Position numbers and translations under genes: made by a program. Source: an archaeon GW2011_AR10 (GTDB lineage Archaea > Iainarchaeota > Iainarchaeia > Iainarchaeales > GW2011-AR10). Taken from it: a stretch of DNA of 64,000 nucleotides. Of the stretch, positions 1-64,000 are shown piece after piece. The notes below the pieces were generated by a model, which saw only the letters and a list, made by a program, of their open reading frames with translations, was not told the DNA's origin and searched no databases. The stretch spans positions 815,311 through 879,310 of the forward strand of contig CP010424.1 in assembly GCA_000830275.1 (NCBI GenBank). Direction: 5' to 3'. Numbering within the stretch: position 1 is the first letter of the stretch; every line of letters starts with the position of its first letter.

Positions 1-1
1 G

Positions 2-157
2 CTGGCCCACATATTTTATGGCTCAATTGTGGAGGTTTTCGGCGCAGTAGTCCTTGGAGGAGTGCTTGCAAAAGCGTTTGAGAAAAACGGGAACTTAATC
101 CCAAACATTTTAGCTCACATGGTTTATAACTTGATTTTTGTGGTTACATTAATATGA
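2..157 (+). CDS. C-terminal fragment of a membrane protein, possibly a CPBP/CAAX-family intramembrane protease (5' end outside window).
   Basis: Open frame from the window edge, hydrophobic, ends ...ILAHMVYNLIFVVTLI* with an HxxxN-like motif typical of CPBP motif 3. Its stop overlaps the next ATG as ATGA. Confidence 0.3.
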   Translation: MAHIFYGSIVEVFGAVVLGGVLAKAFEKNGNLIPNILAHMVYNLIFVVTLI

Positions 158-768
158 CTGAACTGCTTAAAGTTTCCGGAAAAAACTTTTCAGATGTTAT
201 TGCTAAGGCAGCAGAAGTTCTGCGGAAAGGGGGAACCATTATTTATCCTACTGAAACTAGTTACGGGATTGGTGCAGATGCATTAAACAAAGAGGCCGTG
301 GAAAAAGTGAAAAAAATAAAGCAGCAAAATGAAAACAAACCTATTTCAGTTATTGTGGCTGATTTAGAAATGCTTTCAGAAATCGCGGAAACCAGTGAAA
401 CAACCAAAAAACTGGTGAAAAAGTTTATGCCTGGCGCGCTTACATTAATTGTTAGGAAGAGAAAAGGGTTTGAGTGGCTGAGCAGCGACCAAACAATTGC
501 TTTCAGGGTTTCATCAAATGCAACCGCCAGAGAGCTCTCCAAGAAACTTGGAAGACCCATTACTGCTACAAGCGCCAACGTTCATGGAGGAGGAGCCTTT
601 TATTCTGGCCGAGAAGCCTTTAGGGCTTTCAATGGAAAGGCAGATGCAATAATTGATGCAGGGGAACTTGAAAAAAAGCCGGCATCTACAATTTACAGTG
701 TTGTTTCCAACAAAGTTGTCAGGCTTGGAGAAATCGGAGAAAAAGAAATTGAAGAGGCATTGAAATGA
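154..768 (+). CDS. tsaC: L-threonylcarbamoyladenylate synthase, YrdC-domain only (TsaC/Sua5 family).
   Basis: 204 aa. YrdC fold signature IYPTETSYGIGADA, and ...ATSANVHGG. ATGA overlap with kae1. Confidence 0.8.
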   Translation: MTELLKVSGKNFSDVIAKAAEVLRKGGTIIYPTETSYGIGADALNKEAVEKVKKIKQQNENKPISVIVADLEMLSEIAETSETTKKLVKKFMPGALTLIVRKRKGFEWLSSDQTIAFRVSSNATARELSKKLGRPITATSANVHGGGAFYSGREAFRAFNGKADAIIDAGELEKKPASTIYSVVSNKVVRLGEIGEKEIEEALK

Positions 769-1742
769 TCTGCTTGGGCATTGAAAGCACTGCGCACACG
801 TTCGGTGTGGGAGTAGTTGACGAAAAATGCAGGGTTTTGGCCAATGAAAAGGACAGCCATTCAACTGAGGCCGGAGGCCTTATCCCAAGGGAGCTGACAG
901 ACCACCATGTGATGGCGGCACCGAAAGTAATAGAAAAAGCGCTTCAATCAGCTTCTGTTAAAATGAAAGACATTGAGGTAGTTGCTTTTTCTATTGGCCC
1001 TGGAATCGGGCCTGCACTGAAGGTTGGTGCAGTTGCTGCAAGAACGCTTTCACTAAAATATGGGAAGCCGCTGCTTGGAGTCAATCATCCAATTGCACAC
1101 ATTGAAATAGGGAAGACTGTTACCGGATGCAATGATCCGCTTGTGGTTTATGCAAGCGGCGGAAACACTCAAATAATCGGTTTTGATTCAGGCAAATACA
1201 GGGTTTACGGTGAAACGCTTGACACTGGTGTTGGAAATCTCCTGGACTCTTTTGGCAGAGAACTTGGCTTGGGTTTTCCGGCTGGCCCAAAAATTGACGC
1301 AATGTACTTTAAGGCAAACAAATTCATTGAACTGCCTTACTCAGTTAAAGGAATGGACCTCCACTTTTCCGGTTTGCTCACTGCTGCCAAGCAAAATATA
1401 GGAAAATGCTCTGAAAAGAATTTGGCGTACAGCTTAATGCACACTGCATTTGCAATGGTTACGGAGGTAACTGAAAGGGCATTGGCTCATACTGGAAAAA
1501 AAGAGGTTCTGCTTACAGGTGGCGTGGCCTGCTCTAAAGCCTTGCAGGAAATGATGGAAAAAATGTGCTATGCACGGAAGGCAAAACTTTTTGTTACTCC
1601 TCCAGCGCTGGCTGTTGACAACGGAGCAATGATTGCGTGGCTTGGGCTGATTCAGTTTAAGGCGGGGGACAGAATGAAGCTTGAGGAAACAGTTGTAAAG
1701 CAGAAATTCAGGGCTGACCAAGTAGTGGCTACTTGGATTTGA
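765..1742 (+). CDS. kae1: KEOPS catalytic subunit Kae1 (tRNA N6-threonylcarbamoyladenosine transferase).
   Basis: 325 aa. Motifs LGIESTAHTFGV, HxxxH metal site (HPIAHIE), ASGGNTQ. Translationally coupled to tsaC. Confidence 0.9.
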   Translation: MICLGIESTAHTFGVGVVDEKCRVLANEKDSHSTEAGGLIPRELTDHHVMAAPKVIEKALQSASVKMKDIEVVAFSIGPGIGPALKVGAVAARTLSLKYGKPLLGVNHPIAHIEIGKTVTGCNDPLVVYASGGNTQIIGFDSGKYRVYGETLDTGVGNLLDSFGRELGLGFPAGPKIDAMYFKANKFIELPYSVKGMDLHFSGLLTAAKQNIGKCSEKNLAYSLMHTAFAMVTEVTERALAHTGKKEVLLTGGVACSKALQEMMEKMCYARKAKLFVTPPALAVDNGAMIAWLGLIQFKAGDRMKLEETVVKQKFRADQVVATWI

Positions 1743-1747
1743 AGCCA

Positions 1748-2068
1748 TTACCTTTTCATTTTTCTTTTCACTGTTAATTCAAGGGTTTTAAGGGAGTCTC
1801 TTACTGCTTCTAGGAAAGCCCATTTCTCGGATTTTGCTTCAAAAAAGTGGTCCGGGGAACGCAGCATTGAAGTAACAGAGTATTTTTTTCTGCGGCCTTC
1901 AACTTCAAAGGCTTTTACATGCACTTTCAGGTTTGTCTCGCTTTTAATTATTGGCTTTAGCTTAAGGAACGTTTTTTCTCCTTCAGCTATTGCCTGGCTT
2001 CTTTCAAAGCTGTCTTCTTCCTTGATGCCTACAAACTTGATGAACTCTTTTTGGTTCACTTTTCCCAT
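1748..2068 (-). CDS. Hypothetical small basic protein (106 aa).
   Basis: ATG start with GGAGGT about 7 nt upstream. Convergent to kae1. No family recognised; weak resemblance to YfiA/HPF-like alpha/beta proteins is speculative. Confidence 0.5.
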   Translation of the reverse strand: MGKVNQKEFIKFVGIKEEDSFERSQAIAEGEKTFLKLKPIIKSETNLKVHVKAFEVEGRRKKYSVTSMLRSPDHFFEAKSEKWAFLEAVRDSLKTLELTVKRKMKR

Positions 2069-2104
2069 ATTATACCTCCAATTAATAACAAGCTTATTTT
2101 TGTT

Positions 2105-2413
2105 TTAATGAACTAGAGTTTTTCTTTCTTTCCTGAAAACTGAAGTGTAATGGTAAAGCCATACAACTGCAATTACTGTCAGAAGGAAAAGGAAAAGCTT
2201 CACGGGCCAGGAAATGGAAACAGCAGCAGGAAATGAAACGCCGGGATCAAACAGGAAAAGCAAGGCCATCAGCAGAAAAGTCACCAAAATGAGTTCTAAA
2301 ACCACCAGCGCAACAATTCGCGGATCTCCCTTTGCATTGCGAAGGTTTTTCCTTATTCCCTCGTTGGCTTCCTTGTTGAGTTTGCGGAGTTTATGTAATC
2401 TGCCTTCAGCCAT
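2105..2413 (-). CDS. Hypothetical membrane protein with two predicted TM helices.
   Basis: ATG start; basic N-terminus followed by two long hydrophobic stretches. Confidence 0.45.
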   Translation of the reverse strand: MAEGRLHKLRKLNKEANEGIRKNLRNAKGDPRIVALVVLELILVTFLLMALLFLFDPGVSFPAAVSISWPVKLFLFLLTVIAVVWLYHYTSVFRKERKTLVH

Positions 2414-2459
2414 ACAAGTAGAATGTAGTTAGTGGTATAAAATAATGGCGGTTGATGCC

Positions 2460-2897
2460 CTACTCTTGGATGATTCCGAGCTCGCGGTCAATTTCTTTGG
2501 CTGTTTTCTTCATTTTTGCAAAAACCCTTTCAACGTCTTCCTCTATCTCCTCTATTGTCCGGTAAATGCTCCTGCTCCTGGAAACGTACAAGCGGCCGTG
2601 CCTTACTATTAGGCCAGACCTAATGAGGTTGTTGAGGTGGTTAATTGTGGAGCCGCGGCTCATTCCAATCCTTTCAGCAAGCTCGGTTGAAGAGATGCTT
2701 TCATTGCTTTCAGTGGCCTTAACTATTTCCTTAAAGATGGAGGAAGCAGTCTTCTCCCTATCTATGGGCTCAAAGAAGCCCAGGCTTTGGCAGATCCAGT
2801 TCAATTCGTTGACTGGGTTGCCTGAAAAGGGCTTTTCGACCCTCTTAATGACAATTTTAAAGGCCAGCCTTTGCTTTTTTTCCTCCATAAAAAGCAT
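2460..2897 (-). CDS. Winged-helix/HTH transcriptional regulator (145 aa), divergent from grpE; candidate heat-shock operon regulator.
   Basis: The track ORF 2460..3317 overlaps grpE on the other strand, so the start was moved to the internal ATG (MLFMEEKKQ...). Recognition-helix-like segment SSTELAERIGMSRGSTINHLNNLIRSGLI. Confidence 0.5.
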   Translation of the reverse strand: MLFMEEKKQRLAFKIVIKRVEKPFSGNPVNELNWICQSLGFFEPIDREKTASSIFKEIVKATESNESISSTELAERIGMSRGSTINHLNNLIRSGLIVRHGRLYVSRSRSIYRTIEEIEEDVERVFAKMKKTAKEIDRELGIIQE

Positions 2898-3030
2898 AAT
2901 GCAGGAAACAAATAAAAAGGTTTTGACTAAAAGATATTTTAAAAGATTAAAAGTTTTAGACAATAGCAGGAACCGCTGAATAAATTTGGCAGCGGGATAA
3001 TTTTCTTGGCAGACAATACTCCATAATGGC

Positions 3031-3046
3031 ACTGGTTTTAACCAGT
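3031..3046. promoter_or_regulatory. Perfect palindrome ACTGGTTTTAACCAGT about 33 nt upstream of the grpE ATG; candidate operator. A TTGGCAG-N14-TTGGCAG direct repeat lies just upstream at 2986-3012.
   Basis: Read directly from the sequence. It sits between the divergent HTH regulator and grpE-dnaK-dnaJ. Confidence 0.35.
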
Positions 3047-3071
3047 GGAACATTGGGTTTTGAGTGATTAG

Positions 3072-3575
3072 ATGAAAAGGGAACAGCACAGAAAACCTGG
3101 CCTTAAAGAGCTGGAAATTGAGCTGGAAGAGCAGAAAAGGATGGCTGCAGATTTTAAGGAAACTGCTCAAAGGGTTCAGGCGGAGTTTGAAAACTATGGC
3201 AAAAGGGCGGAAATGGAAAAACAGTCCTTTCGGGAGTTCGCAAACGCGAAATTGATTGAAGAGTTTTTGCCTTTGCTTGACAGCTTTGACTCGGCAATAG
3301 AAAAAATTGGGAAACACAAAAGCATTTCAATTGGGGAAGCCGTTGAAGGAATTAGTTCACTTCAAAAGCAGCTTCTCAGAATACTTGAAAAAAACGGGTT
3401 AAAGCGGATTGAAGCGGAAGGCAATGAGTTTGACCCAAACCTGCACGAATGCATGCTGAAAGAAAAAATTGAAGGGAAGGAAGACGAAGTAGTTTTAGAG
3501 GAATTGCAGAAAGGATATTTGCTGAAGGAAAAAGTTTTAAGACCAAGCAAGGTGAAAATAAACAAACTGGAGTAG
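3072..3575 (+). CDS. grpE: Nucleotide exchange factor GrpE.
   Basis: 167 aa. Coiled-coil N-terminus and GrpE C-terminal motif ...EFDPNLHECM...GYLLKEKVLRPSKV. Lies upstream of dnaK. Confidence 0.85.
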   Translation: MKREQHRKPGLKELEIELEEQKRMAADFKETAQRVQAEFENYGKRAEMEKQSFREFANAKLIEEFLPLLDSFDSAIEKIGKHKSISIGEAVEGISSLQKQLLRILEKNGLKRIEAEGNEFDPNLHECMLKEKIEGKEDEVVLEELQKGYLLKEKVLRPSKVKINKLE

Positions 3576-3584
3576 TGATGTGTG

Positions 3585-5471
3585 ATGGCAAAAATAATTG
3601 GAATTGATTTGGGAACATCTAATTCAGCTGCAGCAATGCTTGAAAGTGGCAAGCCCAAGATTATTCCAAGCGCGGAAGGTTCTTCCCTGTACGGAAAATC
3701 TTTTCCGAGCTATGTAGCGTTCACAAAAGGCGGCCAAACACTTGTGGGAGAGCCTGCCAGAAGGCAGGCTGTAAGCAACCCGAAAAGAACATTCACTGCT
3801 TTCAAGAGAAAGATGGGAACAGACTACAAATTCATGGTTGAAGGCAGAGAGTACACGCCGCAACAGCTTTCAGCATTTATTTTACAGAAAATCAAGAAGG
3901 ATGCGGAAGAGTTTCTGGGGGATAAAGTTGAAAAGGCAGTCATAACAGTGCCGGCATACTTTGACGACAACCAGAGGCAAGCAACAAAGGATGCTGGAAA
4001 AATTGCCGGGCTGGAAGTAATCAGAATAATAAATGAGCCAACTGCTGCATCACTCGCGTACGGCCTTGACAAGAAGGGAAAAGAACACAGAATAGTAGTG
4101 TTTGACTTAGGCGGTGGAACACTTGATGTAACTGTCATGGAGTTCGGCGACGGAGTATTCGAGGTTAAAAGCACAAGCGGCGACACACAGCTTGGAGGAA
4201 TGGACATGGACCAGGCAGTGGCTGACTTCATCATAAAAGAATTCAGGAAACAGGAGGGAGTAGACTTAAGCAAGGATGCAATGGCAATGCAGAGGGTGCT
4301 TGAAGCCGGGGAAAAAGCAAAAATAGAGTTGAGCACTGTACTGGAAACTGACATTAATCTCCCATACATTACTGCAACTGACCAGGGGCCAAAGCACTTG
4401 GCAATGAGTATTTCAAGGTCAAAGCTTGAGCAGCTCGTTGAACCAATCATCAAGAAATGCGATAAGCCATTGCAGCAGGCGCTTGCCGACGCAAAGATGA
4501 CGCCAAGCGATGTTGACAAGGTGATTATGGTTGGGGGCCCGACAAGAATGCCTATAGTGCAGAAGTTTGTGGAAAACATTGTTGGAACAAAAGTTGAAAG
4601 AGGCGTTGACCCGATGGAGTGCGTTGCAATGGGTGCAGCAATTCAGGCAGGAGTTCTAACAGGGGAAGTGAAAGACATACTGCTGCTTGATGTAACGCCG
4701 TTAACGCTTGGAATTGAAACTCTTGGAGGAGTGATGACAAAGCTCATTTCAAGGAACACAACGATTCCAACCAAAAAATCCCAGGTTTTCAGCACTGCCG
4801 CAGACAACCAGACGGCTGTTGACATTCACGTGCTTCAAGGCGAACGGGAACTGGCCTCAGACAACAAGTCACTTGGCAGGTTCCAGTTGATTGGAATACC
4901 GCCTGCCCCAAGAGGCATTCCGCAAGTAGAGGTAACGTTTGACATTGACGCAAACGGCATACTCAATGTAAAGGCAAAGGACCTTGGAACAGGAAAAGAG
5001 CAGAGCATTAAGATTATTGCAAGCCAGAAGCTCAACGAGCAGGAAATTGAGAAAATGAAAAAGGAGGCAGAACAGTTTGCAGCAGATGACAAGAGAAGAA
5101 GGGATGAAATAGAAACAATAAACCAAGCCGACAGCGTTGTGTACAGCACAAAAAAACTGCTGGAAGAAATGAGGGGAAAAATCGGTTCAGACAAGGAAGA
5201 GCGGATACGGAAAGGCATTTCAGAACTTGAAGAGCTGCTGAAACCGGAAAAAAAAGATACTGCAAAAATCAAGGCAAAGCTGGATGAAGTGAACAGAATC
5301 GTGCAGGAAGCCTCAGTAGAGCTTTACAGAAAAGCCTCACAAAAAACTGAAAACCAGCAGTCAGCGCAGCCGCAGGGTGAGGAGAAGCCAAAGAGCCGCA
5401 AAAGCAGGAAAGGGGAAAAAGTGGTTGATGCTGATTACAGCGTTGAAGAAGACGATAAAGAGGAAGACTAA
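3585..5471 (+). CDS. dnaK: Hsp70 chaperone DnaK.
   Basis: [19 protein letters not shown], and an EEDD tail. The track starts at GTG 3582; the ATG one codon later gives the canonical [11 protein letters not shown]. Confidence 0.95.
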
Positions 5472-5527
5472 CTCTGTGCCCTATGCAGTTGACACAGTGA
5501 TTAATAAAATTGCTTTACTGGTTTTTT

Positions 5528-6673
5528 ATGGCTAAGCAGGACTACTACAATGTTTTAGGCGTTTCAAAAAACGCTTCACAGGAAGATATCAAGGCAGCCT
5601 ACAAGAGGCTGGCCAAACAGTTCCACCCTGATGTAAGCTCTGATCCTCAAGCGGAGGAAAAGTTCAAAGAGGTTCTGGAAGCATACAATGTTCTAAGCGA
5701 CCAGCAGAAACGCCACAACTATGATCAGTTCGGGCATGACGCTGAAAGGTTTTCCGGCTTCGGAGGTTTTAGGGCAGGAGATTTCTCAAACATTGAATTT
5801 GATTTTGAAGAAATTTTTTCGGATTTTGGATTTGGCAGAAGCCCGTTCTCAGATATTTTTGGCGCAGCTTTCGGAAAGCAGGGCAGAAGGCAAAGCAGGG
5901 GAACTGACATATTAAAGCAGGTCAGCATTTCATTTGAGGAAGCTGCTTTTGGAACAGAAAAAGAAATTGAAGTTGAAAGGATTGAGGCTTGCCATTCGTG
6001 CAGTGGAACAGGCAGGGGAAGAAACTCAAAGGAGGTTAACTGTGAGGCCTGCAATGGCGCAGGCTTCCAGAGAAGAGTTAGGCAGACTTTTTTGGGAACA
6101 ATTGCTACGCAAACAACATGCAATAAATGCGGAGGGGAAGGAAAAACAATCAAGGACCCATGCAAGAGCTGCAGCGGAAACGGCACGGTTAAAAAGTCAA
6201 GAAAAATAAAGGTTAAAATCCCAGCAGGAATCAATTCCGGGAATCACCTGCGCATTGCAGGCGAGGGAAATGCCGGTGAACGAAATGCCTCAGCAGGAAA
6301 CCTTTTCATTGTGGTGTTCGTTGAACCACATGAAGTATTCAAAAGAGACGGCAAAGACATATTCATGGAAATGCCCTTGAGTTTTTCTGAGGCAGCTCTT
6401 GGCATTACAATTGAAGCCCCAACCCTTAAGGGGAAAGCGAAAGTGAGAATCCCTGCCAGCACGCAGACAGGCACTATTTTCAAGCTAAGGGGCCAAGGCA
6501 TAAAAGAAGTAGGCTCCTCTGTCTTCGGAGACCAGTTTATTAAAGTCATCGTGCAGACTCCTGAAAGAATGACGCAAAAACAGCGGAAACTCTTTGAAGA
6601 GCTTGCAGAAGAAGAAGGAACTAAAAATAAAAGGGACGGCTTCTTTGACAGGCTGGCGGGAAAATTCAGCTAA
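5528..6673 (+). CDS. dnaJ: Hsp40 co-chaperone DnaJ (type I, with zinc-finger CxxCxGxG repeats).
   Basis: J-domain with HPD (FHPDVSSD), a G/F region and four CxxCxG motifs. Start moved from the track's TTG to the internal ATG (MAKQDYY). Confidence 0.9.
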   Translation: MAKQDYYNVLGVSKNASQEDIKAAYKRLAKQFHPDVSSDPQAEEKFKEVLEAYNVLSDQQKRHNYDQFGHDAERFSGFGGFRAGDFSNIEFDFEEIFSDFGFGRSPFSDIFGAAFGKQGRRQSRGTDILKQVSISFEEAAFGTEKEIEVERIEACHSCSGTGRGRNSKEVNCEACNGAGFQRRVRQTFLGTIATQTTCNKCGGEGKTIKDPCKSCSGNGTVKKSRKIKVKIPAGINSGNHLRIAGEGNAGERNASAGNLFIVVFVEPHEVFKRDGKDIFMEMPLSFSEAALGITIEAPTLKGKAKVRIPASTQTGTIFKLRGQGIKEVGSSVFGDQFIKVIVQTPERMTQKQRKLFEELAEEEGTKNKRDGFFDRLAGKFS

Positions 6674-6820
6674 AGACAGCGGGTTTCTTTGGTTGTTAAA
6701 ATTTTGTTAAAATTATTACCCGGCATAATTCATTAGGTGTTTTTCCAGCATGTGCTGAAAACCCTTTTAATAGCTTTTTCTTCCAAGAAATAGGTAACTT
6801 GAAGCGTTCAGGTTTTAGCC

Positions 6821-9229
6821 ATGGCAGATAACGGACCTGATTTTAAGGCAATTGAGGCAAAATGGCAGAGAAACTGGGAGAAAAACAGGCTTTACAAGTT
6901 TGACCCAAATGCAAAAGGAAGCATTTACTCTGTTGATACTCCCCCGCCAACCGTTTCCGGGAGAATGCATTTAGGGCACGCGTTTTCCTACACGCAGGCA
7001 GACTTCATTGTAAGGTACAAGAGAATGAGGGGATTCAGCATATTCTATCCTTTTGGCTGGGATGATAATGGGCTTGCAACTGAAAGGCTCGTGGAAAAGA
7101 ACAGGAAAATCCGGGCAAAAGATTTCACGAGAAAAGAGTTCATACGAATTTGCCTTGAGGAAACAAGGAAAGTTGAAGAGCAGCTTTTTGAAGACTTCAG
7201 CTCGCTGGGTTTAAGCGTTGACTGGAGCATAACCTATAGGACAATCGATGAATTGGCAAGAAAAATTGCGCAGACAAGCTTCCTTGACCTGCACAAAAAG
7301 GGGCGAGTTTATCAGAAGGAAGCACCGAGCATGTGGTGCCCAACGTGTGAAACTGCAATTGCCCAAGCCGAACTTGAAGACAGGGAACTTGAAAGCGCTT
7401 TCAACGACATTTACTTTGAGATTGAAAGCGGCGAAAAAATAGTTATTGCAACAACAAGGCCAGAGCTGCTGCCTGCATGCGTTGCAGTTTTTGTGCACCC
7501 AACAGATGAAAGGTACAAAAAGATTGTCGGAAAAAAAGCAAAGGTGCCATTGTTTAACCAGCTGGTTCAGATTTTAACAGATGAAAGGGCAGATCCAAGC
7601 AAGGGAACAGGCATAGTGATGTGCTGCACTTTCGGTGACCAAACAGACATGGAGTGGTATTACGCGCACAAGCTGCCATTAAAGGAGGCAATAACAAAGG
7701 ATGGAAGGATGAGTGAACTGGCAGGAAAATTCAAGGGAAAGCGAATAACTGAAGCAAGGAAAGAAATCCTAGAGGAACTGAAAATAGCTGGGCTGCTTGC
7801 AAAGCAGAAAAAAATCGTTCACTCGGTGAACGTTCATGAGAGGTGCAAGACCGAGGTGGAAATAATCCACACCAAGCAGTGGTTCGTGAAATACCTTGAC
7901 CTCAAGGAAGAATTCATTGTCAAAGCAGAGGAAATCAGGTGGTTTCCAAAGCACATGAAAGTAAGGTATGACAACTGGATTAAGGGGCTGCAGTGGGACT
8001 GGAGTATTTCAAGGCAGAGGTTTTTTGGAGTGCCTTTCCCAGTATGGTACTGCAAGAAGTGCGGCAACATAATCTTGGCAGAGGAAAAAGCGCTTCCTGT
8101 TGATCCTCTGCAGGATAAGCCAAGCAAAAAATGCAGGTGCGGAAGCAACGAGTTTGAAGCCGAAAAAGATGTTATGGACACATGGTTTACTTCCTCGCTT
8201 ACACCACAAATCAATGGAAAGTGGACTGTTGATGAAAAGCTGTTTAAGAAACTTTACCCAATGAGTTTGAGGCCGCAAGCACACGATATTATCACTTTGT
8301 GGGCATTCAACACAATCGTGAAAGGATTGTTCCATCAGGGCAGGATTCCCTGGAAAGACATAATGATTTCTGGGCATGCACTTGATCCAAAGGGAAGGAA
8401 GATGAGCAAAAGTTTGGGAAACGCAGTTGACCCTGTTGGAATGATTGAGAAGTACAGTGCTGACAGCCTCCGCTACTGGGCTGCAGCAGCCTCTCTGGGG
8501 GAAGATTTGCCGTTCCAAGAAAAAGAAATGGTTGCAGGAAAAAAGTTTGCCACAAAGCTGTTCAACGCAAGCTGGTTTGTTGAAGCTGCAACAAAAGACT
8601 TTTACTTGGGCAAATCGGATGAGAAAAAGCTTGAGTTTAAAGTTCTGGACAGATGGATTTTAAGCAGGCTAAACAAAGTAAAGAAAGAGGCAGAACAAGG
8701 TTTTGAGCGCTACGAGTTTGCACCTGCGCTTAATGCGGCCAGAAACTTTTTCTGGCTTGAGTTTGCCGATTATTACATTGAGGAGATAAAGCACCGGGTT
8801 TACAATAAAAAGGATTCAAGCAGGAAAGCAGCACAGTACACTTTGCTTAAAGTTTTGCTGGATATAGTGAAGATTGTTGCCCCGATAATGCCTCACTTGG
8901 CTGAGGAAATAATGAATTCAAGTTTCAAAAATTACCTGAAGGAAAAAAGCGTTCACTTGGAGGAATGGCCAGTGGCAGAGGAAAGATGGGTTGATGAAAA
9001 ATCTGAAAAGGCTGCTTTGGCAATTAATAATGTGATCTCTAAAATCAGGAAGTTCAAGAGCCAGAACAGCATAGCCTTGAACAGGGAAGTAAGCAAAGCA
9101 GTCGTAATCGCTGGAAAAGACGATTTGGCAAGTCTGAAGGAAAACCTTGAAGAAATCAGGAAAATAATGTTTGTGAAAGAAATTGAAGTAAGGCAGGGAA
9201 AAGAGTTTTCGGTTGAAGTAAAGGCTTAG
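6821..9229 (+). CDS. valS: Class I aminoacyl-tRNA synthetase, most consistent with valyl-tRNA synthetase (short, 802 aa).
   Basis: PPPTVSGRMHLGHA (HIGH motif) followed by IVRYKRMRG, and KMSKSLGN. A size below 900 aa argues against IleRS and LeuRS. Confidence 0.75.
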   Translation: MADNGPDFKAIEAKWQRNWEKNRLYKFDPNAKGSIYSVDTPPPTVSGRMHLGHAFSYTQADFIVRYKRMRGFSIFYPFGWDDNGLATERLVEKNRKIRAKDFTRKEFIRICLEETRKVEEQLFEDFSSLGLSVDWSITYRTIDELARKIAQTSFLDLHKKGRVYQKEAPSMWCPTCETAIAQAELEDRELESAFNDIYFEIESGEKIVIATTRPELLPACVAVFVHPTDERYKKIVGKKAKVPLFNQLVQILTDERADPSKGTGIVMCCTFGDQTDMEWYYAHKLPLKEAITKDGRMSELAGKFKGKRITEARKEILEELKIAGLLAKQKKIVHSVNVHERCKTEVEIIHTKQWFVKYLDLKEEFIVKAEEIRWFPKHMKVRYDNWIKGLQWDWSISRQRFFGVPFPVWYCKKCGNIILAEEKALPVDPLQDKPSKKCRCGSNEFEAEKDVMDTWFTSSLTPQINGKWTVDEKLFKKLYPMSLRPQAHDIITLWAFNTIVKGLFHQGRIPWKDIMISGHALDPKGRKMSKSLGNAVDPVGMIEKYSADSLRYWAAAASLGEDLPFQEKEMVAGKKFATKLFNASWFVEAATKDFYLGKSDEKKLEFKVLDRWILSRLNKVKKEAEQGFERYEFAPALNAARNFFWLEFADYYIEEIKHRVYNKKDSSRKAAQYTLLKVLLDIVKIVAPIMPHLAEEIMNSSFKNYLKEKSVHLEEWPVAEERWVDEKSEKAALAINNVISKIRKFKSQNSIALNREVSKAVVIAGKDDLASLKENLEEIRKIMFVKEIEVRQGKEFSVEVKA

Positions 9230-9293
9230 CTGGCAGAAGGCACGTGCAGAAGCTTTAAATATTAAAATATCTTTGATTAATAGGGGTTTTTCC

Positions 9294-9836
9294 ATGAAGA
9301 GGTTTCTCCTGATTATTGCAGTTTTGGTGTTGGTTATAATTGTTGCGACGGGCTTTTTTTCAAGGCTGCAAGCAGACCCTATTGCGGAGTTCAAAGCAGT
9401 TGAGGAAAAGTTTGGGTTAAGCGGGGAAAAGATTGTGCCAGCAAGCGCTGGAGAACTTTCAGATTACAAGAAAGAATTGCTGGAACTGAGGGCGCGCTTC
9501 AGGGGCCAGAAAGATTTGGATCTGCTTGTTTCAATGAAACTTGACTTGGTTGAAATGGAGCAGTCGCTCCTTGAAGTGCAGCAGGAATTCAGCAGGGTTG
9601 ACAGGCTTAACCCTGACTGTTCAAGCGAAGGAAGAATTGCAAAAATCAGGGATTTAATTGAGAATGCTAAGGCAAAGGCCGGGCTTGCACTAAACAAGCG
9701 AACGCTTTTCCTATCTGATTATGGGCAGCAGGCAAACCAGCTGGAGTCAATTAACTGGCAGGGTTTTGAGGACACAGTTAACGGGGTAATGCTCGGCGCG
9801 GAATCAATTCAAACAATTATTAACTCTTATTGTTAG
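9294..9836 (+). CDS. Hypothetical protein (180 aa) with an N-terminal membrane anchor.
   Basis: Start moved to the ATG (MKRFLLIIAVLVLVIIV...), preceded by AGGGG. Single N-terminal TM helix, then a charged domain. Confidence 0.45.
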   Translation: MKRFLLIIAVLVLVIIVATGFFSRLQADPIAEFKAVEEKFGLSGEKIVPASAGELSDYKKELLELRARFRGQKDLDLLVSMKLDLVEMEQSLLEVQQEFSRVDRLNPDCSSEGRIAKIRDLIENAKAKAGLALNKRTLFLSDYGQQANQLESINWQGFEDTVNGVMLGAESIQTIINSYC

Positions 9837-9847
9837 AAAAAATTCTT

Positions 9848-10462
9848 ATGGAAAAAGAAAAGCTCATCCAGCGGGGAGCGGAAGCTGAACTGTTTGAATG
9901 CGAGTATTTTGGGAGAAAAGCAGTAGCAAAAAGAAGAGTGCCAAAAACCTACAGGAACAGCCAAATTGACGAGAAAATCAGAAGGCTGAGGACAAAAGAG
10001 GAGTGCCTGCTTCTCCAGAAAGCAAAGCAGCTCGGAGTGAGAACCCCAATCATGTACAGGGTAGACAGAAAGAACTGCGAAATTTTAATGGAATTCATTG
10101 AAGGGGAAAAGCTTCGGGACAAGTTGAACAAAAAAAATTTCCAGGAATATTGCAGGAGAACAGGAGAAAACATTGGAAGAATGCATAAAGCAAATCTTAT
10201 TCATGGTGACCTGACAACAAGCAATATTCTTATACATAACGATTTTTTGGTTTTTGTGGATTTTGGTTTGGGTTTCAATTCAGCAAAAGTTGAGGACAAA
10301 GCAGTTGATTTGCTTGCTTTCAAGAAAACATTTATGGCGACTCACTTTGACATTGCCGATGGGTGGAAAATGGTGCTGGAAGGGTATGAAAGCGCTTACT
10401 CGGAAGGAAAAGCCGCTGCAAGGCAAATTCCAGTAATTGAGGGAAGGGCCAGATACTCCTAG
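9848..10462 (+). CDS. bud32: KEOPS kinase/ATPase Bud32 (Rio-like small kinase).
   Basis: 204 aa. Glycine loop GAEAEL, catalytic HGDLTTSNIL, DFGL. Start set to the internal ATG (MEKEKLIQRGAEA). Confidence 0.7.
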   Translation: MEKEKLIQRGAEAELFECEYFGRKAVAKRRVPKTYRNSQIDEKIRRLRTKEECLLLQKAKQLGVRTPIMYRVDRKNCEILMEFIEGEKLRDKLNKKNFQEYCRRTGENIGRMHKANLIHGDLTTSNILIHNDFLVFVDFGLGFNSAKVEDKAVDLLAFKKTFMATHFDIADGWKMVLEGYESAYSEGKAAARQIPVIEGRARYS

Positions 10463-10598
10463 CCTATTGAACAAGCTTAAAGGCCATTGCACCTTTTTGG
10501 GTTGGTGAAACCTATTTAAAGGTATCGTAAGGGGAGTTAGTTAAAGCAGATTTTATTTTTTTGCTTTTCCATTCCGGAAGGGTGGAAAGGTGGTTTAA

Positions 10599-11108
10599 TT
10601 GAAGAAATCCGAAGAAAAAAAGCCAAGTAGCACTGCAGGCACTGCTAAGGCAAGGAAAAAAGAAGCTAAGGAAGTAGAGGGCAAACCAAAAAAGAAAGCA
10701 AGTGTAGCTAAGCAGGTTTTCGACTTCGTAGAGTATGGGCCGAAAGAAATAGAAGAGGCCATAATCAATTTAGCCAATTCAGGGTATACACCCTCCCAGA
10801 TAGGGATGGTTTTAAGGGACCAATACGGCGTGCCAAGTGTAACCAAGGTAGCTGGAGAAAAAATCGAGGAAATACTTGCAAGGCACAAACTTTTGGGCGA
10901 TACCCCAAGAGACCTCCTTAACCTGATTGAGAAATCCGTCAGGCTGCAAAAGCACCTGAAGGAAAACAAAAAAGATTTTACTGCAAAAAGAGGTTACCAA
11001 CTTTCAGTCAGCAAAATCAGGCGACTTGTAAACTATTACCATAGGGCCGGAAAGCTTTCAAAGGAATGGCGGTATACTCCTGAGAGAGCAGCATTGCTAA
11101 TAAAGTAG
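10599..11108 (+). CDS. rps15: Ribosomal protein S15P/S13e.
   Basis: C-terminal region matches the S13e/S15P family (GYTPSQIGMVLRDQYGVPSV...RLVNYYHRAGKL). Apparent TTG start with GGTGG upstream. The N-terminus carries a lysine-rich extension. Confidence 0.7.
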   Translation: MKKSEEKKPSSTAGTAKARKKEAKEVEGKPKKKASVAKQVFDFVEYGPKEIEEAIINLANSGYTPSQIGMVLRDQYGVPSVTKVAGEKIEEILARHKLLGDTPRDLLNLIEKSVRLQKHLKENKKDFTAKRGYQLSVSKIRRLVNYYHRAGKLSKEWRYTPERAALLIK

Positions 11109-11117
11109 CGTGATACG

Positions 11118-11234
11118 ATGAGATTTGAGTACAACTTAATATTTGAGGGAAAAAAGTTTGAAAACAGCGGGAACAAACAGGTTATGGAGCTAGTTGATGA
11201 ACTCAACAGGCTGATTGATAAAAGCAGGAAGTGA
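11118..11234 (+). CDS. Small ORF (38 aa, MRFEYNLIFEGKKFENSGNKQVMELVDELNRLIDKSRK) between the two ribosomal protein genes; unannotated micro-protein candidate.
   Basis: ATG ORF that exactly fills the S15-S3Ae intergenic gap. Its stop overlaps the GTG upstream of the S3Ae ATG. No family recognised. Confidence 0.2.
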   Translation: MRFEYNLIFEGKKFENSGNKQVMELVDELNRLIDKSRK

Positions 11235-11239
11235 CTGGA

Positions 11240-11863
11240 ATGGCCGAGAAAGAAAGCAAAAAACCAGAACAAGTGCAGAAAAAAGCAATAGTCAAAAAAA
11301 GAACGGTTGACAAGTGGAAGAAAAAAGTATGGTTCAATGTATTTGCTCCAAAGGAGTTTGAAAGAAAAGAAATAGGGACAACAATTTCAGAAAAACCAGA
11401 ATCCGTTGTGGGAAGAAAAATTGAGATTAGTGTGAGAGACCTTGCTGGGCAGCCGAAAGGACAGCATGTAAGCATTTTATTTAAAATTGTGGAAGTGAAA
11501 GGAAACAAGGCCTATGCCGATGCATTTGGACACACGATTAGGGAAAGTTATCTCAGAAAATTCACGGGCAGAAGAAGCAGCAAAGTGGAAACCGTGCAGT
11601 TGGTTTCAACAAAAGACAATGCAAGCTTGAAAGTTAAGACTATTTGTCTTACCGGAAGAAAAGTTGACAGGAAAAAAGAAAAGGCGATAAGAAAAATTAT
11701 TGAATCTGAAATAAGCAGTGTTGCCAAGCAAACGCAGTTAGCAGATATTGTCTCTGACTTGGTGTTTGGGAACCTGCCCCAAAAAATTTTAAGCAAAGTA
11801 AAAAAGGTTTCTCCAATCAAAAGAATCGAAATAGTGAAGTCGAGGTTAATCTCTAAAAAGTGA
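11240..11863 (+). CDS. rps3ae: Ribosomal protein S3Ae (S1e).
   Basis: KKKVWFNVFAPKEF...GRKIEISVRDL, typical of S3Ae. Start moved to the ATG (MAEKESKK). Confidence 0.8.
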   Translation: MAEKESKKPEQVQKKAIVKKRTVDKWKKKVWFNVFAPKEFERKEIGTTISEKPESVVGRKIEISVRDLAGQPKGQHVSILFKIVEVKGNKAYADAFGHTIRESYLRKFTGRRSSKVETVQLVSTKDNASLKVKTICLTGRKVDRKKEKAIRKIIESEISSVAKQTQLADIVSDLVFGNLPQKILSKVKKVSPIKRIEIVKSRLISKK

Positions 11864-11867
11864 TTGA

Positions 11868-12542
11868 ATGGATTTTGGCATTGAAGTCGCCTTACTCTTA
11901 TTGCTGCTAGCGCTCTTCTCTGCTGTCTCATTTTACAAGAAGACAATAAGCAACACCGGCATTTTGGTTGGAAACATTGTGGGGCTGGTTGTTTTCTTTC
12001 TTGGAGGCCTACAAAGCTTTGTGGCACTCGCGGCATTATTTGCAGTTGCAGAAATAACCACTTTTTATTCGAGGTTAAAGCTGAAAGAAAAACACGAGCA
12101 GCGTACCACCTCAAACATTATCGGCAACTCCGGGGCAGCACTAATTGTACTGCTGCTTGGGTTTCAGCAAGCATTCTTTGGTGCGATAGCTGCTGCACTG
12201 GCTGACACAACCGCTGGCGAAATAGGCATGCTCTCAAAGAAAAAGCCAAGGCTGATCACCACATTGAGGCGGGTTGAAACCGGCACTGATGGGGCCATCA
12301 CTTTGCTGGGCTTAATCACAGGTTTTTTTGGGGGATTAGCAATTGGAAGCATTTACTTATTTTTTTCAGGAGATATTAAGGGGTTCGCTTTTATTACAGT
12401 TGCAGGAATTGTGGGAAATGTTGTTGACAGCTTAATTGGAGCAGTTTTTGAGAGAAGGAAACTGCTCAACAACTCTCAGGTTAATTTTCTGGCAGGCTTA
12501 AGCGGCGCCATAACCGTGCTGGTTCTTTCCGCTATGTTTTAA
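11868..12542 (+). CDS. Polytopic membrane protein (224 aa; possibly DUF92/TMEM19-like).
   Basis: Five to six hydrophobic helices with G-rich loops. The family assignment is uncertain. Confidence 0.35.
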   Translation: MDFGIEVALLLLLLALFSAVSFYKKTISNTGILVGNIVGLVVFFLGGLQSFVALAALFAVAEITTFYSRLKLKEKHEQRTTSNIIGNSGAALIVLLLGFQQAFFGAIAAALADTTAGEIGMLSKKKPRLITTLRRVETGTDGAITLLGLITGFFGGLAIGSIYLFFSGDIKGFAFITVAGIVGNVVDSLIGAVFERRKLLNNSQVNFLAGLSGAITVLVLSAMF

Positions 12543-13452
12543 TTGAAGCGCTGCCTGCATCGGAGATGCTTTCCTTGAAGCCCTCAGCAAAGGCCTTTCC
12601 TCCGACAAAAAACAGGTCAAAAATGCTTGGTTCCTCTTTGTAGTAGGTTGTTACAGAAGGTTTTCCTTCAATTCCTGCAAGCCTAGCTGCTTTTTCGATT
12701 GCTTGTTCCCTGGGCAAGAGTTCATCAACCAGCTTGGCTTCCAACGCCTGCTTTCCTGAAAGGATTCTTCCATCAGCTATTTCCTCAAACTTTTCCCTCT
12801 GCAGCTTGCCCTGCCTGAACTCGAGTATGTCTTCCTTGAATTCAACAAAGACCTCTTCCATTATATTTAAGAACAGGGCTTTTTCTTCCTCTGAAAGCGA
12901 CTCAAAAATGCTCCCGGAACCCTTGAATTTGCCCTCTGTTAGAACCTCCACTTCAACGCCCCAGTTTTCAAGCAGTTTTTCAATGTTTGGAATTATTGAA
13001 ATTACCCCGATGCTCCCAACAATTGAGCCGGAATCCGCAATAACGTAATCAGTTGCTGCAGCAACATAGTAGGCTCCGCTTGCTCCGGCTTCCCCAATGT
13101 ATGCCACTGATGGCTTATTGAGTTCCCTTATCTTGTAAACTATTTGTTTTGTTGCAACAACGCTGCCGCCTGGGCTGTCAATGTCCAAAAAAATCACTCC
13201 AACGCTGGGGTCAGCATCTGCTTCCTCGAGTTTTTCCACTATTGCCAGAGCCCCAAATTCAGGAGAAAAAGAGCTTCTCTCCATAACTATTTCACCCTTA
13301 ATCGGAATAACCGCCACCTTTTTGGTGAAATAACTTGAAGAGGGGGCAGAAATGGTAAAAAGGCTTAAAACCACGGCAGAACCTATTAAAAACACCAGAA
13401 TAACTGCAACAATTAATAAAATGGTTTTAGCATTAAGACTTTTAAAACTCAT
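12532..13452 (-). CDS. sppA: Signal peptide peptidase SppA (S49 family).
   Basis: DIDSPGGSVVA serine motif. N-terminal TM start MSFKSLNAKTILLIV (internal ATG chosen over the track's TTG). A TTATATAT box lies immediately upstream. Confidence 0.7.
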   Translation of the reverse strand: MSFKSLNAKTILLIVAVILVFLIGSAVVLSLFTISAPSSSYFTKKVAVIPIKGEIVMERSSFSPEFGALAIVEKLEEADADPSVGVIFLDIDSPGGSVVATKQIVYKIRELNKPSVAYIGEAGASGAYYVAAATDYVIADSGSIVGSIGVISIIPNIEKLLENWGVEVEVLTEGKFKGSGSIFESLSEEEKALFLNIMEEVFVEFKEDILEFRQGKLQREKFEEIADGRILSGKQALEAKLVDELLPREQAIEKAARLAGIEGKPSVTTYYKEEPSIFDLFFVGGKAFAEGFKESISDAGSASIKT

Positions 13453-13487
13453 AATAAAGTCAATATATAAAGCAATAATTAAAAACA

Positions 13488-14015
13488 ATGCGCAGGGATC
13501 AGGTGTCTGATGCGATAATTAAAATACTGCTGTATATTGCCCCGATGTACTTGGCTAATTCAACCGCAATGCTTTTTGGCGGAAAAAAACCGCTTGACCT
13601 GAACAAAAAGTTCTTTGATGGAAAACCAATTCTTGGAAAAGGAAAAACGTTCAGGGGCACTGCAATAGGGGTTCTCATTGGCTCGGCCACAGCGCTGGCA
13701 GTTTCTGTTTTATTTGAACAGCAAACGCTTCTGCTTTCTGAAAACTATTTGGCGTTGGGAGTATTGCTCTCAGCAGGAGCAATCGCAGGGGACATAATTG
13801 CAAGCTTTTTCAAGAGAAGGAATTCCATCCCGCAGGGAACCCAAGTTCTTTTCCTCGACCAGCTTGACTTCGTTTTTGGCGGAATGATTGCAGGCAGCAT
13901 TTACTACGTGCCTGACTTTTTTGAAATAATTGTTATCAGCGTTTTAACTCTTATTATCCACAAGCTTAGCAATTTCTTTGCATTCAAGGCAAAGCTGAAA
14001 AACGTCCCCTGGTGA
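13488..14015 (+). CDS. carS: CDP-archaeol synthase CarS (DUF46 family).
   Basis: 175-aa polytopic membrane protein; ...GGKKPLD...GKGKTFRG... resembles CarS. It shares an AT-rich TATA region with the divergent sppA. Confidence 0.6.
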   Translation: MRRDQVSDAIIKILLYIAPMYLANSTAMLFGGKKPLDLNKKFFDGKPILGKGKTFRGTAIGVLIGSATALAVSVLFEQQTLLLSENYLALGVLLSAGAIAGDIIASFFKRRNSIPQGTQVLFLDQLDFVFGGMIAGSIYYVPDFFEIIVISVLTLIIHKLSNFFAFKAKLKNVPW

Positions 14016-14497
14016 ATCAATTGGATAAGAGAGTTGTTTTCCTGCTGAAATTTTTCGCAATTTTTTCTGTTCTACATTACCTTCTTTTGGTTGTTAACCT
14101 TCGGCCAATGCAGGAATTCATCGCCAAAAGCCAAGCAATGCTCCTCAACTTAACCTACGACGGCACACTGGTAAGAATAGGCTCTGAAACATTTGAAATA
14201 ACGCCAAGCTGCACTGGCCTAGTCAGCAGCATCATTCTGGCAGCAATTGTTTTTTCATTGAAAAAACCAGGCCTCAAGAGCAAGACTGCAACTCTTGCCA
14301 TCGGGGTTATTTTCCTTTTGGCTGCAAATTATGTGAGAGTATACTTTGTGCTGCTTTCGGCAATCGCATTCGGCGGCCGTGCAGCTGAAGCAGTTCACAT
14401 TATCACTTGGTTTTTGACTGCAGCACTTGTTATAGTTGTCTGGTATTACGGGACAAAAAGAATTGCCAAAGTAAAGGAATTCAACGATTTCCTATAA
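14012..14497 (+). CDS. Small exosortase/archaeosortase-family-like membrane protein (161 aa); putative.
   Basis: Four to five TM helices. TPSCTGL resembles the exosortase catalytic C(S/T)G motif, with downstream conserved Arg (YVRVYF, GGRAAEA). GTG start overlaps the carS stop as GTGA. Confidence 0.4.
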   Translation: MNQLDKRVVFLLKFFAIFSVLHYLLLVVNLRPMQEFIAKSQAMLLNLTYDGTLVRIGSETFEITPSCTGLVSSIILAAIVFSLKKPGLKSKTATLAIGVIFLLAANYVRVYFVLLSAIAFGGRAAEAVHIITWFLTAALVIVVWYYGTKRIAKVKEFNDFL

Positions 14498-14534
14498 CAG
14501 CCTCCCCGCACTAATTCCGTCAACGGAACAAAAG

Positions 14535-16205
14535 TCACTCGCCCAAAAAAAAGCGGGCAATTTCAGCGTACGCAGGCCTAGTGATTAAAACGCCTATTAG
14601 CACTCCCGTGATTGTTGTAATAGCAAATCCAACGAGTTTTCCAAGGCCGAAACCGAAAAAAATAATCGGGAACATTGTTACAATAACCGTTGAAGCCGCA
14701 GCGAAAATTACGAAGAATGCACGCTTTACTCTCCCAGTCAAGGACTCTGCAGCAACAACTTCTCCCTTCAAAAGTTCGTCGGTTATAATTATTTGGTCAT
14801 CCACTCCGGTGCCGATAGCTGCAAGAATTCCTGTAACTGCTGCAAGATCAAGATTGTACCTTATGAGAGAGGCGACGCCGAGTATCAAGAGAACTTCGCT
14901 TAAGCCGGTGAAAATCATTGGACCAATCAAGACTAATTTCCTGTATCTTATATATAAAACCAGTGCTACAACAACCATGGCAGCAAAGCCAATGAAGAAA
15001 GTGCTCTGCAGGAACTCTTTTCCGAGGAAAGGGCTAACCGTTTCCTTTGAAATGCTGTCAATCGGCACAGGTAGCGAGCCTGTTTCGAGGAGAATTGTTA
15101 AATCATCCAGCCTTTTTTGCGCGGTTTCAAGGTCCACAGCCGTGCCAGTAATTGAGAGGTCAGAGAAAATCTGCGCGTTCTCAGGCCTTTCAACGAACGG
15201 CTCAAGGTTTGCAATGCTGGGGCTTAAAGCAATGACTTGCTGTGCGCCAGTAACGTTCCAAGTCCAAGGAACCTGATTTTCAAACCCGATTTTTGCAGAG
15301 CCCAATTCATCTGAAGAGACTCTTGCGCTGCCCTCAAGTTCAACTTCCTTTAACTTGAACCCCAAAGCAGAAAGTGCATTCTTGTCCTCTGCACCAAGCA
15401 GTGAATGAGTTATGACCGTGTCTTTTTCTGCTGCAATTTCCTGGAGCTTTGAGAGCTGTTTTTCAGAGAGATTGTTGTCAACAACAAAATAGGGAATCGC
15501 TGAATTGTCCAACAGCTCGCTTATTTCCACTCCCTGCGGAATATCATCAGCGGGATTTCCTAGTAGGAGAAGCTGTCTGTCAAGCTCTAAAACATCCCGC
15601 GGGATAACCAAAACAGCGTTGGCTGGCCTGTCAATGAAAAAATATGTCAGCTCGCAATCGTACTGGTTTCCTTGTTCAACAGAGTAAGAAAGGATGGCGC
15701 ATTTGTGGAAGGCTTTTTTTGAAAAGTTTACTGCAGCTTCCTGGTTCAATGTAAATGGGAGGTTCCACGAGATGAGCTGCTGTGCTCCCTGCTGGAAGCC
15801 GTAGCCTCTTCCAGGATCCTTCACTATCTGAATTATGTCAGAGCCGGTAAACAGGAGGTTGCCGTCAAGGAATGCCTCAAACTTTCCCTGCGTTTTAAGG
15901 AGCACTTCAAGTTCCTCAATGCGCTCAGGGTCTGTTTCAGCAATCTGTGCAACAACGAATTCCTCACCAAAAGTTGAAACCTTTGTATCTCTTAAGCCAA
16001 ATGAATCCATTCTCTGCTGGATTATGGAGGTTACTGTGCTGAGCTGCTGTGCTGATTCAGGTTTCTCGGCCAAGTGAAGCTCAAAAATAGTTCCGCCCTT
16101 GAAGTCAACCCCCAAAGCAAGGCCATTAAATGAAAGGGAAACAAGTGAAACAAACAGAAGGGAAAGCAGTAAAAGAATCTTCCAGTTTTTCAGCAGCCTT
16201 CTCAT
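14535..16205 (-). CDS. secD: Protein-export membrane protein SecD.
   Basis: 556 aa. Large periplasmic domain plus a C-terminal six-TM bundle. ATGA overlap with secF. Confidence 0.8.
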   Translation of the reverse strand: MRRLLKNWKILLLLSLLFVSLVSLSFNGLALGVDFKGGTIFELHLAEKPESAQQLSTVTSIIQQRMDSFGLRDTKVSTFGEEFVVAQIAETDPERIEELEVLLKTQGKFEAFLDGNLLFTGSDIIQIVKDPGRGYGFQQGAQQLISWNLPFTLNQEAAVNFSKKAFHKCAILSYSVEQGNQYDCELTYFFIDRPANAVLVIPRDVLELDRQLLLLGNPADDIPQGVEISELLDNSAIPYFVVDNNLSEKQLSKLQEIAAEKDTVITHSLLGAEDKNALSALGFKLKEVELEGSARVSSDELGSAKIGFENQVPWTWNVTGAQQVIALSPSIANLEPFVERPENAQIFSDLSITGTAVDLETAQKRLDDLTILLETGSLPVPIDSISKETVSPFLGKEFLQSTFFIGFAAMVVVALVLYIRYRKLVLIGPMIFTGLSEVLLILGVASLIRYNLDLAAVTGILAAIGTGVDDQIIITDELLKGEVVAAESLTGRVKRAFFVIFAAASTVIVTMFPIIFFGFGLGKLVGFAITTITGVLIGVLITRPAYAEIARFFLGE

Positions 16206-17272
16206 GCTGTTGGCCTCCTTGCTTTCCTGCTTTCAGCATACCATAAAAGAACAGGCGAGTTCATAAGCCAGGTTGAAATAAGGTCAGCAAATAAACCAAA
16301 CAAGAGCACTGCAGAAATCTCGAAAATAACAGTTATCTGGCCAAAGTAACTTAATGCAAGCATTACAGTTAATGCACCAATTGTGGTGAATGTCATTGTC
16401 AAACCAGTTACAAGTGAGTCCCCTGCCCTTTCATGCAGTTCCTTTTCCCGCCTCTTAAGAACATTTGTTGTAAGCATTATGTCAGTGTCAACACTGTAAC
16501 CTATCAGCATGAGCAGCGCTGGAATTGTTGTAAGAGACAGTGGAATGCGGAAAACCGCCATTCCGGCAAGCGAGCCGGCAATGTCGAAAGCAGCTGCAGC
16601 GATTATTGCAATTGAGGGAACAAACTCTCGGAAGAACACGAAAATAACTATTGCAAGCAGCGCGAAAGCAATCAGGGAAACGGTTATGCCAGTAGCATAA
16701 AAGCTCTCACCAAAAACAGGGCCTACCTCATCCCTTGAAAAGCGTGCTTCTGCTCCAAGCGAGAGCTCCTGTTTTATGACTTCATCCAAGCGAGTGGAAA
16801 AATTCTGCTTTGCCTTGTTGAGTGCATCCTCTGCAAAAGCAATTGCTCTGCCTGCCTCAGCGTTTTCCGGGAAAGGCTCCGAAAAATAGCTGCTTATTGC
16901 CTGAACGGAGCTCCTTGAAAGTTGAACCGCGTTCTGGGGGTTTGAAGCGCGCTGGTCTTTTGCCTGCTGGAGCAGAGATTGCGCTTCAGCCAAATCCCTG
17001 TTCTCTGCGAACTGGACTAGAACCTTAAAGCCCAATGGCCCGGACGTTGTGCTCAACTGAAGGTCGCTTAAGCTGAATTCTTGGCGGAGCCTTTGCTCCA
17101 AGGAAAGCATTTCAACCTGGCGGTCAAGGCTAACCCTTATCACTGTGCCGCCACTAAGGTCAATGCCCTTTGGCACGGTCGGAGAAACGAAAATCAGGAA
17201 AAGGAACACTAGGAAAAAAACGGCTGGAACCGCCAAAAGCTTCTTGTAATCGCCTTTATAGGGGTTAAACAT
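16202..17272 (-). CDS. secF: Protein-export membrane protein SecF.
   Basis: 356 aa. SecF-type C-terminal TM bundle; upstream partner of secD. Confidence 0.8.
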   Translation of the reverse strand: MFNPYKGDYKKLLAVPAVFFLVFLFLIFVSPTVPKGIDLSGGTVIRVSLDRQVEMLSLEQRLRQEFSLSDLQLSTTSGPLGFKVLVQFAENRDLAEAQSLLQQAKDQRASNPQNAVQLSRSSVQAISSYFSEPFPENAEAGRAIAFAEDALNKAKQNFSTRLDEVIKQELSLGAEARFSRDEVGPVFGESFYATGITVSLIAFALLAIVIFVFFREFVPSIAIIAAAAFDIAGSLAGMAVFRIPLSLTTIPALLMLIGYSVDTDIMLTTNVLKRREKELHERAGDSLVTGLTMTFTTIGALTVMLALSYFGQITVIFEISAVLLFGLFADLISTWLMNSPVLLWYAESRKARRPTA

Positions 17273-17566
17273 TTTTATTCACTAAAAAGGAGTCTTATAA
17301 ACTCGGATATATAGTAAAAGACTCCATTATTTTTACAACATATCGTCTTTTACATATAGCAAGTGAGCAATAAAGGTTTAATTATTAATGTCATTTGCCA
17401 TAATATAAATTTAAGGGGAATCCTTTAAATTAATTTCTAACTTATTTTAGTTGGTTAGGTCTCAATTAGACTAAAACCACCCATTAAAATAGGCGGGAAT
17501 TTGTTAGGTGCCAAAAACCATCGAATGAATTCGGGGGCATACTTTGATGCTTCATACTGTGCTAAT

Positions 17567-17636
17567 GGTTTTTGACAGCAATGAATTCCACCAATAAACC
17601 ACTATTTAAAAATAGTGGAATTCATATGATTTAAAG
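17567..17636 (+). repeat. Conserved about 70-nt intergenic element, copy X: GGTTTTTGACAG...GAATTCCAC...(nested hairpin)...GTGGAATTC...GATTTAAA.
   Basis: Shares its flanks and hairpin architecture with copy Y at 33385..33449. The inner stem sequences differ but stay complementary. Confidence 0.5.
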
Positions 17637-17744
17637 TGGGTTGAACTACCCACGGAGGCACCATAAAATGACCTGTTTTTATTGCACTGAGGCAAAATCG
17701 TAACTTAATTTTTCTTTAAGGCCTTAATTTTTGGAGGGATTGCA

Positions 17745-18029
17745 ATGACGAAAGGAAAGAAGGATGAAAAAGACGAAGCCATCGAATATGCAGTGGAACT
17801 GATGGATGGAGTAGTTGAAGACACTGGAGTTCCAAGAAACATAAGAAAATCCGTGGACGACGCTAAACAAAAAGTACTGGACGAGTCAGAGCCGAAGAAC
17901 GTTCGGGTTACGACCGCAATTTACATACTGGATGATGTCAGCAAGGACATAAACATTCCAGCACACACAAGAACAGAAATATGGCAAATAATCTCAGATT
18001 TAGAAGCAATTAGAGAGAAGGCAAAGTAA
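17745..18029 (+). CDS. UPF0147-family small archaeal protein.
   Basis: 94 aa. ...VPRNIRKSVDDAK...TTAIYILDDVSKDINIPAHTRTEIWQIISDLEAI matches the UPF0147 pattern as recalled. Confidence 0.5.
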   Translation: MTKGKKDEKDEAIEYAVELMDGVVEDTGVPRNIRKSVDDAKQKVLDESEPKNVRVTTAIYILDDVSKDINIPAHTRTEIWQIISDLEAIREKAK

Positions 18030-18041
18030 AGTTGGACTTGA

Positions 18042-19568
18042 ATGAAAGAGAACTTGGTTTTGGAAAACTCAAAGGAAAGAGAAATAATCAATTATGTTAG
18101 CGAAAAAAATGCCCTAATTGACTCAAAAGCAGTGGAACAGCTTGCAGCAGAGGAAAGCTTCCGGGAAATAATTGACGAGCTGCTTCAAGAAAATTCTTTC
18201 CTCATTACCTCGGAAAAGGTCAACACCAAACTATTAAAAAAGGACACAAAAATCGGAAGAGTAAAAGAAGTAATAATCAAAAGCACCAGGTTTAAGGCTG
18301 CTGCAAAAGAGCAGGAGCCGAACTACAAAATCCTGCACGAATATGATGTAACAGACCAAAGCTCCTGCGAGGGAAACGTCAAGGACTTCATGATGCTTTT
18401 CCGCGACAAATTTGAGTTCTTGTCAGAGATCCTGAAAAAAAGGCCGCAGTTCAGCCCAAAACAAATATCAAAGCTCTCAAGAGTTTCAAAAAACTCTGAC
18501 ACAGAATTCGTTGGCATGGTGTACAGAAAATGGCAGACTAAAAACGACCACCTTGCAATAGAGCTGGAAGACAATGAAGCCTCATGCATCGTACTAATAC
18601 TGAAAGATGACTTTAAACTCAACAAGCTGGCAGAACACCTGCTGCTGGATGACGTAATCGGGGTAAAAGCAAGAAAAATCGGGGACGAGCTTTTCATTGC
18701 GAAAGAAATTTTCTGGCCTGATTTGCCGCAGCGCCCAATAAAAAGAGCTGAGAGAAACCTCAGCATTGTTGGAATATCTGACCTGCACGTAGGCAGCAAG
18801 CTGTTTCTCGAGAAAGAGTTCAGCAACTTTATCGAATGGATAAATGGAAACACGGATTCGGAGAAAGAAAAGGAAAGAATTGGAAGAATAAAATACCTTT
18901 TGATTTGCGGTGACAACGTTGATGGTGTTGGAGTTTACCCGGACCAGTTTGATGAGCTCGCAATAAAGGATGTTTTTGAGCAATATGATAATCTTGCAGA
19001 ATTAATGAAAAAAATTCCAGAATACATTGAAGTGTTCATTATTCCGGGCCAGCATGATGCAACCAGGAGAGCTGACCCTCAACCAGCGATTCCGAAGGAG
19101 TTCAGGAAAAATTTAGCAGGATATGGCAACATTCACTTTTTGGGCTCTCCGACTTGGGTTACAATAGAGGGGCTTAAATGCATGCTTTACCATGGTGCTT
19201 CACTCCACGACTTGTATACCTCGGTTAATTTCCTGAAGGCTAGCGAACCCCAAAAAGCGATGGCTGAACTGCTGAAAAGAAGGGACATAATGATAACTTA
19301 TGGCTTAAGGCAGCCTTATGTGCCGGAGAAAAAAGATTATATGCTGATAAGAGAAGAACCAGACTTTTACTTTGGCGGTGACATGCACCACAATGGATAT
19401 GACCAGTACAGGGGCTGCAGCATAATTAATTGTGGAACGTGGCAGGAACGAACAGAGTTTCAGATACAGCTGGGACACATTCCTACGCCGGGCATTGCAG
19501 TAGAAGTTGACCTGAATACACGCGAAATAAGGGAAAAGCAATTCTATGGTGGGAGGAACTCAAAATGA
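18042..19568 (+). CDS. polD1: DNA polymerase D small subunit DP1 (calcineurin-like phosphoesterase/exonuclease).
   Basis: 508 aa. MPP motifs GDNVDG and GQHD, plus GDMHHNG. ATGA-coupled to the large subunit. Confidence 0.85.
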   Translation: MKENLVLENSKEREIINYVSEKNALIDSKAVEQLAAEESFREIIDELLQENSFLITSEKVNTKLLKKDTKIGRVKEVIIKSTRFKAAAKEQEPNYKILHEYDVTDQSSCEGNVKDFMMLFRDKFEFLSEILKKRPQFSPKQISKLSRVSKNSDTEFVGMVYRKWQTKNDHLAIELEDNEASCIVLILKDDFKLNKLAEHLLLDDVIGVKARKIGDELFIAKEIFWPDLPQRPIKRAERNLSIVGISDLHVGSKLFLEKEFSNFIEWINGNTDSEKEKERIGRIKYLLICGDNVDGVGVYPDQFDELAIKDVFEQYDNLAELMKKIPEYIEVFIIPGQHDATRRADPQPAIPKEFRKNLAGYGNIHFLGSPTWVTIEGLKCMLYHGASLHDLYTSVNFLKASEPQKAMAELLKRRDIMITYGLRQPYVPEKKDYMLIREEPDFYFGGDMHHNGYDQYRGCSIINCGTWQERTEFQIQLGHIPTPGIAVEVDLNTREIREKQFYGGRNSK

Positions 19569-22500
19569 ACACGCAGACAATAATTGCTGACCCAGAAATT
19601 CAGGAATACTACAAAAAAATAATTGACAGTGTCAGCAATCAGTTCAATGTGGCAAAGGATGCCAGAAAAAAAGGAAAAGACATCAGCGCTGAAGTTGAGT
19701 GCCTTCCTACAATGGACTTAGCGGATAGGACAGAGAACATAATAGGGCCAAAGGGGGTGGCAAAAAGGTACAGAGAAGTTTACACTGAACTAAAGGGGGA
19801 CAGGATAAAGACGATTTTCAAGCTGTTCAAGGAAATAATTGAAGAAAAATGGTGCCATATCCCAGATGCCCAGAAACGCCTTGAGCAAGCAGTCAAGACT
19901 TCGCTTGTGCTGTTAACAGAAGGAGTTGTAGTGGCTCCTCTAGATGGAGTGCCTTCAGTTAGGATAAGCAAAAACCTTGACGGAACAAAGTACGTTGACA
20001 TCTACTTTGCAGGGCCTATTAGGGCAGCAGGTGGAACTGCAACGGTTTTTCCGTTAATTCTCGGCGATTATGCCAAAACGCTGCTGGGCCTCGACAGGTA
20101 TAAGCCGACAGAGGACGAAGTTGAGAGGTACGTTGAGGAAGTGGCAACATATGACGAAATTGTCTCAAGACAGTACAAGCTTTCAGCTGAAGAAGTCAGA
20201 AAAATTGTGAGAGGCTGCCCTGTATGCATTAATGGGGAACCCACAGAAGACAGGATGGTAACTGCATTCAAGGACCTTGAAAGAATTCCCTCAAACAAAG
20301 TCAGGGGAGGAATGTGCCTTGTAATAAGCGAAGGCATTGGCCTGAAAGCAATGAAAACACTTAGCCTTGCAAAATCGCTTGGCCTTGACTGGAGCTGGCT
20401 TGAAGGAATAATCAAGATCAGCAAGGGAGGCGAAAAAGGGGAAAGCATTCAGCCAAACTACAAGTACCTTACAAGAATTGCAGCAGGAAGGCCGATTTTT
20501 TCTTATCCCTCAAAAATCGGGGGATTCAGGTTAAGGTATGGCAGGGGCAGGAACACAGGAATAATGGGAAAAGCAGTGCACCCGGCAACAATGCACTTGC
20601 TGGACGAGTTCATCGCAGTCGGAACACAGCTGAAGGTTGAGAGGCCTGGTAAAAGTGCTGAAGTTTTTCCCTGCGATTCAATTGACGGCCCAATAGTTAA
20701 ACTGGTTAATGGAGATGTGAGGCAGGTAAATTCTTACAAGGAGGCAATAGAGTTGTCAGAAAAAGTCAAAGAAATACTTTTTCTAGGCGACATGCTTGTG
20801 TCAATCGGGGATTTCCGCAAGACAGCGCATCCGCTTATGCCAGCAGGCTACTGCCCCGAATGGTGGCTCCTTGACTTGGAAAAAGCGGTTAAAAAACAAG
20901 GCAAAGCACCAAACATTGACTTAGAAAAGATTAGGGCCGCACCAAACAAGGTAGGGCCTTTCAACGCTGTAGAGTTTTCATTGGAGTACGGGATTCCACT
21001 TCACCCAAGGTATGTTCACTTTTACAAGGCACTTGAGGCAAATGAACTGCAAGCCCTAATAGAGGAAAGCCGGAAAGCAGAAAAAGCATTCAAGGAAACC
21101 AAAATCGTTTCAGCGGTTTTCCCGAACAAAGAAAACATTAAACTACTGCTTGAAAAAATCTGCCTGCCGCACAGAGTAAGCAGCAAATGGATTGAAATAG
21201 GGGAAGAGTTCGCTTACCCTTTCCTCAAAACAATGGGTGCATTCACTGAAGGCAAAATTGAGGAAAAAGAAGATGTGCTTGAAACTTTAACTGAAATATC
21301 CGGGCTGAAAATAATGGATAAATGTGGAACCTTTATTGGCACCAGAATGGGGAGGCCTGAAGCGGCAAAGCCCAGAAAAATGGTTGGGAACCCCCACGTG
21401 CTTTTCCCCATCGGTTTGGCAGGCGGACCCACCAGATCAATAAACAAGGCAATGGAAAAAAGCGGTGACGGCTACACCAAAGGAATCAAGGTGGAAGTGG
21501 CACTGTTTAAGTGCAACTTTTGTGGAAAAGTGCTGCCTCAAGCTTACTGCAATGAATGCAATAAGCCTGCAGAAAAAGCATTCCGTTGCCCAAAATGCTC
21601 TAAAACTGCCAGCAGCACAAAATGCAGTAGCTGTGGAAGCGAAACAAATGCATTCAGTGAAAGAAACATCGACCTTGACTCAATCGTTGGCTTAAGCCTT
21701 GAAAACATGAAAATGAAGATGCCTGAGATTGTTAAGGGGGTGAAGGGGCTCATTAACAGCGAAAAAACACCGGAACCAATTGAGAAAGGAATCCTAAGAG
21801 CTGTTTACGACCTACACATTTTCAGGGATGCAACGATAAGGTATGAAATGCTTAACGCACCGCTGACTCATTTCAAGGCGAGGGAAATCAGCACAAGTGT
21901 GCAGAAGCTAAGAGAGTTAGGCTACGCCCATGACATTAATGGAAAGCCGCTTGAAAAAGAAGACCAGCTGCTTGAGCTTTTTCCGCAGGACATAATAGTA
22001 AATGAAAACACAATTGAATTCATTTACAGGACAACAAAATTTGTTGACGACGAGCTTGAAAAATTTTATGGATTGGCCCCGTTCTACAAGCTAAAAGCAA
22101 AAGAGGAAGTAATAGGACAGCTTGTTTTGGGGCTTGCACCGCACACTTCCGCAGCTGTTATAGGAAGAGTTATAGGCTACACTCAGGCAATGGTCTGCTT
22201 TGCACACCCATTCTATCACCTTACAAAAAGAAGAAACGCTGATGGAGACCAAGACAGCATAATGCTGTTAATGGATGCACTGCTTAATTTTTCAACCCAC
22301 TACCTTCCATCAACCAGGGGCGGAAGAATGGATGCCCCGCTTGTGTTCACAATTGCATTAAACCCTACAGAAATAGATGACGAAGCGTACGAAATCGAAA
22401 CCTGCACAGCATATCCTTTAGAATTATATGAGAAAAGCCAGGATTTTGTCCCGCCTGACTTTGAATCAATTCCAAAGGTAGCATTAAAGCTAGGAAAAAA

Positions 22501-22987
22501 AGACCAGTATACCGGCATAAACTTCACTCATGGCACGGATGACTTTGCGGAAGGCCCAAAAGTGTCAAACTATGTAAGGCTGAAAACAATGGAGGAGAAA
22601 ATCAACAGGCAGGCAAAGCTTCAGGGAAAAATAAGGGCTGTAGAGAAAAAGGACGCATTGGAAAGGGTCCTGGTTTCGCATTTTTTGCCTGACATAATAG
22701 GGAATGCTCGCGCCTTCAGCAGGCAGAACTTCAGGTGCACCAACTGCAATGCAAAGCACAGAAGAATTCCATTGAACGGAAAATGCTCCAAGTGCGGGAA
22801 AGAAAGCATTATACTGACGATTGCCCACGGCTCGGTAATAAAATACCTCAAGATTGCAAAGGAAATAACCAATTCGTACAACCTGAGCAATTATTTGAAG
22901 CAGCGTATCGACTTAATAGAAAAAGAAGTTTCAAGCATTTTCACCGACAAGAAAACAGGGCAAAAAAGCCTGTCCGAATTCGCATGA
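19565..22987 (+). CDS. polD2: DNA polymerase D large subunit DP2, with no intein.
   Basis: 1140 aa. Cys-cluster zinc fingers (CNFCGK...CNECNK, CPKCSK...CSSCGS; C-terminal CTNCNAKHRR...CSKCGK), typical of DP2. Confidence 0.9.
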   Translation: MNTQTIIADPEIQEYYKKIIDSVSNQFNVAKDARKKGKDISAEVECLPTMDLADRTENIIGPKGVAKRYREVYTELKGDRIKTIFKLFKEIIEEKWCHIPDAQKRLEQAVKTSLVLLTEGVVVAPLDGVPSVRISKNLDGTKYVDIYFAGPIRAAGGTATVFPLILGDYAKTLLGLDRYKPTEDEVERYVEEVATYDEIVSRQYKLSAEEVRKIVRGCPVCINGEPTEDRMVTAFKDLERIPSNKVRGGMCLVISEGIGLKAMKTLSLAKSLGLDWSWLEGIIKISKGGEKGESIQPNYKYLTRIAAGRPIFSYPSKIGGFRLRYGRGRNTGIMGKAVHPATMHLLDEFIAVGTQLKVERPGKSAEVFPCDSIDGPIVKLVNGDVRQVNSYKEAIELSEKVKEILFLGDMLVSIGDFRKTAHPLMPAGYCPEWWLLDLEKAVKKQGKAPNIDLEKIRAAPNKVGPFNAVEFSLEYGIPLHPRYVHFYKALEANELQALIEESRKAEKAFKETKIVSAVFPNKENIKLLLEKICLPHRVSSKWIEIGEEFAYPFLKTMGAFTEGKIEEKEDVLETLTEISGLKIMDKCGTFIGTRMGRPEAAKPRKMVGNPHVLFPIGLAGGPTRSINKAMEKSGDGYTKGIKVEVALFKCNFCGKVLPQAYCNECNKPAEKAFRCPKCSKTASSTKCSSCGSETNAFSERNIDLDSIVGLSLENMKMKMPEIVKGVKGLINSEKTPEPIEKGILRAVYDLHIFRDATIRYEMLNAPLTHFKAREISTSVQKLRELGYAHDINGKPLEKEDQLLELFPQDIIVNENTIEFIYRTTKFVDDELEKFYGLAPFYKLKAKEEVIGQLVLGLAPHTSAAVIGRVIGYTQAMVCFAHPFYHLTKRRNADGDQDSIMLLMDALLNFSTHYLPSTRGGRMDAPLVFTIALNPTEIDDEAYEIETCTAYPLELYEKSQDFVPPDFESIPKVALKLGKKDQYTGINFTHGTDDFAEGPKVSNYVRLKTMEEKINRQAKLQGKIRAVEKKDALERVLVSHFLPDIIGNARAFSRQNFRCTNCNAKHRRIPLNGKCSKCGKESIILTIAHGSVIKYLKIAKEITNSYNLSNYLKQRIDLIEKEVSSIFTDKKTGQKSLSEFA

Positions 22988-23040
22988 CGTCCTCCCATTC
23001 CTAAAGGTAGGGGCTTACAAACATTTACAAAAAGGACGTC
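22986..23040 (+). repeat. About 55-nt inverted-repeat element, copy A (GACGTCCTCC...CCTAAAGG...CAAACATTTA...GGACGTC), beginning inside the TGA stop of polD2 and followed by CCGTCAACGGAA.
   Basis: Homologous to copy B at 52541..52591, which begins at the TGA stop of the pgi-like gene. A partial CCGTCAACGGAA also occurs at 14519. Confidence 0.5.
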
Positions 23041-23109
23041 TCTTATCCGTCAACGGAAAAAATCCACAAAAAAAACCAACTTCCGTTAGGGAGTGGATTT
23101 TTTGGGTTG

Positions 23110-23832
23110 TTAAAAAAAGCCTACAAACCAAAGAAGCACTATCAGCAGGGCAATTAATAGCAAAACAGTGGGCAGTTTTTCTCTTGTTGAAACTGCAGAA
23201 AAAATAGTGGAAAAGAAACCCTTAATGTATTGCAGCCAAGAAGCAGGGTCCCTTAGTTCTTTAACTGTTTCATGAATTGTTTCACTGAGGTTTGGCTCCC
23301 TCGAGGAAATTGTTTCACCTTTCAGTACGCTGCCGTTTACGGCGTTAACCTGAAGCAAGTAATGCAATCCATCAACTGAAATGTCCGCCGACCATATTGG
23401 AACATAGAATAGTTCAAAAGCTGAAAGCACTACATTTTGAGGGGCTGCTTTATTCATTGAGGCAACTCTGAGAGCGGCTATTTCCCTGGCTTCTGCCTCC
23501 TTTACTTTTGGTTTTTTGACTTCAAGTTCTTGCTCCGCATCAATTTTGTTGGATAGCTCAAAGTCACTTCTTTCAACAAGCAACGCAACATTTTCACTTA
23601 ACTCGTTAATGAAAGCATTTAATGCCAGCCTCCCCTTTGAGTGGCTTGAAGCAGCTGAGCCTTTGCCCTGCAAGTAGATGTCATAAGAGAAAAACCAGAA
23701 CGGAACAAGAAAAAGCTTTGGCGTTCCTACTTCAAATACCAGCCAGTTTTTGGACTTGAGAAATGATTCCAAAATACTTACTGCCTCTGTCTGGCTGACC
23801 CTCAGCTTGAACGCCTGTTTGCTCAAGTACAT
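23110..23832 (-). CDS. Hypothetical protein (240 aa) with a C-terminal TM anchor.
   Basis: ATG start. Soluble N-terminal domain, ends LLLIALLIVLLWFVGFF. Lies upstream of the SepF-like gene. Confidence 0.45.
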   Translation of the reverse strand: MYLSKQAFKLRVSQTEAVSILESFLKSKNWLVFEVGTPKLFLVPFWFFSYDIYLQGKGSAASSHSKGRLALNAFINELSENVALLVERSDFELSNKIDAEQELEVKKPKVKEAEAREIAALRVASMNKAAPQNVVLSAFELFYVPIWSADISVDGLHYLLQVNAVNGSVLKGETISSREPNLSETIHETVKELRDPASWLQYIKGFFSTIFSAVSTREKLPTVLLLIALLIVLLWFVGFF

Positions 23833-23863
23833 AAAAAAGAAGAGCAGAAAAAGCTAGTTAAAA

Positions 23864-24223
23864 CTACGCGTTTTCTCTTCTCTTCACAATTTTAACTTTG
23901 CTGGGCGTTATGAGGACCCTGTCCTGAGAAATCCTTGCGATATCGCCATCAATTTGCTCTATTCCGTCCCTTATCTGGCCGATCATGTCACGGAGCTTTA
24001 TGGCGTTTCTCTTTGAAAGGTCCGAAATGTTCAACAGGATTATGTTGCCTTTCTTTGCCTCGTCAAGAACCATTGTCAAGTCATTGTCTGTAGTCAATGA
24101 AATTGGCTTAACAAAGGCGTCTGCATTCTCGAAAGAGGATTCTTCTTCAACATCAATGTTGTTAAGGAATTCCTCAACATCAATTTCTTCCCTTTTACCT
24201 ATCAGTTTTTCAAAAAAAGCCAC
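23864..24223 (-). CDS. sepF: SepF-like (DUF552) cell-division protein.
   Basis: 119 aa. C-terminal region ...GNIILLNISDLSKRNAIKLRDMIGQIRDGIEQIDGDIARISQDRVLITPSKVKI resembles the SepF domain. GTG start. Confidence 0.5.
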   Translation of the reverse strand: MAFFEKLIGKREEIDVEEFLNNIDVEEESSFENADAFVKPISLTTDNDLTMVLDEAKKGNIILLNISDLSKRNAIKLRDMIGQIRDGIEQIDGDIARISQDRVLITPSKVKIVKRRENA

Positions 24224-24433
24224 TTGCTATCACCCCTATATTAAAAAAGCGGTATAGAAACTAGCGTCACAAACATTATTTTAATTGTATTGTTCAAAAA
24301 CCCAAAGTGGATATACATAACACAACGGCCATATGCAGTAAGAAAAGTAAAACCGCAGTACCGGAATAGGTTTACTTCCACAACTCCTTACTCTTTTAAC
24401 GAGAACGCCGTTAAGTGTTAAAGGGGCATCTAA

Positions 24434-25642
24434 TTGTATGTTGAAAATATTTTTGAAAAAGAGTTTGCTCGCAATACTGTTTTCATTGACCAAAACCTCC
24501 TAAGCCCGCACTACACCCCTAAAGAACTGCCTTTCCGGGAAGCACAAATAAAGGAAATTGGTTCTGCTCTTGCAAAAACAATCAAGGGCAGGAAAGCAGA
24601 CAACATTTTCATTTACGGAAAAACAGGCACTGGAAAAACCTGCGTAACGCGCTATGCGATACAACAGCTGCTTGATTTCTCGAAAGCAAAGAACCTGCCG
24701 GTCAACGGTGCATATGTTAACTGCAGAACCCATAACAGCAAATACAGGGTGTTGATTAAAATGGTGAAAGATTTCTATCCAGACGAGAACTTTCTGGGTT
24801 TTTCAGCTGCATTCGTTTACGAAAAACTTGTTGATTACGTCAACCAAGGAAAACAGCTAGTGATAGTGCTTGATGAAATAGACAAAATAAAGGACTTGGA
24901 CGAGTTGGTGTACTCTCTTACAAGAGGCAACGATGAAGTGCAAAAAGGCGGCATATCTGTTATAGGCATAAGCAACAACCTGATGTTCAAGGATCGACTT
25001 GACCCGAGAACAAAAAGCAGTTTATGCGAGCAGGAAATGATTTTTCCGCCTTACAATGCACCAGAGTTGCGGGAAATACTGAAACAGCGCGCTGAAAAAG
25101 CATTCAAAAAAGGAGTTGTAGATGAGTCAGCAATCAATCTCTCTGCTGCAATAGCTGCACAGGAATCAGGAGATGCGAGAACTGCGCTAATGCTGCTGCT
25201 TCGCGCAGGAGAAATCGCTGACAGAAAGAACATGGAAGAAGTAACAGATGCAGAAGTGAAAAAAGCAAAAAGCAAAGTGGAAGAAGAAATAATTCTGAAC
25301 ATGATAAGCACCCTCCCACAACAACAACAACTTGTGTTGTACGCAATTTCAAGCCTCAGCATAAACAAGAACGGAATCAGAAAGCTTACTGGGCAAATTG
25401 AGGAAGGAGTGTTCTTTTCCGGGGATATCTACGAGGAATACAAAAAAATGGCCAAGAGAATCAAGGAAGAGGTTGTTTCAGCAAGATGGTACAGGCAGTA
25501 CATAAGCGAGCTGGAAATGTATGGCCTGATAGTTTCAACTGCTTCAGGAAAAGGGATCAAAGGCCAGACAAGGCTGATAAAGCTCGGCTTCGACGCAGGC
25601 AAAGTACACGACGTAATAGAAAAAGAACTTATGTATAATTAA
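24434..25642 (+). CDS. cdc6: Orc1/Cdc6 replication initiator (AAA+ plus winged helix).
   Basis: Walker A YGKTGTGKT, Walker B VLDEID, and an LPFREAQI start region. TTG start preceded by AAGGGG. Confidence 0.85.
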   Translation: MYVENIFEKEFARNTVFIDQNLLSPHYTPKELPFREAQIKEIGSALAKTIKGRKADNIFIYGKTGTGKTCVTRYAIQQLLDFSKAKNLPVNGAYVNCRTHNSKYRVLIKMVKDFYPDENFLGFSAAFVYEKLVDYVNQGKQLVIVLDEIDKIKDLDELVYSLTRGNDEVQKGGISVIGISNNLMFKDRLDPRTKSSLCEQEMIFPPYNAPELREILKQRAEKAFKKGVVDESAINLSAAIAAQESGDARTALMLLLRAGEIADRKNMEEVTDAEVKKAKSKVEEEIILNMISTLPQQQQLVLYAISSLSINKNGIRKLTGQIEEGVFFSGDIYEEYKKMAKRIKEEVVSARWYRQYISELEMYGLIVSTASGKGIKGQTRLIKLGFDAGKVHDVIEKELMYN

Positions 25643-25646
25643 CAAA

Positions 25647-27737
25647 TTATGTTATCTGCTTCTTAACATTTAAAGCAACTTTAGGGGGAAGCAATCTCTG
25701 CAAGTCAAGCAAATCAACTTTTTTTAGTTCGGCAATTGATTTGATCCCAGCATTGAAAAGCTTTCTTGCTCTTACTCTTCCAATACCGCGAACCTCGCAT
25801 AGGTAAATTAGCTCCTCCTTAATCCCTGATTTAAGCCTTTTTCTCATCTTATTCAGTCTTGGCAGATGCTCTTTTAATTCAAGGAGCTTTGCCAGCTCAA
25901 ATGCAGCGTAGGCAAGCCAGTCAGCGCGCTGCATTTTTGCATGCAGGATTCCTGGCTGGACATTAAAGGAATCAACAAGGTTTTGCTCGGAAACCTCCCC
26001 AATCCAGTCCTTCAACATTAAGGAAGTATGATACTTTGAAAGCAAATTATAATCGGAAAACATTTCCAATTCAACGTTTATTGGCAGCAAATGCTTTTCC
26101 TGTTGCAAACGTTCCCATAACTCCGCCTGCCTGCTTCTTGAAACAGAAAGCAAAGGATAAAACTCGGAAGTATTTGAAATAAGGAAAAGGTAAGACAAGT
26201 CATTGAATTTGTTTTTCCTCAGCCCTTCGGTTATTTCATACGCTGAAACCGGGTCAAGGTAGAGCTCCACTACTCTTCTCCCAATAGGGGTTACATCAAT
26301 CCTTTTCTCGGAGCTATGCACGAACCCCATTTCTTCTAGCTCTTGCAAAATAGTGGTTATTTTCCTGAAAAGCTCTGAAAGGTTGCCGAACTGCTTGGCG
26401 TAAAAGGTTGCTGAAAAAAATTTTTCAGCTGAATCCAGGTCAAAAATAAAACCGCTTGAAATCGCTGCAAGCAAATGGAAGCGCAGATTTGATTCAATGC
26501 CGAGCCTCGAATCAATGTTCTCAATTTTGCCATTAATGAAGTAATCAAAGTAATCATCTTTCTCAAAATCGGTTTTAGCAATTAAAATTGCTTCTCCCTC
26601 AGAATCAAAGGCTGGCCGACCTGCTCTGCCACACATTTGTTTGAATTCTGAAACAGGCAGTTTTTCCATTCCAAAGCCGCTGTACCTGTAAGGCGACGGA
26701 ATAACCACCCTATAAGCCGGCAAATTGATTCCTGCTGCAAGAGTTGTAGTAGATGAAATGAACTTCAAATGATTTTTTTTGAACAATTCCTCAATTACCT
26801 CCCGCTGCTTCTGCATCAAACCCGCATTGTGAAAGCAGACGCCATTCTTGATTAGTGCAGCAATTGACCTGCACTGCTCTGTTGGCTGCTCCAAAACATT
26901 CAAAGCTTTCTCTGAAGCTTTCTCAAGCTCCTTCTTTTCGGATTCGGTTAATTGCCTTGATGTCAACGAAGCAAGCCTTTTTGCGATTCCCTCGCTTCTC
27001 TTTCGAGTATTAGCAAAAATCAAGGCCTGCTTCCCCCTAGCCAAAGTATCGGCAGCGAGAGCCTCAATATCATCACTTTTTGATTCAATTTTTTCTTTTC
27101 TTTTCCCAAAATCAATCGTGCCTTCAAGGAAAACGCCTTCAACCAGCTTAACTGGCCTGAAATCGCTTTCAACCAGGTCAGCATTAAGCCACGAAGCGAT
27201 TTCTTTTGAGTTAGGAATCGTTGCTGAAAGCCCAAGTACTTGAAGGTTTTTGTTAAAAAACCTCAGCTTTGTTATTACCATTTCAAGTGTGGAACCCCTG
27301 TCAGTGCCAAGAGAATGAATCTCATCAACTATTAACACGCCAATTCCTTGAAGCCAGTCAGCCCTGTGGCGGATAAGCGATTCTAATTTTTCATATGTGG
27401 AGTAGATAATATCATAATTTTTCAAATAGCTTGAAGAAGAATCGAAGTCACCGATTGAAATAGCTGCCCTTATTTGCAAAGAAGCAGAATACTTTTTCTT
27501 GAAATCATTAAAATGTTCTGATGCAAGCGCACGCAAAGGGCAAGTGTAAACAACTTTTTTCCTGTTGTTTAAAATCGAATTAAGGGCACTTAATTCAGCC
27601 AAAATTGTTTTGCCTGAAGCAGTAGGGCTGCTGACAACAATGCTTTTATTGAAGAGGTCTTTTTTCAATGCTTTCTGCTGCATCGGATTAAAGTCGGAAA
27701 ACCCGTTTGCATTTTTCACTATTTCTTCAATGCCCAT
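25647..27737 (-). CDS. hel308: Hel308/Hjm-like Ski2-family DNA helicase.
   Basis: GKT Walker A, DEIH box (VDEIHSLG), SATIPN motif III. Start moved to the ATG (MGIEEIV). Overlaps the upstream agmatinase gene by 8 nt. Confidence 0.75.
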   Translation of the reverse strand: MGIEEIVKNANGFSDFNPMQQKALKKDLFNKSIVVSSPTASGKTILAELSALNSILNNRKKVVYTCPLRALASEHFNDFKKKYSASLQIRAAISIGDFDSSSSYLKNYDIIYSTYEKLESLIRHRADWLQGIGVLIVDEIHSLGTDRGSTLEMVITKLRFFNKNLQVLGLSATIPNSKEIASWLNADLVESDFRPVKLVEGVFLEGTIDFGKRKEKIESKSDDIEALAADTLARGKQALIFANTRKRSEGIAKRLASLTSRQLTESEKKELEKASEKALNVLEQPTEQCRSIAALIKNGVCFHNAGLMQKQREVIEELFKKNHLKFISSTTTLAAGINLPAYRVVIPSPYRYSGFGMEKLPVSEFKQMCGRAGRPAFDSEGEAILIAKTDFEKDDYFDYFINGKIENIDSRLGIESNLRFHLLAAISSGFIFDLDSAEKFFSATFYAKQFGNLSELFRKITTILQELEEMGFVHSSEKRIDVTPIGRRVVELYLDPVSAYEITEGLRKNKFNDLSYLFLISNTSEFYPLLSVSRSRQAELWERLQQEKHLLPINVELEMFSDYNLLSKYHTSLMLKDWIGEVSEQNLVDSFNVQPGILHAKMQRADWLAYAAFELAKLLELKEHLPRLNKMRKRLKSGIKEELIYLCEVRGIGRVRARKLFNAGIKSIAELKKVDLLDLQRLLPPKVALNVKKQIT

Positions 27738-27739
27738 AA

Positions 27740-28615
27740 TCAAAACCTTTCGGAGGCCTTCGGCAAAAACTTGTAGCCAAGAATCTTGTAAGCCAGTTTT
27801 GCAGCTGCAAAATCAGGCGCACGCAATCCCTTTATGGGGGAAAGCTCAACAAGGTCAGCTCCAACAACTGTCTTGCGTTTAAATAGCTCTCTGCATAATC
27901 CAAGAACAGTTCCCCAGTCCAAACCGCATGGTTCTGGTGTTCCAACAGCAGGCATAATGCTTGGGTCAAATGCATCCAAGTCAATTGAAAGGTAAACATT
28001 TTTTGAGCAAGAATCAACAACCTCTTTTACGGAAAAATCATTTCCAAAAAAAATTTTTACACCGCTTTTTTCAGCAAACTTTTTTTCCTCTGCACTTAAG
28101 CTTCTAACTCCTGCTAAAACAATTTTTGATGTTTCACTGCAGCGGCGCATTACGCAAGCGTGAGAGTATTTTTCTCCATTAAGCTCATTGCGCAAATCCG
28201 CGTGCGCATCAATGCTTAAAACACTTAAATTATCAAAAGATGAAGCGCAGGCTTTAACTGCAGGAAAAGTTATGGAGTGCTCGCCTCCAAAAAGCAGGGG
28301 AAACTTTTTTTGTGAAACAATTTCTTTAACAGAACTTTCAACTGACTCAAGCAGGCCCTTAACGTTTTTTGGTTTAAGGGTTTCGGAAGTGAATATAGGA
28401 ACTTCCTTCACAATTTCTTTTCCTAGCTCCAAATCAAACCATTCAAGGTGCTTGGAAGCATCAATAATTGCTTTGGGCCCTGCTTTAGTTCCTTTCATAT
28501 ATGAAGCCGTTGCTTCAAATGAAACAGGCAGAAGAACTGCTTTGCACTCACTTAAAGGCTTTTGCGGGTGCTCCACAAAATTGTCCAATGATTCCTTCAG
28601 ATAGTTGGATTCCAT
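27740..28615 (-). CDS. speB: Arginase/agmatinase-family ureohydrolase (probable agmatinase).
   Basis: 291 aa. Mn-binding motifs GGEHSIT, DAHADL, SIDLDAFDP. Confidence 0.7.
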   Translation of the reverse strand: MESNYLKESLDNFVEHPQKPLSECKAVLLPVSFEATASYMKGTKAGPKAIIDASKHLEWFDLELGKEIVKEVPIFTSETLKPKNVKGLLESVESSVKEIVSQKKFPLLFGGEHSITFPAVKACASSFDNLSVLSIDAHADLRNELNGEKYSHACVMRRCSETSKIVLAGVRSLSAEEKKFAEKSGVKIFFGNDFSVKEVVDSCSKNVYLSIDLDAFDPSIMPAVGTPEPCGLDWGTVLGLCRELFKRKTVVGADLVELSPIKGLRAPDFAAAKLAYKILGYKFLPKASERF

Positions 28616-28672
28616 AATATCAATTTACATGAAGGAACTTTTTTAATTAAAACAACAGGTACTGAAAACCCA

Positions 28673-28864
28673 TTATTCGATTACCTCAAGCCTTTTTTCC
28701 TTAATTAATTCTCCAACTATCTTGTGTACTGTTTCCAAATCAAGGCCCAAATCGTTCGCTGCTTCATCTGGAAAAGCCTCTGAAAATTTCTCATAATAGC
28801 CCAAAAGCTCTTTTTTTGCTGTTTTGTAATCCACGTCCCTCAGCTTTATTATTTCAAGACCCAT
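28673..28864 (-). CDS. Small hypothetical protein (63 aa), possibly a helix-turn-helix protein.
   Basis: ATG start; ...LETVHKIVGELIKEKRLEVIE looks like an HTH. Confidence 0.3.
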   Translation of the reverse strand: MGLEIIKLRDVDYKTAKKELLGYYEKFSEAFPDEAANDLGLDLETVHKIVGELIKEKRLEVIE

Positions 28865-28929
28865 AGTGACATCGTATTACTTTTTGTTATTAAATTGTCC
28901 CTTATTTGGAAAAGATACGAATTTGTCGA

Positions 28930-29184
28930 TTAATGGATTTCATAGATTTTTTCCACTGCCGGCTCTTTCAGCGCAAGGTACTCGTAGGCTTTCTGGAGCG
29001 CGAGAATTGCTTTCGGAATGTCATTCGCTTTTAGGGAGTTTGTGCTCTTCCATTCCTCTCCCTGCTTGTAGCGCCTGTCAAAGGAAACGCTGTTGTATGT
29101 TGTGCCTTCCTTTCCCTCATTGCTCCAGATTGCTACTTGAATTCCTCCAACGCTGATTTTGTGAATTGGCTTATTTTCTGGCAT
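28930..29184 (-). CDS. Small hypothetical protein (84 aa).
   Basis: ATG start with GGAGGTGG 5 nt upstream. A 28-aa ORF with its own GGAGGTG lies immediately upstream at 29203..29289. Confidence 0.4.
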   Translation of the reverse strand: MPENKPIHKISVGGIQVAIWSNEGKEGTTYNSVSFDRRYKQGEEWKSTNSLKANDIPKAILALQKAYEYLALKEPAVEKIYEIH

Positions 29185-29512
29185 AATTCCACCTCCTCTT
29201 TTTCAGTAAGCTCTTTTTAATAGTAAACCAAGCCTTCCTATGGGGTCGTAGTTCGAGGGAACAAACCTTACAATTTTGTTTTCAATCATTTCAGCACCTC
29301 CAAAGTTGTAAACAGTTATGGCTGAAGGGGCTTTTAAAGAACTTGAAACACACATCATTTCCGGTGCCAAGCAGCCTTTCAGTTCCAGAGGCCAAACTTC
29401 ACGATAATGCCCCGTACGCCTAGGAACAATTCAACACAAGCCTATTTTTTCTAGAAATCAAAAGACATGCTATAATATATAGGAATATTAGGAGATTTGT
29501 TCGCTGGATTTT

Positions 29513-29887
29513 TCACTTTACGTATTCCACGTTTTCCATGTTCTTGAATTGCTTGTCACCCGTCAGGAATTTCATGTTCCTTGTTTTGGCCATTACATAC
29601 CCTATGCAGTCTATGTAGGACAGCTTCTTTTTCCTGTTTTCCAGCCTGAACTCATTAGCTTGCTTTATGGTGGTTCCATCAACTTCGATTGTGACGCTTT
29701 CAAGGCTGTCATATTTCTCATCTGCAAATTTTCGACCGTATTCTTTCAGCAACCCGTAGTGCAGTTCCATTAGGTTTAGTTTTGTGGTTGCCCCAGTTAC
29801 TTTCAGGTATTTTGAATAGTTTGGGTTCCTGTTTATAATCTCAAAGAATGAGTATGTGTCGAAGAAATAGGGTTTTTCTATTCCCAT
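29513..29887 (-). CDS. vapC: PIN-domain toxin VapC.
   Basis: 124 aa. N-terminal FFDTY acidic residue and further conserved D/E positions. Overlaps the upstream antitoxin by 10 nt. Confidence 0.6.
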   Translation of the reverse strand: MGIEKPYFFDTYSFFEIINRNPNYSKYLKVTGATTKLNLMELHYGLLKEYGRKFADEKYDSLESVTIEVDGTTIKQANEFRLENRKKKLSYIDCIGYVMAKTRNMKFLTGDKQFKNMENVEYVK

Positions 29888-30090
29888 CCTTTTCTCACCA
29901 TGTCCTTAAACTTTTGGCCGGACATAGTTCTTTTTGGAGCGGAGCCAAAGAGTTTTGAAAAGTCCGTTTTTTTCACGACTTCAATGAGTACTTTGTCATT
30001 TTCTTTTATCCCCTGCTTTTCAAGGAAATCATTCGGGAATACAGCTCCTTTCGAGTTTCCCCATTTTTTTATCGTAACCTCAACAGCCAC
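29878..30090 (-). CDS. vapB: AbrB/SpoVT/MazE-type antitoxin VapB.
   Basis: 70 aa. (M)AVEVTIKKWGNSKGAVFPNDFLEKQGIKENDKVLIEV is the swapped-hairpin signature. GTG start with GGTGG upstream. Confidence 0.55.
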   Translation of the reverse strand: MAVEVTIKKWGNSKGAVFPNDFLEKQGIKENDKVLIEVVKKTDFSKLFGSAPKRTMSGQKFKDMVRKGWE

Positions 30091-30176
30091 ACAACCACCA
30101 GTTATACATTAGTATAATTATAATTAGACTCATTTTTAAGCTTTTTGTAACCTCAATGCCAATGCCAAAGGACAGA

Positions 30177-30833
30177 TCAGCGTTCCTGCGCCCACTTGAG
30201 CATTAATTCGAAGGTGTCAATGTTTTCCTTCAGAGCGGAAATCTTTTTTTTGATGGACCCGAGTTTTTTGCTTGTTATCTCGGTTTTGAACTGCACTATT
30301 TCGTTGGCGTACTTTCCAACTCTCTTGTCATCCCTGTAAACGATGCTGTTTTCCACTGTTTCAACAAGGTTTTTCCTGTACTCGATGTTTTCAACAAACA
30401 TTTGAATCATTGGCTTCCAGCGCTTGTCAGCAACAAGGTGTGCTGGCAACTGCACTGTTTCAGCATCCTTCTTGTAATCAGAGTTACTGGCAAGCTTTGC
30501 CAAGTGCTTCCAGTAAAGAGGGCTTGACAGTTTCAAAATGTTGTGCTTCACGCCGTAAATCTTTGCCTCATTCAGCTCGCGGTTCCAGTCACGGTGCTTT
30601 CTCTCAAACTCTGCCTTGAGTTTGGCTATTTGCTGCACCTGGGACTTAATGCGCGAAGGAGGAGGATAAACCAGCTTTGGCCAGCTCTTGCCCTTGGTTT
30701 CAACAGAGACAACACCACCGTTGCTGAAGTACTTCTTCAAGGCCTCAATTCTCTCTGACTTGCCCCCCTTAGAGTCAAGCTCGGGGAACTGCTTTGAAAA
30801 CACGGAAAAAGACGAAATAATCCTGCTCGCCAT
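30177..30833 (-). CDS. Hypothetical protein (about 218 aa).
   Basis: Start moved to the internal ATG (MASRII...) from the track's TTG. No family recognised. Confidence 0.4.
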   Translation of the reverse strand: MASRIISSFSVFSKQFPELDSKGGKSERIEALKKYFSNGGVVSVETKGKSWPKLVYPPPSRIKSQVQQIAKLKAEFERKHRDWNRELNEAKIYGVKHNILKLSSPLYWKHLAKLASNSDYKKDAETVQLPAHLVADKRWKPMIQMFVENIEYRKNLVETVENSIVYRDDKRVGKYANEIVQFKTEITSKKLGSIKKKISALKENIDTFELMLKWAQER

Positions 30834-30910
30834 ACAAAAAAGAAAAAGAAAAGAGATTAATAAATGTTTTCCACCAGAAAAGGTAAGTAGAAACAAGGAG
30901 AAAAGATTAA

Positions 30911-31246
30911 ATGTTCCCCGGAATGGGCAGAATCAACCCAAAACAAATGGTCCAGATGATGAGGCAGATGGGCATCAAAACCGAGGAACTTGAAGCAGAG
31001 CGCGTAATATTTGAATTGAAGGGCAAAAAGCTCGTAATAGAGAACCCTAATGTTACGGCAATGGACATTCAAGGCCAGAAAACCTACACAGTAATGGGAA
31101 CAGCAAAAGAAGAAAGCAAGGGTTTCCCGGAAGAAGACATTGAAATGGTTGCAGAGCAAGCAAATGTCAGCAAGGAAAAAGCAAAAAAAGCCCTGGAAAA
31201 AAACGATGGCGACATTGCAGCAGCAATTGCAAGCCTGAAAAAGTAG
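30911..31246 (+). CDS. nac: Nascent polypeptide-associated complex protein (NAC alpha, with a UBA-like C-terminus).
   Basis: 111 aa. NAC domain (...RVIFELKGKKLVIENPNV...) and a C-terminal KEKAKKALEKNDGDIAAAIASL UBA-like region. Confidence 0.75.
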   Translation: MFPGMGRINPKQMVQMMRQMGIKTEELEAERVIFELKGKKLVIENPNVTAMDIQGQKTYTVMGTAKEESKGFPEEDIEMVAEQANVSKEKAKKALEKNDGDIAAAIASLKK

Positions 31247-31278
31247 CTGCAGGCACCAGGTTTTTTGGGAAGGTTTTT

Positions 31279-31302
31279 ATATAACTATAGCTATAGTTAT
31301 AT
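31279..31302. promoter_or_regulatory. Perfect 24-nt palindrome ATATAACTATAGCTATAGTTATAT, 12 nt upstream of the vapB2 ATG; putative autoregulatory operator and promoter.
   Basis: Read directly. Palindromic operators overlapping TA promoters are the norm for VapB antitoxins. Confidence 0.45.
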
Positions 31303-31313
31303 TAGATGGTTTT

Positions 31314-31517
31314 ATGGGTGACACCACCACTATTCAGGTGAAGAAGAAAACTGTTAGTTTTTTGGATTGGGTAAAGAAAAAGCATGGCTTGAGCTCCTAT
31401 GATGGAGCAATCCAGCAGCTTGGGAAAAAAGAAAAAGGAGCAAGAAAAAGCATGTTTGGTGCCCATCCAAAAATGAAGCAGTTCAAAAGGCAGGAAGAAG
31501 ACTTCCATGACCTCTAG
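31314..31517 (+). CDS. Putative antitoxin of the second VapBC-like pair (67 aa).
   Basis: Small basic protein that overlaps the downstream PIN gene by 11 nt and sits behind the palindromic operator. Confidence 0.45.
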   Translation: MGDTTTIQVKKKTVSFLDWVKKKHGLSSYDGAIQQLGKKEKGARKSMFGAHPKMKQFKRQEEDFHDL

Positions 31518-31899
31518 CTATGTTCTGGATAGCTATGCTTGGGTAGAATATTTTCGTGGAACTGAAAAAGGGGAAACTGTAAGAGTGCTTTTGGAAAACA
31601 TGGCCTGCTTCACTCCGGCAATTGTTATTGCAGAGCTTTCAGACAAATACGCAAGAGAAAAATACGATTTTTGGGAGCAGGACCTGCAGTTTATTATTGA
31701 AAACTCTTCAATAATTGACCTGGGAAAGGAAATTGCTGCAGAAGCAGGAAAAATAAAGCAAGCAGTAAGAAAAAAATATAAGAATAATTTTGGCTTGGCT
31801 GATGCGATAATACTTTCAACTGCAAGGAAAATCAATGCACAAGTAGTCACTGGAGACCTTCACTTCAAAAAAATAAAAAACGTAGAATTCCTAAAATAG
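31507..31899 (+). CDS. vapC: PIN-domain toxin VapC (second copy).
   Basis: 130 aa. YVLDSYAWVEYF with an N-terminal Asp, plus internal acidic residues characteristic of PIN. Confidence 0.65.
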   Translation: MTSSYVLDSYAWVEYFRGTEKGETVRVLLENMACFTPAIVIAELSDKYAREKYDFWEQDLQFIIENSSIIDLGKEIAAEAGKIKQAVRKKYKNNFGLADAIILSTARKINAQVVTGDLHFKKIKNVEFLK

Positions 31900-31924
31900 A
31901 AAAAGAAATGGGAAAAGAGGTTAA

Positions 31925-33289
31925 TTATTCTTCTGTTTCCGTTGCTTCAAAAGCATTTATGTTTTCAGCGCTGCCCCTTGCTGACTGGAAAAAAACAGTC
32001 AAAGTGACAGAATCCCCTGCAGAATGAGAGGAGAGAACCCTTGCCTCAAAGCTTCCAGAGGCAACAAGAAACTCTTCTTCATCCACCATTATGGAAGACG
32101 CATTAATTGTTGCAGACTGCCAGACAACAGGCGATGCATTCTTTGAATTCAAAAGCGCTTCAAGCGCTGAAGCAGTCTGCTGTAACCCGCTTGATGTTGC
32201 AGTTGCTGTTCCACCAAAAGAAACGTTCGGCTCGACCACTTCCTTTACAGTGAATTTCAGTGAATTCAACTCGCTAACAAGTTCTTGCTTGAACTCAGGA
32301 TAATTAACGGAGCCGTCATACATTATTCCTGCTTTTTTTTCTTCAGAATCAAAATCAAAAGAGGTTACTCCATTAAAGTCTGACAGCAAAATGTTTAAGT
32401 CGTACTCAAAAACGTTGGCTGATTCCTCAAACAGCACTTCAATGCGCGGAAAAGCAGGGGCAAAATCAAGTTCAGCTGATTCAACGCCTTCAATTGCTTC
32501 AACTTCTTCACGCAACAAGCCCTGCAACTCAATTGAATCACTTAATGGCATGGTTCCCTCAAACAAAAGCGCTGGCTTCATCTCTGAAATAGTGAAGCTG
32601 CCACCAGCCTCACGGGGAAGCGGTGCAGCCGTCAGGTTAATTTCCTCGAATGCCTGCACGCTTCTAAGGGTTGTTCCAGCAATAGTTGCCTCAAGAGAAA
32701 TTTTTAGGTTGTCTCCCGGCATTGCGCCAATGTTAAGGAATGCCCTTGTTTTGGGGTCAGCAAAAACATGCTCTTGGGTCAGGTTAAGCTGGTCATTCCT
32801 GAAAGTCACTTTTTCTGGAAGAGAAACAAGGCCAATGGGAAAGGCCTGAACGCCTGAAAAAACAGGGAGCTGCCTTAAACCTTGGAGAATTTCTGCTGGG
32901 TCCTTTTCGCTTTCAACCTGAAGCTCAGCAACAAAAATTAGTGAGCTTGCAAAGCTTGGCTGCTGTGGCTGCCTGTAAAAAGAGTTAACTACTCTCTCGA
33001 TTCCCTCAACATTTATTATTTCACGCTCCAGCACTGCTATCTCTGCTTCCTGCGTTGAAGCAGTAATGAACATTGTCGGAAAAATCTGCACAACGTTTGC
33101 GTCAATGCCTGAAGCGGAAAAACTCAAAGCAGTTGTGTCCTGAATGTTTGGGGCATCAGGCAACTGCCCTTCAGGCGGAACATTTGGAGCAGAGCCAAAC
33201 CCTGACTGGTTTAGGAAAAAACTAAAGCCATAAATCGATGAAATCATTATTAAGCCGAGAAAAATTGCGTAAAACTGTTTTTTTTCCAT
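31925..33289 (-). CDS. Hypothetical secreted or membrane-anchored protein (about 454 aa).
   Basis: Start moved to the ATG (MEKKQFYAIFLGLIMISSIYGF..., a signal anchor). Acidic extracellular domain. Confidence 0.5.
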   Translation of the reverse strand: MEKKQFYAIFLGLIMISSIYGFSFFLNQSGFGSAPNVPPEGQLPDAPNIQDTTALSFSASGIDANVVQIFPTMFITASTQEAEIAVLEREIINVEGIERVVNSFYRQPQQPSFASSLIFVAELQVESEKDPAEILQGLRQLPVFSGVQAFPIGLVSLPEKVTFRNDQLNLTQEHVFADPKTRAFLNIGAMPGDNLKISLEATIAGTTLRSVQAFEEINLTAAPLPREAGGSFTISEMKPALLFEGTMPLSDSIELQGLLREEVEAIEGVESAELDFAPAFPRIEVLFEESANVFEYDLNILLSDFNGVTSFDFDSEEKKAGIMYDGSVNYPEFKQELVSELNSLKFTVKEVVEPNVSFGGTATATSSGLQQTASALEALLNSKNASPVVWQSATINASSIMVDEEEFLVASGSFEARVLSSHSAGDSVTLTVFFQSARGSAENINAFEATETEE

Positions 33290-33384
33290 TGTGGAGCGCC
33301 TGCGTTTTAGTTCCTGCTCGCCTGTCAAAAACCGACAAATGAATTGGGCAGCATATTAATGAAACTGAAGCATACATTTTTAGC

Positions 33385-33449
33385 GGTTTTTGACAGTAGT
33401 AATTCCACCTAACCACCGTTCGAAAACGGTGGAATTACCTGATTTAAAA
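33385..33449 (+). repeat. Conserved intergenic element, copy Y: GGTTTTTGACAG...AATTCCACC..CCACCGTTCGAAAACGGTGG..GGAATT...GATTTAAA.
   Basis: See copy X. Lies upstream of the FKBP gene in a divergent intergenic region. Confidence 0.5.
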
Positions 33450-33525
33450 AGGTAATTGGTGAGAGAATATGTATTAAAATTACTGCTTAAAGCTTTTAAT
33501 TGTTGTTAAAAGTTTAGGTGTTTTA

Positions 33526-34251
33526 ATGGATAAAGGCGGAATTGCTGTTGTCAGCTTCACTGGAAGGGAAACTGAAAGCGGAAGAGTCTTTGACACAACA
33601 GACGAAAAAACTGCAAGGGAAAGCGGCATTTACAGGGAGAACGCGATTTTCAGGCCAGTGCCAATAATACTCGGCAAAGGCGAGCTTATAAAGGGCTTAG
33701 AGGAAGAACTCGAAAAAATGAGGGAAGGAGAGCACAAAACGGTTAAGCTGCAGGCAGAAAAAGCATTTGGCCCGAGGAGAAAAGAACTTGTTGTTGTGGT
33801 GCCATTACAGGAATTCAAGAACAGAAACGTCCAGCCTTTCCCAGGCTTAGTAGTGGAACTCAACGACCGATATGGAAGGGTTCAAAGCGTTTCAGGCGGC
33901 AGAGTTAGAGTTGACTTGAACTCTGACTTGGCTGGAAAAGAAGTGGAGTACGACATTAAAGTGGAAAAAGAACTGAAAACAGGGAAAGAACAAGTGCAGG
34001 CATTAACCGAGAAATTTTTCCCGCTGAAGGACAAGAAAATTGATGCACGCATTGAAGGCAAAGAGCTTGAGGTGAAGCTGCCTAACGGCCTGCCAAAAGA
34101 AATCAGCATCATAAAGGACGCTTACGCTAGAACAATCACCGAAAACATCAAGGGCATTGAAAAAGTAAGATTCGTTGAAGAATTCGAGAAGCTGAAAGAA
34201 GGAAAGACTGAAAAGAAAGCCGAAGAAGCCCCTGTAAAAGAAAAGAAATAA
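33526..34251 (+). CDS. FKBP-type peptidyl-prolyl cis-trans isomerase (long archaeal type with a C-terminal domain).
   Basis: 241 aa. FKBP core with an insert-in-flap region and a charged C-terminal tail. Confidence 0.75.
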   Translation: MDKGGIAVVSFTGRETESGRVFDTTDEKTARESGIYRENAIFRPVPIILGKGELIKGLEEELEKMREGEHKTVKLQAEKAFGPRRKELVVVVPLQEFKNRNVQPFPGLVVELNDRYGRVQSVSGGRVRVDLNSDLAGKEVEYDIKVEKELKTGKEQVQALTEKFFPLKDKKIDARIEGKELEVKLPNGLPKEISIIKDAYARTITENIKGIEKVRFVEEFEKLKEGKTEKKAEEAPVKEKK

Positions 34252-34392
34252 ATGATTGCCTTGGCTTACCATCATGAGTTTGTGTAGGCTGTTAAAGGCA
34301 GGAAACCACCGAAAAAAGGCTTTTAAATGTTGCGATTCACAACTGTTATAGTAGGCTTACCAAGCTAATTGTTTTTTTGTTTTGTGATTTTA

Positions 34393-35064
34393 ATGGATAC
34401 AGACCCTAAAGACATTAAAACTGGCACTACAACTGTTGGATTGAAGACAGCTGATGCAATAGTGCTTGCAGCTGACATGCGCGCGAGCATGGGGAACATT
34501 GCGTACGAGGAAGAGTCAGAGAAAATTTACAAAATAACAGAGAACATGGCAGCAACCAATGCAGGAAATGTGGGAGACTCCCTAACAATCATAAGGTTTC
34601 TGAGAAGCCAGGTTAACTTGTACGAGTTTGAGCGCGGAGAAAAAATGACAATCAAAGCAGCGGCAACCCTGCTCAGCAACGTGCTGAACGCAACCCGCTA
34701 TTATCCTTTCATTGTGCAGCTCATTTTGGGTGGAATGAACAACAAGCCGGAATTGTTCGAGGTAACGCCTTTTGGCGGAGTGCTTGAAAGGAAGAGGTAC
34801 GCTGTAAGCGGTTCCGGAACAGATTTCGCGCTTAGCACCCTTGACCAGAATTACATGGAAGGAATGACCGAAGAGGAAGGCATCAAGCTTGCAATCAAGG
34901 CGATTGAGGCAGGAAAAAAGCGGGACATTTACTCTGGCGGAGTATCAGTCAGCGTAGTGGTTATTGATAGGGCTGGTGTGAAAGAAATAAGCCAGGAAAT
35001 AGTCAAAAAGCACGTTCAGGAATTGAAGAAGGAACGGGTTGCTCCCGCAAAAACCAAGGTCTGA
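34393..35064 (+). CDS. psmB: Proteasome beta subunit (with propeptide).
   Basis: Propeptide MDTDPKDIKTG followed by the catalytic TTTVGLK N-terminus. Start moved to the ATG. Confidence 0.85.
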   Translation: MDTDPKDIKTGTTTVGLKTADAIVLAADMRASMGNIAYEEESEKIYKITENMAATNAGNVGDSLTIIRFLRSQVNLYEFERGEKMTIKAAATLLSNVLNATRYYPFIVQLILGGMNNKPELFEVTPFGGVLERKRYAVSGSGTDFALSTLDQNYMEGMTEEEGIKLAIKAIEAGKKRDIYSGGVSVSVVVIDRAGVKEISQEIVKKHVQELKKERVAPAKTKV

Positions 35065-35165
35065 AATCACCCATTTAGCCTTTTTTTGAAAAATTAGTTT
35101 CTTAATCGGCTCACAGAACTTAGGGGTAAACGATTCAACTAAAACACAGATATAAAGGAATTGCA

Positions 35166-37061
35166 ATGGACTACTTGAAGGAAACAAAGGAAGCAATTCA
35201 GAGCTACCTTCCAAGCGACACTGAAATAACAAGCGTTGAACTGGAAGGACCTGAAATAGCCATTTACACAAAGAATCCGAGGGCATTCTTTGAGAACGAA
35301 AACTACGTGGCAAAGATTGCATTCAACTTAAAGAAAAGAATAAATATCAGAACAGACAAGAGCCTGTTGATCCCTGAGGAAAAAGCAAAAAAGAAAATAG
35401 AGGAAATAGTGCCACAGGAAGCTCAAATAAAGGAAATAATGTTCAATGCCACTTTCAGCGAGGTAGTTATTGAGGCAATAAAGCCCGGCCTAGTCATTGG
35501 AAAAGGCGGTGAAACAAGCAAAAAAATCATTCTTGAAACAGGGTGGGTGCCAAACATTATCAGGGCGCCAACACAGGACAGCGAGATACTGAAAGGAATA
35601 CGGCATCATTTGCACAAGTACAGCGCGGACAGGAAGAAAATTCTGCAGGAAACATCAAAACAAATTTATGGAGAGAAACCAAACCTTGACAGCTGGGCTA
35701 GGCTGACTGCTTTAGGAAGCTTTAGAGAGGTTGGAAGAAGCTGCATTCTAGTGGAAACCCGCGACACCAAAGTAATGCTTGACTGCGGCATAAATGTTGC
35801 AACGTATGAAGATCCATTCCCTTACCTTGATGCAATCCGCTTTCCGATAAACGAATTGGATGCACTGGTTATAAGCCACGCGCACTTAGACCACTCGGGG
35901 TTTGCCCCTTATTTGTTTAAGCTTGGATATAAAGGCCCGGTTTATGTGACTGAACCAACCCGCGACCTTATGTGCTTGCTGCAGTTTGACTACGTTGACG
36001 TTTTGACGAAAGAGGGAAGGGAGCCGCCTTACACTGAAAGAGATGTCAAGGAACAGTTAAAGCACTGCATTACAAGGAATTATAGAGAGGTAACAGACAT
36101 TGCTCCTGACATGAGGCTGACATTCCACAATGCAGCGCACATTCTTGGAAGCGCTTCAGTGCACTTGCACATTGGAGAAGGAGGCCATAACCTGGTTTAC
36201 AGTGCGGACATAAAATATGGTTTTACAAGGCTGTTTGACCCGGTTGACATAAATTATCCAAGGCTTGAAACGCTCATCCTTGAAAGCACTTACGGAGCAC
36301 AGGATGATATTCAACCGCAGAGGCAGGAAGCAGAGGAACAGCTTGTTAAAGTAATCAATGAAACAGTGAAGCAGGGCGGCAACGTGCTTATACCTGTTTT
36401 TGCTGTTGGAAGAGCACAGGAAATAATGCTTGTAATTGAAAATGCTTACAGGAAAGGAACCCTTGACCAGAACACAAAGGCGTACATTGATGGAATGACG
36501 AAGGAAGCATCAGCAATACACACTGCTTACCCTGAGTACCTTAGGAAAAGCGTTCAGAGGAGAGTGCTGCAGAATGACTCGCCTTTCACTTCTGAATTGT
36601 TCCAGGAAGCCGATTACAGTAAAAGAGAGGAAATAATTCAGAATGGTGGAAGCGTAATTGTTGCATCCTCTGGAATGCTTACAGGTGGGCCAAGCGTGTA
36701 CTACTTGTATCAGCTTGCAGAAAACCCGAGGAATTCCCTCATATTTGTTGGATACCAGGGAGAAGGAAGCATTGGAAGAAAAATTCAGGGCGGCGTAAGA
36801 AGCCTGCCTATAACAGCAGGCAACGGCAAAACCAAGGACTTAAAGCTTAACCTGAAGGTTGAAACAGTTGAAGGTTTTTCAGGCCACTCTGACAGGCCCC
36901 AGCTTGTAAGCTATGTTAGGGACCTGAAACCAAAGCCAAAAAGAATTCTTGTAAACCACGGCGACAAGATTAAATGCATAGAGTTCAGCAAATTCTTGTC
37001 CAGCAGGTTCAGAATCAATGCCAATTCAATCAGAAACCTTGATGCAATCAGGCTGAAATAG
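35166..37061 (+). CDS. aCPSF1 (KH domains plus metallo-beta-lactamase/beta-CASP ribonuclease).
   Basis: 631 aa. HAHLDHSG motif, N-terminal KH region, beta-CASP C-terminus. Confidence 0.85.
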   Translation: MDYLKETKEAIQSYLPSDTEITSVELEGPEIAIYTKNPRAFFENENYVAKIAFNLKKRINIRTDKSLLIPEEKAKKKIEEIVPQEAQIKEIMFNATFSEVVIEAIKPGLVIGKGGETSKKIILETGWVPNIIRAPTQDSEILKGIRHHLHKYSADRKKILQETSKQIYGEKPNLDSWARLTALGSFREVGRSCILVETRDTKVMLDCGINVATYEDPFPYLDAIRFPINELDALVISHAHLDHSGFAPYLFKLGYKGPVYVTEPTRDLMCLLQFDYVDVLTKEGREPPYTERDVKEQLKHCITRNYREVTDIAPDMRLTFHNAAHILGSASVHLHIGEGGHNLVYSADIKYGFTRLFDPVDINYPRLETLILESTYGAQDDIQPQRQEAEEQLVKVINETVKQGGNVLIPVFAVGRAQEIMLVIENAYRKGTLDQNTKAYIDGMTKEASAIHTAYPEYLRKSVQRRVLQNDSPFTSELFQEADYSKREEIIQNGGSVIVASSGMLTGGPSVYYLYQLAENPRNSLIFVGYQGEGSIGRKIQGGVRSLPITAGNGKTKDLKLNLKVETVEGFSGHSDRPQLVSYVRDLKPKPKRILVNHGDKIKCIEFSKFLSSRFRINANSIRNLDAIRLK

Positions 37062-37182
37062 CAAAACTTGCTTTAATTAATTTACCAGCTCTTAAAGGCA
37101 CGCACAAAAATTTATTTAAACAATTTGTTAGAAAAAGAAACAATTTATTTGAAAAGCTAAAAGATTAGCTAAAAAACACACA

Positions 37183-37314
37183 TATACATAATCGAAATTT
37201 TTTGGATTTTTTTGAAACAAATTTTATACATAAAAAAAACCAAATATACATAAGAAAAAAGGCTTATTTGAGCTTCTTTTTTCGAGAAAAGCTGTAAAAG
37301 TTCATTATACATAA
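37183..37314 (+). repeat. Four direct copies of TATACATAA (37183, 37225, 37245, 37306), each followed by an A-run, inside the 575-nt AT-rich intergenic region 37062..37637.
   Basis: Read directly. A fifth copy lies about 90 nt upstream of cdc6, near 24343. Confidence 0.5.
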
Positions 37315-37394
37315 AATGAAGCCTAATTCAGCGTTTTCTCACCGAAAAGTATTTAAATGAGTTAGATTATAGTACTTAGGTCGGGGAACAGAGC

Positions 37395-37547
37395 ATGGAT
37401 TCTTTTAATCTTTCGGGACACAGGCTCACAAATGAAAAGGAACTCATGGACGGCAGAGTCAAGGCCCTCTGCGAATGTCTTGAAAGAGGTGGAAAACAGT
37501 TAGCTGATTCCTCGATGGCTTTAAACAAAAATATCTCACGAGAATGA
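37395..37547 (+). CDS. Candidate small protein gene (50 aa, MDSFNLSGHRLTNEKELMDGRVKALCECLERGGKQLADSSMALNKNISRE). Alternatively this is part of a roughly 200-nt structured RNA.
   Basis: BRE/TATA (CGAAAAG and TATTTAAA at 37343-37357) about 25 nt before a predicted TSS near 37378. GGGGAA RBS, ATG, and the stop is followed by a 9-bp-stem hairpin (37550-37576) and a pyrimidine/T-rich tract. Confidence 0.3.
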   Translation: MDSFNLSGHRLTNEKELMDGRVKALCECLERGGKQLADSSMALNKNISRE

Positions 37548-37637
37548 GGCAAGCCATCCCCTAGGCTTGCCTGCCCCTTCTCTTTCTCTCCTTCTCTTTC
37601 TCTAATGCTTTTATTTATTTCCAAGTGATATTCTGCT

Positions 37638-38159
37638 ATGCGAATTCTTCTTACTGGCACCCCGGGGGTTGGAAAAACATCCATAGCAAGAGTGCTTGCC
37701 AGGAAACTCAAATACAGGCTTATTAACGAGTACTCATTTGCAGTGGAAAATGGCATAGGCGAGTGGGATGCTGAGGAAAACGAGCTGGTTGTGCCGCTGA
37801 AAAAGCTTGAGAAACTACTAAACAAGGAATTGAAGCGCTCGGATAACGTAATAGCAGAAGGCCATTTGCTCTGTGAGATAAGGCTTAAGGTGGATGTGGC
37901 AGTGCTTTTAAGAGTGCACCCTGAACTGCTTGAGGCAAGGCTTGAAGCAAAAAACTATAAGCCTGAAAAGATCATGGACAACATTTTCTGTGAGGGAATA
38001 GACTACTGCAAAAAGCACTTGGAGCGAAACTACCCCAAAGAAAAAATTGTAGAAGTGCAGGCAAGGAAAAGTATTAAAGAAACTGCAGATACAATATTGA
38101 AGGAGATTAAGAAGATTAAGAAGAGGGGGAAGAGGGTTAAAAAGAGGGGCAAAAAATGA
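37638..38159 (+). CDS. Fap7/adenylate-kinase-6-like putative kinase (P-loop NTPase).
   Basis: MRILLTGTPGVGKTS Walker A, size 173 aa, archaeal Fap7-like. The C-terminus is K/R-rich. Confidence 0.6.
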   Translation: MRILLTGTPGVGKTSIARVLARKLKYRLINEYSFAVENGIGEWDAEENELVVPLKKLEKLLNKELKRSDNVIAEGHLLCEIRLKVDVAVLLRVHPELLEARLEAKNYKPEKIMDNIFCEGIDYCKKHLERNYPKEKIVEVQARKSIKETADTILKEIKKIKKRGKRVKKRGKK

Positions 38160-39400
38160 GGCTTTTTTTTGTAGTTTTGCTGGTGTTGCTGCTTGCAAAT
38201 GCAGCATTTGCAACAGTGTTAGAGGAAGTGCCCTTCAATACGCTAGGCCACGAGGACTTCATTATTGAGGGCACTAACCAGAGCAACTGCACCGAAATAG
38301 AGTTCTTCAACTTTTCAGACCTGAACAATGCAATAAACCCTGTTCTGTCACTGCATGTGGAGTTCCTGCCAATACAGTCCAAAGACAGCCAAGTAACAAT
38401 TTTCTTAAACAGCCAATACAAGGAGCTTGCTGAGCTGCGCGGAACTGATTTTCATGATGGGTGGGCGCGAGTAGAGGTTGACAACAACGAATTGATGGAA
38501 AAAAATATGCTTAAGGTGTGCGGCAAGACAAGCCAGGCTGTAACAGGGCTGCAAATCAAGAGCGATTCGTTGATTGGTTTCTACCTCAAACCTGATTTCA
38601 GAAAAGAGAACGCATTCACGCTTTCGGTGCCAGAAAAAAGCATAAAATTGGGGGAGGAATTCGAAGTAAAAGCAACTCTACATAACTACGGGGAGGTTGG
38701 AACCGCATTGCTGCTGAAGTACAGGAGAGAAGAACTCGAAAGGGAAACGCCTGAAACAGAGCTTGTTAGGGGAGACACAAGGCTGGATGCTTTTGTGCCA
38801 AAGTGCAGTGAACGGGATTCGAATGGAGCATGCATTTCCCCAGGGGAAATTGAATTCAGCTACTTTTTGAGGCCTGAAAAAGCAGGCCAAATTTCGCTTC
38901 TGCCCTCAATTGCAGAATACACCAACATATTCGGTGAAACAGAAGTAATCGAGTCTGACAGGCCGAACATTTTTGTTGAAGAGCCGGAAAAAAAAATCAG
39001 GGCATTCATCAGGCTTGAAAAAGGAACCTACAATGCAGGAGAATCCGCAGATTTTACCTTGATTGTTTCAAACATTTCCACTGAACCAGTGCCAAATGTC
39101 GGGGTTTTCCTGAATGCTTTTGGGCTTGAAGTTGTTCAAGGAAAACGCTCTGAAACTATCGAGTTGCTGCAGCCAAAAGAGTCAATTGAGAGAAGCTTCA
39201 AGGTTACATCTAATTCAAGCGGCAAATTTGATGTTGGATGCAAAATAACCTACCTTGAAGAAGAGCTTATTGAATCAGAATGCCTTGCAGCGCCGATTGA
39301 GTTCAAAGAGAAAAGCATTGATTTGGGCATTGTTGCAGGAGCCTTTTTGTTCATTGTAGGCGCAGCAGTTTTCATATACATAATGTCTAGAAAAGAATGA
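38156..39400 (+). CDS. Secreted surface protein with CARDB-like domains and a C-terminal TM anchor (414 aa).
   Basis: Signal peptide MRLFFVVLLVLLLANAAFA. Two CARDB-like beta-sandwich segments. C-terminal ...DLGIVAGAFLFIVGAAVFIYIMSRKE (motif, TM helix, basic tail). ATGA-coupled to the Fap7-like gene. Confidence 0.5.
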   Translation: MRLFFVVLLVLLLANAAFATVLEEVPFNTLGHEDFIIEGTNQSNCTEIEFFNFSDLNNAINPVLSLHVEFLPIQSKDSQVTIFLNSQYKELAELRGTDFHDGWARVEVDNNELMEKNMLKVCGKTSQAVTGLQIKSDSLIGFYLKPDFRKENAFTLSVPEKSIKLGEEFEVKATLHNYGEVGTALLLKYRREELERETPETELVRGDTRLDAFVPKCSERDSNGACISPGEIEFSYFLRPEKAGQISLLPSIAEYTNIFGETEVIESDRPNIFVEEPEKKIRAFIRLEKGTYNAGESADFTLIVSNISTEPVPNVGVFLNAFGLEVVQGKRSETIELLQPKESIERSFKVTSNSSGKFDVGCKITYLEEELIESECLAAPIEFKEKSIDLGIVAGAFLFIVGAAVFIYIMSRKE

Positions 39401-39447
39401 TTTAAAAAAACAAACAAAGTTTTAGCTAAATTATAAAATTATTTCTT

Positions 39448-42400
39448 CTACCCTTTGAAGTTTATTTTTTCCACCCTTAATTTCTGCTTTTCTGGCTGCC
39501 TGCTTTTCTTGTATCTAAAAAATGCCACGACTGCAATCACTCCAAGCAATGGGTAAACTGCCGAAGGAACAGAGAATTGCTCCGCATTGCTGAATGAAAG
39601 CAAGCCAGTTGCCCTGCTTGAGAGATTAATTGCCTCAACGTAGTTGCTTTGTTCTAGCTCGCTTTTTGCTTTCTCAATCAGCTGCCTTGCCTCCTCATTT
39701 GGGGGGGCAGCATTGTACTTTATGGCAGCAAAGTTGAATGCTGAAACAGAATCCTCTTTTAGTTTATCCAGGTCTCCTGCAAGCTCTTTTTCGATTCTTT
39801 CAAGCGAATTTATTGCAGTATCAAGCTCTGGTGAAAAAAAATTGGAAAGTTCCAATGCCTTAAATGGCTCCTTCTCGTTTATCGCTTCCATAAATTCTGA
39901 GATGCTACTGCTGACACTCAATAGTTGCTCTGAGTTTGCCTTCTCCTCAAGTTTTTCCAAGCGCTCAACAGTTGTTGGTGCCACGTAATTGGAAGGAATG
40001 GCTGGAGAGGAAAGTGCTGACCTTAACAAGGAAATTTTCTCTGAAACAAGCTGCTTCAGCTCTTCAAATGCAGATGTTCTCTCCAGTATTTTGTTCAGCT
40101 TTTCTTTGGCTGACTTTTCAAGCAAAGAATTGAAGTCGAAAACTTTTTCGGAAAAAGTGCTAAGAAGGGTTTCGGCAACTGAAAGCTCCTGCCTTGAAAT
40201 CGCCTCCTCTGCTTTTCTGCTCAGTTCAAGCAGTTCATCCCTTTCAGTGGAAATGCTGCCCTCATCCAATCCAACGGAAAACGCCTTGGAAAAAAAGTCG
40301 TTAGCAAGTTTTTCCAGCTTGTTCTTTTCTTCCAAAAACAGGCCGGAAATGCCGGCATAAGGTTTCTCTGCAATAACACTTCTTGCAAGAAGGAGTTCCG
40401 AAAAAGCTGCATTCAAGTCTTTTTCATTGAATAAGTTCTCTGCTTTCGACAAGTGAAGTTCTGCCTTCTGCAGTGATGATTGCATCTGCTCTGTGAAGTT
40501 CTCTTGACTAAAATCTTTTAGGAAAAGGTTTGCGAAAACTGGCTTCTGGCTGAAACCTTTTAGCCGCTCAAGTTCCCCCTTAAACTGATTCAGCTCCTGA
40601 TGCAGTTCCCTCTCAAAAACCAGAAAATCTTGGCTCTTCTGTTCAAATCCGCTTTGCTCGTTTTCCAGAGAAGCGACAAGCTGGCTTAAACCAATTATTG
40701 CTCCAATCGACTTCTCATTAACCAAATCACGGGATTCCTCCAAGCCCTCAATCTCCCCCAGCAAAAGGTCTGCTTTTGCCCTTAAACCCGGTTCATTAGA
40801 GCCATTAATCAGGGAAACCTTTTGCTTTAAAGAAGCCAGCACAGAAGTCCAGTACTGCTCATAATTGCTGACTTCCAGTGAGATGAAAAACTGCTTTGGC
40901 TGGTTTGGAGGGAGTTCATCGAAAGTAACGGAAACACTTTCATCTGAAATCACTTCAACCGGAATGCTTTTGCCTGTTGAATCAAATGCTTTAAGCCAAG
41001 CAATGTTTCTTTCCTTAATTGGAAATGGCAGAAGCACTTTTGCTTTTTTTAGCTCGAATGCAAGCTTGTTCTTAACTGAAAAAGGGAAAGTGTAATCAAA
41101 TCGGTTTTCATCAACTTTGTCCAGCTTTGGCTCATTAAACTCAACTTCTACCGGCTTCAAAACATTGAAGAAAACCCTGGCTTTCTCCTTTCCGGCAACG
41201 CTTTCAGCGAAAAACGCCAGCTTGCCGTCCAAAAAATGAAACTGCAGCTGCTTCTCGCGGAATATGACAGTAATGCTTTCCCTTTCAACTGTTAATGCTG
41301 GGTTGAATTCGCTCAGCACCAAAAGCTTTGGAATTAAAGCAGGGGCTTCAATTAATATTTCTCTTTCAAATAGCGCTTTATCTGAATCAAGGAAAAGCAG
41401 CTCATCAACATGGGTTGCTGTTGCAGGAACAGAGTTAAAGTCAACAGAGAAAACTGTTAGGCCAAGCGGCACAAAATTCAGGTCAACAATCATCACGCCG
41501 TTGCTGAGTGAAACAGACTTAACGTTTGGAGTGGCATGAGAAAAAACAGCGCTGCCAGAATCCTTGGTTTCAAACCGCAGCTGCAGCGGACCATCGAATT
41601 CTGCAAGGTTATTCCTTAAAGTGAATTTTTTTCTTGCTGAAAATGGTTCATTCGTTTTTGGAATCGAATCACTGAACAGTTCAATGCCCGCATTTTCCTG
41701 CAAGTAGTTTTGTAATGACTCCAAAAAAGTTTTTTTGGAATCCTGCCTTAGCTTGAAAGAGGATTCATTCAGCTGCTTTAGCTTGCCCAAAGCTTTCGAA
41801 AAGTTGAGTTGCGGGCCATCAAAGAAAGTTGATTCGCCTTCAAAGCGCTGCCTTAAACCAAAAAGTTCTTCAGCAGAAAAGCCATTGACTTTAGCAGTCT
41901 CCAGCAGCCCGAGGAGTTCAACAAATCGCTGGGAGGCAGAGTGGTTGGCAGCAATCGATTCAGCTTCAGGCAGTTCAGACAGGGAAGACTCAACCTTTTC
42001 TCTCAGGTTTTCACAGGAAGATAAAATGAACGGGCTTGAGGAAAAATCCAGAAACTTTAACTGGTTAAACAACGGCTGAAGCTCGGAAAAGGCATCTGAC
42101 TCAGAAGAAGAGAAAGCCCTTTCAAGGAAATCAATGCACTCTTTCACTGAATTTGCTTGCTCCAAGCGGAAAACCTCCGGGTTTCCTAGTGCGGCTTTAA
42201 GGCTGGCAAAGCTCTCAAAAACAGGCTTGCAGTTCTGGAGCTTTTCTTTGGGCCGGGTTGAAGAGTTAAACCTGTTAACCCTCAGCCTTGTAACTGAAGC
42301 AAGGTCAGAGAGCAGAAAGTTTTCCTGCTCCCCAAAAGAAATTTTGTTGAGCTGCTGTTCCACCAAACTGATTCTTGACTCGCACAAGCCGACGAGGGTT

Positions 42401-43683
42401 GAGATGGCTTCATCAGAAAAAAACTCAAGTTCTTCATGGAATTCTTTTGCCTCAAGCAGAAGCTGTTTTAGTTTAAGGGTTTTTTCGCCAAGAGAGATTT
42501 GCCCAAGCGCTTCAGCAGTTGAAAGCGCCTGAATCCTTGAGTTGAATTCAAACAGCTTTTTGAGGCCTTCCTCTTTTGCAGTTGAAATTCCTTTTATTGC
42601 ATCCTCCTGTGAAACAATTATTGTTTCCTGGCTTAGCATTGAAATCAGCTCAGCCAAGAAGTCTTCATCAAAGTCACGGTAGGAAGCTGAATCAATCAGC
42701 TCGATTTTTTCCCTGGAATCTTCCAATAGCACTGAAATTTCCTCTTCCAAGGAGTGGTTCCGCTGCATGAGCTCCTGCTTGTGCTTGTGCGTTCGGTTCA
42801 TCAAGTCAAAAAAGTAAAGCGTGGTTGAATCGCCAACTCCGACAAAACCGTTGAGAGAGTTGAGCAGCTCAAATGAGGGGAAATGCTGGAGAGCGCTGAC
42901 TGCATCGCTTAATGTCATGGAGTCAGCGAAGAAATTTGCAACTGAGCTTACCGAACTGCCTATAATCGGAACAAAGAAAGGTTTTTTTGGAACACTAGGA
43001 GAGAGTTTTTTGTCTGCAGCTTTAATTAGGTCAGCAAGAGTTGACTCCTTGAGAATGCGCTGCTCGAATCCAAGAGCTTCGGAGAATTTTTGGAATTCCG
43101 CAGCCCTGCTGAACTGCATTGAAGCAAAGCCCCCTGCGTTTTCCATTTGCGGGTTGGCTAACTGGAGGATGTTGTTGTTTAATGCAGTGAAATCATCGAA
43201 CAGTTTTTCCTCCCTTATTTTTTCAATTTCCTCTCCTTCAAGCTCTGCGCGCTCAAGGAACATCGCGTAATATGCCAAGCCATTCAAGGCGTCAACCTCT
43301 TCAAATGCTCCAACCAAGTGGTGGTTGAGTTCATTGATTTGGCGCGGCAATTCAGAGAGGCTCTGTTGGTTAGAGCAAAGGGCATAAATCTCCTTGAGGT
43401 TGTCTTTTGCGCGGGAAAAGTAAAGCCAGCTTCGCGCAACCCTGTTTTTGTACTCGTGCATTACCTGCTGCACTTCAGCCGAAAACAGATTCTCCTCTGC
43501 ATCAAAACTGCTTTCAACCAGCTCAAAGCATTTCTCCTGGCTTTTACAATAAGGTATTTCGGCGTTAGAGTAGGAAGCCAGCTCCATACAGAGAAGCCTA
43601 TCCCCAGTTGATGCTTCCTGGCTGCAGCCGAACAAAAACAGCAAAAAAACCAGGCCAGAAATCCACTTTGTCGAGGAAGCCAT
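39448..43683 (-). CDS. Giant (1411 aa) predicted lipoprotein/surface protein, largely alpha-helical, with a C-terminal TM anchor.
   Basis: N-terminal signal with lipobox-like LFGC. Long E/L/K/S-rich central region. C-terminal PLLGVIAVVAFFRYKKSRQ. All antisense ORFs in the region are low-complexity. Confidence 0.55.
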   Translation of the reverse strand: MASSTKWISGLVFLLFLFGCSQEASTGDRLLCMELASYSNAEIPYCKSQEKCFELVESSFDAEENLFSAEVQQVMHEYKNRVARSWLYFSRAKDNLKEIYALCSNQQSLSELPRQINELNHHLVGAFEEVDALNGLAYYAMFLERAELEGEEIEKIREEKLFDDFTALNNNILQLANPQMENAGGFASMQFSRAAEFQKFSEALGFEQRILKESTLADLIKAADKKLSPSVPKKPFFVPIIGSSVSSVANFFADSMTLSDAVSALQHFPSFELLNSLNGFVGVGDSTTLYFFDLMNRTHKHKQELMQRNHSLEEEISVLLEDSREKIELIDSASYRDFDEDFLAELISMLSQETIIVSQEDAIKGISTAKEEGLKKLFEFNSRIQALSTAEALGQISLGEKTLKLKQLLLEAKEFHEELEFFSDEAISTLVGLCESRISLVEQQLNKISFGEQENFLLSDLASVTRLRVNRFNSSTRPKEKLQNCKPVFESFASLKAALGNPEVFRLEQANSVKECIDFLERAFSSSESDAFSELQPLFNQLKFLDFSSSPFILSSCENLREKVESSLSELPEAESIAANHSASQRFVELLGLLETAKVNGFSAEELFGLRQRFEGESTFFDGPQLNFSKALGKLKQLNESSFKLRQDSKKTFLESLQNYLQENAGIELFSDSIPKTNEPFSARKKFTLRNNLAEFDGPLQLRFETKDSGSAVFSHATPNVKSVSLSNGVMIVDLNFVPLGLTVFSVDFNSVPATATHVDELLFLDSDKALFEREILIEAPALIPKLLVLSEFNPALTVERESITVIFREKQLQFHFLDGKLAFFAESVAGKEKARVFFNVLKPVEVEFNEPKLDKVDENRFDYTFPFSVKNKLAFELKKAKVLLPFPIKERNIAWLKAFDSTGKSIPVEVISDESVSVTFDELPPNQPKQFFISLEVSNYEQYWTSVLASLKQKVSLINGSNEPGLRAKADLLLGEIEGLEESRDLVNEKSIGAIIGLSQLVASLENEQSGFEQKSQDFLVFERELHQELNQFKGELERLKGFSQKPVFANLFLKDFSQENFTEQMQSSLQKAELHLSKAENLFNEKDLNAAFSELLLARSVIAEKPYAGISGLFLEEKNKLEKLANDFFSKAFSVGLDEGSISTERDELLELSRKAEEAISRQELSVAETLLSTFSEKVFDFNSLLEKSAKEKLNKILERTSAFEELKQLVSEKISLLRSALSSPAIPSNYVAPTTVERLEKLEEKANSEQLLSVSSSISEFMEAINEKEPFKALELSNFFSPELDTAINSLERIEKELAGDLDKLKEDSVSAFNFAAIKYNAAPPNEEARQLIEKAKSELEQSNYVEAINLSSRATGLLSFSNAEQFSVPSAVYPLLGVIAVVAFFRYKKSRQPEKQKLRVEKINFKG

Positions 43684-43736
43684 TAATAACTAATTGACGA
43701 AAACAATTAAAAAGATTTTCGACAATTGACGAAGAA

Positions 43737-43859
43737 CTATTTTTTGGCTTTTTTGCCTGTCTGCTGCCCAACTAACTGGCTTAAGCGGAAAAGAATCAGT
43801 ATTTCCAGCGCCAGCGTAACAATCTGCGCAAGCAAAATAATGAACTCATAAGATGCCAT
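43737..43859 (-). CDS. Small hydrophobic ORF (40 aa, MASYEFIILLAQIVTLALEILILFRLSQLVGQQTGKKAKK) upstream of the 1411-aa gene.
   Basis: ATG with GGAGGGAAG 6 nt upstream; one TM helix plus a basic tail. Absent from the track because it is under 60 aa. Confidence 0.3.
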   Translation of the reverse strand: MASYEFIILLAQIVTLALEILILFRLSQLVGQQTGKKAKK

Positions 43860-43913
43860 GACTTCCCTCCAACGCTTAACAGTAAGGCCAAAGAGGTATT
43901 TAAGTGTTATTGC

Positions 43914-44534
43914 TTAGGGCGATTGCAATCCAAGCAGTTCTTTTACGCGCTCTTTTTCAAGCGAAAGTTCGAGGCTGTTTACTTCGCCTCGTTTGTTTTT
44001 TACTTTTTTGAAGAAGCGCTCAACCAAGCTCACATAAGGTGGATAAGTGCCGCTTCTAACTGAAACATCAAGGTTTACTTTCATGCCTTCCCTTATTGCC
44101 TTGCGGTTCCTGAAAATGAACTCAGACAACAGGAATTCAGCTGGAGGAATGCCTCCAAGCTTTTTCTTGAAATCATTGCTCTTGCTTTCCTCAAGCACTG
44201 CACTCCATACAAACTCATCTCTTTCATGGTGCTTTAAGTAAGCCGTCCGCTCCATTTGAATTGAAATGCCGACAGTGTTGCCGTAGCGGATATGCTTTAA
44301 GGCAAACCTTGGCTCAAGCGTTTTTCCGGTTCGCTCAAATAGTACGAGGTGAGGTGCAGGCACTACGCCTTCCGGCATATAATTGCTTACATTTATGAAA
44401 CTGTCACCGTAAACCCATTGATTGAATGAACGGAACATGAAATTTTCAGGGGAACGCCTTACCTCAAAAAAAGGTTTTCTCTTAGCCGGTTTTTTTTTAC
44501 GTTTGGGGTTTCTCCTTGGGAGCCTTCCACGCAT
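43914..44534 (-). CDS. Hypothetical basic protein (206 aa) with an Arg/Lys-rich N-terminus; possibly nucleic-acid binding.
   Basis: ATG start. RGRLPRRNPKRKKKPAKRKP N-terminus. No confident family assignment. Confidence 0.45.
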   Translation of the reverse strand: MRGRLPRRNPKRKKKPAKRKPFFEVRRSPENFMFRSFNQWVYGDSFINVSNYMPEGVVPAPHLVLFERTGKTLEPRFALKHIRYGNTVGISIQMERTAYLKHHERDEFVWSAVLEESKSNDFKKKLGGIPPAEFLLSEFIFRNRKAIREGMKVNLDVSVRSGTYPPYVSLVERFFKKVKNKRGEVNSLELSLEKERVKELLGLQSP

Positions 44535-44593
44535 GTAAATAAGAAACTGGATGGGAATTTAAAACTTTATTGGACTGGACTGAAAACAGCAAA

Positions 44594-44866
44594 TTATTCC
44601 GGCAATTCGCATGTTTCAGGGTCTATGTTCAGCTGCTGGAGGCAGGAATAGTATAAGTCGGCTTGCGCGTCAAGGGAGTAGTTCTTTTCCTGCAGGGAAT
44701 TGAAGTCAGAGAACAGGGAAGCGTTAAGCGTCGGGTCAACCACTTGGTTTGTTACAATCACACCGAGAATAAACCCTGCGAGGAAAATAATTGCGATAAT
44801 CGCGCGCTGCTTGGTCCAAAAGCCCTTTCTCTTCGAGCGCTTCGGTGCACTGTCTTCATCAGCCAT
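44594..44866 (-). CDS. Small membrane protein (90 aa, single TM).
   Basis: ATG start. Basic N-terminus, then TM helix IIAIIFLAGFILGVIV. Confidence 0.4.
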   Translation of the reverse strand: MADEDSAPKRSKRKGFWTKQRAIIAIIFLAGFILGVIVTNQVVDPTLNASLFSDFNSLQEKNYSLDAQADLYYSCLQQLNIDPETCELPE

Positions 44867-44923
44867 TGCAGAAGAAATAAGTCAAAGGAAGTATTTTAAG
44901 TTTTCTAAGACCAAACCGAATAA

Positions 44924-45970
44924 TCAAGCGGAATTGAAAACAATTTTTGTGGATTTTCCTTCAAGGTCGGGCCTTACAAGCAGAACAATTCGTCCAAGCA
45001 CTGATTCATTGCTGTACTTGTAGCCTGAGGCTTCAGCAATTTTTTCAGCGAACGCCTTCACTTCTGGGTGCAACAGCATGTTCTCCCTGTTCAAGCGCTG
45101 CCTGCTCATTCCGATGTGCATGTAAGATTTTATTTCAAGGAACTCTGGGTTGGCTTTCCTGATAATTTTTGCCCAGTCGGCAGCCATCTCAGGCATATCG
45201 TTAAGGCCCCTGATTATAGTGAACCTTATTACCCTTCGCACTTTGAGTTTTCCGATTACTTCAAGCGATTTGTTCAGCCTTTCCCACCCATCCTTGAAAA
45301 CGCTTCTATTGATTTTCTTGAAGAGCGCTTCGTTCGGCGCATCCAAGGAAACGTAAAGCTGTGTTGGGAGAAAATCCTCGTTGGAAGCCATTTTCTCGAA
45401 AACCTGCGGGAGCTGCGCATTCGTAACCAAAAAAACGGATTTTGTATCGGGCAAGCGCTTGATTTCCACAATAAGCTCACAGATTTTTGGGTACATTGTG
45501 GGTTCGCCACTTAGGGAAACTGCCCAGTGGCTTGGAAGCTGCGCTTCCTTGAACTTTTGTTCGTGCAACCCGGGCAAGCCGCCGAAACCGCTTAACAGTT
45601 TCTTCCTTGATTTGATGACTCCGTCAATTATGTCCCTTGGCTCGTCAACAATTTTGTTGTCAAGGTTGACGTCCTTCATGAACTCCATTGGGCGCCAGCA
45701 GAAAACACAGTTCTCGTTGCACCACATTGCAGCAGGGGACATCTGCGCGCACCTGTGGCAGTCAATGCCGTAGAATTTCTCCTTATAGCAGGGCTCTGCG
45801 CCTTTAAAGGTTTTCTTGTTGTAAGTGCAGACCTGCACAGCAGAATGGTTCCCTACAACAGCGTACTTTTTCGCGTGGAGCTGCTTAACCACATAATCAG
45901 GGAGCTTTGCAATTTCCTTTGAAGCAATTTCTGCTTGCCCTTTATCTGTAACTGCAACCTGCCCCTTCAT
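44924..45970 (-). CDS. taw1: tRNA 4-demethylwyosine synthase Taw1/TYW1 (radical SAM).
   Basis: Radical-SAM CxxxCxxC (CNENCVFCWRP) plus an upstream auxiliary Cys (CHRC). N-terminal HAKKYAVVGNHSAVQVC matches TYW1. Start moved to the ATG (MKGQVAV). Confidence 0.75.
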   Translation of the reverse strand: MKGQVAVTDKGQAEIASKEIAKLPDYVVKQLHAKKYAVVGNHSAVQVCTYNKKTFKGAEPCYKEKFYGIDCHRCAQMSPAAMWCNENCVFCWRPMEFMKDVNLDNKIVDEPRDIIDGVIKSRKKLLSGFGGLPGLHEQKFKEAQLPSHWAVSLSGEPTMYPKICELIVEIKRLPDTKSVFLVTNAQLPQVFEKMASNEDFLPTQLYVSLDAPNEALFKKINRSVFKDGWERLNKSLEVIGKLKVRRVIRFTIIRGLNDMPEMAADWAKIIRKANPEFLEIKSYMHIGMSRQRLNRENMLLHPEVKAFAEKIAEASGYKYSNESVLGRIVLLVRPDLEGKSTKIVFNSA

Positions 45971-46028
45971 GCTTAAGACTACATAACGAAAATGGTTTAA
46001 AATTCTATGCACATGGCAAACAGCTTTG

Positions 46029-46290
46029 ATTTTTGAGCATTAATTCTGTTTGCTAAATGCAAAATGCAATTTTTTTAGCAAAAGACATTAGTTTTGGTAA
46101 TTTCTTAATGTCTTTTGCGACTATAGCAAACAGCCAATATTTTTGAACTTTATACTGCTGTTTGCTAGATGCAAAACGCAGTTTCAATGTTCAATTACTT
46201 AAGCGTTTTGCTATAGCGAATGACTTGTTTTCTACCATTATTAAAGTCATTCGCTATTTGTTCAAATACATAAGCGTTTTGCTATATATT
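46029..46290. repeat. Repeat-dense intergenic region. Two copies of an about 45-nt direct repeat (46029-46075 and 46138-46185). At least six TTTGCTA/TAGCAAA motifs in both orientations. An 11-bp inverted repeat AGCGAATGACT/AGTCATTCGCT (46214-46258). AAGCGTTTTGCTATA occurs twice.
   Basis: Read directly. Lies between the divergent taw1 and the PRC-barrel gene. Confidence 0.5.
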
Positions 46291-46403
46291 ATACAAAACT
46301 TGCAGGGGCAGAAAGGAAAAAACTTAAAAAAGCCTTATGTAGACTTAGTTTTTTGGATAAATTTATAAACAAGTAAGTCTTTTATTATACAGGGGTTATT
46401 GAA

Positions 46404-46673
46404 ATGTACAAGTATACTATTGCAAGACAGCTGGCAACTAAAAGAGTCATAACCAACAGGGGCGACGAAGTGGGAAAGCTAACTGACCTCTTGGTTGAGG
46501 AAACAAATGGCGACATTGAAGCGCTTTTGGTGGAAGTTGACCGCGACAGCAAGTTGGCAAGAAGAATAGATTCAAAGGACAGGATTATTCGCATACCTTA
46601 CTCTGCTGTTACTGCTGTCAGTGACGTCTTCATCGTGGACGAACGAGAGTTAGGAACTATAACCACAGAGTAA
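46404..46673 (+). CDS. PRC-barrel domain protein.
   Basis: 89 aa. ...VITNRGDEVGKLTDLLVEETNGDIEALLVEV...IPYSAVTAVSDVFIVD, a typical PRC-barrel. Confidence 0.5.
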   Translation: MYKYTIARQLATKRVITNRGDEVGKLTDLLVEETNGDIEALLVEVDRDSKLARRIDSKDRIIRIPYSAVTAVSDVFIVDERELGTITTE

Positions 46674-46720
46674 ACAAACAGTTGGACATCCAAAAAATGG
46701 CCCTCTGTTATGTTTAATTT

Positions 46721-47845
46721 CTAAAACTCTAGCGTAATCTGTTTTTTCTTGAGGTCCACGCTTTGAAGGTTTTCTGCTGCAACCCGGTTTTTGCCTGCAA
46801 CAGATTTAATCTTATACATAATTTCTTTTTCGTTGAGGCCTTTACCTGAGAGGGCTTTCACTGCTTTCACTATTTCCTCCAAGTCATTGTAGTGCGAGTA
46901 AATTAGTTCAGAGCGCTTCCTGTTCTCCTCTATCTGCGCTTCAAACCGCTCTTTTGCCTTCAATTGTTCGCGGAAGTTAACTTCAAGGCGCTCTACTTCC
47001 TTGCTTTTAGTGCTCTCTGCCTCTTTCTTTCCTCCCTCCTTGAAGGAAGCAGCAAAAGCCTCATCCAGGGCACGATTTAGAGAGGAAACGCTTTCCTGTT
47101 TTTCCTGCAAAGAATTGAACCTGAAGGGGAGAAGAGAACTGCCTACTTTTACCGGTGCAAGTTTCTCCAATGAAACAGTGTGGAATTCCTTAATTGCCTT
47201 TGCGAGCTCCCCTGCTTGTTTTTCCTGCAGGGAAGATGCTGCTAAATGCTTTTCCAGGCCGAGGTTGAAGAGAATTTCCTCTGCTGCAAGCGGTGAAATG
47301 TTTATTTCGCGGATTATTGCTCTAGCCAAGTCGGTTTTGCTTTCCTTTAAGGCTGAAGAAAAGGGTTTTTCGTTAATTTCAAGCGGTGAAATGCCTTGCT
47401 GTGGCGGCAGCTTGTAGGGAGAACCCCTTTTAAGGGTTCTGTCACGCCATTCCCTTGGATTCTGCACTGCCAGTATTGTGAGTTCCTTGTCTGTTAGTAT
47501 GATGTTGCTGTGCTGAACGAACTCAAGGAAGAGGAAGTACTCTTCAAAAGAAATTTTTACAATGCGGTCAAGGCCCTGCTGTTCAATGCAGGAAATGCGC
47601 CTATTAAGGAGGTGCTTTTTCATTGACTGGATAAGGGGGGAGCTTCCTTCCCCTGCAGGAAGCCTGAATGATGTCAGAAAAAAGGAGGAAGGCGTTATTA
47701 TTATGTCTTTTGGCCCTTCCCCTGAGTGAATTTTTAGCTTCAACACCCCCTTTTGGAGCAACTGAACCTTGTTTAGAAAGGATTTTTCCACTAATGGCTT
47801 CAGCTCCTCCACGAGGTAGGCAAGGGCAAGGTTGAATAGCTGCAT
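46721..47845 (-). CDS. NFACT-N (FbpA/Rqc2-like) domain protein; short form.
   Basis: N-terminal MQLFNLALAYLVEEL...DRIVKISFEE...SNIILTD...YKLPPQ matches the NFACT-N signature. Only 374 aa; archaeal homologs are usually about 600 aa or more. Start moved to the ATG. Confidence 0.55.
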   Translation of the reverse strand: MQLFNLALAYLVEELKPLVEKSFLNKVQLLQKGVLKLKIHSGEGPKDIIITPSSFFLTSFRLPAGEGSSPLIQSMKKHLLNRRISCIEQQGLDRIVKISFEEYFLFLEFVQHSNIILTDKELTILAVQNPREWRDRTLKRGSPYKLPPQQGISPLEINEKPFSSALKESKTDLARAIIREINISPLAAEEILFNLGLEKHLAASSLQEKQAGELAKAIKEFHTVSLEKLAPVKVGSSLLPFRFNSLQEKQESVSSLNRALDEAFAASFKEGGKKEAESTKSKEVERLEVNFREQLKAKERFEAQIEENRKRSELIYSHYNDLEEIVKAVKALSGKGLNEKEIMYKIKSVAGKNRVAAENLQSVDLKKKQITLEF

Positions 47846-47949
47846 AGGGAACAAAAGGGTGTTGAATACTTATTAACCTAATTAGTGCATGCAAATGGGC
47901 GAGGTAAAGGCTGAAACAAAATATTAATGTTTTCACGGATTATATTGCT

Positions 47950-48594
47950 ATGCCGGGAAAACCAATAGAACGCGGGCGGTTTAGACGGTTTATTTCAAGG
48001 CTTAACCCGAGAAGAGTTCTAAGGAACCGTGCACTCAACAGAACCCTTGTGGAAGCGGATGTTTTTACTGCGCAAGGACAAATCGCTTTCGCTGCTGCTG
48101 TTTTAGAGAAATACGATGCAAGAAACAGAAAAATCGAGGAGCATGAATTAAGGGCAGGCTCGACAAAAGCATGGGATACGCCTGTTATCCGGAATGCGTT
48201 AGAGCAAAAACTCAATGGGCAAATTTTTGGTGGCTTTGGGCAGCTGAGCAAAGAGCTGCCTGAAATTATCAGGGGAAAGAATGCAAGACCAGAACATTTA
48301 ACGGAAAGAATTAAACAATTGAATCCCAACATCAGAAATGCAAGTGAAGCAGGGGCGGAAGCCAAAAGAATTGCTGACGAACTGAACCGCAGAAGCACAA
48401 AGGCATACAATGCAAACTTTGAAATTTTAGTTTTGTCTGAAGAAATCAGGGCAAAGATAAAAAAAGGCGGAAGGGAATTAACTGAAAGCGAAAAGCGAAG
48501 ATTGTTTGATTTAAAGAATGCGAAGGATGCGTTCGGGCAGATTCTAACCGGAGTGCACGGCAATATTGAATTGCTCAGCGAACAATTCAACTAA
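47950..48594 (+). CDS. Hypothetical Arg-rich protein (214 aa).
   Basis: ATG start. The alternative minus-strand ORF over the same span is low-complexity S/L/F, so the plus frame is preferred. Confidence 0.4.
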   Translation: MPGKPIERGRFRRFISRLNPRRVLRNRALNRTLVEADVFTAQGQIAFAAAVLEKYDARNRKIEEHELRAGSTKAWDTPVIRNALEQKLNGQIFGGFGQLSKELPEIIRGKNARPEHLTERIKQLNPNIRNASEAGAEAKRIADELNRRSTKAYNANFEILVLSEEIRAKIKKGGRELTESEKRRLFDLKNAKDAFGQILTGVHGNIELLSEQFN

Positions 48595-48603
48595 GGCTAT
48601 TTT

Positions 48604-49764
48604 ATGAAAGGGAAAACAATTGTTTTGGGGATTACGGGAAGTGTTGCAGCAGTTAAAGCGTTTGAGTTGTGCAGGCTGCTCAGGAAAAAAGGCGCTGAAG
48701 TGCAGGTTGTGATGAGCGAGGCAGCACTAAAGCTTGTTGGAGAGCAGGCAATGGAGTGGGCTTCAGGGAACAAGGTTATAACTTCCTTGAGCGGAGCAAC
48801 AGAGCACGTGCAGCTGTTTGGCGCAAAAGGGAAAGCAGATTTGCTGTTAATTGCACCTGCAACAGCAAACACAATTTCAAAAATCGCAATGGGAATAGAT
48901 GACACTCCAATCACTACTTTCGCTACAACAGCAATTGGAAGCAAAAAACCAGTTATAATTGCGCCTGCAATGCACGAGCCAATGTATGAGCACCCTATTG
49001 TGAAAGAAAACCTTGCAAAACTTGAAGCAATGCAAAGGGTGCGCGTAATTAGGCCGTTTATTGAGGATGAGAAAGCAAAACTAAAGGATGTTGATGAAAT
49101 AGTGCTGGAGTGCGAGAAAGCACTGACAAAGCAGACACTGAGTAAAAAAAAAGTTATTATAACCAGCGGGGCAACAATTGAAGAAATTGATCCGATTAGA
49201 GTTTTAACCTCAAAAAGCTCCGGGAAAACAGGAAGAGAAATAGCAAGGGAAGCTTACAGGCGGGGAGCAGATGTTACTCTTCTACATAATGGGGTTGTTG
49301 AATCCGCAATTGCCTCTGTTGAGGCAAAATCAGGAAAAGAAATGCTTGATGCCACAATCCGAGAACTGGATAAGGGGGCTGATTTCCTTGTCTGCGCTGC
49401 GGCAATAAGCGATTTCAGCGTGAAAAAGAGCAATGAAAAAATCAAATCTGAAAAAAGGTTTTCAATAGAAATGGTTCCTGCAGAAAAACTGATTGAAAAG
49501 GCAAGAAAAAGGTTTCCTAAACTGAAAATTGCGGGCTTTAAGGCGGAAACCAATAAAAGCATGAAAGAGCTTGAAAAAATTGCTAAAGAATTTTTGAGGA
49601 AAAACAAATTGCAGCTTGTTGTGGCAAACGATGTTGCAAGGAACGAAATGGGTTCTGATATTAACGAGGTTTTAATTGTTTCAGAAAAAAATAATGCAGT
49701 TGTGAAAGGGGAAAAGGAAAAAATTGCTAAAGAAATTTGCAACCAGATTGAAAAAATAATCTAA
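48604..49764 (+). CDS. coaBC: Bifunctional phosphopantothenoylcysteine decarboxylase / phosphopantothenate-cysteine ligase (CoaBC/Dfp).
   Basis: N-terminal flavoprotein fold (GITGSVAAVKAFEL) plus a C-terminal CoaB domain (AISDF, KIKSEK). Confidence 0.85.
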   Translation: MKGKTIVLGITGSVAAVKAFELCRLLRKKGAEVQVVMSEAALKLVGEQAMEWASGNKVITSLSGATEHVQLFGAKGKADLLLIAPATANTISKIAMGIDDTPITTFATTAIGSKKPVIIAPAMHEPMYEHPIVKENLAKLEAMQRVRVIRPFIEDEKAKLKDVDEIVLECEKALTKQTLSKKKVIITSGATIEEIDPIRVLTSKSSGKTGREIAREAYRRGADVTLLHNGVVESAIASVEAKSGKEMLDATIRELDKGADFLVCAAAISDFSVKKSNEKIKSEKRFSIEMVPAEKLIEKARKRFPKLKIAGFKAETNKSMKELEKIAKEFLRKNKLQLVVANDVARNEMGSDINEVLIVSEKNNAVVKGEKEKIAKEICNQIEKII

Positions 49765-49829
49765 CAAACAAAAAGAATTATTAAGCAGAAATTTACGGGT
49801 CTGTAACGTTTTTGTTGAAACCCCTATTT

Positions 49830-50096
49830 TTACTGGCTTTTTATCCACTTTTCGTATTGTTTGTGGTTTCCTGCAAGGTGAATCGTTTTTATTTTTTCTT
49901 TTTCGTCAATTTTTATGACAATTCTGTACTGACCAGCTTCCGCAACATAGAATTCTATTCCGTGCTTTAAATGCCTCGTTTTTGTTTCTTCCTTTTGTTG
50001 CTGGATTTTCCCCCAAATCATTGTTTGAACTGATTTGTCCATTTTTAAAAAGTGTTTATCCCAACCAGGCTCAAAAATGAGAGAATAAACAGCCAT
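49830..50096 (-). CDS. relE: RelE/ParE-family toxin.
   Basis: 88 aa. ...YRIVIKIDEKEKIKTIHLAGNHKQY matches the RelE C-terminal pattern. Start moved to the ATG (MAVYSLIF). Confidence 0.55.
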   Translation of the reverse strand: MAVYSLIFEPGWDKHFLKMDKSVQTMIWGKIQQQKEETKTRHLKHGIEFYVAEAGQYRIVIKIDEKEKIKTIHLAGNHKQYEKWIKSQ

Positions 50097-50106
50097 TGGT
50101 TCCACT

Positions 50107-50334
50107 TTAAAAACCGTACTTGTGCTTTACCTGCTCTTCACTTAAATATTTCAGGCCTTTAGATTTCATTTCTGCTTCTTCTTTAGCAATTTTTCTTGCA
50201 ACAAGCTCTAGTTCAACACTTTGTGCGCTAACAGAACTCGAAGAAAGCCTTTTCTCCATTTTTTTAACTCTGCTTTCCAAGCTTTCAACCCGCTTTAAAA
50301 CCTTCTGCAAAGAAACACTTTTGCCATTGACCAT
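50107..50334 (-). CDS. Putative cognate antitoxin (75 aa, coiled-coil).
   Basis: Small ORF 10 nt upstream of relE in the canonical antitoxin-first order. Start at the internal ATG. Confidence 0.35.
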   Translation of the reverse strand: MVNGKSVSLQKVLKRVESLESRVKKMEKRLSSSSVSAQSVELELVARKIAKEEAEMKSKGLKYLSEEQVKHKYGF

Positions 50335-50437
50335 TGCGACCACATAAAACTATTCCTCATTTATCATTATAAACATTTCTCAAAGTATTCGCAAAAGAAA
50401 TATGCAACCAGATTGAAAAAATTGTTTAATTGGATTC

Positions 50438-51661
50438 TTACACGCCGTTTTCTAATGCAGCAAGGCCGGGAAGCTTTTTTCCGGCAAGGTATTCGAGGAG
50501 CGCTTTTCCTGCAATGCTTACATGCGTGAAGTCCTGCGGAAGCAAGCCAATCTGGAACAAGGCCCTTTCAGTATCGCCGCCACCAACCAAAGAGAAGCAC
50601 CTGCTGAACGCAATTGTCTCAAGGAGCTTTTTTGTTCCAATCTCAAAGCTTTTCTGCTCGTAAACCCCTAATGGGCCATTGAACACAACAAGCTTTGAAG
50701 CGCGCACTTTCTTTTTGAACAGCTCGGTTGTTCCAACGCCAATGTCAAGGATGGCCTCTTCAACAGGAAGGTCCTTTAGCTTAAGTTCCCTTCTGCCTCC
50801 ATTCGGCTTTGAAGCAACATCAACCGGCAGCACAATCCTTGAACCGTGCTTTTTCAGAAGCGCTGCGGCTTTCGGAAGCAATTTTTTCATTTCTTCTGTT
50901 TCAAACAATGCGTCGCTTTTCCCAAAATTGACGCCTTTTGCCTTCAGGAAAACTTCTCCAAACAATCCGCCAATGCAGACCTCATTGCAGAGCTTTTTTT
51001 CCAGCATTGATTCAACGATTTCAATGCTGTCTGAAACTTTTGCCCCGCCCAAAACAAGGAGTTTTCCGTCTTTTATTTCTTCAAGTTTTTTGAGGCCTTC
51101 AAGCTCTCTTTTCAGCACTGGCCCAACAAAGCTTGGAAGCCTTGCGGCCAACGCAACAACGCTTGCATGGTTTCTGTGGCAAACGCTTAATGCATCCTGA
51201 ACAAAGTAGTCTGCCACTCCTGCCAATGATTTGAATGGCTCAACAGCTACAAAGTCTTTGGCTGTTTTTCCCTTGGCTTCCTCAATATCCAAAAACCTTG
51301 TGTTGTCCAAAACAACAACTGTTCCTTCCCTCATTTCCTTGATTGCCTTTACAAAGTTTTCATCCCATTTAACGAATTTTACATTCCTATCAACAAATTT
51401 TTTAATAAAATCGGCATGCCTTTTAAGCGGGATGAAATCCGCTTCGCCTTTTCTTCCCTGGTGGCTTAAAACAACTACTTTGGCTCCTTCCTCGCAGAGA
51501 GCATAAATTGTTTTAGCGTGCTCTCTCAGCCTTGAGGAAACAACAACGCGGCCTTCAACAATGCTGCTGTTGAGGTCAACCCTTACAACAACAGTTTTTC
51601 CTTTAAGCTCTTGGTCAAAAACGTCTTTGAAGGGCAAAATTTCACCTTGGGATCCTAACAT
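50438..51661 (-). CDS. pgk: Phosphoglycerate kinase.
   Basis: 407 aa. Archaeal PGK N-terminus (...VVVRVDLNSSIVEGR...) and a GGGD-type C-terminus. The ATG follows the track's TTG by one codon. Confidence 0.9.
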   Translation of the reverse strand: MLGSQGEILPFKDVFDQELKGKTVVVRVDLNSSIVEGRVVVSSRLREHAKTIYALCEEGAKVVVLSHQGRKGEADFIPLKRHADFIKKFVDRNVKFVKWDENFVKAIKEMREGTVVVLDNTRFLDIEEAKGKTAKDFVAVEPFKSLAGVADYFVQDALSVCHRNHASVVALAARLPSFVGPVLKRELEGLKKLEEIKDGKLLVLGGAKVSDSIEIVESMLEKKLCNEVCIGGLFGEVFLKAKGVNFGKSDALFETEEMKKLLPKAAALLKKHGSRIVLPVDVASKPNGGRRELKLKDLPVEEAILDIGVGTTELFKKKVRASKLVVFNGPLGVYEQKSFEIGTKKLLETIAFSRCFSLVGGGDTERALFQIGLLPQDFTHVSIAGKALLEYLAGKKLPGLAALENGV

Positions 51662-51663
51662 CA

Positions 51664-51701
51664 ATGGAACAGCAAAAACAATAAATAAGTAACATTTTTG
51701 C
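51664..51701 (-). promoter_or_regulatory. 38-nt promoter module abutting the pgk ATG. Read on the gene strand: CAAAAATGTTACTTATTTATTGTTTTTGCTGTTCCATT.
   Basis: 37 of 38 identical to the module upstream of gap (53811..53848). Contains a TATA-like TTATTTATT. The pgi upstream region shares TTATT...GCTGTTTCCA. Confidence 0.55.
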
Positions 51702-51786
51702 GTGGTTTGCCGTTAGTTTTGGCAAAAGCCGCAATCGCAGAAAAAGCCTGCTAAAGTTATTAAGCTGTTTCCACACAAATTCTTTC

Positions 51787-52542
51787 ATGGCTGAACTGAG
51801 GGAAAAAAGCGGCCTTCCACTGAAACTCGAAGGGAACAAACTTGTTTTCGGGAAACCATTAAAGCAGGTTAAGGCAGAAGCAAGAACATTAGAGCAAATG
51901 AAACCTGTTCTGCTTGAGCCAAACGCAAAGGCTTCGCAAGAACTCTATTTCATGTACCGAAATGTCTGCCTCGAAAAGCACAGGAAAAAAATTGAAGAGA
52001 ATGGGTTGAGGTATGATTTGACCGTAATTCCTCCTGCAACAATCGGAAAAGAATTCATTAAAACAATGGGGCACTTTCACCCAAATGTTCCCAGCACTTC
52101 AGTTGCTTTTCCGGAAGTTTACGAGGTGCTGCACGGAGCAGCGCACTACTTGCTCCAGAAAAAAGATGGAAGCGATGCAGTTGTTTTGAAAGCAGTTACA
52201 GGAGAAAAGGCTTTGATTCCTCCAAGTTACGGTCACATTACAATTAATGCGGGAAAGGAAACATTGGTTATGAGCAACTGGGTTTCAATGAGCTTTTCAT
52301 CAGAGTACGGAGCAATAAAGGAAAAGCATGGAGGAATGTACTTTGAGACAGTTAATGGCTGGGTTAAAAACAATAATTATTCAAGCGTTCCGAAGCTGAG
52401 GGAAGTTAAAGCAAAAAATGTTGAAATTTTTGGCTTGATTAAAAATAAGCCAATGTATTTTTTGGCTGAAGAAATTGAAAAACTTGAGTTCCTAAACAAA
52501 CCGCAGAATTACTTGGAAGTTTTTGAAAAATATTTGAAATGA
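51787..52542 (+). CDS. pgi: Cupin-type phosphoglucose isomerase (cPGI).
   Basis: IGKEFIKTMGHFHP...EVYEVLHGAAHYLLQ and ALIPPSYGHITINAG align with Pyrococcus/Thermococcus cupin PGI (GKEFFFTKGHFHA...EVYVAL.G...LLQ, VPPYWAHRTVN). Confidence 0.65.
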   Translation: MAELREKSGLPLKLEGNKLVFGKPLKQVKAEARTLEQMKPVLLEPNAKASQELYFMYRNVCLEKHRKKIEENGLRYDLTVIPPATIGKEFIKTMGHFHPNVPSTSVAFPEVYEVLHGAAHYLLQKKDGSDAVVLKAVTGEKALIPPSYGHITINAGKETLVMSNWVSMSFSSEYGAIKEKHGGMYFETVNGWVKNNNYSSVPKLREVKAKNVEIFGLIKNKPMYFLAEEIEKLEFLNKPQNYLEVFEKYLK

Positions 52543-52591
52543 CGTCCTCCACTGCCTAAAGGCAGAGGTATCCCAACATTTAATGGACGTC
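52541..52591 (+). repeat. Copy B of the stop-codon-abutting inverted-repeat element (GACGTCCTCCACTGCCTAAAGGCAGAGG...CAACATTTAATGGACGTC).
   Basis: Begins within the TGA of pgi and is followed by CCGTCAACGCAA. See copy A. Confidence 0.5.
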
Positions 52592-52606
52592 ATGAACCCG
52601 TCAACG

Positions 52607-52660
52607 CAACACTTTGTCAAAAAGAAAACAGGTGTTTTTATTTCACTTGACAAAGTGTTG
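52607..52660. terminator. 14-bp perfect inverted repeat CAACACTTTGTCAA-N26-TTGACAAAGTGTTG between the convergent pgi and gap; candidate bidirectional terminator hairpin.
   Basis: Read directly; the loop contains a T-run. Confidence 0.4.
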
Positions 52661-52736
52661 AAAAGATACCGAGACAATAACCGCGACTCAAAAGCCGAAG
52701 TATCTTTTGGGTTGAATGAATTTGAATCCGAGTAAA

Positions 52737-53732
52737 CTACAATTTTTCAATCAGGTCAACAATGCGCTGCGAGTAGCCGAGCTCGTTGTCATACCATGCA
52801 AGCACCTTAACCATGTTGCCGCCAAGCACCATCGTTGACTGCGCGTCAAAAATGCTTGAATGCCTGTTTCCAATGACATCGCTTGAAACAATTGGGTCAT
52901 CAGTGTACTCGAGAATTCCTTTTAGGTAAGTTTCGCTTGCTTTCTTCATTGCAGAATTGACCTGCTCAACTGAAACATTCTTTTCCAGTTCTGCAACGAG
53001 GTCAATCAAGCTCCCGTTTGGAACCGGAACCCTTAAAGCAATTCCTTCAACTTTTCCTTTCAGCTCTGGAATCACTTTTGCTGCTGCCTTGCTTGCGCCA
53101 GTGGAAGTTGGAATAATGTTTAGTGCAGCGGCCCTTGCCCTCCGCAAATCCTTGTGCGAACCATCAAGAACTCTCTGGTCATTTGTGTAGCCGTGCACTG
53201 TTGTCATGAAAGCGCGCTTTACTTTGAAGTTGTCGTTGAGGACGCGCAGCACTGGCATCAAGCAGTTTGTGGTGCAGGAAGCGCTGTCAATTATTTCCTC
53301 ATTTTTCTTTAAAACCTCATCATTGACGCCGAGCACAACAGATGAAACTTGTTCGTCGCCTTTTGCTGGAGCGGAAATCACCACTCTTTTTGCTCCTGCC
53401 TTAATGTGTGCTAATGCGTCCTCTTTTTTCCTCAGCTCGCCGGAGCTTTCAACCAATACATCAATTTTGAGCTGCTTCCAGGGAAGCTTTTCAGGGACAT
53501 CCCTTTCATTGAAAACCTTTATTTCTTTTCCATTAATAACAATTGCATCCTTTTTTGCTTTCACTGTTCCAGGAAATCTGCCGTGAACTGAATCGTACTT
53601 GAACAGCAAAGCAGAGCCTTCCGCGTCCCTTACGCCGTTAATTGCAACCCACTCGATTTTTTTGCTGTCAATTCCTGCGCGGAGCACAAGTCTTCCAATT
53701 CTGCCAAAACCGTTAATTGCAACCCTCACCAT
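52737..53732 (-). CDS. gap: Glyceraldehyde-3-phosphate dehydrogenase, type I (bacterial/eukaryotic-type GapA).
   Basis: VAINGFGRIGR Rossmann motif and catalytic SCTTNCL. Start moved to the ATG (MVRVAINGF) with GGAGGT 7 nt upstream. The track's N-terminal extension is promoter sequence. Confidence 0.9.
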   Translation of the reverse strand: MVRVAINGFGRIGRLVLRAGIDSKKIEWVAINGVRDAEGSALLFKYDSVHGRFPGTVKAKKDAIVINGKEIKVFNERDVPEKLPWKQLKIDVLVESSGELRKKEDALAHIKAGAKRVVISAPAKGDEQVSSVVLGVNDEVLKKNEEIIDSASCTTNCLMPVLRVLNDNFKVKRAFMTTVHGYTNDQRVLDGSHKDLRRARAAALNIIPTSTGASKAAAKVIPELKGKVEGIALRVPVPNGSLIDLVAELEKNVSVEQVNSAMKKASETYLKGILEYTDDPIVSSDVIGNRHSSIFDAQSTMVLGGNMVKVLAWYDNELGYSQRIVDLIEKL

Positions 53733-53810
53733 GCCAAAACCTCCAATAAGCCTTTTAGGAAAAGGCTCGCGAAAAAGTGGCTTCGCCAAAGCCTTGAATC
53801 CTGCTAATTG

Positions 53811-53848
53811 AATGGAACAGCAAAAACAATAAATAGGTAACATTTTTG
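53811..53848 (-). promoter_or_regulatory. Second copy of the 38-nt glycolytic promoter module, about 75 nt upstream of the gap ATG.
   Basis: AATGGAACAGCAAAAACAATAAATAGGTAACATTTTTG on the plus strand; 37 of 38 identical to the pgk copy. Confidence 0.55.
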
Positions 53849-53880
53849 GGATTGGGAAAAAAATAAGTCTGTGGCTGGCG

Positions 53881-56613
53881 CTACCTTACCCTGATTGCTT
53901 TCCTGCGCCTTGACTGCTTGTAGAAGTAGTCTGAAATCAGGATGGAGGCAATTTCAAGCACAACGAATGCAAGAGCAGCATTGAAGCCGAAGAACCTGTC
54001 AACCTGGAATGGCAGAATGAAGAGCAATATTGCAATGCCGATTCTTGTAGCGTCCTCAATTTGTTTCTCGCGCGAGCTCTTCGGCCTTCGCGGGAACAAA
54101 AGAATGCTTTTTGTGTGAGCAAACGCTGCAGCAAGCAGGGAGATAACTACAAGAATCAAGAACAGGACGGGTTGCCTTATTATTGAGCCGAACAATAGTT
54201 CAGTGCCTGCACCGGCGCCAACAAACACTGATTCAAAGAAGCCGGTTGCAAGGAAGCTTGCCTCAAAAACAGTGAAGCCCTTCCTTGTGACAATCAGCTT
54301 ATGGCTCCCTGCTACAAGTGCCCTAAACTCCCCTCTGCCTAAATCGCTTAATTCAATTCTCTGCCTTTCACCGTTTGGAAGCTCTACCTCAACTATTATG
54401 TCGGAGGGAATCTGGCCGTCCTCTGTTTGAACGATTATTGGGAGGGTTTCCCCAACAGCAATTATTTCCTTGAAGTCAGGCAACACGATTCTTGCAACTG
54501 AAAAAGCCCCCTGGAATGGGTCAAACTCTTCCTTGGAAACATCCACAAGGTAAGCGCCGGGCTCTATTAAATCAAAAATTATGAAGCCGCCTGCATTAGT
54601 GTCAAATTCTCTTACCGTTCCGGAAGGGAATGTAAGTGAAACATTTGCGTTTGCAACAGGCTTTCCGAGCCTGTCGAAAACTCTCAGGTGCCTTGTGTCG
54701 CCTAGGAAGTCAGCATCATTGTAATTGAATATCACGTTGAACTGGTTAAAGCCTATTACAAGGCTCTGCAATGCCTCATTGTTTAACTCGTTTAGTTCCG
54801 GCACAGAATTGGATGGGTCAATTACGAGCTTCAATTCGTTTACTCCGAAGAAATCGTTTGTGTCCTCAACAGAAAAATAGATTTCAGCTGAGCCATCGGT
54901 TTCAAGCCCTGCAATTGTTACTGAGTCAACCAGCTGGTTGTTCAAAAGCAGGACAACATCAAAAGAGGCGGCATTGGAAACGCCTGCATTCTTTACTGTT
55001 GCACTGACATTCAAGGGCTTTCCGACAACAGAAAACGAGGGAATGTTTTTTTGAGTGAAAATCAACTCTGAAAGAAGCACGCAGTCCTCGTCAATCAAAT
55101 CGTCATTGTCGTCATCCTTGAAATTACCGCAGATTTCAACGCACTTTATTCTGTGCGGTGGAATAACAGCATACCACGCATCAGTATATACCCTTGAACT
55201 GTTTCCTAAACCATCATAAGCATAAGTGTTTGAGTAAAAGAAAACCTCTCCTGAAACAGGGCCAATTGTGCCGGTAAACTTTTCCCCGCTCTTTGACAGG
55301 AAAACAGTTTCATCTTTAGAGGTTCTTCCAAAGCGGTAAAACACTTTAGCTGTTTCAACTGTAGCTCCCTCAACAGGGGTTAGCTCAACATCAATAAAGA
55401 AAGCAGAATAATTGTCATTAGGCCTTGCCTCAAACTCCACGCTTTCAATCAGCTTAACTTTTTGGCTGGGAAGCGGGGGCCTGAATGCCTCGTCCTCGTC
55501 AACAGGCAAAAAGAACTGCAGGTTAACAATGCTGCCGTCAATGTCCATAAAATTGTAGTACACTGTGTCTGCATCAGAAAATGAAGCATTCAGGGTTTGC
55601 CCCTGCTTTACATTGGTGAAACTGAACTGCTGTGAGGAAGAGCCCCTTACAACAAAAACGTCAACAAACCCAATGCTGTCATCATTGTCATACACGCTTG
55701 TTGCAACAAGCTGGCCGCTCTGGTTAACAATTTTAATCCATGAAAACTGGCTGCTTCCCTGCAGCAGAATCACTGGTGCATTTCCCTCATTTGCCAAATT
55801 AATTGTTTCGCTAATTTCTTCGTTGATTATTGCTGAATCAAATGATGCTGCTTCAAACTGGATTGTTGGAGTCTCTGTCACAGTTGATGGGGCAGCTGAA
55901 GCAGGAACCCCGATTAAGGCGCAGGCTGCAACATCAGACGCAATTAAATGGTAAACTGTTGAGCCAAAGCCGGAGGTAACTTTTTTCCCAGAAGAATTGT
56001 AAACTGTTATGCCACTGTAAGGGTAAATTTTTCCGGTGAACGGCCCGGCTGTTGCAGTGAAAGTGTCGCCGTTTTTAATCATCGGGACACTTGTTCTTGT
56101 TCCGCTTTTAGTGAAACTGTAAAAAAACACTGCCCTTTCAGCTGAAAAAGCGGAATTAATGTCAGCTGAAACATCAAGATAAAAGCTTCTGTTCCCCTCG
56201 GCAAGCCTTGGAGTGATTGTTTTGCCCAAAAACACTTTCGGCTTTGGCTGCACTGGAGTAGGCTCTTCCGGGGGCTGCGGGTTCAGAACAAAAATGAAGT
56301 ACTGCAGGTTAACAATTGCCCCGTCATTGTCCATAAAATTGTAGTAAATGCTTGAATCAGAAGAAAATGCAACATCAAACACTGTTCCTTCTTCAACTCC
56401 TGAAAACTGGTAACGGTTAACTGAGCCGGAAGAAGCAATAAAAATGTCCACCAAACCAATGCTGCCGTCATCATCAAACACGTTTGTGGCCACAAGTTCT
56501 GGGCCCTGAACTTCAATCTGAATCTGTGAAAATTCTTGTGCATGCGCTGCACTAGGCAAAACCAAGGCCAAAAGCACTGCAATCAAAGCATGTTTTATTG
56601 ATTCTCTGTCCAT
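53881..56613 (-). CDS. Large secreted/membrane surface protein (about 910 aa) with CARDB-like domains, a Cys-x-DDDNDDLIDEDC acidic metal-binding-like motif and a C-terminal multi-TM region.
   Basis: Start moved to the ATG (MDRESIKHALIAVLLALVLPSAAHA, a signal peptide). Overlaps the stop of the upstream giant gene by 19 nt. Several hydrophobic helices in the C-terminal 120 aa. Confidence 0.6.
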   Translation of the reverse strand: MDRESIKHALIAVLLALVLPSAAHAQEFSQIQIEVQGPELVATNVFDDDGSIGLVDIFIASSGSVNRYQFSGVEEGTVFDVAFSSDSSIYYNFMDNDGAIVNLQYFIFVLNPQPPEEPTPVQPKPKVFLGKTITPRLAEGNRSFYLDVSADINSAFSAERAVFFYSFTKSGTRTSVPMIKNGDTFTATAGPFTGKIYPYSGITVYNSSGKKVTSGFGSTVYHLIASDVAACALIGVPASAAPSTVTETPTIQFEAASFDSAIINEEISETINLANEGNAPVILLQGSSQFSWIKIVNQSGQLVATSVYDNDDSIGFVDVFVVRGSSSQQFSFTNVKQGQTLNASFSDADTVYYNFMDIDGSIVNLQFFLPVDEDEAFRPPLPSQKVKLIESVEFEARPNDNYSAFFIDVELTPVEGATVETAKVFYRFGRTSKDETVFLSKSGEKFTGTIGPVSGEVFFYSNTYAYDGLGNSSRVYTDAWYAVIPPHRIKCVEICGNFKDDDNDDLIDEDCVLLSELIFTQKNIPSFSVVGKPLNVSATVKNAGVSNAASFDVVLLLNNQLVDSVTIAGLETDGSAEIYFSVEDTNDFFGVNELKLVIDPSNSVPELNELNNEALQSLVIGFNQFNVIFNYNDADFLGDTRHLRVFDRLGKPVANANVSLTFPSGTVREFDTNAGGFIIFDLIEPGAYLVDVSKEEFDPFQGAFSVARIVLPDFKEIIAVGETLPIIVQTEDGQIPSDIIVEVELPNGERQRIELSDLGRGEFRALVAGSHKLIVTRKGFTVFEASFLATGFFESVFVGAGAGTELLFGSIIRQPVLFLILVVISLLAAAFAHTKSILLFPRRPKSSREKQIEDATRIGIAILLFILPFQVDRFFGFNAALAFVVLEIASILISDYFYKQSRRRKAIRVR

Positions 56614-59600
56614 ATCGTCCACCAAATCAAGCTCAAGGAATTTATTCTCTCGTAATGCATTCTCCTGATAAAGCTTGGCTCAGTCCACCACTTAACTCCG
56701 ACATCGTTTACTTGCCCGTAAGCAGGAACAAGGCCCCTTTCAATGACATCAAATTCATGCACTGAGTAAAGCGAATTGTTCCTGTCAATCCTGAGGTTGT
56801 TAGTTGAAAGGCTCGACAAATTGGATGAAAGCTTGCTCGTTAACAGCACTTCATCTTCCCTGAACTCGCTTAAAGAAATCAGCTGCAGCACTGATAGGTT
56901 GGCTCCGGCAACAGAATACTTGTAAGTGTTGTTTTGCCCTGATGCTGTTGAATTCCAGATGCTAACCCACAATGGCTCGTTCTGCAGGAACTCATCGTAA
57001 GAGTAAAACAGTGCCGGATCAACAACATAAGTTATTGAAAGAATTTCATTGTTGGATTCGTTGCTTTCAGGCACTTCATCAAGCGGGTCAACTACAACCC
57101 TTACTTCATTTTCCCCTTCAAATGCTGCTGAGTCAACGGAGAAGATAAATGCAGCGTTGGAGTCAATTGCCAGCGCTTCAAACTGCCCGGAATCAACCAG
57201 TTCATTGTTGAAATAAAGCGATAATGTGAATGGGGTTGAAGCGTTATCTCCCGGGTTTTTCACCATTCCTGAAACCATAATGTTTTCGCCGCTGAAAACA
57301 GATGACGGAATGTCCACATTTTCCAGTGTTAGGTCAGACAAAAGCAGCTCGATGAATATTTCTTCAACGTTGTCTGCCTCATTCACTTCACTAATGTCTC
57401 CCTCCGAGTCAACGAATACATAGAAGTTTGTTGCCTCCTGGAAATAAGCAGCAATTCCTTCCTCTTTCTCTGCAAGCCTGAATACTGTGCCTATTGGCGC
57501 CTCCCAAACAAACTGCAGGGTTAGCTCGCCGTCCTTGGAAACCGCATCAATAAAGGTTACTGCAACACCGTTCCCTGAAAGCGCGTCCTTGAAGAACTCA
57601 ACGTAGAAGTCCTCTGACTTTGCGTAATCTGACTTAACTATAACAGTGAACTCAACGCTGATCAAGTCCGTTCCAACGTAGGTTGGAGAGCCAATTTCAA
57701 TTGATTTAATGTAAAGGTTCGGCAGGTTGCAGCCCTCATCAACCAGGCCATCGCCGTCATCGTCAGCATTGTTGTTGCAGATTTCTGGGCCGGCAAAGTA
57801 AATTGAAACCTGCGTTTCGTTGTTGGATTCATTGCTTTCAGCAACCGCGCCTGAATCATCAGCTGTTAACACAAACTCTTTTGTCTGATACAGCCAGCCA
57901 CTCATTTGAGGATTGGAAGAATTGAAAGCAATGTTGAATACAAGGCTTACCGCGTCTCCTGCACCCAAACCGTTAACTGTCTTTGATTCAGAGTACTTGT
58001 CTGGCCCTGTTCCCTTCTCCTTCAACTTAACAGTAAAAGAAGCATCAGTTTCGCCGGCATTATTGTAAACCGTTACAACAACTAAGCCAGTTGAACCATC
58101 ATTAATTACTGAGGAAGCACTGGCCGAAATCGTTAAATCTGGAACTGACTCGCATGGAATGCTGCAGCATGCATCCGAATCAGTTGCACTCAAAAGCGTG
58201 CCCGAGCAGGTTTCAAAGGCACTGCAAATGAAACCATTCTGCTCTGCACAGGTCTGGATAGGCAAGGAACAGTCAGCCGGGCAAGTGGAAGTGGTTTCAC
58301 TTCCAGTGCACTGGCCGTCGCCGCAAACATCCGCTGGCGGGCAAACACCGCAGTCAGCGGAGCAAGTTGAACAGTCTTCTCCTGTTTCACATGAGGCATT
58401 TCCGCAGACAGGCCCTGCAGGAGCACAGTCGCTTGGACAGTTGTTTTTGTTCTCTCCCGCCTCACAGGAACCATTGCCGCAGACAGGGCCACCGCCGCCT
58501 CCTGTCTTCCTGAAGGTAACGCTGGCTTCAGAGCCATTGTAGTCAAGGTTGTCTGTTGCCCAAACATAAATTGTGTGGTTGCCGTTGCTGTAGCCGCTAA
58601 ACACGTAGCTTGTGTTGGTTGAATTGTTTATTGTTGCGCCGGAATCAAGCCTTAACCAGTATGTTTTCACTCCTGAGCCAGTGCCATCGCTTCCAGTGTA
58701 CTGCACTGTAATGCTTGAAGATGTTGTGTCAGAACCACTTGTTGGGGAAGAAATTGTTACGGTTGGAGCAGTTGAATCATAAACTGTTGAGTCATTAACA
58801 GTGCTTGATTCGTTGCCTTCAGAGTCCTTCACTTTTACATAAACTGTTTTTGTTCCATCGCCGGTTGAGCATCCAGCTCCTGTTGTAATGTCAAAGCTCG
58901 AGTAGGTTGAAACAAAGGCAATCCAGCTGCCAAATGTTGAATTGTTGCAGCTGAAAGCCATGTGAGAGGCATCACTTCCAGCGGAAATTGTAAGGGTTGG
59001 AGTTGAATCATTTGTGTAGCCAGAAGTATCAGTAATTGCAATTGAACTTAAGCTCGGGGCATTAGTGTCTTGGCCTAACCCCCACTGCGACAAGTGGTTC
59101 AAGTCAGCTGTAACCTTTAGAGTGGTCAAGTTAACGGTTGACGGATACTTCACCCACTCTCCAGCATTAGTATCATAGAAGTACATTGAAACCTTGTTTA
59201 TGTCGGAAGCAGTGCAGCCATACAACGGAGCACTCCCTAAAGCATTATAGCAGTTCAGGGCAGCAACATTAATGTCAAGGGTCAAACTTGGCTTTGTTGC
59301 ACCGAACGAAGTGCTGCTCGGCAATTCAATGTCATAAGCTTCAAGCATTGTTCCGCGGGTGAAAGGCCTGTAGTTTGTGTTTGCATCAATTGTGATATTG
59401 TTGTCTGCTCCAAACAATCCTGAAGGAAAAGTGAAGTTAAAGTCTCCCCAAGCACTGGATATCTGCTGGTTAATTCCTCTTCCATCAGTTGGCACCTTGA
59501 AAGGGCTCTGCGTGTCAACAAAGCACTGAATGGCAGTGGAATCGGCATAGTTTCCTAAAGCATCATAGGTTCTAACCTTGTAGAAGTAAACACCATCAGT

Positions 59601-62600
59601 TGAGCCAGAGTCAGCTCCAAACTTGCTGCTGCCAGTCAAGTAGTCGGAGCTCGGGGCATCAACGCAGCCGTTAATGCACACAAAGCTGGAGCCGAACTTC
59701 TGCTTGCAGAACTGGTTTTCCAAAGTGTCTGGGCAGTTCTCTCCCGGAGAGCAGATGCTGTCACCGCAAACAATAGTTACAGAGGTTACCTGCCTGCAAC
59801 CTGTTTGGCTTGTTTCCGGGTTGCCGCAAACATAGTTGTTTCCATAGTTGCCGTTGCCTGAAGTGCTTGATGCGCGGCAAGCAGCATTGTCATAAGAGCA
59901 AAACTCGCCTTGCCCGCAAAAATTGTCACCGCATTTCAAGCAATCATTCTTGCAGCTGGTGTTGTCTTCGGTTGACTCACAAACCCCGTCATTGTCACAA
60001 GTGCTTCCCACAACACCATCGCAGTCCTGCGGGCAAGTAGAAACTGTTTCGGTTCCACTGCACCAGCCGTCAACATAGCAGCCGGAACCGCTTCCGCTTG
60101 CAAAGCTCTGGCAGTCAGCGGAACAGCTCTGCGGGTTTTCATTGTAATTGCACGTGCCATTGCTGTTGCAGACACAGTCAATGCCTGCTGCCTCAAACCA
60201 CTCGCAGAACCCATCACTTGTTGGAATGTTTGCTTGAGAACAATCAGCAGCACAATTGGTGGAGGTTTCACCAAAATTGCATATTCCGTTGCCGCAAATG
60301 CTGGAGTCCGGGCTTGATGAGCCGCCCTGAGCATAGTAGCCTTCTGTTTTCTGCACGCAGCCATTAACGCACCAGTAAGCTCCTGAAGTGTTATACCTTG
60401 CATCGCAGGCAGAGTCATCAGCTGCACAGTTTTCTCCAACAGAGCAAACACTGTCACCGCAGGTAATTGAAACAGAGCCGCTTGTTGCCTGGCAGCCGTT
60501 GCTGCAGCTGTAACCTTTAGGGCAGTCAAAGCTGTCTTCCGGGCAGAACTCTCCTTGAGTGCACCAGCCATCACCACAATTGCCGGTGAAACCATAGCTT
60601 GAATAAAAGCTGGTTGTGTCGAAGGCATAGCTTGTGTAAGAATAGTTAAAGTAGTTGTCATCAGCATTATTCTGTTCGTTCAAAGTATTGTAGTTTGTTC
60701 CATCGACTGAAACCATTATCTCGTAGTGGTGTAATCCAGCATTGCTTGAGGGAGCAGTCCACTGCAAGTCAATGTTGGTGCCGTCAACAACGCTTGGGCA
60801 GGCACTTAGGGTAACAGGCTGAATTGAAGCTTCCTGCAAAACATACTCTGTTTTTGGAATTTCATTGTTGCCGGCTCCGGAAACAGAGTAGAATTGTATG
60901 GCAAAGTTTCCGTCCTTCGAGAAAAGGAAGTTAACATCAAACACGTTGAAGTCAACCCCTGCTGTGCCGGTGTAAAAGCCGTCAGTTGCATAAGTTGTTG
61001 GGTTGAATGAAATTGTGCTTGCTGGATTGGAGTCAAGCCTGAACCTTGTTGCACCTGAAGGACAACCGCTTCCTCCAGGAGGAGAGTAGTGAATCTTGAA
61101 ATCATACAATGACATTGTGTAGAAAGAGCCACTCGCAGTTGACCTGTCCTGGAAGCGCACATTGAACTGGATGTACTGGTTTTCTGTGCCTATGGGGGAG
61201 TTAAATGAAGTGGTTTCGCTTGACCAAGAACCCCAACTGCTTCCATTGCTTGAAGTCCTGTATTTCACGAAAATGTCTTTGCCCTCAAAAGGATACTTCT
61301 GCGCATAATAATCGTAGCCGCTCCAGTTGACGGATGAGCCAGCATTGACAGTAATTGTAAGGTTAGCGTCCCTAATTCCGCTCTTCAATTGCACATTGCT
61401 GTTTATTACTTCAAGCTGGGCGGAATTGAAGTTGATTGTAACGCCTGATGGAGGGGTTGTTGTCCAGTGCGCCTGAGTGTAAATCAACACACTAGTGAAG
61501 GCTGATGTGCCTGTGCTGCAGGTAAAGTGAACGTTTGCATCCGTTTTCTGCCAGAACTTGTTGATATCGGATTGAGTGAAAGGAGCTACATTCTCGTTAA
61601 TGTAAGTGTCCGAAACAACCCCTGAGTAGAACTCTCCATCATATGCAACGCATTTAACTGTAGCAGTTCCTTCAGTGTTGAGGCCCTGCCCAACACAGTT
61701 GGCTCCAGCATAACCAGCAGAAGAAATTCCGGTTCGAGAACAAAATGATGCAGCGCCTGCAATCTGGGCTCCACTATCAAATGGAGGAGTGTCAGAGCAG
61801 TAAAAGTTCAGGTTGTCATTGTCTGGATCAGTTAAGCCTGCTGCAGTAACCTTAATGTCTTTATTGAGGCTTGCTGAGGAAACATTCAGGTCAATTGAAG
61901 TAATTGAAGGAGCAGCATTCCAGCTTGTTGTGAAGGAAACATCCAAATTGTTTGCGGAAGAGTTGCCGTTGCCTACCCCATCAACACAGGAAACATACCT
62001 GTTGATTGCCTGGCCGTTTGTGCTGATTCCTGTGAAGTCGCACCTCCACTGGCTTGTTCCGGAATTGAAAGAGCAGGCAGTGCCTGTTCCTACTGAATAA
62101 TTCACATCAGTGGCATACCACCTGCAAGCTGAAACAGTTGAGCCTGCATCTGAAGCAGTAAACAAGAGGTTTGCATCACTGTCGTTGATTGTGTCAGCGT
62201 AAGGAGCAGTTGTGTCGCCTTCAATGCTGACAATGCTGAAAGAGCCGGGAGCAGTTGCATCACAGGTGAAGGAACCGCTAATGTAGTTTGCTGCAGCAGC
62301 CTCATTCAAGGAATCGAAGAGGAAAACATACCAGTTATGGCTGTCATTGTCACCTGCTTTGGAGTACTGGCAGGTTGGGTTGCTGCTTGAAGAAGTGTCA
62401 GAACATAAGCCGTTGCCGACAGAGCAGCCGGAAGAGGTTGCATCAGTTGCCTTGCAGGCATAAAACTTTAGGGTTTGCGAGTCAGCATCGGAGGCAGTGC
62501 TAGTGAACTTAATGTCTGCCGGGCATTTGATTGTGCCGGAAACGTTTTCATCAGCTGCTGTCAGGACAGGCAAGCGGTTAATGTTAATTGTTTTGCTAGC

Positions 62601-64000
62601 AGTGCTCTGCACGTTTCCAGCAGCATCGGTTGAGCTATAGCGCAGGTAGTTAACTCCCCTGTTTGAATCAGAAAAGGTCACTTGGCCCCCATTGTCTATT
62701 ACAGTTGACGGGGTGCAGTTGTTAGCAGTATAAGAGCAGAAGCTTGTTGTAATTGCAGCAGCAGCCGAAACATTGTCCGCTTCTGTGATTGTAACAGAAT
62801 AGTTTGGAGCAGCAATTGCAGTGCTGGAATCATCACTTGTTGTTGGAACAGTCCAGTCAACACCGAAAGAAACTGATTGAGTGGAAGTTGCATTCCCAAG
62901 CGAGTCAGCGCAAGCATAATAGCGCGTGTAAGAAGCAGCCTGAGTCAATGCACCGAAGTCACAGGTTGCTGCCTGAGAGGTTGTCGTACAGTTACTGGCA
63001 AGGGAAGCGTAAGCAACATTTGCAGTATCCCATTTGCAGGTTACCCCTGCTTCCCCATTATTAATAACCAAATCCGTTCCAGAATCATTTGTTGAATCCC
63101 AGTAAGCAGCGGCAGTGTCACCATTCAAGTCAGCAATGCTTATGTCAGGGCCGGAGGTGTCAACAGTGAAACTGAAAGCAGTTCCATAGCTTCCAACATT
63201 GCCAACTGAATCAGTTGCCTTCATTCTCCAGTAAATTGTTGTTCCATTAGAGAAATTGGTGGTATACTCCGTTCCACCATAATCACAGTCAGCGCCAACA
63301 TCCAAACCATTCAAATCTGAGAACTGGCTCAAAAAATTAGAAGCATCATCAACCTGCAAATAACAATTGCTCACAGTTTCACTCGGATTAGCAGTGAAAT
63401 CAGGGTCAACATCATTGGTTGAGGAAGCATCCGCAGGGGTTTGCAAGGTTACAGTTGGAGCAGTTGAATCTGTTGTATAAGAGCCTGTCTTGTAGTTGCC
63501 GGGGGCAGGCTCGTTCAAGGAATTGAAAATGTAAGCATACCAGTTATGCGTGGTGTCATCGCTTTCAGCAGTCCAGCCGCAGCTTGGATTGGAAGCAGAG
63601 CCGGTTGAAGAGCAATAAGTGTCTGGTGCGCCGCCATCACAATCTGTTCCGGAAACACCAGTGCTCTTGCAGATAACAAGTTTGAGTGTTTGGGTTGCGT
63701 CAGCATCTGAAGCAACAGTGGTAATGGTAATGCTTGTTCCGCCCTTAATTGTTGGGTTGGAGTTGCCGATGTCGGCTGTTGCAGAAGTAAAGCCCGGCAA
63801 CTGGTTGATGTTAATGGTTTTGCTGGCAGTGCTTTGAGTGTTGCCGGCAGCATCAACCGAATAATAACGCAAATAATTTAAGCCCCTGTTGCTTGCATCA
63901 AATGAAGCAGTGCCGCCATTGTCAATTGAGGTTGTGGGAGTGCAGCTGTTGTTGGTGTCCTTGCAGTAATAAGAGGTTGTGTCAGTTGAATTTGAAACAT
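56595..64000 (-). CDS. Giant cysteine-repeat surface/adhesin-like protein, 2468 aa or more, N-terminus beyond the window. It has tandem about 400-aa modules, more than nine C-G-[DN]-G-x-C...G-E...C...D-C mini-modules and CARDB-like domains. No C-terminal anchor.
   Basis: The track's start at 63872 is a TTG inside a repeated module (...NYLRYSSTDAAGNVQSTASKTININRLP recurs at about aa 400). The frame stays open to position 64000. Thr/Ser/Asn/Gly-rich. Confidence 0.7.
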   Translation of the reverse strand, partial: VSNSTDTTSYYCKDTNNSCTPTTSIDNGGTASFDASNRGLNYLRYYSVDAAGNTQSTASKTININQLPGFTSATADIGNSNPTIKGGTSITITTVASDADATQTLKLVICKSTGVSGTDCDGGAPDTYCSSTGSASNPSCGWTAESDDTTHNWYAYIFNSLNEPAPGNYKTGSYTTDSTAPTVTLQTPADASSTNDVDPDFTANPSETVSNCYLQVDDASNFLSQFSDLNGLDVGADCDYGGTEYTTNFSNGTTIYWRMKATDSVGNVGSYGTAFSFTVDTSGPDISIADLNGDTAAAYWDSTNDSGTDLVINNGEAGVTCKWDTANVAYASLASNCTTTSQAATCDFGALTQAASYTRYYACADSLGNATSTQSVSFGVDWTVPTTSDDSSTAIAAPNYSVTITEADNVSAAAAITTSFCSYTANNCTPSTVIDNGGQVTFSDSNRGVNYLRYSSTDAAGNVQSTASKTININRLPVLTAADENVSGTIKCPADIKFTSTASDADSQTLKFYACKATDATSSGCSVGNGLCSDTSSSSNPTCQYSKAGDNDSHNWYVFLFDSLNEAAAANYISGSFTCDATAPGSFSIVSIEGDTTAPYADTINDSDANLLFTASDAGSTVSACRWYATDVNYSVGTGTACSFNSGTSQWRCDFTGISTNGQAINRYVSCVDGVGNGNSSANNLDVSFTTSWNAAPSITSIDLNVSSASLNKDIKVTAAGLTDPDNDNLNFYCSDTPPFDSGAQIAGAASFCSRTGISSAGYAGANCVGQGLNTEGTATVKCVAYDGEFYSGVVSDTYINENVAPFTQSDINKFWQKTDANVHFTCSTGTSAFTSVLIYTQAHWTTTPPSGVTINFNSAQLEVINSNVQLKSGIRDANLTITVNAGSSVNWSGYDYYAQKYPFEGKDIFVKYRTSSNGSSWGSWSSETTSFNSPIGTENQYIQFNVRFQDRSTASGSFYTMSLYDFKIHYSPPGGSGCPSGATRFRLDSNPASTISFNPTTYATDGFYTGTAGVDFNVFDVNFLFSKDGNFAIQFYSVSGAGNNEIPKTEYVLQEASIQPVTLSACPSVVDGTNIDLQWTAPSSNAGLHHYEIMVSVDGTNYNTLNEQNNADDNYFNYSYTSYAFDTTSFYSSYGFTGNCGDGWCTQGEFCPEDSFDCPKGYSCSNGCQATSGSVSITCGDSVCSVGENCAADDSACDARYNTSGAYWCVNGCVQKTEGYYAQGGSSSPDSSICGNGICNFGETSTNCAADCSQANIPTSDGFCEWFEAAGIDCVCNSNGTCNYNENPQSCSADCQSFASGSGSGCYVDGWCSGTETVSTCPQDCDGVVGSTCDNDGVCESTEDNTSCKNDCLKCGDNFCGQGEFCSYDNAACRASSTSGNGNYGNNYVCGNPETSQTGCRQVTSVTIVCGDSICSPGENCPDTLENQFCKQKFGSSFVCINGCVDAPSSDYLTGSSKFGADSGSTDGVYFYKVRTYDALGNYADSTAIQCFVDTQSPFKVPTDGRGINQQISSAWGDFNFTFPSGLFGADNNITIDANTNYRPFTRGTMLEAYDIELPSSTSFGATKPSLTLDINVAALNCYNALGSAPLYGCTASDINKVSMYFYDTNAGEWVKYPSTVNLTTLKVTADLNHLSQWGLGQDTNAPSLSSIAITDTSGYTNDSTPTLTISAGSDASHMAFSCNNSTFGSWIAFVSTYSSFDITTGAGCSTGDGTKTVYVKVKDSEGNESSTVNDSTVYDSTAPTVTISSPTSGSDTTSSSITVQYTGSDGTGSGVKTYWLRLDSGATINNSTNTSYVFSGYSNGNHTIYVWATDNLDYNGSEASVTFRKTGGGGGPVCGNGSCEAGENKNNCPSDCAPAGPVCGNASCETGEDCSTCSADCGVCPPADVCGDGQCTGSETTSTCPADCSLPIQTCAEQNGFICSAFETCSGTLLSATDSDACCSIPCESVPDLTISASASSVINDGSTGLVVVTVYNNAGETDASFTVKLKEKGTGPDKYSESKTVNGLGAGDAVSLVFNIAFNSSNPQMSGWLYQTKEFVLTADDSGAVAESNESNNETQVSIYFAGPEICNNNADDDGDGLVDEGCNLPNLYIKSIEIGSPTYVGTDLISVEFTVIVKSDYAKSEDFYVEFFKDALSGNGVAVTFIDAVSKDGELTLQFVWEAPIGTVFRLAEKEEGIAAYFQEATNFYVFVDSEGDISEVNEADNVEEIFIELLLSDLTLENVDIPSSVFSGENIMVSGMVKNPGDNASTPFTLSLYFNNELVDSGQFEALAIDSNAAFIFSVDSAAFEGENEVRVVVDPLDEVPESNESNNEILSITYVVDPALFYSYDEFLQNEPLWVSIWNSTASGQNNTYKYSVAGANLSVLQLISLSEFREDEVLLTSKLSSNLSSLSTNNLRIDRNNSLYSVHEFDVIERGLVPAYGQVNDVGVKWWTEPSFIRRMHYERINSLSLIWWTIWTENQ

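Follow-up and report, generated by a model that had tools for sequence, protein, structure and literature searches.

The biology of archaeosortases rests almost entirely on ArtA of Haloferax (TIGR04125), an enzyme of about 300 residues that cleaves the C-terminal anchor of its substrates and attaches a lipid in its place. The catalytic set of ArtA is Cys173, Arg214 and Arg253, and in H. volcanii Cys173 and Arg214, which are spaced 41 residues apart, are essential (PMC9263693). In Haloferax, substrate cleavage and lipidation by ArtA require both HvPssA and HvPssD; these enzymes act on a lipid derived from CDP-archaeol, with CarS one step upstream of them (PMC7157517). Methanosarcina has artA, pssA and pssD in one cluster, whereas the three genes are not clustered in Haloferax (PMC7157517), and the link between substrate processing and lipid supply has so far consisted of this one Methanosarcina cluster together with the pssA and pssD knockouts. 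The same superfamily includes a set of small archaeosortases (ArtD, ArtE, ArtF, pacearchaeosortase and heimdallarchaeosortase) of 150–200 residues, as well as the bacterial exosortases (EpsH/XrtA; PF09721, TIGR02602), which have eight transmembrane helices, process PEP-CTERM substrates and are encoded in EPS neighbourhoods.

Here we analyse a gene for a protein of this superfamily within a 64,000-nucleotide stretch of the genome of archaeon GW2011_AR10 (hereafter the window). The gene (14012..14497, + strand) encodes 161 residues with four predicted transmembrane helices and starts on the stop codon of carS. It shares with ArtA an invariant Cys followed by an invariant Arg, 42 residues on here and 41 in ArtA, and cleavage of a C-terminal anchor followed by lipid attachment is presumed for it too. 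It also shares with the Methanosarcina cluster a genomic tie to the CDP-archaeol branch of polar lipid synthesis, although the partner gene there is pssA/pssD, whose products consume CDP-archaeol, whereas here it is carS, whose product makes it. A preliminary description of this locus had likened the carS–sortase arrangement to an artA gene encoded beside pssA and pssD in Haloferax; the organism was wrong, as the cluster is that of Methanosarcina (PMC7157517), so the echo of a shared lipid-gene theme stands for Methanosarcina and falls for Haloferax. The protein is about half the size of ArtA, and its minimal catalytic core is that of the small archaeosortases. Its catalytic region is homologous to that of the bacterial exosortases, but it lacks their N-terminal half and differs from them in its archaeal host and its lipid-synthesis neighbourhood. 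The generic family assignment is already found in public databases; what appears to be new is an unnamed clade and its conserved operon with carS. The explanation that in our judgement best fits the whole, and that we hold to be reasonably probable, is that of a minimal archaeosortase coupled to carS and anchoring proteins to lipid in the manner of ArtA.

Family and predicted architecture of the 161-residue protein

Both generic models of the superfamily recognise the 161-residue protein above their curated cut-offs. Pfam PF09721 (Exosortase_EpsH) scores 33.1 bits against a gathering cut-off of 25.7, with residues 11–146 aligning to model positions 108–250 of 254, the catalytic C-terminal half, and the exosortase/archaeosortase signature of NCBIfam, TIGR04178, scores 42.8 bits against a cut-off of 23. 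Together with the invariance of the Cys, Arg and His residues described below, these matches bear out the exosortase/archaeosortase kinship that the preliminary description had proposed and had suggested be put to an HMM search. Membership in the CAAX protease family or in an unrelated transporter family, which it had named as the alternative, is ruled out: Pfam at E ≤ 1 returned PF09721 only, with no CAAX protease or transporter match, and all non-sortase NCBIfam matches have E > 0.1. The protein is, very probably, a genuine minimal archaeosortase.

It falls below the cut-off of every named archaeosortase or exosortase subfamily model in NCBIfam. Among the archaeosortase subfamily models those of the small enzymes score best, yet far under their cut-offs: ArtD (TIGR04175) gives 28.3 bits against 125, pacearchaeosortase (NF033505) 23.2 against 80, ArtE (TIGR04124) and heimdallarchaeosortase (NF045528) 22.1 each against 95 and 130, respectively, and ArtF (TIGR04293) 20 against 150. 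ArtC gives 19.3 bits against a cut-off of 100 and XrtA 29.5 against 208, while the ArtA model (cut-off 75) leaves the protein below the reporting limit and gives its relatives 19.5–30 bits.

These relatives are numerous and uniform in size. A word-indexed search of 5.8 billion proteins returned 50 of them, about 160 residues long and 36–55% identical apart from one 99% copy, several of which carry the NCBI/JGI name 'exosortase/archaeosortase family protein [Candidatus Diapherotrites archaeon]'. A profile search with HMMER over 1.84 billion cluster representatives matched 639 of them at E ≤ 1e-3, a number that falls to 160 at ≤ 1e-10 and to 61 at ≤ 1e-30; almost all have 150–200 residues, and ten relatives sampled over the best 150 of these 639 representatives carry the generic signature only, with no named subfamily model passed. 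In a scan of a genome collection, for which an eight-sequence alignment served as the query, almost all matches came from metagenome-assembled genomes labelled 'Candidatus Iainarchaeum archaeon', of the phylum Iainarchaeota (formerly Diapherotrites) within DPANN, and the host of the present gene is itself an Iainarchaeota archaeon. Judged by sequence comparison, the proteins form a clade without a name inside the exosortase/archaeosortase superfamily.

An alignment of 28 homologues, 37–53% identical, has C67, T68, G69, N106, R109, H129, W133 and W144 among its invariant residues. Cys67 (codon TGC, 14210..14212, +) lies in the C-T-G motif of the sequence TPSCTGL, which is present as first described, and is the presumed nucleophile; Arg109 (AGA, 14336..14338, +) follows it at the 42-residue spacing given above, and His129 (CAC, 14396..14398, +) would be close to the outer end of the last helix. 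His129 may be the counterpart of Arg253 in ArtA.

With the 28-sequence alignment as input, AlphaFold2 returned a confident model (pLDDT 92.7, pTM 0.84) with helices at residues 3–27, 31–44, 70–82, 88–120 and 122–152 and a small three-stranded outer beta-sheet at 48–62. Two loops are strongly basic (KKPGLKSK at 84–91 and TKRIAKVK at 148–155). From the modelled helices and the positive-inside placement of these loops we infer that the protein has four membrane helices, that its basic loops are cytoplasmic and that the three residues Cys67, Arg109 and His129 are located together at the outer boundary of the membrane. In this topology helix 2 would begin at Cys67 on the outer side, helix 3 would reach its outer end close to Arg109, and helix 4 would set out from the outer side close to His129. 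Among solved structures no relative was found by sequence, and none by fold (Foldseek, E ≤ 0.001).

The carS–sortase junction and its neighbourhood

The gene directly upstream (13488..14015, +) encodes a CDP-archaeol synthase, CarS, of 175 residues, which passes the NCBIfam equivalog model NF003114 (172.7 bits, cut-off 148) and PF01864 (141.6 bits, cut-off 22). The GTG start of the sortase gene overlaps the TGA stop of carS (14013–14015) in a 4-nt GTGA within ccTGGTGAatc, exactly the coupled arrangement that had been proposed for the reading frame at 14012–14497; an alternative TTG start lies 5 nt past the carS stop.

We gathered 63 related loci through contig look-ups of homologues, a scan in which each GTDB species was represented by one genome (28 loci), a metagenome scan (19 loci) and look-ups of distant representatives, with flanks of at most 10 kb either side of the gene. 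After removal of duplicates these gave 49 distinct sortase loci, 48 of them with some upstream sequence. By tblastn, 41 of the 48 have a carS gene immediately upstream in the same orientation, and three more (L051, L062 and L063), with only 45–92 nt of upstream sequence, begin with a stub that ends in the CarS C-terminus (..KVPW* or ..HEPW*), which brings the order carS-then-sortase to 44/48. In most loci the first candidate start of the sortase gene is offset by –7 to +6 nt relative to the carS stop. The pair is kept where the sortase itself is only 31–36% identical (L005, L021, L032 and L033), and in distant representatives (P0135, P0158, P0172 and P0190) that match the profile with E-values of 1e-13 to 1e-24 and have a GC content of 41–55%, against 36–44% in the core group.

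The four exceptions are explained or peripheral. In two loci (L008 and L012) an insertion of 1.0–1.5 kb separates carS from the sortase gene, and in L012, the one inspected, this insertion encodes a HicAB-like toxin–antitoxin pair and a secreted protein. In a third (L023) the sortase copy is truncated at its N-terminus, and the region around it is rearranged and includes a transposase-like reading frame; the fourth (L059) is the most distant member sampled. No CarS–sortase fusion protein occurs among the best 150 representatives, all of which have at most 240 residues. The link to carS is thus a conserved gene pair and not a local accident. Since the sortase start coincides with the carS stop or is only a few bases away from it, the two genes are very probably co-transcribed and translationally coupled. 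None of the papers covered by our full-text search deals with an operon of carS and an archaeosortase gene, and the association therefore appears to be undescribed.

The wider neighbourhood is that of a housekeeping block. Divergent from carS lies the gene of a signal peptide peptidase, SppA (12532..13488, –; TIGR00706 177.2 bits, cut-off 155.45; PF01343 126.1 bits), whose true start is probably the ATG at 13452, and beyond it that of an integral membrane protein of the DUF92/TIGR00297 family (11868..12542, +; PF01940 152.4 bits). On the other side secD (14535–16205, –) and secF (16202–17272, –) converge on the sortase gene; their orthologues carry PF02355 and PF07549 and are 36–53% identical by tblastn. 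The carS–sortase pair is accordingly flanked by SppA and SecDF here, as the preliminary description had it. A DUF92 gene precedes carS in nearly all loci long enough to reveal it, and the block S15–S3Ae–DUF92–(SppA)–CarS–sortase–SecDF is syntenic in most loci of the lineage. SppA is present in about two thirds of the loci (missing from L001, L005, L013, L015, L021, L028 and L030), and SecDF has moved to the upstream side in L005 and L020 and is missing from the flank in L015 and L021. The carS–sortase pair is steadier than these surroundings, surviving both the SecDF move and the absence of SppA.

Candidate sorting signals

If the sortase acts on secreted proteins, its substrates would be expected to carry a common C-terminal signal, and the preliminary description had proposed one, LG(I/V)(I/V)A followed by a transmembrane helix and basic residues, in two surface proteins encoded 24 kb away. 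Both of the quoted tails exist exactly as written. The smaller protein (38156..39400, +) is a type-I membrane protein of 414 residues with a signal peptide, tandem beta-sandwich domains and a C-terminal helix followed by SRKE; its AlphaFold2 model (pLDDT 82.3) is all-beta with a helix at 390–412, and a fold search with this model found generic Ig-like beta-sandwich matches only. The larger protein (39448..43683, –; 1411 residues) has an N-terminal lipobox (LFLFGC) and ends in VPSAVYPLLG, a helix, RYKKSRQ and then 20 further residues. The 414-residue gene starts on the stop of a Fap7-like AAA_18 kinase gene, an overlapping pair that is kept in L053–L057.

The sharing of a signal peptide, of a C-terminal hydrophobic helix with basic residues behind it and of LG[IV][IV]A by both proteins speaks for their recognition by the sortase, but most of the evidence points the other way. 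The motif is a five-residue match inside the hydrophobic helices of both tails, not ahead of them, and when this single pair is shuffled with its composition kept, 2.1% of the shuffles share a run of at least five residues, with I and V taken as equal. The pair itself had been selected after the fact among at least three candidate tails, and the run does not stand out as more than chance. Within the window the motif occurs in these two tails only. Seven orthologues of the 414-residue protein have IDITIAAAF (twice), IPIEVIAGA (twice), LDATILGAG, LGPFVIFAV and INPAIIGGG at its position, and their alignment holds no invariant signature ahead of the helix. The 1411-residue protein runs on for 26 residues past its 13-residue hydrophobic stretch. 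No CTERM model of NCBIfam, a set that includes PGF-, PEF-, VPXXXP-, Loki-, Heimdall- and GG_III-CTERM, matched either whole protein, and none reached its cut-off on the tails of the window and the 63 related loci, where the best score for a window tail was 13.2 bits for GG_III-CTERM (cut-off 22) and the sub-threshold matches align to the helix and basic part only; PGF-CTERM proteins were likewise not seen in the window or in these loci. Finally, the two genes form a convergent pair adjoining the Fap7-like kinase gene that is conserved in other Iainarchaeota, and because of this syntenic conservation they would be expected to encode fixed membrane proteins; they look like orthologous proteins of this kind and not like a set of substrates sharing a tail. 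Recognition of LG(I/V)(I/V)A by the sortase is already largely refuted and in our view very improbable.

A second candidate resides in the 1411-residue protein alone. Its orthologues P0058 and P0059 keep the lipobox, a helix start of the form [VIF]PxxVxPLL[GA] and a long basic tail, so that this start, resembling VPXXXP and set back from the extreme C-terminus, with its helix and polybasic tail could be the cognate signal of a sortase with a single substrate. The conservation of the motif in all three orthologues at 35–41% identity argues for this, as does the ability of ArtA to process tripartite signals away from the C-terminus too (PMC9263693). However, the tail occurs in one orthologous family only and is conserved no better than the N-terminal 300 residues of the protein, so its conservation may simply reflect orthology. 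When 717 kb of related sequence were scanned with a regular expression, no further C-terminal tail proved to carry the motif, its two other matches lying 154 and 321 residues from the stop, and at E ≤ 10 the tail of the 1411-residue protein matched no NCBIfam model of the VPXXXP-CTERM type, only EYxxD and GG_III-CTERM below threshold. We regard this reading as improbable, if somewhat less so than that based on LG(I/V)(I/V)A.

The search for further tails covered all reading frames of the window and 57–63 related loci (717 kb), in which only a handful of secreted proteins have a tail of helix plus basic residues; a new signal could not be derived because there are too few secreted proteins in this set. 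In genomes that are more distant, two Cys-rich secreted proteins have a tail of the classic tripartite kind, NIPDTSMVPIIALLAFVTLILSVKKKRK (NIPDTSMVP...KKKRK) in L001 and FVPDNSFVSLLLVIGVISFVLTRRKRI (FVPDNSFVS...RRKRI) in L028; these tails score 16 bits with Heimdall-CTERM (cut-off 24) and 17.1 bits with Loki-CTERM (cut-off 19.9), respectively. They have [IV]PDxS[MF]V in common. Since both proteins are encoded at corresponding syntenic positions and show marginal similarity (E = 0.014), the common [IV]PDxS may reflect orthology rather than a shared signal. The analysis thus delivers no new sorting signal, and the LG(I/V)(I/V)A claim is to be dropped.

Coupling to archaeal lipid synthesis

CarS makes CDP-archaeol. 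If the enzyme encoded behind it works as ArtA does, it would cut the C-terminal membrane-anchor signal off secreted proteins by way of a Cys thioester and join the freshly exposed C-terminus to an archaeal lipid that bears an amine and is made in steps after CDP-archaeol, and the operon would tie the lipid anchoring of proteins to the supply of activated lipid. Such ArtA-like action, in which the protein would end up on a CDP-archaeol-derived lipid, is suggested by analogy and we put it forward tentatively, transpeptidation and the lipid acceptor being the inferred parts of the scheme. As an amine nucleophile is not evident in CDP-archaeol, completing the scheme would take further enzymes of the PssA/PssD type; none was found among the window reading frames scanned, and the window is a small part of the genome.

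Since the whole block from S15 to SecDF is syntenic in the lineage, some of the adjacency to carS may stem from inherited gene order and not from functional coupling. Taken to its end, this reasoning yields a genuine sortase that has no dependence on CarS and merely sits beside it in a compact housekeeping block, an arrangement in keeping with the conservation of that block in most loci and with the compactness of DPANN genomes, where overlapping genes are many; the kinase gene and the gene of the 414-residue protein overlap too. Yet SppA comes and goes and SecDF relocates while the start-on-stop junction of carS and the sortase gene stays, down to about 30% sortase identity and over a range of 36–55% GC, and Methanosarcina offers an independent parallel in an archaeosortase gene beside enzymes that consume CDP-archaeol. 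Mere inheritance of gene order therefore seems to us an unlikely account, though one with a real share of the probability, and we prefer that of a minimal archaeosortase functionally coupled to carS. A more far-reaching proposal, that the operon marks out DPANN mini-archaeosortases as a clade whose activity is linked mechanistically to the making of CDP-archaeol, for example through a membrane complex in which CarS and the sortase would channel fresh activated archaeol into the lipid acceptor for anchoring surface proteins, is speculative and in our estimate unlikely. If true, it would be the first comparative-genomic evidence from outside the Euryarchaeota for the lipid-donor side of archaeosortases, and would give a handle on how genome-reduced archaea build their envelopes.

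Beside the Methanosarcina cluster, the carS–sortase pair is a second, independent and deeply conserved association of an archaeosortase with lipid synthesis, one step further upstream and in another archaeal superphylum. It strengthens the idea that archaeosortases are transpeptidases that attach lipids and not plain proteases. The clade also supplies structural and biochemical studies with a compact catalytic core of 160 residues that has a confident model, and its conserved operon with carS gives comparative genomics a useful clue to the lipid chemistry of archaeosortases in DPANN archaea.

Genes around carS and the sortase gene

Just upstream of carS, the CDP-archaeol synthase gene, lies a gene for a DUF92/TIGR00297 membrane protein (11868-12542, + strand), which is conserved at this position in nearly all of the related loci. 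The plant VTE6 phytyl-phosphate kinase belongs to DUF92/TIGR00297, so it is conceivable that this protein is an isoprenoid-lipid kinase partnering CarS, for example in lipid salvage.

In two related genomes carS and the gene for the 161-aa mini-archaeosortase are split by an insertion of 1.0-1.5 kb (positions 1350-2870 of locus L012 and 3555-4617 of locus L008), and the one that was inspected, in L012, encodes a secreted protein of 201 aa as well as a toxin-antitoxin pair resembling HicB/HicA. The sole distant sortase locus lacking carS is L059, where the ORF upstream of the sortase gene (L059 1-85, cut there by the contig) ends in the helix-plus-basic tail IAVLVMLFGVFLFLGRKKQPNKQSSEFS; its product could be a neighbouring substrate of the sortase. 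Archaeal carS, the sortase gene and an archaeal-type secDF are also found together on a contig that binning assigned to 'Candidatus Falkowbacteria bacterium' (L031, JAFCBY010000043.1), but which is probably a mis-binned Iainarchaeota contig.

SepF neighbourhood and CARDB proteins

The gene for a SepF homologue (PF04472) adjoins one for a 240-aa protein with a C-terminal helix and without a basic tail (23110-24223, - strand), an arrangement found again in the related locus L004. Two very large surface proteins with CARDB are encoded at 53881-64000 (- strand). The 914-aa protein carries an additional CarboxypepD_reg domain and has a hydrophobic-basic C-terminus. The giant ORF upstream of its gene exceeds 2460 aa, being still open at the window edge, and is without a C-terminal helix.

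The 414-aa and 1411-aa proteins

The stop codon of a Fap7-like AAA_18 kinase gene overlaps the start of the gene for the 414-aa beta-sandwich membrane protein (37638-39400 for the two genes, + strand; a faint TRAP_beta match noted here, at 20.5 bits, is below the GA of 22.4). This pair and the convergent gene for the 1411-aa protein (39448-43683, - strand) are kept in other Iainarchaeota (L053, L054, L055 and L057). The body of the 1411-aa protein, in which E, K, L and S are abundant, matches no Pfam family. Together with its orthologues P0058 and P0059 it has an N-terminal lipobox (LFLFGC, LIFAGC and VLLSGC) and, in all three, a C-terminal helix followed by a long basic tail, features which suggest that the 1411-aa protein may be tethered at both ends.

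Follow-up and report, generated by a model that had tools for sequence, protein, structure and literature searches.

The window, by which we mean the whole 64-kb stretch of DNA analysed, belongs to the DPANN archaeon GW2011_AR10 (Iainarchaeota/Diapherotrites) and carries two copies of an intergenic element, X (17508-17635) and Y (33322-33448). Both copies lie in divergent intergenic regions, X upstream of a UPF0147 gene (PF03685) and Y upstream of an FKBP gene (PF00254), and, as the initial annotation had proposed, they are genuine copies of a repeated element, with further copies in other genomes. The two boxes that had been noticed in common, GGTTTTTGACAG and GATTTAAA, were confirmed at their positions (Table 1). 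The element is larger than the ~70 nt first given to it and reaches ~60 nt further in the 5' direction, GGTTTTTGACAG being the 3' arm of a first inverted repeat (IR1). As an exact 12-mer, GGTTTTTGACAG occurs three times in the 64 kb, the third time as its reverse complement at 33322-33333. In X, the arms of IR1 pair at 10 of 12 positions, with mismatches at arm positions 1 and 4, one of which is an internal C.A. X and Y are 75% identical over ~200 aligned columns, IR1 loop included, and the ATG of the divergent gene beside Y (33289) is only 32 nt from the IR1 5' arm.

Table 1. Parts of the element in copies X and Y, and units that begin downstream of these and other copies.
Feature	Position in the window	Strand	Remarks
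X, IR1 5' arm, GTGCCAAAAACC	17508..17519	+	Includes the A5 run (T5 from the opposite strand)
X, IR1 loop, 47 nt	17520..17566	+	Varies between copies; homologous to the Y loop (AATGAATT..GGG..GCATA...CATAC)
X, IR1 3' arm, GGTTTTTGACAG	17567..17578	+	5' box of the initial annotation; holds a T5 run
X, IR2 5' arm, ATGAATTCCAC	17581..17591	+	11 bp with 17615-17625
X, IR2 loop	17592..17614	+	Second CCAC, permitting the alternative inner hairpin CACTATTT/AAATAGTG
X, box 1, TATA-like TTTAAAAA	17605-17612	+	Within the IR2 loop
X, IR2 3' arm, GTGGAATTCAT	17615..17625	+	Pairs with ATGAATTCCAC
X, box 2, GATTTAAA	17628..17635	+	3' box of the initial annotation; right-hand end of the element
Y, IR1 5' arm, CTGTCAAAAACC	33322..33333	+	Perfect 12/12 pairing with 33385-33396
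Y, IR1 loop, 51 nt	33334..33384	+	
Y, IR1 3' arm, GGTTTTTGACAG	33385..33396	+	
Y, IR2 5' arm, GTAATTCCACC	33399..33409	+	11 bp with 33428-33438
Y, IR2 loop	33410..33427	+	Second CCACC; alternative inner hairpin CCACCGTT/AACGGTGG; not TATA-like (TTCGAAAA)
Y, IR2 3' arm, GGTGGAATTAC	33428..33438	+	Pairs with GTAATTCCACC
Y, box GATTTAAA	33441..33448	+	Followed by AA
UPF0147/PolD, downstream of X			Starts 109 nt after the box end
FKBP, downstream of Y			Starts 77 nt after the box end
L7Ae-S28e-L24e operon			Starts 95 nt after the box end of one copy
TBP (by eye), downstream of L035a			TTG start, 20 nt after the box end
Gene of possible PHP type (by eye), downstream of L163			ATG 28 nt after the box end
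TrmB-like regulator (by eye)			Starts ~70 nt after the box end of one copy
Small membrane protein, 69 aa			Starts ~66 nt after the box end of one copy
Intron-containing tRNA (Rfam-confirmed), downstream of L016			5' end 31 nt after the box

Comparison of 11 copies showed that the element comprises roughly 95-150 bases and consists of the IR1 hairpin, a second hairpin (IR2) and the right-hand box GATTTAAA, which is present in all copies, with GATTTTAA as a variant in L035b. The order of the parts is the same in 11 of 11 copies: IR1, a linker of 1-3 nt (15 nt in L035a), IR2, a further 0-2 nt and the box. The stem of IR1, TGTCAAAAACC/GGTTTTTGACA, is 11-12 bp long and almost invariant in sequence between copies; in all of them one arm bears A5 and the other T5, and the TGTC/GACA ends are invariant across genomes. 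The IR1 loop measures 3-57 nt and is unrelated between subfamilies, one loop type being common to X, Y and L163 and another to L030 and L052, which come from different MAGs, and a compact IR1 with 11-bp arms and a spacer of 3-4 nt occurs in L097 and L035b. IR2 is a continuous stem of 9-13 bp, centred on AATTCC/GGAATT, with an A-rich loop of 6-29 nt in which TTAAAAA is usually present. Only the IR1 loop and the 5' half of IR2 differ in length between copies, and the distance from the A-run of the loop to GATTT was constant (18-22 nt in the 7 copies measured). Both the IR1 arms and the AATTCC/GGAATT core are kept in sequence, not merely in pairing.

The copies were collected in several ways. A pattern scan over one genome per GTDB species gave 99 matches, mostly chance matches in bacteria; the whole architecture was present in six of them, with few exact copies per genome. 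Five of the six (L030, L035a, L052, L061 and L097) lie in four Diapherotrites/Iainarchaeum MAGs, and the other, L016, lies on a small contig binned as Falkowbacteria. L035b, a second copy in L035, was picked up through IR1 alone, and a metagenome scan contributed at least one additional copy, L163, plus at least the duplicates of Y and L030. All ten of these copies were retrieved at E <= 1.6e-6 by a covariance model built on IR2 (E=1e-13 for X, E=2.5e-7 for Y), and no other match in the window rose above noise, even when the filters were switched off. With the same model, copy Z was found in the same genome (2241-2344 of L248), ~10 kb upstream of the window and ~25 kb upstream of X; it had been missed by the text pattern because of its variant IR1 arm, GATTTTTGACAG. 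Together, these searches gave 11 distinct copies, three in GW2011_AR10 and at least eight in five or six other Iainarchaeota MAGs. All 11 are intergenic or touch only ORF ends, with two palindromic units each. Its known range is thereby limited to a few members of one DPANN group, the Iainarchaeota/Diapherotrites.

The Rfam comparison suggested at the same time gave no family for the element: Rfam 15 had no match there at gathering thresholds in the window, searches at E<=10 around X returned noise only, and none of the other copies, Z included, matched a family at the element. Scans for tRNA and tmRNA found nothing at the element itself, ruling out a known RNA family, and a literature search on Diapherotrites repeats found nothing relevant; the element belongs to no described family. 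Several specific candidates were also rejected. By eye, the copies have neither the RUGAUGA/CUGA pair of a C/D-box guide RNA nor the pocket-plus-ACA layout of an H/ACA guide RNA. A small protein-coding ORF was dismissed, as the differences in loop length are not multiples of three and the copies have no ORF in common. All 12 matches in a scan of IMG/VR viral sequences were without IR1 and IR2, which removed a viral or mobile origin. A MITE was excluded by a left end (TGTCAAAAACC) unrelated to the right end (GATTTAAA) and by the lack of duplication in the flanks of 10 copies. On inspection, IS200/IS605-type ends or a TnpB guide RNA were set aside as well, since the two hairpins differ in sequence and the left flanks have no target motif in common. 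Archaeal origin recognition boxes (ORBs) are clustered TCCA..GGAAA dyads with a G-string that flank an AT-rich unwinding element beside cdc6/orc1. The TTCCAC/GTGGAA halves of our element are 18-29 nt apart, and an ORB was rejected because the copies lie at least 7 kb from cdc6 (24434-25642), are dispersed (X and Y are 16 kb apart) and have no G-string.

Folding energies of the full elements had z-scores of -3.2 to -6.9 against dinucleotide shuffles in 10 of the 11 copies. The compensatory stem changes claimed for X and Y held in the larger set: 8 of the 13 IR2 pairs were altered on both sides, 84-86% of the IR2 cells were paired in the MAFFT alignment and the model-based alignment, the covariation score was reached by none of 500 shuffles, and sliding the partner by 1-3 columns lowered the score three-fold (<=0.116 vs 0.371 observed). 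The covariation in IR2 is therefore real, with pairs kept by compensatory change as in structured RNAs generally. Beside the core, A-U, G-C, C-G and U-A pairs were all seen at flanking positions, and CCAC/GTGG is replaced by CAAC/GTTG or CCGC/GCGG in some stems. The IR1 stems are uninformative in this respect because they are invariant. Pairing is nearly all Watson-Crick (119 of 132 positions in IR1 and 127 of 133 in IR2, where G.U accounts for only 1 of 133), and the few internal exceptions are divided between the strands, one G.T (L016) vs three A.C (X IR1, Z IR2 and L163 IR2) when read on the plus strand; a strand assignment from these exceptions was dropped because the counts are too few. 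The outer stem described for X and Y exists (11 bp in each), and so does the inner hairpin, but the latter is not nested in the former: the inner hairpin reuses GTG/GGTGG of the outer 3' arm, so that it and the full outer stem are alternatives. This alternative pairing arises from the duplicated CCAC/CCACC on the 5' side, and the long outer stem is the minimum-energy fold over the inner hairpin (RNAfold). The extra (GG)...(CC) pairs ascribed to Y are absent, its 5' side reading AG.

Four relatives, with 59-63% identity in DP1, have the same gene order as at X (SecD-SecF / UPF0147-DP1-DP2-...-Cdc6), and the element was absent from the SecF/UPF0147 orthologous loci of these four, as it was from the FKBP-proteasome-aCPSF1 loci of three relatives; the IR2 model found 0 copies in the seven orthologous loci together (~112 kb, five related genomes). 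Therefore, the element is sporadic and not a conserved part of the UPF0147 or FKBP promoters. Its absence from the four UPF0147 loci also excluded a conserved operon leader. The initial annotation had suggested that the hairpin could be an operator just upstream of BRE/TATA that co-regulates the UPF0147 and FKBP genes, an idea that can be extended to PolD and other genes. IR2 does adjoin a TATA-like box, the IR1 arms and the AATTCC/GGAATT core are conserved in sequence, and the compact IR1 of L097 and L035b resembles a classical operator. However, the distance between half-sites (3-57 nt for IR1, 6-29 nt for IR2) is not tolerable for a dimeric factor on B-DNA, the variable, non-contacted positions covary all the same, and the element is missing from the orthologous loci, four for UPF0147 and three for FKBP. 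Moreover, the genes downstream have no function in common (TBP, TrmB-like, L7Ae, tRNA, possible PHP and membrane protein), and two copies lack such a gene altogether. In addition, the heat-shock operon GrpE-DnaK-DnaJ, which is encoded in the window, has no copy by the IR2 covariance model. We consider an operator very unlikely, and the claim that one is shared by the UPF0147 and FKBP genes was not supported. A likeness to CIRCE operators, inverted repeats that can act at both the DNA and the RNA level, is limited to the position of Y upstream of a chaperone gene (FKBP), near a promoter: unlike CIRCE, the element has no fixed spacer, is not kept at orthologous chaperone genes, is absent from the DnaK operon and precedes heterogeneous genes. 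A heat-shock or chaperone regulon was rejected on the same DnaK operon and FKBP orthologs.

The GATTTAAA side of the element faces the start of a same-strand gene in 8 of 10 known contexts (Table 1), the 11th copy meeting a contig end, although this bias is not significant by itself (binomial ~0.055). The genes concerned include ones that we take, by eye from sequence, to encode TBP, a TrmB-like regulator and possibly a PHP-type protein. L035b and L061 lie between convergent genes, with the GATTTAAA side towards gene 3' ends; one gene beside L035b looks like FtsZ. On the IR1 side, divergent genes start at four copies and a co-directional upstream gene is present at 6 of 11. At L097, L016 and L052, no more than 17 nt separate the stop codon from the start of IR1, and the upstream ORF of L061 extends into the element. 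All three AR10 copies (X, Y and Z) lie in long divergent intergenic regions.

The element most likely marks the boundaries of transcription units and is not a shared switch for two neighbouring genes. Our preferred reading, which we hold tentatively, is that it is a lineage-specific, dispersed and orientation-specific transcription-boundary cassette made of an oligo-U hairpin terminator and a palindrome-embedded core promoter, for which we infer both termination at IR1 and initiation at IR2/TTTAAA. The A5...T5 palindrome of IR1 would show a T5/oligo-U signal in a stable hairpin to polymerase arriving from either side, so that the termination signal would be readable from both directions. IR1 would block read-through out of the upstream unit and would also halt the divergent upstream antisense transcript made by symmetric archaeal TATA promoters. 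IR2 and GATTTAAA would then form a core-promoter region within a palindrome, in which one of two TATA-like boxes (the IR2 loop and GATTTAAA) would bind TBP and the other would lie at or near the start site, and rightward transcription would enter the adjacent gene, tRNA or leader RNA.

For the promoter part, the TATA likeness of the 3' box, already remarked in the initial annotation, stood up to comparison with the genome's own TTTAAA/TTTATA boxes 28-31 nt before many start codons, from which the box is indistinguishable. In at least five GW2011_AR10 genes the first T of TTTAAA/TTTATA lies 28-31 nt before the ATG, a distance that suggests leaderless mRNAs in this archaeon. Box 2 of X might serve either as the TATA box or as an initiator/AT-rich proximal promoter element. 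The two TATA-like boxes are ~20-27 bp apart, a spacing that fits either assignment of the boxes, on either strand, since TTTAAA is self-complementary. Measured from the first T of the box 2 TTTAAA, the tRNA of L016 begins after 37 nt, the ATG of L163 after 34 nt and the TTG of L035a after 26 nt. This TTG, of the putative TBP gene, is preceded by a Shine-Dalgarno sequence, GGAGAGGT, which would stay untranscribed from box 2, and L035a therefore points to box 1 as the TATA box. In X, a hairpin (GUGGGU-UGAACU-ACCCAC) followed by GGAGG stands directly after box 2 (17636-17658) and is kept in 4 of 4 element-free orthologs, with compensatory and G.U changes; these changes mark it as an RNA feature, which must be transcribed. 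The IR2-loop box of X, TTTAAAAA, is 31 nt upstream of this hairpin, and in the element-free L243 TTTAAA is ~34 nt upstream of it. As X and L035a favour box 1, while L016 and L163 match box 2 better, the promoter assignment is not uniform. Y and L035b have no TATA-like IR2 loop, and X and Y each have a separate TATA-like box 30-31 nt before the ATG, so that the boxes of the element are dispensable for the X and Y genes.

For the terminator part, one account of archaeal termination describes the U-tract as a termination signal that works with aCPSF1 (PMC8716108). The window encodes aCPSF1 at 35166-37061, as do three FKBP orthologous loci, and most stop codons in GW2011_AR10 are followed by runs of five or more T. 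With T5 on both strands, IR1 would by its sequence qualify as an oligo-T terminator, that is, at least five T soon after a gene end. Elsewhere in the window, gene 46404 has an A6/T6 inverted repeat, AAAAAACT-N25-AGTTTTTT, directly before its TATA box. Symmetric TTTAAA boxes in Pyrococcus initiate bidirectionally, ~50 bp apart (PMC6640164), and since such boxes fire both ways a terminator upstream of them would be useful. If the IR2 loop of X acts as the TATA box, leftward initiation would take place where IR1 and IR2 meet, giving a transcript made up of the IR1 hairpin with U5 at its end.

Both halves of the element resemble known systems in part. Like the symmetric BRE-TATA-BRE promoter of Pyrococcus furiosus (PMC6640164), it has a self-complementary TTTAAA centred in symmetric sequence, and the opposite-strand starts, predicted in our case from sequence alone, would be ~55 bp apart in X with the IR2 loop as TATA, compared with ~50 bp. 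Unlike that promoter, its symmetry reaches the length of a covarying stem of 11-13 bp, with an A5/T5 hairpin on one side. IR1, as a hairpin with U5 on the transcript of either strand, recalls archaeal oligo-U and bacterial bidirectional intrinsic terminators. However, its U-run lies inside the descending stem arm and not after the stem, its TGTC/GACA never varies between genomes, a constancy beyond what termination by itself needs, and four copies have no co-directional upstream gene.

In favour of the boundary cassette are the fixed architecture, the A5/T5 arms, the gene-start side and the 6 co-directional copies, together with the constant 18-22 nt between A-run and GATTT, as promoter geometry would need, and the near-pure Watson-Crick pairing, which is expected if both strands must fold. 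It is weakened by the convergent settings of L035b and L061, where a promoter would yield only antisense RNA, by the fact that covarying stems of 11-13 bp and an invariant TGTC/GACA are needed neither by a promoter nor by an oligo-T terminator, and by orthologous promoters that work without the element. It does not explain the pairing of the IR2 arms, the TGTC/GACA invariance or the two convergent copies.

A self-contained small RNA gene, which we regard as rather unlikely, would account for divergent, tandem and convergent settings alike. In a minus-strand version, TTTAAATC (box 2) would be the TATA box, with a start 28-31 nt on, at a T-to-A step in the IR2 loop, and the RNA (~45-95 nt) would pass through a variable segment and UGGAAUU and end in the IR1 hairpin with U5; in a plus-strand version, a two-hairpin RNA would come from a promoter further upstream or lie within a 3' UTR or leader. 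The stems covary and fold far better than shuffles, and stem sequences that are kept around loops of 3-57 nt are easier to reconcile with hairpins than with binding sites in duplex DNA. All 11 copies have box 2, always equally far from the IR2 loop, and the three plus-strand internal A.C would become G.U in a minus-strand RNA, against one G.T, although this 3 to 1 evidence on the strand is not significant. G.U is almost missing from IR2 (1/133), however, which is unusual for a strand-specific RNA, and Rfam gave no match at gathering or relaxed thresholds. The minus-strand version would not transcribe IR2 whole and so leaves its covariation unexplained. By eye, TATA-like boxes stand upstream of IR1 in about half of the copies. 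Several copies lack the room or a TATA upstream of IR1 that the plus-strand version needs: in Y a divergent ATG is only 32 nt away, and in L097 and L016 IR1 adjoins a stop codon.

The sporadic distribution bears on another explanation, namely that the element is a REP/BIME- or MITE-like selfish repeat, copied within or between genomes by a hairpin-recognising enzyme or by recombination, with incidental effects on transcription. It is absent at the seven orthologous loci of five genomes and present in GW2011_AR10 (3 copies in ~74 kb) and the CG08 MAG (3 in 16 kb). X and Y have a loop sequence in common, as have L030 and L052, other hairpin-repeat families occur in the same genome, and IR1 hardly changes from one genome to another; for the DNA polymerase small subunit of AR10, identity to the closest homologues is ~50-63%, a value that is not a measure of the kinship between AR10 and the copy-bearing MAGs. 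Between two AR10 strains, 4 of the 4 SNPs in the X intergenic region (470 nt) fall inside 39 nt of the IR1 loop, against an overall rate of 27 in 10 kb, and this clustering looks like gene conversion. On the other hand, neither end of the element is an inverted copy of the other, target-site duplications are lacking around the 10 copies compared, and neither a transposase-like nor a RAYT gene was noticed in the 5-10 kb surrounding each copy. The matches in viral and mobile contigs were due to chance, exact copies per genome were very few in the GTDB scan, and no empty site was seen within the same species. We think a selfish repeat rather unlikely; it is compatible with the boundary cassette, repeat behaviour being a possible way of spreading.

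In its make-up the element is close to bacterial REP/BIME sequences, being extragenic, multi-copy and composed of two different near-perfect palindromes in fixed order that form composite units, located between genes in several orientations and sporadic, not syntenic. It differs from them in its archaeal host and in a copy number that seems low, no more than a few per 100 kb, and neither a GTAG-type 5' motif nor a RAYT transposase gene was seen. REP sequences occupy chiefly the transcribed 3' regions of genes, whereas the element has a TATA-like box at its end and tends to lie at gene starts. A bolder and quite unlikely version is that the element and the other hairpin-repeat families represent the first REP/BIME-like system described in Archaea, domesticated in streamlined DPANN genomes as a portable, self-insulated promoter/terminator unit: a two-hairpin DNA would be spread by a hairpin-recognising enzyme and would rewire which operons are strongly expressed. 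The probability beyond the four readings (boundary cassette, small RNA, selfish repeat and operator) belongs to roles not yet thought of.

To our knowledge, almost nothing is known of how transcription is organised in DPANN archaea, whose genomes measure ~1 Mb and encode very few regulators. A cis-element that is both conserved and portable would offer a concrete handle on this organisation, and the one described here sits before housekeeping units, among them PolD, L7Ae with ribosomal proteins, TBP, a tRNA and FKBP. If the boundary-cassette reading is true, it bears on how bidirectional archaeal promoters avoid harmful upstream antisense RNA. Should the element instead be a small RNA or a mobile repeat, it would still be a previously undescribed family restricted to Iainarchaeota.

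Other repeats were noticed in the course of the comparison. The IR1 of copy Z starts 34 nt past an upstream multi-hairpin repeat, and one of the other hairpin-repeat families in the GW2011_AR10 genome has copies that are 95-99% identical.

AR10 and four relatives share a conserved RNA hairpin 55-105 nt 5' of the UPF0147-PolD operon; its hexaloop was invariant, and its stem showed both compensatory and G.U changes. In four of the five genomes, a T5 run lay ~40-48 nt 3' of the hairpin. The hairpin had no match in Rfam and might act as a short leader or attenuator, or else be a small RNA. As a separate observation at these loci, one relative (L242) had an intein within its DNA polymerase II large subunit, indicated by Pfam matches to Intein_splicing/LAGLIDADG, whereas the AR10 subunit lacked one.

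Strain variation was assessed in the region of copy X, the copy of the studied element located at this operon. The four SNPs of the strain variants (window 17527, 17542, 17553 and 17565) were bunched within 39 nt of the IR1 loop, and the remainder of the 470-nt intergenic region was identical between strains. This cluster could have arisen by gene conversion from another copy or could reflect a mutational hot spot.

A third copy of the studied element in the AR10 genome, copy Z, was located 10 kb 5' of the window start, in the divergent region 5' of the L7Ae-S28e-L24e operon, and had a variant IR1 3' arm, GATTTTTGACAG. The L7Ae leader contained a hairpin with a GAUGA motif in its loop, which is K-loop-like, preceded by another hairpin that was followed by U6. 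L7Ae is known to be autoregulated, and the K-loop-like loop would fit such autoregulation.

Coordinates of the features (L241-L244, UPF0147 loci of the four relatives; L248, AR10 DNA upstream of the window; L016, a small contig)
Feature	Sequence or detail	Locus	Position
UPF0147-PolD upstream hairpin	GUGGGU-UGAACU-ACCCAC, then GGAGG	Window	17636-17658
Counterparts of this hairpin		L241; L242; L243; L244	3510-3533; 5627-5650; 5606-5629; 5644-5668
Intein-carrying gene	DNA polymerase II large subunit	L242	7505-12376
Copy Z		L248	2241-2344
Hairpin ahead of K-loop-like hairpin	Followed by U6	L248	2372-2392
K-loop-like hairpin, L7Ae leader	UUGUUUUG-CCGAUGA-CAAAACAA	L248	2397-2419
Second repeat family	Two copies; solo motif	Window	22986-23056, 52541-52607; 14517-14526
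Third repeat family	Two copies	Window; L248	~46016-46290; 2027-2213
Perfect 22-bp palindrome	TATAACTATAGCTATAGTTATA	Window	31280-31301
38-nt direct repeat	AATGGAACAGCAAAAACAATAAATA(A/G)GTAACATTTTTG	Window	51663-51700, 53811-53848
Intron-containing tRNA	Minus strand of locus; Rfam, 53 bits	L016	1365-1476

Two further repeat families were found in AR10. The second family begins exactly on a stop codon (aTGAcgtcc) and consists of an inverted repeat, GACGTCC...GGACGTC, around a small hairpin, followed after 6-7 nt by CCGTCAACG(G/C). Because all three of its sites lie between convergent genes, a role as a 3'-end element or terminator is possible. The third family, whose copies are 95-99% identical across 110 and 74 nt, consists of arrayed perfect hairpins of 9-13 bp (GCAAACAGC/GCTGTTTGC, GCAAAAGACATTA/TAATGTCTTTTGC and AGCGAATGACT/AGTCATTCGCT) with an additional long-range pairing, GCAAAATGC...GCGTTTTGC, one pair of which is U.G; in the window copy there is also an extra internal duplication. 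Rfam gave no match for this family, which might represent either a structured RNA or a MITE.

No tRNA genes were detected across the 64-kb window (1-64000) by ARAGORN or Rfam. On L016, a 2.8-kb contig binned as a Falkowbacteria (CPR) genome, an intron-containing tRNA directly 3' of the studied-element copy was found by Rfam and missed by ARAGORN, and intron-containing tRNAs of the AR10 lineage may be under-detected by the latter. Given the presence of the studied element, this contig may be a mis-binned archaeal one.

Within the window, the two copies of the 38-nt direct repeat were 97% identical and 2.1 kb apart, both in promoter-like intergenic regions. The 22-bp palindrome overlaps the TATA region of a gene pair encoding a small antitoxin-like protein and a PIN (VapC) protein, and is a likely operator for autoregulation of this pair.

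What the first reader, a model, noticed from the sequence alone, without database searches (positions are those of the whole stretch)
49729..50422. RelE-family TA cassette inserted at the 3' end of coaBC, flanked by 29-nt direct repeats that both encode the CoaBC C-terminus
coaBC ends ...GCTAAAGAAATTTGCAACCAGATTGAAAAAATAATCTAA (AKEICNQIEKII*). About 640 bp downstream, after the relE-antitoxin pair on the opposite strand, the sequence GCAAAAGAAATATGCAACCAGATTGAAAAAATTGTTTAA reappears in the coaBC orientation and encodes AKEICNQIEKIV*. The cassette therefore looks like it inserted into the end of coaBC and brought a replacement 3' end, in the way integrative elements reconstitute their target gene. 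The downstream copy would be the displaced ancestral end. No integrase is present, so this is either a minimal TA-only mobile cassette or the remnant of a larger element.
Basis: seen in the sequence. Interest (0 to 1): 0.6.

Follow-up and report, generated by a model that had tools for sequence, protein, structure and literature searches.

The report
Toxin-antitoxin cassette duplicating coaBC's end
A 0.63-kb toxin-antitoxin gene pair with no recombinase of its own sits between two housekeeping genes of a tiny DPANN archaeon, bracketed by two copies of the last 13 codons of coaBC, and similar repeat-bracketed cassettes recur in related archaea, which gives a testable clue to how such "selfish" gene pairs move.

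Summary
A 39-nt direct repeat (34/39 identical, 20-nt perfect core) lies at 49726-49764, the true coaBC end, and at 50391-50429, 8 nt from the pgk stop. It brackets a 626-nt low-GC insert that carries only an antitoxin gene and a RelE-fold toxin gene on the minus strand.

- **Organism and empty sites:** The window is Ca. Iainarchaeum. Four related contigs, from three distinct CoaBC proteins 58-65% identical to the window's, have coaBC and pgk abutting (-4 to 19 nt).
- **Population:** All nine assemblies of this species (≥99.6% identical) that span both copies carry the cassette with identical repeats.
- **Repeat differences:** Three are synonymous and one is Ile/Val. This is unlikely if one copy had simply drifted (P≈0.04), so the idea that the cassette brought its own gene end is favoured but not proven.
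- **Toxin family:** It is small and essentially confined to DPANN archaea. Of 84 unique cassettes, 14 have tight flanking repeats, against 10 of 221 shifted controls. One locus has three alternative scpA ends separating two cassettes.
- **What is absent:** No integrase, attC-like hairpin, tRNA or viral link was found.

I read it as a non-autonomous cassette integrated by recombination in a short core. The main rival is insertion with long target duplication, as described for restriction-modification genes.

The parts
48604..49764 (+). coaBC (386 aa), the target gene. It is intact, and its last 13 codons are repeat copy 1.
   Evidence: Pfam Flavoprotein 9.7e-35 and DFP 3.2e-43. Identical to P0121 / AJF60446.1, Ca. 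Iainarchaeum.
49726..49764 (+). Direct repeat copy 1 (attL-like): left arm 49726-49737, 20-nt core 49738-49757, right arm plus stop 49758-49764.
49765..49829 (.). 65-nt AT-rich spacer between the convergent coaBC and toxin stop codons. It contains T-runs on both strands, probably terminators.
   Evidence: Read directly from the sequence. GC 30.8%. No significant fold.
49830..50096 (-). RelE-fold toxin gene (88 aa) with conserved RHLKH...Q.R...G.HKQY.
   Evidence: AF2 pLDDT 86. Foldseek top hits are RelE and YoeB, TM about 0.7. Profile hits to PDB RelE chains. The weak tail of the profile search is PF05016. Family alignments.
50107..50334 (-). Antitoxin gene (75 aa), 10 nt upstream of the toxin start. 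Its C-terminal ...EEQVKHKYGF is conserved with partners of homologous toxins.
   Evidence: No family hit.
50335..50390 (-). Cassette-borne promoter region. A TATA-like TTTATAAT lies on the minus strand at 50373-50366, 31 nt before the ATG.
   Evidence: Read from the sequence. This is an inference and was not tested.
50391..50429 (+). Direct repeat copy 2 (attR-like), an orphan coaBC end. It ends 8 nt from the pgk stop, which is where coaBC ends in relatives with an empty site.
50438..51664 (-). pgk (about 407 aa), the convergent neighbour and right-hand boundary of the insertion site.
   Evidence: Pfam PGK 6.7e-98. Synteny coaBC-pgk-gpi-gapdh in relatives.

Best explanation
A promoter-bearing RelE/antitoxin module of about 0.63 kb, with no recombinase of its own, was inserted between the convergent coaBC and pgk genes of this Ca. 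Iainarchaeum lineage. The insertion happened by recombination inside the last 13 codons of coaBC.

I propose that the incoming DNA was a small circle, or a circularised fragment, that already carried a coaBC 3' end from a related donor. A single crossover in the 20-bp identical core then integrated it Campbell-style. Either host homologous recombination or a recombinase acting in trans could have done this.

The result is two hybrid repeats. The upstream one (host left arm, core, element right arm with stop) keeps coaBC intact. The downstream one (element left arm, core, host right arm with stop) is an orphan at the old position, 8 nt from pgk.

The cassette expresses the antitoxin and a RelE-type ribosome-dependent mRNA endonuclease from its own promoter. 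Loss of the cassette by repeat-mediated deletion would free the stable toxin, which would help explain why it is fixed in all sampled strains.

- **Shown:** the repeat, the insertion relative to empty-site relatives, the RelE fold, the absence of an integrase, and the recurrence of repeat-bounded cassettes in the family.
- **Inferred:** the circular intermediate, the crossover in the core, which arms are host and which are element, the promoter, and the addiction effect.
For: - The repeat has a perfect core and mismatches on both sides, and cannot be chance.
- Empty junctions occur in four related contigs from three CoaBC lineages: -4, 7, 19 and 19 nt between coaBC and pgk. Copy 2 sits 8 nt from pgk.
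- The insert has low GC, in the lowest 2% of windows.
- The differences between copies are three synonymous changes plus Ile/Val, with frame and stop kept. This has P about 0.04 under duplication plus drift, and 0.007 if all changes fell in the orphan copy.
- Repeat homology ends exactly at the stop codon.
- The toxin has a RelE fold.
- The toxin family sits in many different contexts in DPANN MAGs, none with coaBC or pgk nearby.
- 14 of 84 unique cassettes have a tight flanking direct repeat, against 10 of 221 shifted controls (p = 9e-4). Most have a repeat-to-repeat distance of 627-769 nt; the window's is 665 nt.
- In L042, three copies of the scpA 3' end separate a HicAB-like cassette and a RelE-type cassette. 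They share an identical 20-nt core, followed by five of five codons that differ only synonymously. The third tail, ISIQK*, equals the C-terminus of orthologue P0157.
- A 95-nt scpA-end-like element, 86% identical, also lies between other cassettes in L169, where scpA itself is an empty site.
- In L027, copies of at least 228 nt of the 3' part of a 469-aa gene flank the TA pair.
Against: - No same-species or near-species empty site exists. The next relative has 65% CoaBC identity, so host and element arms cannot be assigned directly.
- A 20-nt identical run among 39 nt with five differences arises by chance with P about 0.12.
- The homology is only 39 bp, which is short for homologous recombination, and no recombinase was identified.
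- No circle or attP junction was found.
- The closest cassette relatives (L015/L087, 76% toxin identity) show no flanking repeat.
- L151 has a perfect 83-nt repeat of a promoter region, which fits plain target duplication equally well.
- In L027 the differences are not mainly synonymous: 12 synonymous against 15 non-synonymous codons.
Confidence: 0.5

Rival explanations
1. Insertion with long target duplication. The cassette carried no coaBC homology. A 39-bp stretch of the target, including the coaBC stop, was duplicated during insertion, for example by staggered breaks and fill-in. This is as described for restriction-modification genes. The two initially identical copies then diverged in place.
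For: The case meets the criteria of Furuta et al. 2010 (PMC2853133): duplication longer than 30 bp, insert shorter than 20 kb, no mobility genes. Their H. influenzae examples also overlap gene 3' ends. Repeat lengths in the family vary from 18 to more than 228 nt, and some are perfect, such as the 83 nt in L151. Synonymous changes could have accumulated in the selected upstream copy.
Against: Keeping the frame and stop with at most one amino-acid change has P about 0.04. The repeat boundary coincides exactly with the stop codon. The core-plus-diverged-arms pattern and the all-synonymous run in L042 do not fit in-situ drift. RelE toxins do not cut DNA, whereas double-strand breakage was the proposed driver for restriction-modification genes.
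Confidence: 0.3
2. Remnant of a larger integrated element (virus, plasmid or island) that used a tyrosine integrase and an attP matching the coaBC end. Everything except the TA pair was later deleted.
For: Integrative elements typically rebuild the 3' end of their target gene. TA modules often outlive the elements that brought them (general knowledge).
Against: Only 626 nt remain, tightly bounded (65 nt and 56 nt of non-coding DNA), with both att-like copies intact. Repeat-bounded units of the same small size recur in 12 of the 14 other repeat-bearing loci. The toxin family was not found on IMG/VR viral contigs. No integrase was found among 20 mid-sized ORFs of the window.
Confidence: 0.1
3. 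An old resident TA pair at the coaBC-pgk junction, inherited from the common ancestor shared with the L013 lineage. It was lost in other lineages and rearranged locally here, by inversion plus partial duplication of the coaBC end.
For: L013 (CoaBC 60% identical) has a homologous TA pair (toxin 49% identical) at the same junction. A 16-nt perfect inverted repeat links the coaBC end and the antitoxin gene.
Against: The orientation is opposite and the antitoxin N-terminal halves are unrelated. Four intervening contigs, from three CoaBC lineages, are empty. An unrelated 121-aa ORF occupies the site in L164, which points to a permissive hot spot. The inversion model does not yield a direct repeat.
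Confidence: 0.07

Closest known systems
Integrative elements that insert into the 3' end of a gene and carry a replacement end. Examples are e14 and phage 21 in E. coli icd, tRNA/tmRNA-gene islands, and archaeal SSV/pNOB8-type integrating elements. These are recalled from my own knowledge and were not checked here.
   Same: Direct repeats made of the target gene's 3' end. The gene stays intact. There is an identical core with diverged arms and coding-compatible differences. The displaced end lies at the far side of the insert.
   Different: No integrase and no other element genes. The insert is only 0.63 kb. The cargo is a TA pair alone, and the host is a DPANN archaeon.
'Insertion with long target duplication' of restriction-modification gene complexes (Nobusato et al. 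2000; Furuta, Abe & Kobayashi 2010, PMC2853133; review PMC3874152).
   Same: A selfish addiction-type gene pair inserted without any mobility gene. It is flanked by a direct repeat longer than 30 bp that can overlap a gene's 3' end. Repeat lengths vary between loci, and the insert has lower GC.
   Different: The cargo is a RelE-type TA pair, not restriction-modification genes, so DNA cleavage by the cargo cannot drive insertion. No archaeal case survived their screen. The repeats here are diverged in a coding-compatible way.
Integron gene cassettes, including TA cassettes of chromosomal integrons and archaeal integrons (Ghaly et al. 2022, PMC9668308).
   Same: Small mobile units that depend on a recombinase acting in trans. 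TA pairs are common cargo. Related loci show arrays of cassettes separated by a conserved short element.
   Different: No attC-like hairpin: fold z-scores are -0.3 to +0.7, and the array repeat is G-less. No IntI gene was seen. The repeat is a coding 3' end, and the cassette has its own promoter.
RelBE/YoeB-type type II toxin-antitoxin modules.
   Same: Antitoxin-then-toxin operon of 75 and 88 aa. RelE fold, with conserved basic, His and Tyr residues near the C-terminus.
   Different: Below all Pfam and NCBIfam thresholds. The subfamily is small, with 153 clusters at 50% identity among 1.84 billion proteins, and is essentially limited to DPANN archaea. The antitoxin has no recognisable DNA-binding domain.

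Membership tests
RelE/ParE toxin superfamily | RelE fold: a small alpha/beta barrel-like sheet with N-terminal helices | tested here: met
   AF2 model pLDDT 86, pTM 0.76. Foldseek PDB top hits are 2khe RelE (E = 1.6e-5, TM 0.70), E. coli RelE, P. horikoshii aRelE 1wmi, M. tuberculosis RelE and YoeB.
RelE/ParE toxin superfamily | Match to a curated family model above its threshold | tested here: not met
   Best Pfam hit is HigB_toxin at 16.7 bits against a cut-off of 27. NCBIfam gave none. PADLOC PD-Lambda-2_A scored E = 1.3e-4.
RelE/ParE toxin superfamily | Transitive sequence link to recognised members | tested here: met
   The family profile hits PDB RelE chains over their full length, E = 0.04-0.3. 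Eight of ten weak hits of the 1.84-billion-protein search pass the PF05016 ParE_toxin threshold.
RelE/ParE toxin superfamily | Catalytic residues and ribosome-dependent mRNA cleavage | not testable with these tools
   Invariant R41, H45, Q56, R58, H78, K79, Q80 and Y81. R58 aligns with E. coli RelE R61. Activity is an inference.
Type II toxin-antitoxin module | Two small co-oriented adjacent genes with the antitoxin first, and the pairing conserved across genomes | tested here: met
   There is a 10-nt gap between the genes. An upstream 50-130-aa partner was found for 94 toxin homologues. The antitoxin C-terminal motif is conserved.
Type II toxin-antitoxin module | Antitoxin with a recognisable DNA-binding domain (RHH, HTH, AbrB or Phd) | tested here: inconclusive
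   No family hit for the window antitoxin or six homologues.
Site-specific integrative element that rebuilds its target gene | Insert flanked by direct repeats that contain the target gene's 3' end, with the gene left intact | tested here: met
Site-specific integrative element that rebuilds its target gene | Empty site in related genomes | tested here: met
   L011/L012, L014 and L165 have coaBC and pgk adjacent. These are only at 58-65% CoaBC identity. All same-species assemblies are occupied.
Site-specific integrative element that rebuilds its target gene | Integrase encoded by the element | tested here: not met
   The 626-nt insert holds only the TA pair. No recombinase was found among 20 mid-sized ORFs of the window.
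Site-specific integrative element that rebuilds its target gene | Excised circle (attP) and attB junctions detectable | not testable with these tools
   No raw reads were available. The 29-nt core pattern is absent from viral contigs and from other fetched loci.
Insertion with long target duplication (criteria of Furuta et al. 2010) | Duplication longer than 30 bp, insert shorter than 20 kb, no mobility genes | tested here: met
   39-bp repeat and 626-nt insert.
Insertion with long target duplication (criteria of Furuta et al. 2010) | Both repeat copies align to a single copy at the empty site of a close relative | tested here: inconclusive
   Relatives are too distant for DNA alignment of the coaBC end.
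Integron gene cassette | attC site: an imperfect inverted repeat that folds as single-stranded DNA | tested here: not met
   DNA folds of both junctions on both strands give z = -0.31, 0.66, -0.14 and 0.68.
Integron gene cassette | Adjacent IntI integrase and attI site | tested here: not met
   The flanks are coaBC and pgk. No integrase was found in the ORFs scanned.

The most novel reading that the evidence does not exclude
DPANN archaea harbour a previously undescribed class of integrase-less TA mini-cassettes of about 0.65 kb. These cassettes carry a copy of their target as a homing arm, either the 3' end of a housekeeping gene such as coaBC or scpA, or a conserved inter-cassette element. 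They integrate by recombination in a short core and can stack into arrays, giving an integron-like system without IntI or attC. The TA pair itself protects against repeat-mediated loss.
Probability: 0.25. Interest if true: 0.8.

Novelty: new variant of a known kind. Interest (0 to 1): 0.6.

Why it matters
Chromosomal toxin-antitoxin pairs are known to spread horizontally, but how a bare two-gene module moves without a transposase or integrase is poorly understood.

- **A concrete junction to work with.** This locus is clean: an empty site in relatives, a 39-bp repeat with a 20-bp core, and no recombinase. It predicts a specific circle sequence and a specific empty-site sequence that can be searched for in raw reads.
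- **A recurring feature.** The same toxin family shows repeat-bounded units and cassette arrays in other DPANN genomes. One array is at the 3' end of scpA, with three alternative gene ends. The locus may therefore be one instance of a general way in which addiction modules colonise gene ends in very small archaeal genomes.
- **A wider reach for a known pattern.** It extends the "insertion with long target duplication" pattern from restriction-modification genes in bacteria to TA modules in archaea. That argues against DNA cleavage by the cargo as the cause.

Tried and rejected
- **Chance repeat:** rejected, with 0 of 100 shuffles matching.
- **Known RNA or tRNA target:** none found by ARAGORN or Rfam in the whole window.
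- **attC-like or other hairpin at the junctions:** none.
- **Integrase in the window:** 20 mid-sized ORFs are housekeeping genes (Kae1, DnaJ, S3Ae, SecDF, Cdc6, arginase, proteasome, Tyw1 and others) or unknown.
- **Population heterogeneity:** all nine spanning assemblies carry the cassette and identical repeats; only three SNPs fall in the TA genes.
- **Same-species empty site:** none among the 10 members of the 90% CoaBC cluster.
- **C-terminal residue of homologues (V versus I) to decide which end is ancestral:** uninformative.
- **coaBC-like arm next to related cassettes elsewhere:** none in about 150 loci.
- **Viral carriage:** no toxin homologue and no core match in IMG/VR.
- **Cassette boundaries from DNA homology with the closest cassette (L015):** homology covers only the coding parts, 50321-49826.
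- **pgk-end duplicate in L013, as a mirror-image model:** not found.
- **L151 as a gene split by the insertion:** rejected. The minus-strand ORFs look spurious, and the 83-nt repeat is the upstream region of a 78-aa gene.
- **Short 681-nt contig (L167) as a possible circle:** uninformative.
Full report
**Observation**

The window reads coaBC (48604-49764, +), then a 65-nt spacer, then two minus-strand genes, then a 56-nt AT-rich stretch, then a second copy of the coaBC end, and 8 nt later the stop codon of the convergent pgk (50438-51664, -).

The repeat finder reports a 39-nt direct repeat at 49726-49764 and 50391-50429, 34/39 identical, with start-to-start spacing of 665 nt. A 32-nt version allowing 3 mismatches occurs only at these two places in the 64 kb and never in 100 shuffles.

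The structure of the repeat is a 12-nt left arm with 2 differences, a 20-nt perfect core (49738-49757 / 50403-50422), and a 7-nt right arm with 3 differences that ends in TAA. Both copies translate to AKEICNQIEKI(I/V)*. Copy 2 has no start codon and an in-frame stop 6 codons upstream, so it is an orphan gene end. Homology stops sharply on both sides, and on the right it stops exactly at the stop codon.

**Organism and population**

CoaBC is identical to P0121 (AJF60446.1 and others, named Ca. Iainarchaeum, on a contig of 1.24 Mb). Every contig that carries this CoaBC or one of its close variants has the same two small genes. The nine assemblies that reach past the cassette (L001-L007, L162, L163; at least 99.6% identical to the window) have both repeat copies letter for letter. 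Only three SNPs fall in the TA genes: one synonymous, L74F towards the family consensus, and G4S. The arrangement is therefore real and fixed in the sampled population. No heterogeneity was seen at assembly level.

**It is an insertion**

The nearest other lineages have CoaBC only 58-65% identical, but they keep the synteny coaBC-pgk-gpi-gapdh.

| Locus | CoaBC protein | Between the coaBC stop and the pgk stop |
|---|---|---|
| L011 / L012 | P0002 | 19 nt |
| L014 | P0009 | 7 nt |
| L165 | P0007 | overlap of 4 nt |
| Window, from copy 2 | – | 8 nt |

Copy 2 therefore sits where a coaBC end is expected. The 626 nt between the copies have 34.8% GC against 43.3% for the window, which is in the lowest 2% of 626-nt windows.

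The junction is also occupied in two other lineages. L013 (P0003) has a homologous TA pair on the opposite strand: toxin 49% identical, antitoxins alike only in the C-terminal 40 residues, and no repeat. L164 (P0004) has an unrelated 121-aa ORF. This convergent junction is thus a recurrent landing or survival site.

**The genes**

The toxin gene (49830-50096, 88 aa) fails every curated threshold. HigB_toxin scores 16.7 against a cut-off of 27 bits, NCBIfam gives nothing, and the PADLOC hit is weak. The following evidence places it in the RelE/ParE superfamily despite that.
- A 22-sequence alignment gives an AlphaFold model with pLDDT 86.
- The best Foldseek matches of that model in the PDB are RelE from T. 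thermophilus, E. coli, P. horikoshii and M. tuberculosis, and YoeB, with TM about 0.7 and probability 1.0.
- The family profile aligns end to end with PDB RelE chains, at marginal E-values.
- In a scan of 1.84 billion representatives it finds only 153 clusters. Eight of ten sampled from the weak tail pass the PF05016 threshold.
- Invariant R41, H45, Q56, R58, H78, K79, Q80 and Y81 fit a RelE-type active site, which is an inference.

The upstream gene (50107-50334, 75 aa) has no family hit. It is the conserved partner of these toxins and shares the C-terminal ...EEQVKxKYGF motif. A TATA-like TTTATAAT lies 31 nt before its ATG, read by eye. "RelE-family TA cassette" is therefore justified.

**Distribution of the toxin family**

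The family is small: 23 clusters at 90% identity. It sits in MAGs labelled Iainarchaeota/Diapherotrites, Micrarchaeota, Altiarchaeota and Forterrea. None of the 147 loci fetched through the toxin has coaBC or pgk next to it, so the module has moved between contexts. It was not found on IMG/VR viral contigs.

**Did the cassette bring its own gene end?**

Three lines of evidence bear on this.

1. *The differences between copies.* They are three synonymous third-position changes plus ATC/GTT (Ile/Val). In a simulation of in-situ duplication followed by drift, with selection acting only on the upstream copy, keeping the frame, the stop and at most one amino-acid change has P about 0.04. It is 0.007 if all changes hit the orphan copy. 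A 20-nt clean run has P about 0.12. This is suggestive, not decisive.

2. *The right-hand boundary.* It falls exactly at the stop codon. That is expected if the two copies are orthologous coding ends from diverged genomes, and it is a coincidence under target duplication.

3. *Other loci of the family.*
   - I compared 450 nt on each side of 84 unique cassettes. Fourteen have a flanking direct repeat scoring at least 15, against 10 of 221 windows shifted within the same loci (Fisher p = 9e-4). Several of the high-scoring controls are repeats around neighbouring small cassettes.
   - The repeats hug the cassette. In 12 of the 14 they lie from 11 nt inside the called antitoxin start to 119 nt before it, and from -3 to 183 nt after the toxin stop, with a repeat-to-repeat distance of 627-769 nt.
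   - In L027, at least 228 nt of the 3' part of a 469-aa gene is repeated on both sides.
   - In L102 the repeat covers the end of a MazF gene.
   - L042 is the clearest case; its details follow.

*The L042 locus.* The scpA gene (PF02616) ends with core TTTTGGCAGGAAATATTCAT. The same core, with a different coding tail, recurs after a HicAB-like cassette and again after the RelE-type TA.
- Copy 1 against copy 2 shows six identical codons (FWQEIF). Five of the next five codons then differ only synonymously (ISLAE, including TCT/AGC).
- Copy 3 ends ISIQK*, exactly the C-terminus of orthologue P0157. The tails of copies 1 and 2 resemble that of P0154.
- In L169 scpA ends ISVNK* and is followed directly by another gene, so it is an empty site. 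Even so, a 95-nt element 86% identical to L042 copy 2 lies between a VapBC cassette and a HicAB cassette 1.8 kb away.
- In L168 a single small ORF is bracketed by the scpA core and a 13-nt partial core.

These loci show that gene-end copies travel with cassettes in at least one lineage.

**Counter-evidence**

L151 has a perfect 83-nt repeat of an upstream region. In L027 the differences are not mainly synonymous. The closest cassette relatives show no repeat. All of this also fits "insertion with long target duplication", described for restriction-modification genes in bacteria. The criteria there were a duplication longer than 30 bp, no mobility genes, and repeats that may overlap gene 3' ends; no archaeal case was found (PMC2853133; PMC3874152).

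**What it is not**

- There is no tRNA or Rfam family in the window.
- The junctions do not fold better than shuffles, so they are not attC-like.
- Twenty mid-sized ORFs of the window are housekeeping genes or unknown, with no recombinase.
- The 29-nt centre of the repeat is absent from viral contigs, and no coaBC-like arm accompanies related cassettes elsewhere.

**Verdict**

| Reading | Probability |
|---|---|
| The insertion itself | about 0.9 |
| Integrase-less cassette integrated by a crossover in the 20-bp core, bringing its own coaBC end | about 0.5 |
| Target duplication in place | about 0.3 |
| Remnant of a larger element | about 0.1 |
| Old resident TA pair, rearranged | below 0.1 |

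In kind it is a new variant of known things: gene-end-rebuilding integration, and insertion with long target duplication. The cargo (a TA pair only), the lack of a recombinase, the host (DPANN archaea) and the link to cassette arrays are new. What is missing is a close empty-site relative or read-level evidence of excision. Both are straightforward to look for.

Noticed in passing
window 51663-51700 and 53811-53848: A 38-nt direct repeat, 97% identical (AATGGAACAGCAAAAACAATAAATA[A/G]GTAACATTTTTG), overlaps the start codons of pgk and gapdh (both minus strand) and extends into the DNA just upstream of each. It is probably a shared promoter or regulatory element of two glycolytic genes.
   Followed up: no
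L011 4204-4235 and L012 2406-2437: In the closest relative with an empty coaBC-pgk junction, the 19-nt spacer plus the pgk end form a perfect 16-nt tandem duplication (tttTTACTGCTTTAAT twice). It includes the pgk stop codon and last codons. This looks like a footprint at the same junction.
   Followed up: no
L026 156, 877, 1560, 2286, 2980 (same as L106); also L068, L125, L155: A conserved G-less element of about 48 nt (CAACACCCATTCTATTTCC..CTCCCTTCAACACCAACAAATATATTC) recurs every ~700 nt in L026/L106 (630-1,250 nt in the other loci) and, in L026/L106, separates small TA cassettes (RelE-type and a second TA-like pair). It occurs in several DPANN MAGs, giving cassette arrays without visible attC or integrase.
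   Followed up: partly
L113 2605-2667 / 3361-3423; L119 1372-1409 / 2067-2104; L101 2636-2676 / 3285-3325: A second type of inter-cassette repeat (TTTTAAACATTAAACGCTTGTAACCGCCATAAGGGATACAA) flanks RelE-type TA pairs in different MAGs. In L113 it is followed by another TA-like pair.
   Followed up: no
L042 1864-1923, 2605-2670, 3312-3347; L168 4206 and about 4637; L169 2960 and 4730-4824: The scpA 3' end core TTTTGGCAGGAAA(TATTCAT) is a synteny breakpoint and cassette insertion site in three related genomes. L042 has three alternative scpA ends, and a mobile 95-nt scpA-end-like element lies between cassettes in L169.
   Followed up: partly
L013 4290-4828 and L164 3743-4108: The same coaBC-pgk junction is occupied in two other lineages. 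One has a homologous TA pair in the opposite orientation without repeats, and the other has an unrelated 121-aa ORF. The junction is a hot spot.
   Followed up: partly
window 49719-49734 (also 49575-49590) and 50179-50194: A 16-nt perfect inverted repeat, AAAAATTGCTAAAGAA, links coaBC (twice, encoding KIAKE) and the antitoxin gene (also KIAKE, on the other strand). It is probably a coincidence of codon usage, but it abuts repeat copy 1.
   Followed up: no
protein P0128 (SRR3989344): A CoaBC variant whose first ~90-100 residues (up to about residue 78 of P0128) are strongly diverged from the window's protein and whose remainder is identical. It is either a recombinant with a co-occurring relative or a chimeric assembly.
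   Followed up: no
L015 1597-4394: The closest cassette relative (76% toxin identity) lies in a TA-rich islet. The islet holds a RelE-like gene, a membrane protein, the homologous TA pair, a zinc-ribbon ORF and a MazEF-like pair.
   Followed up: no
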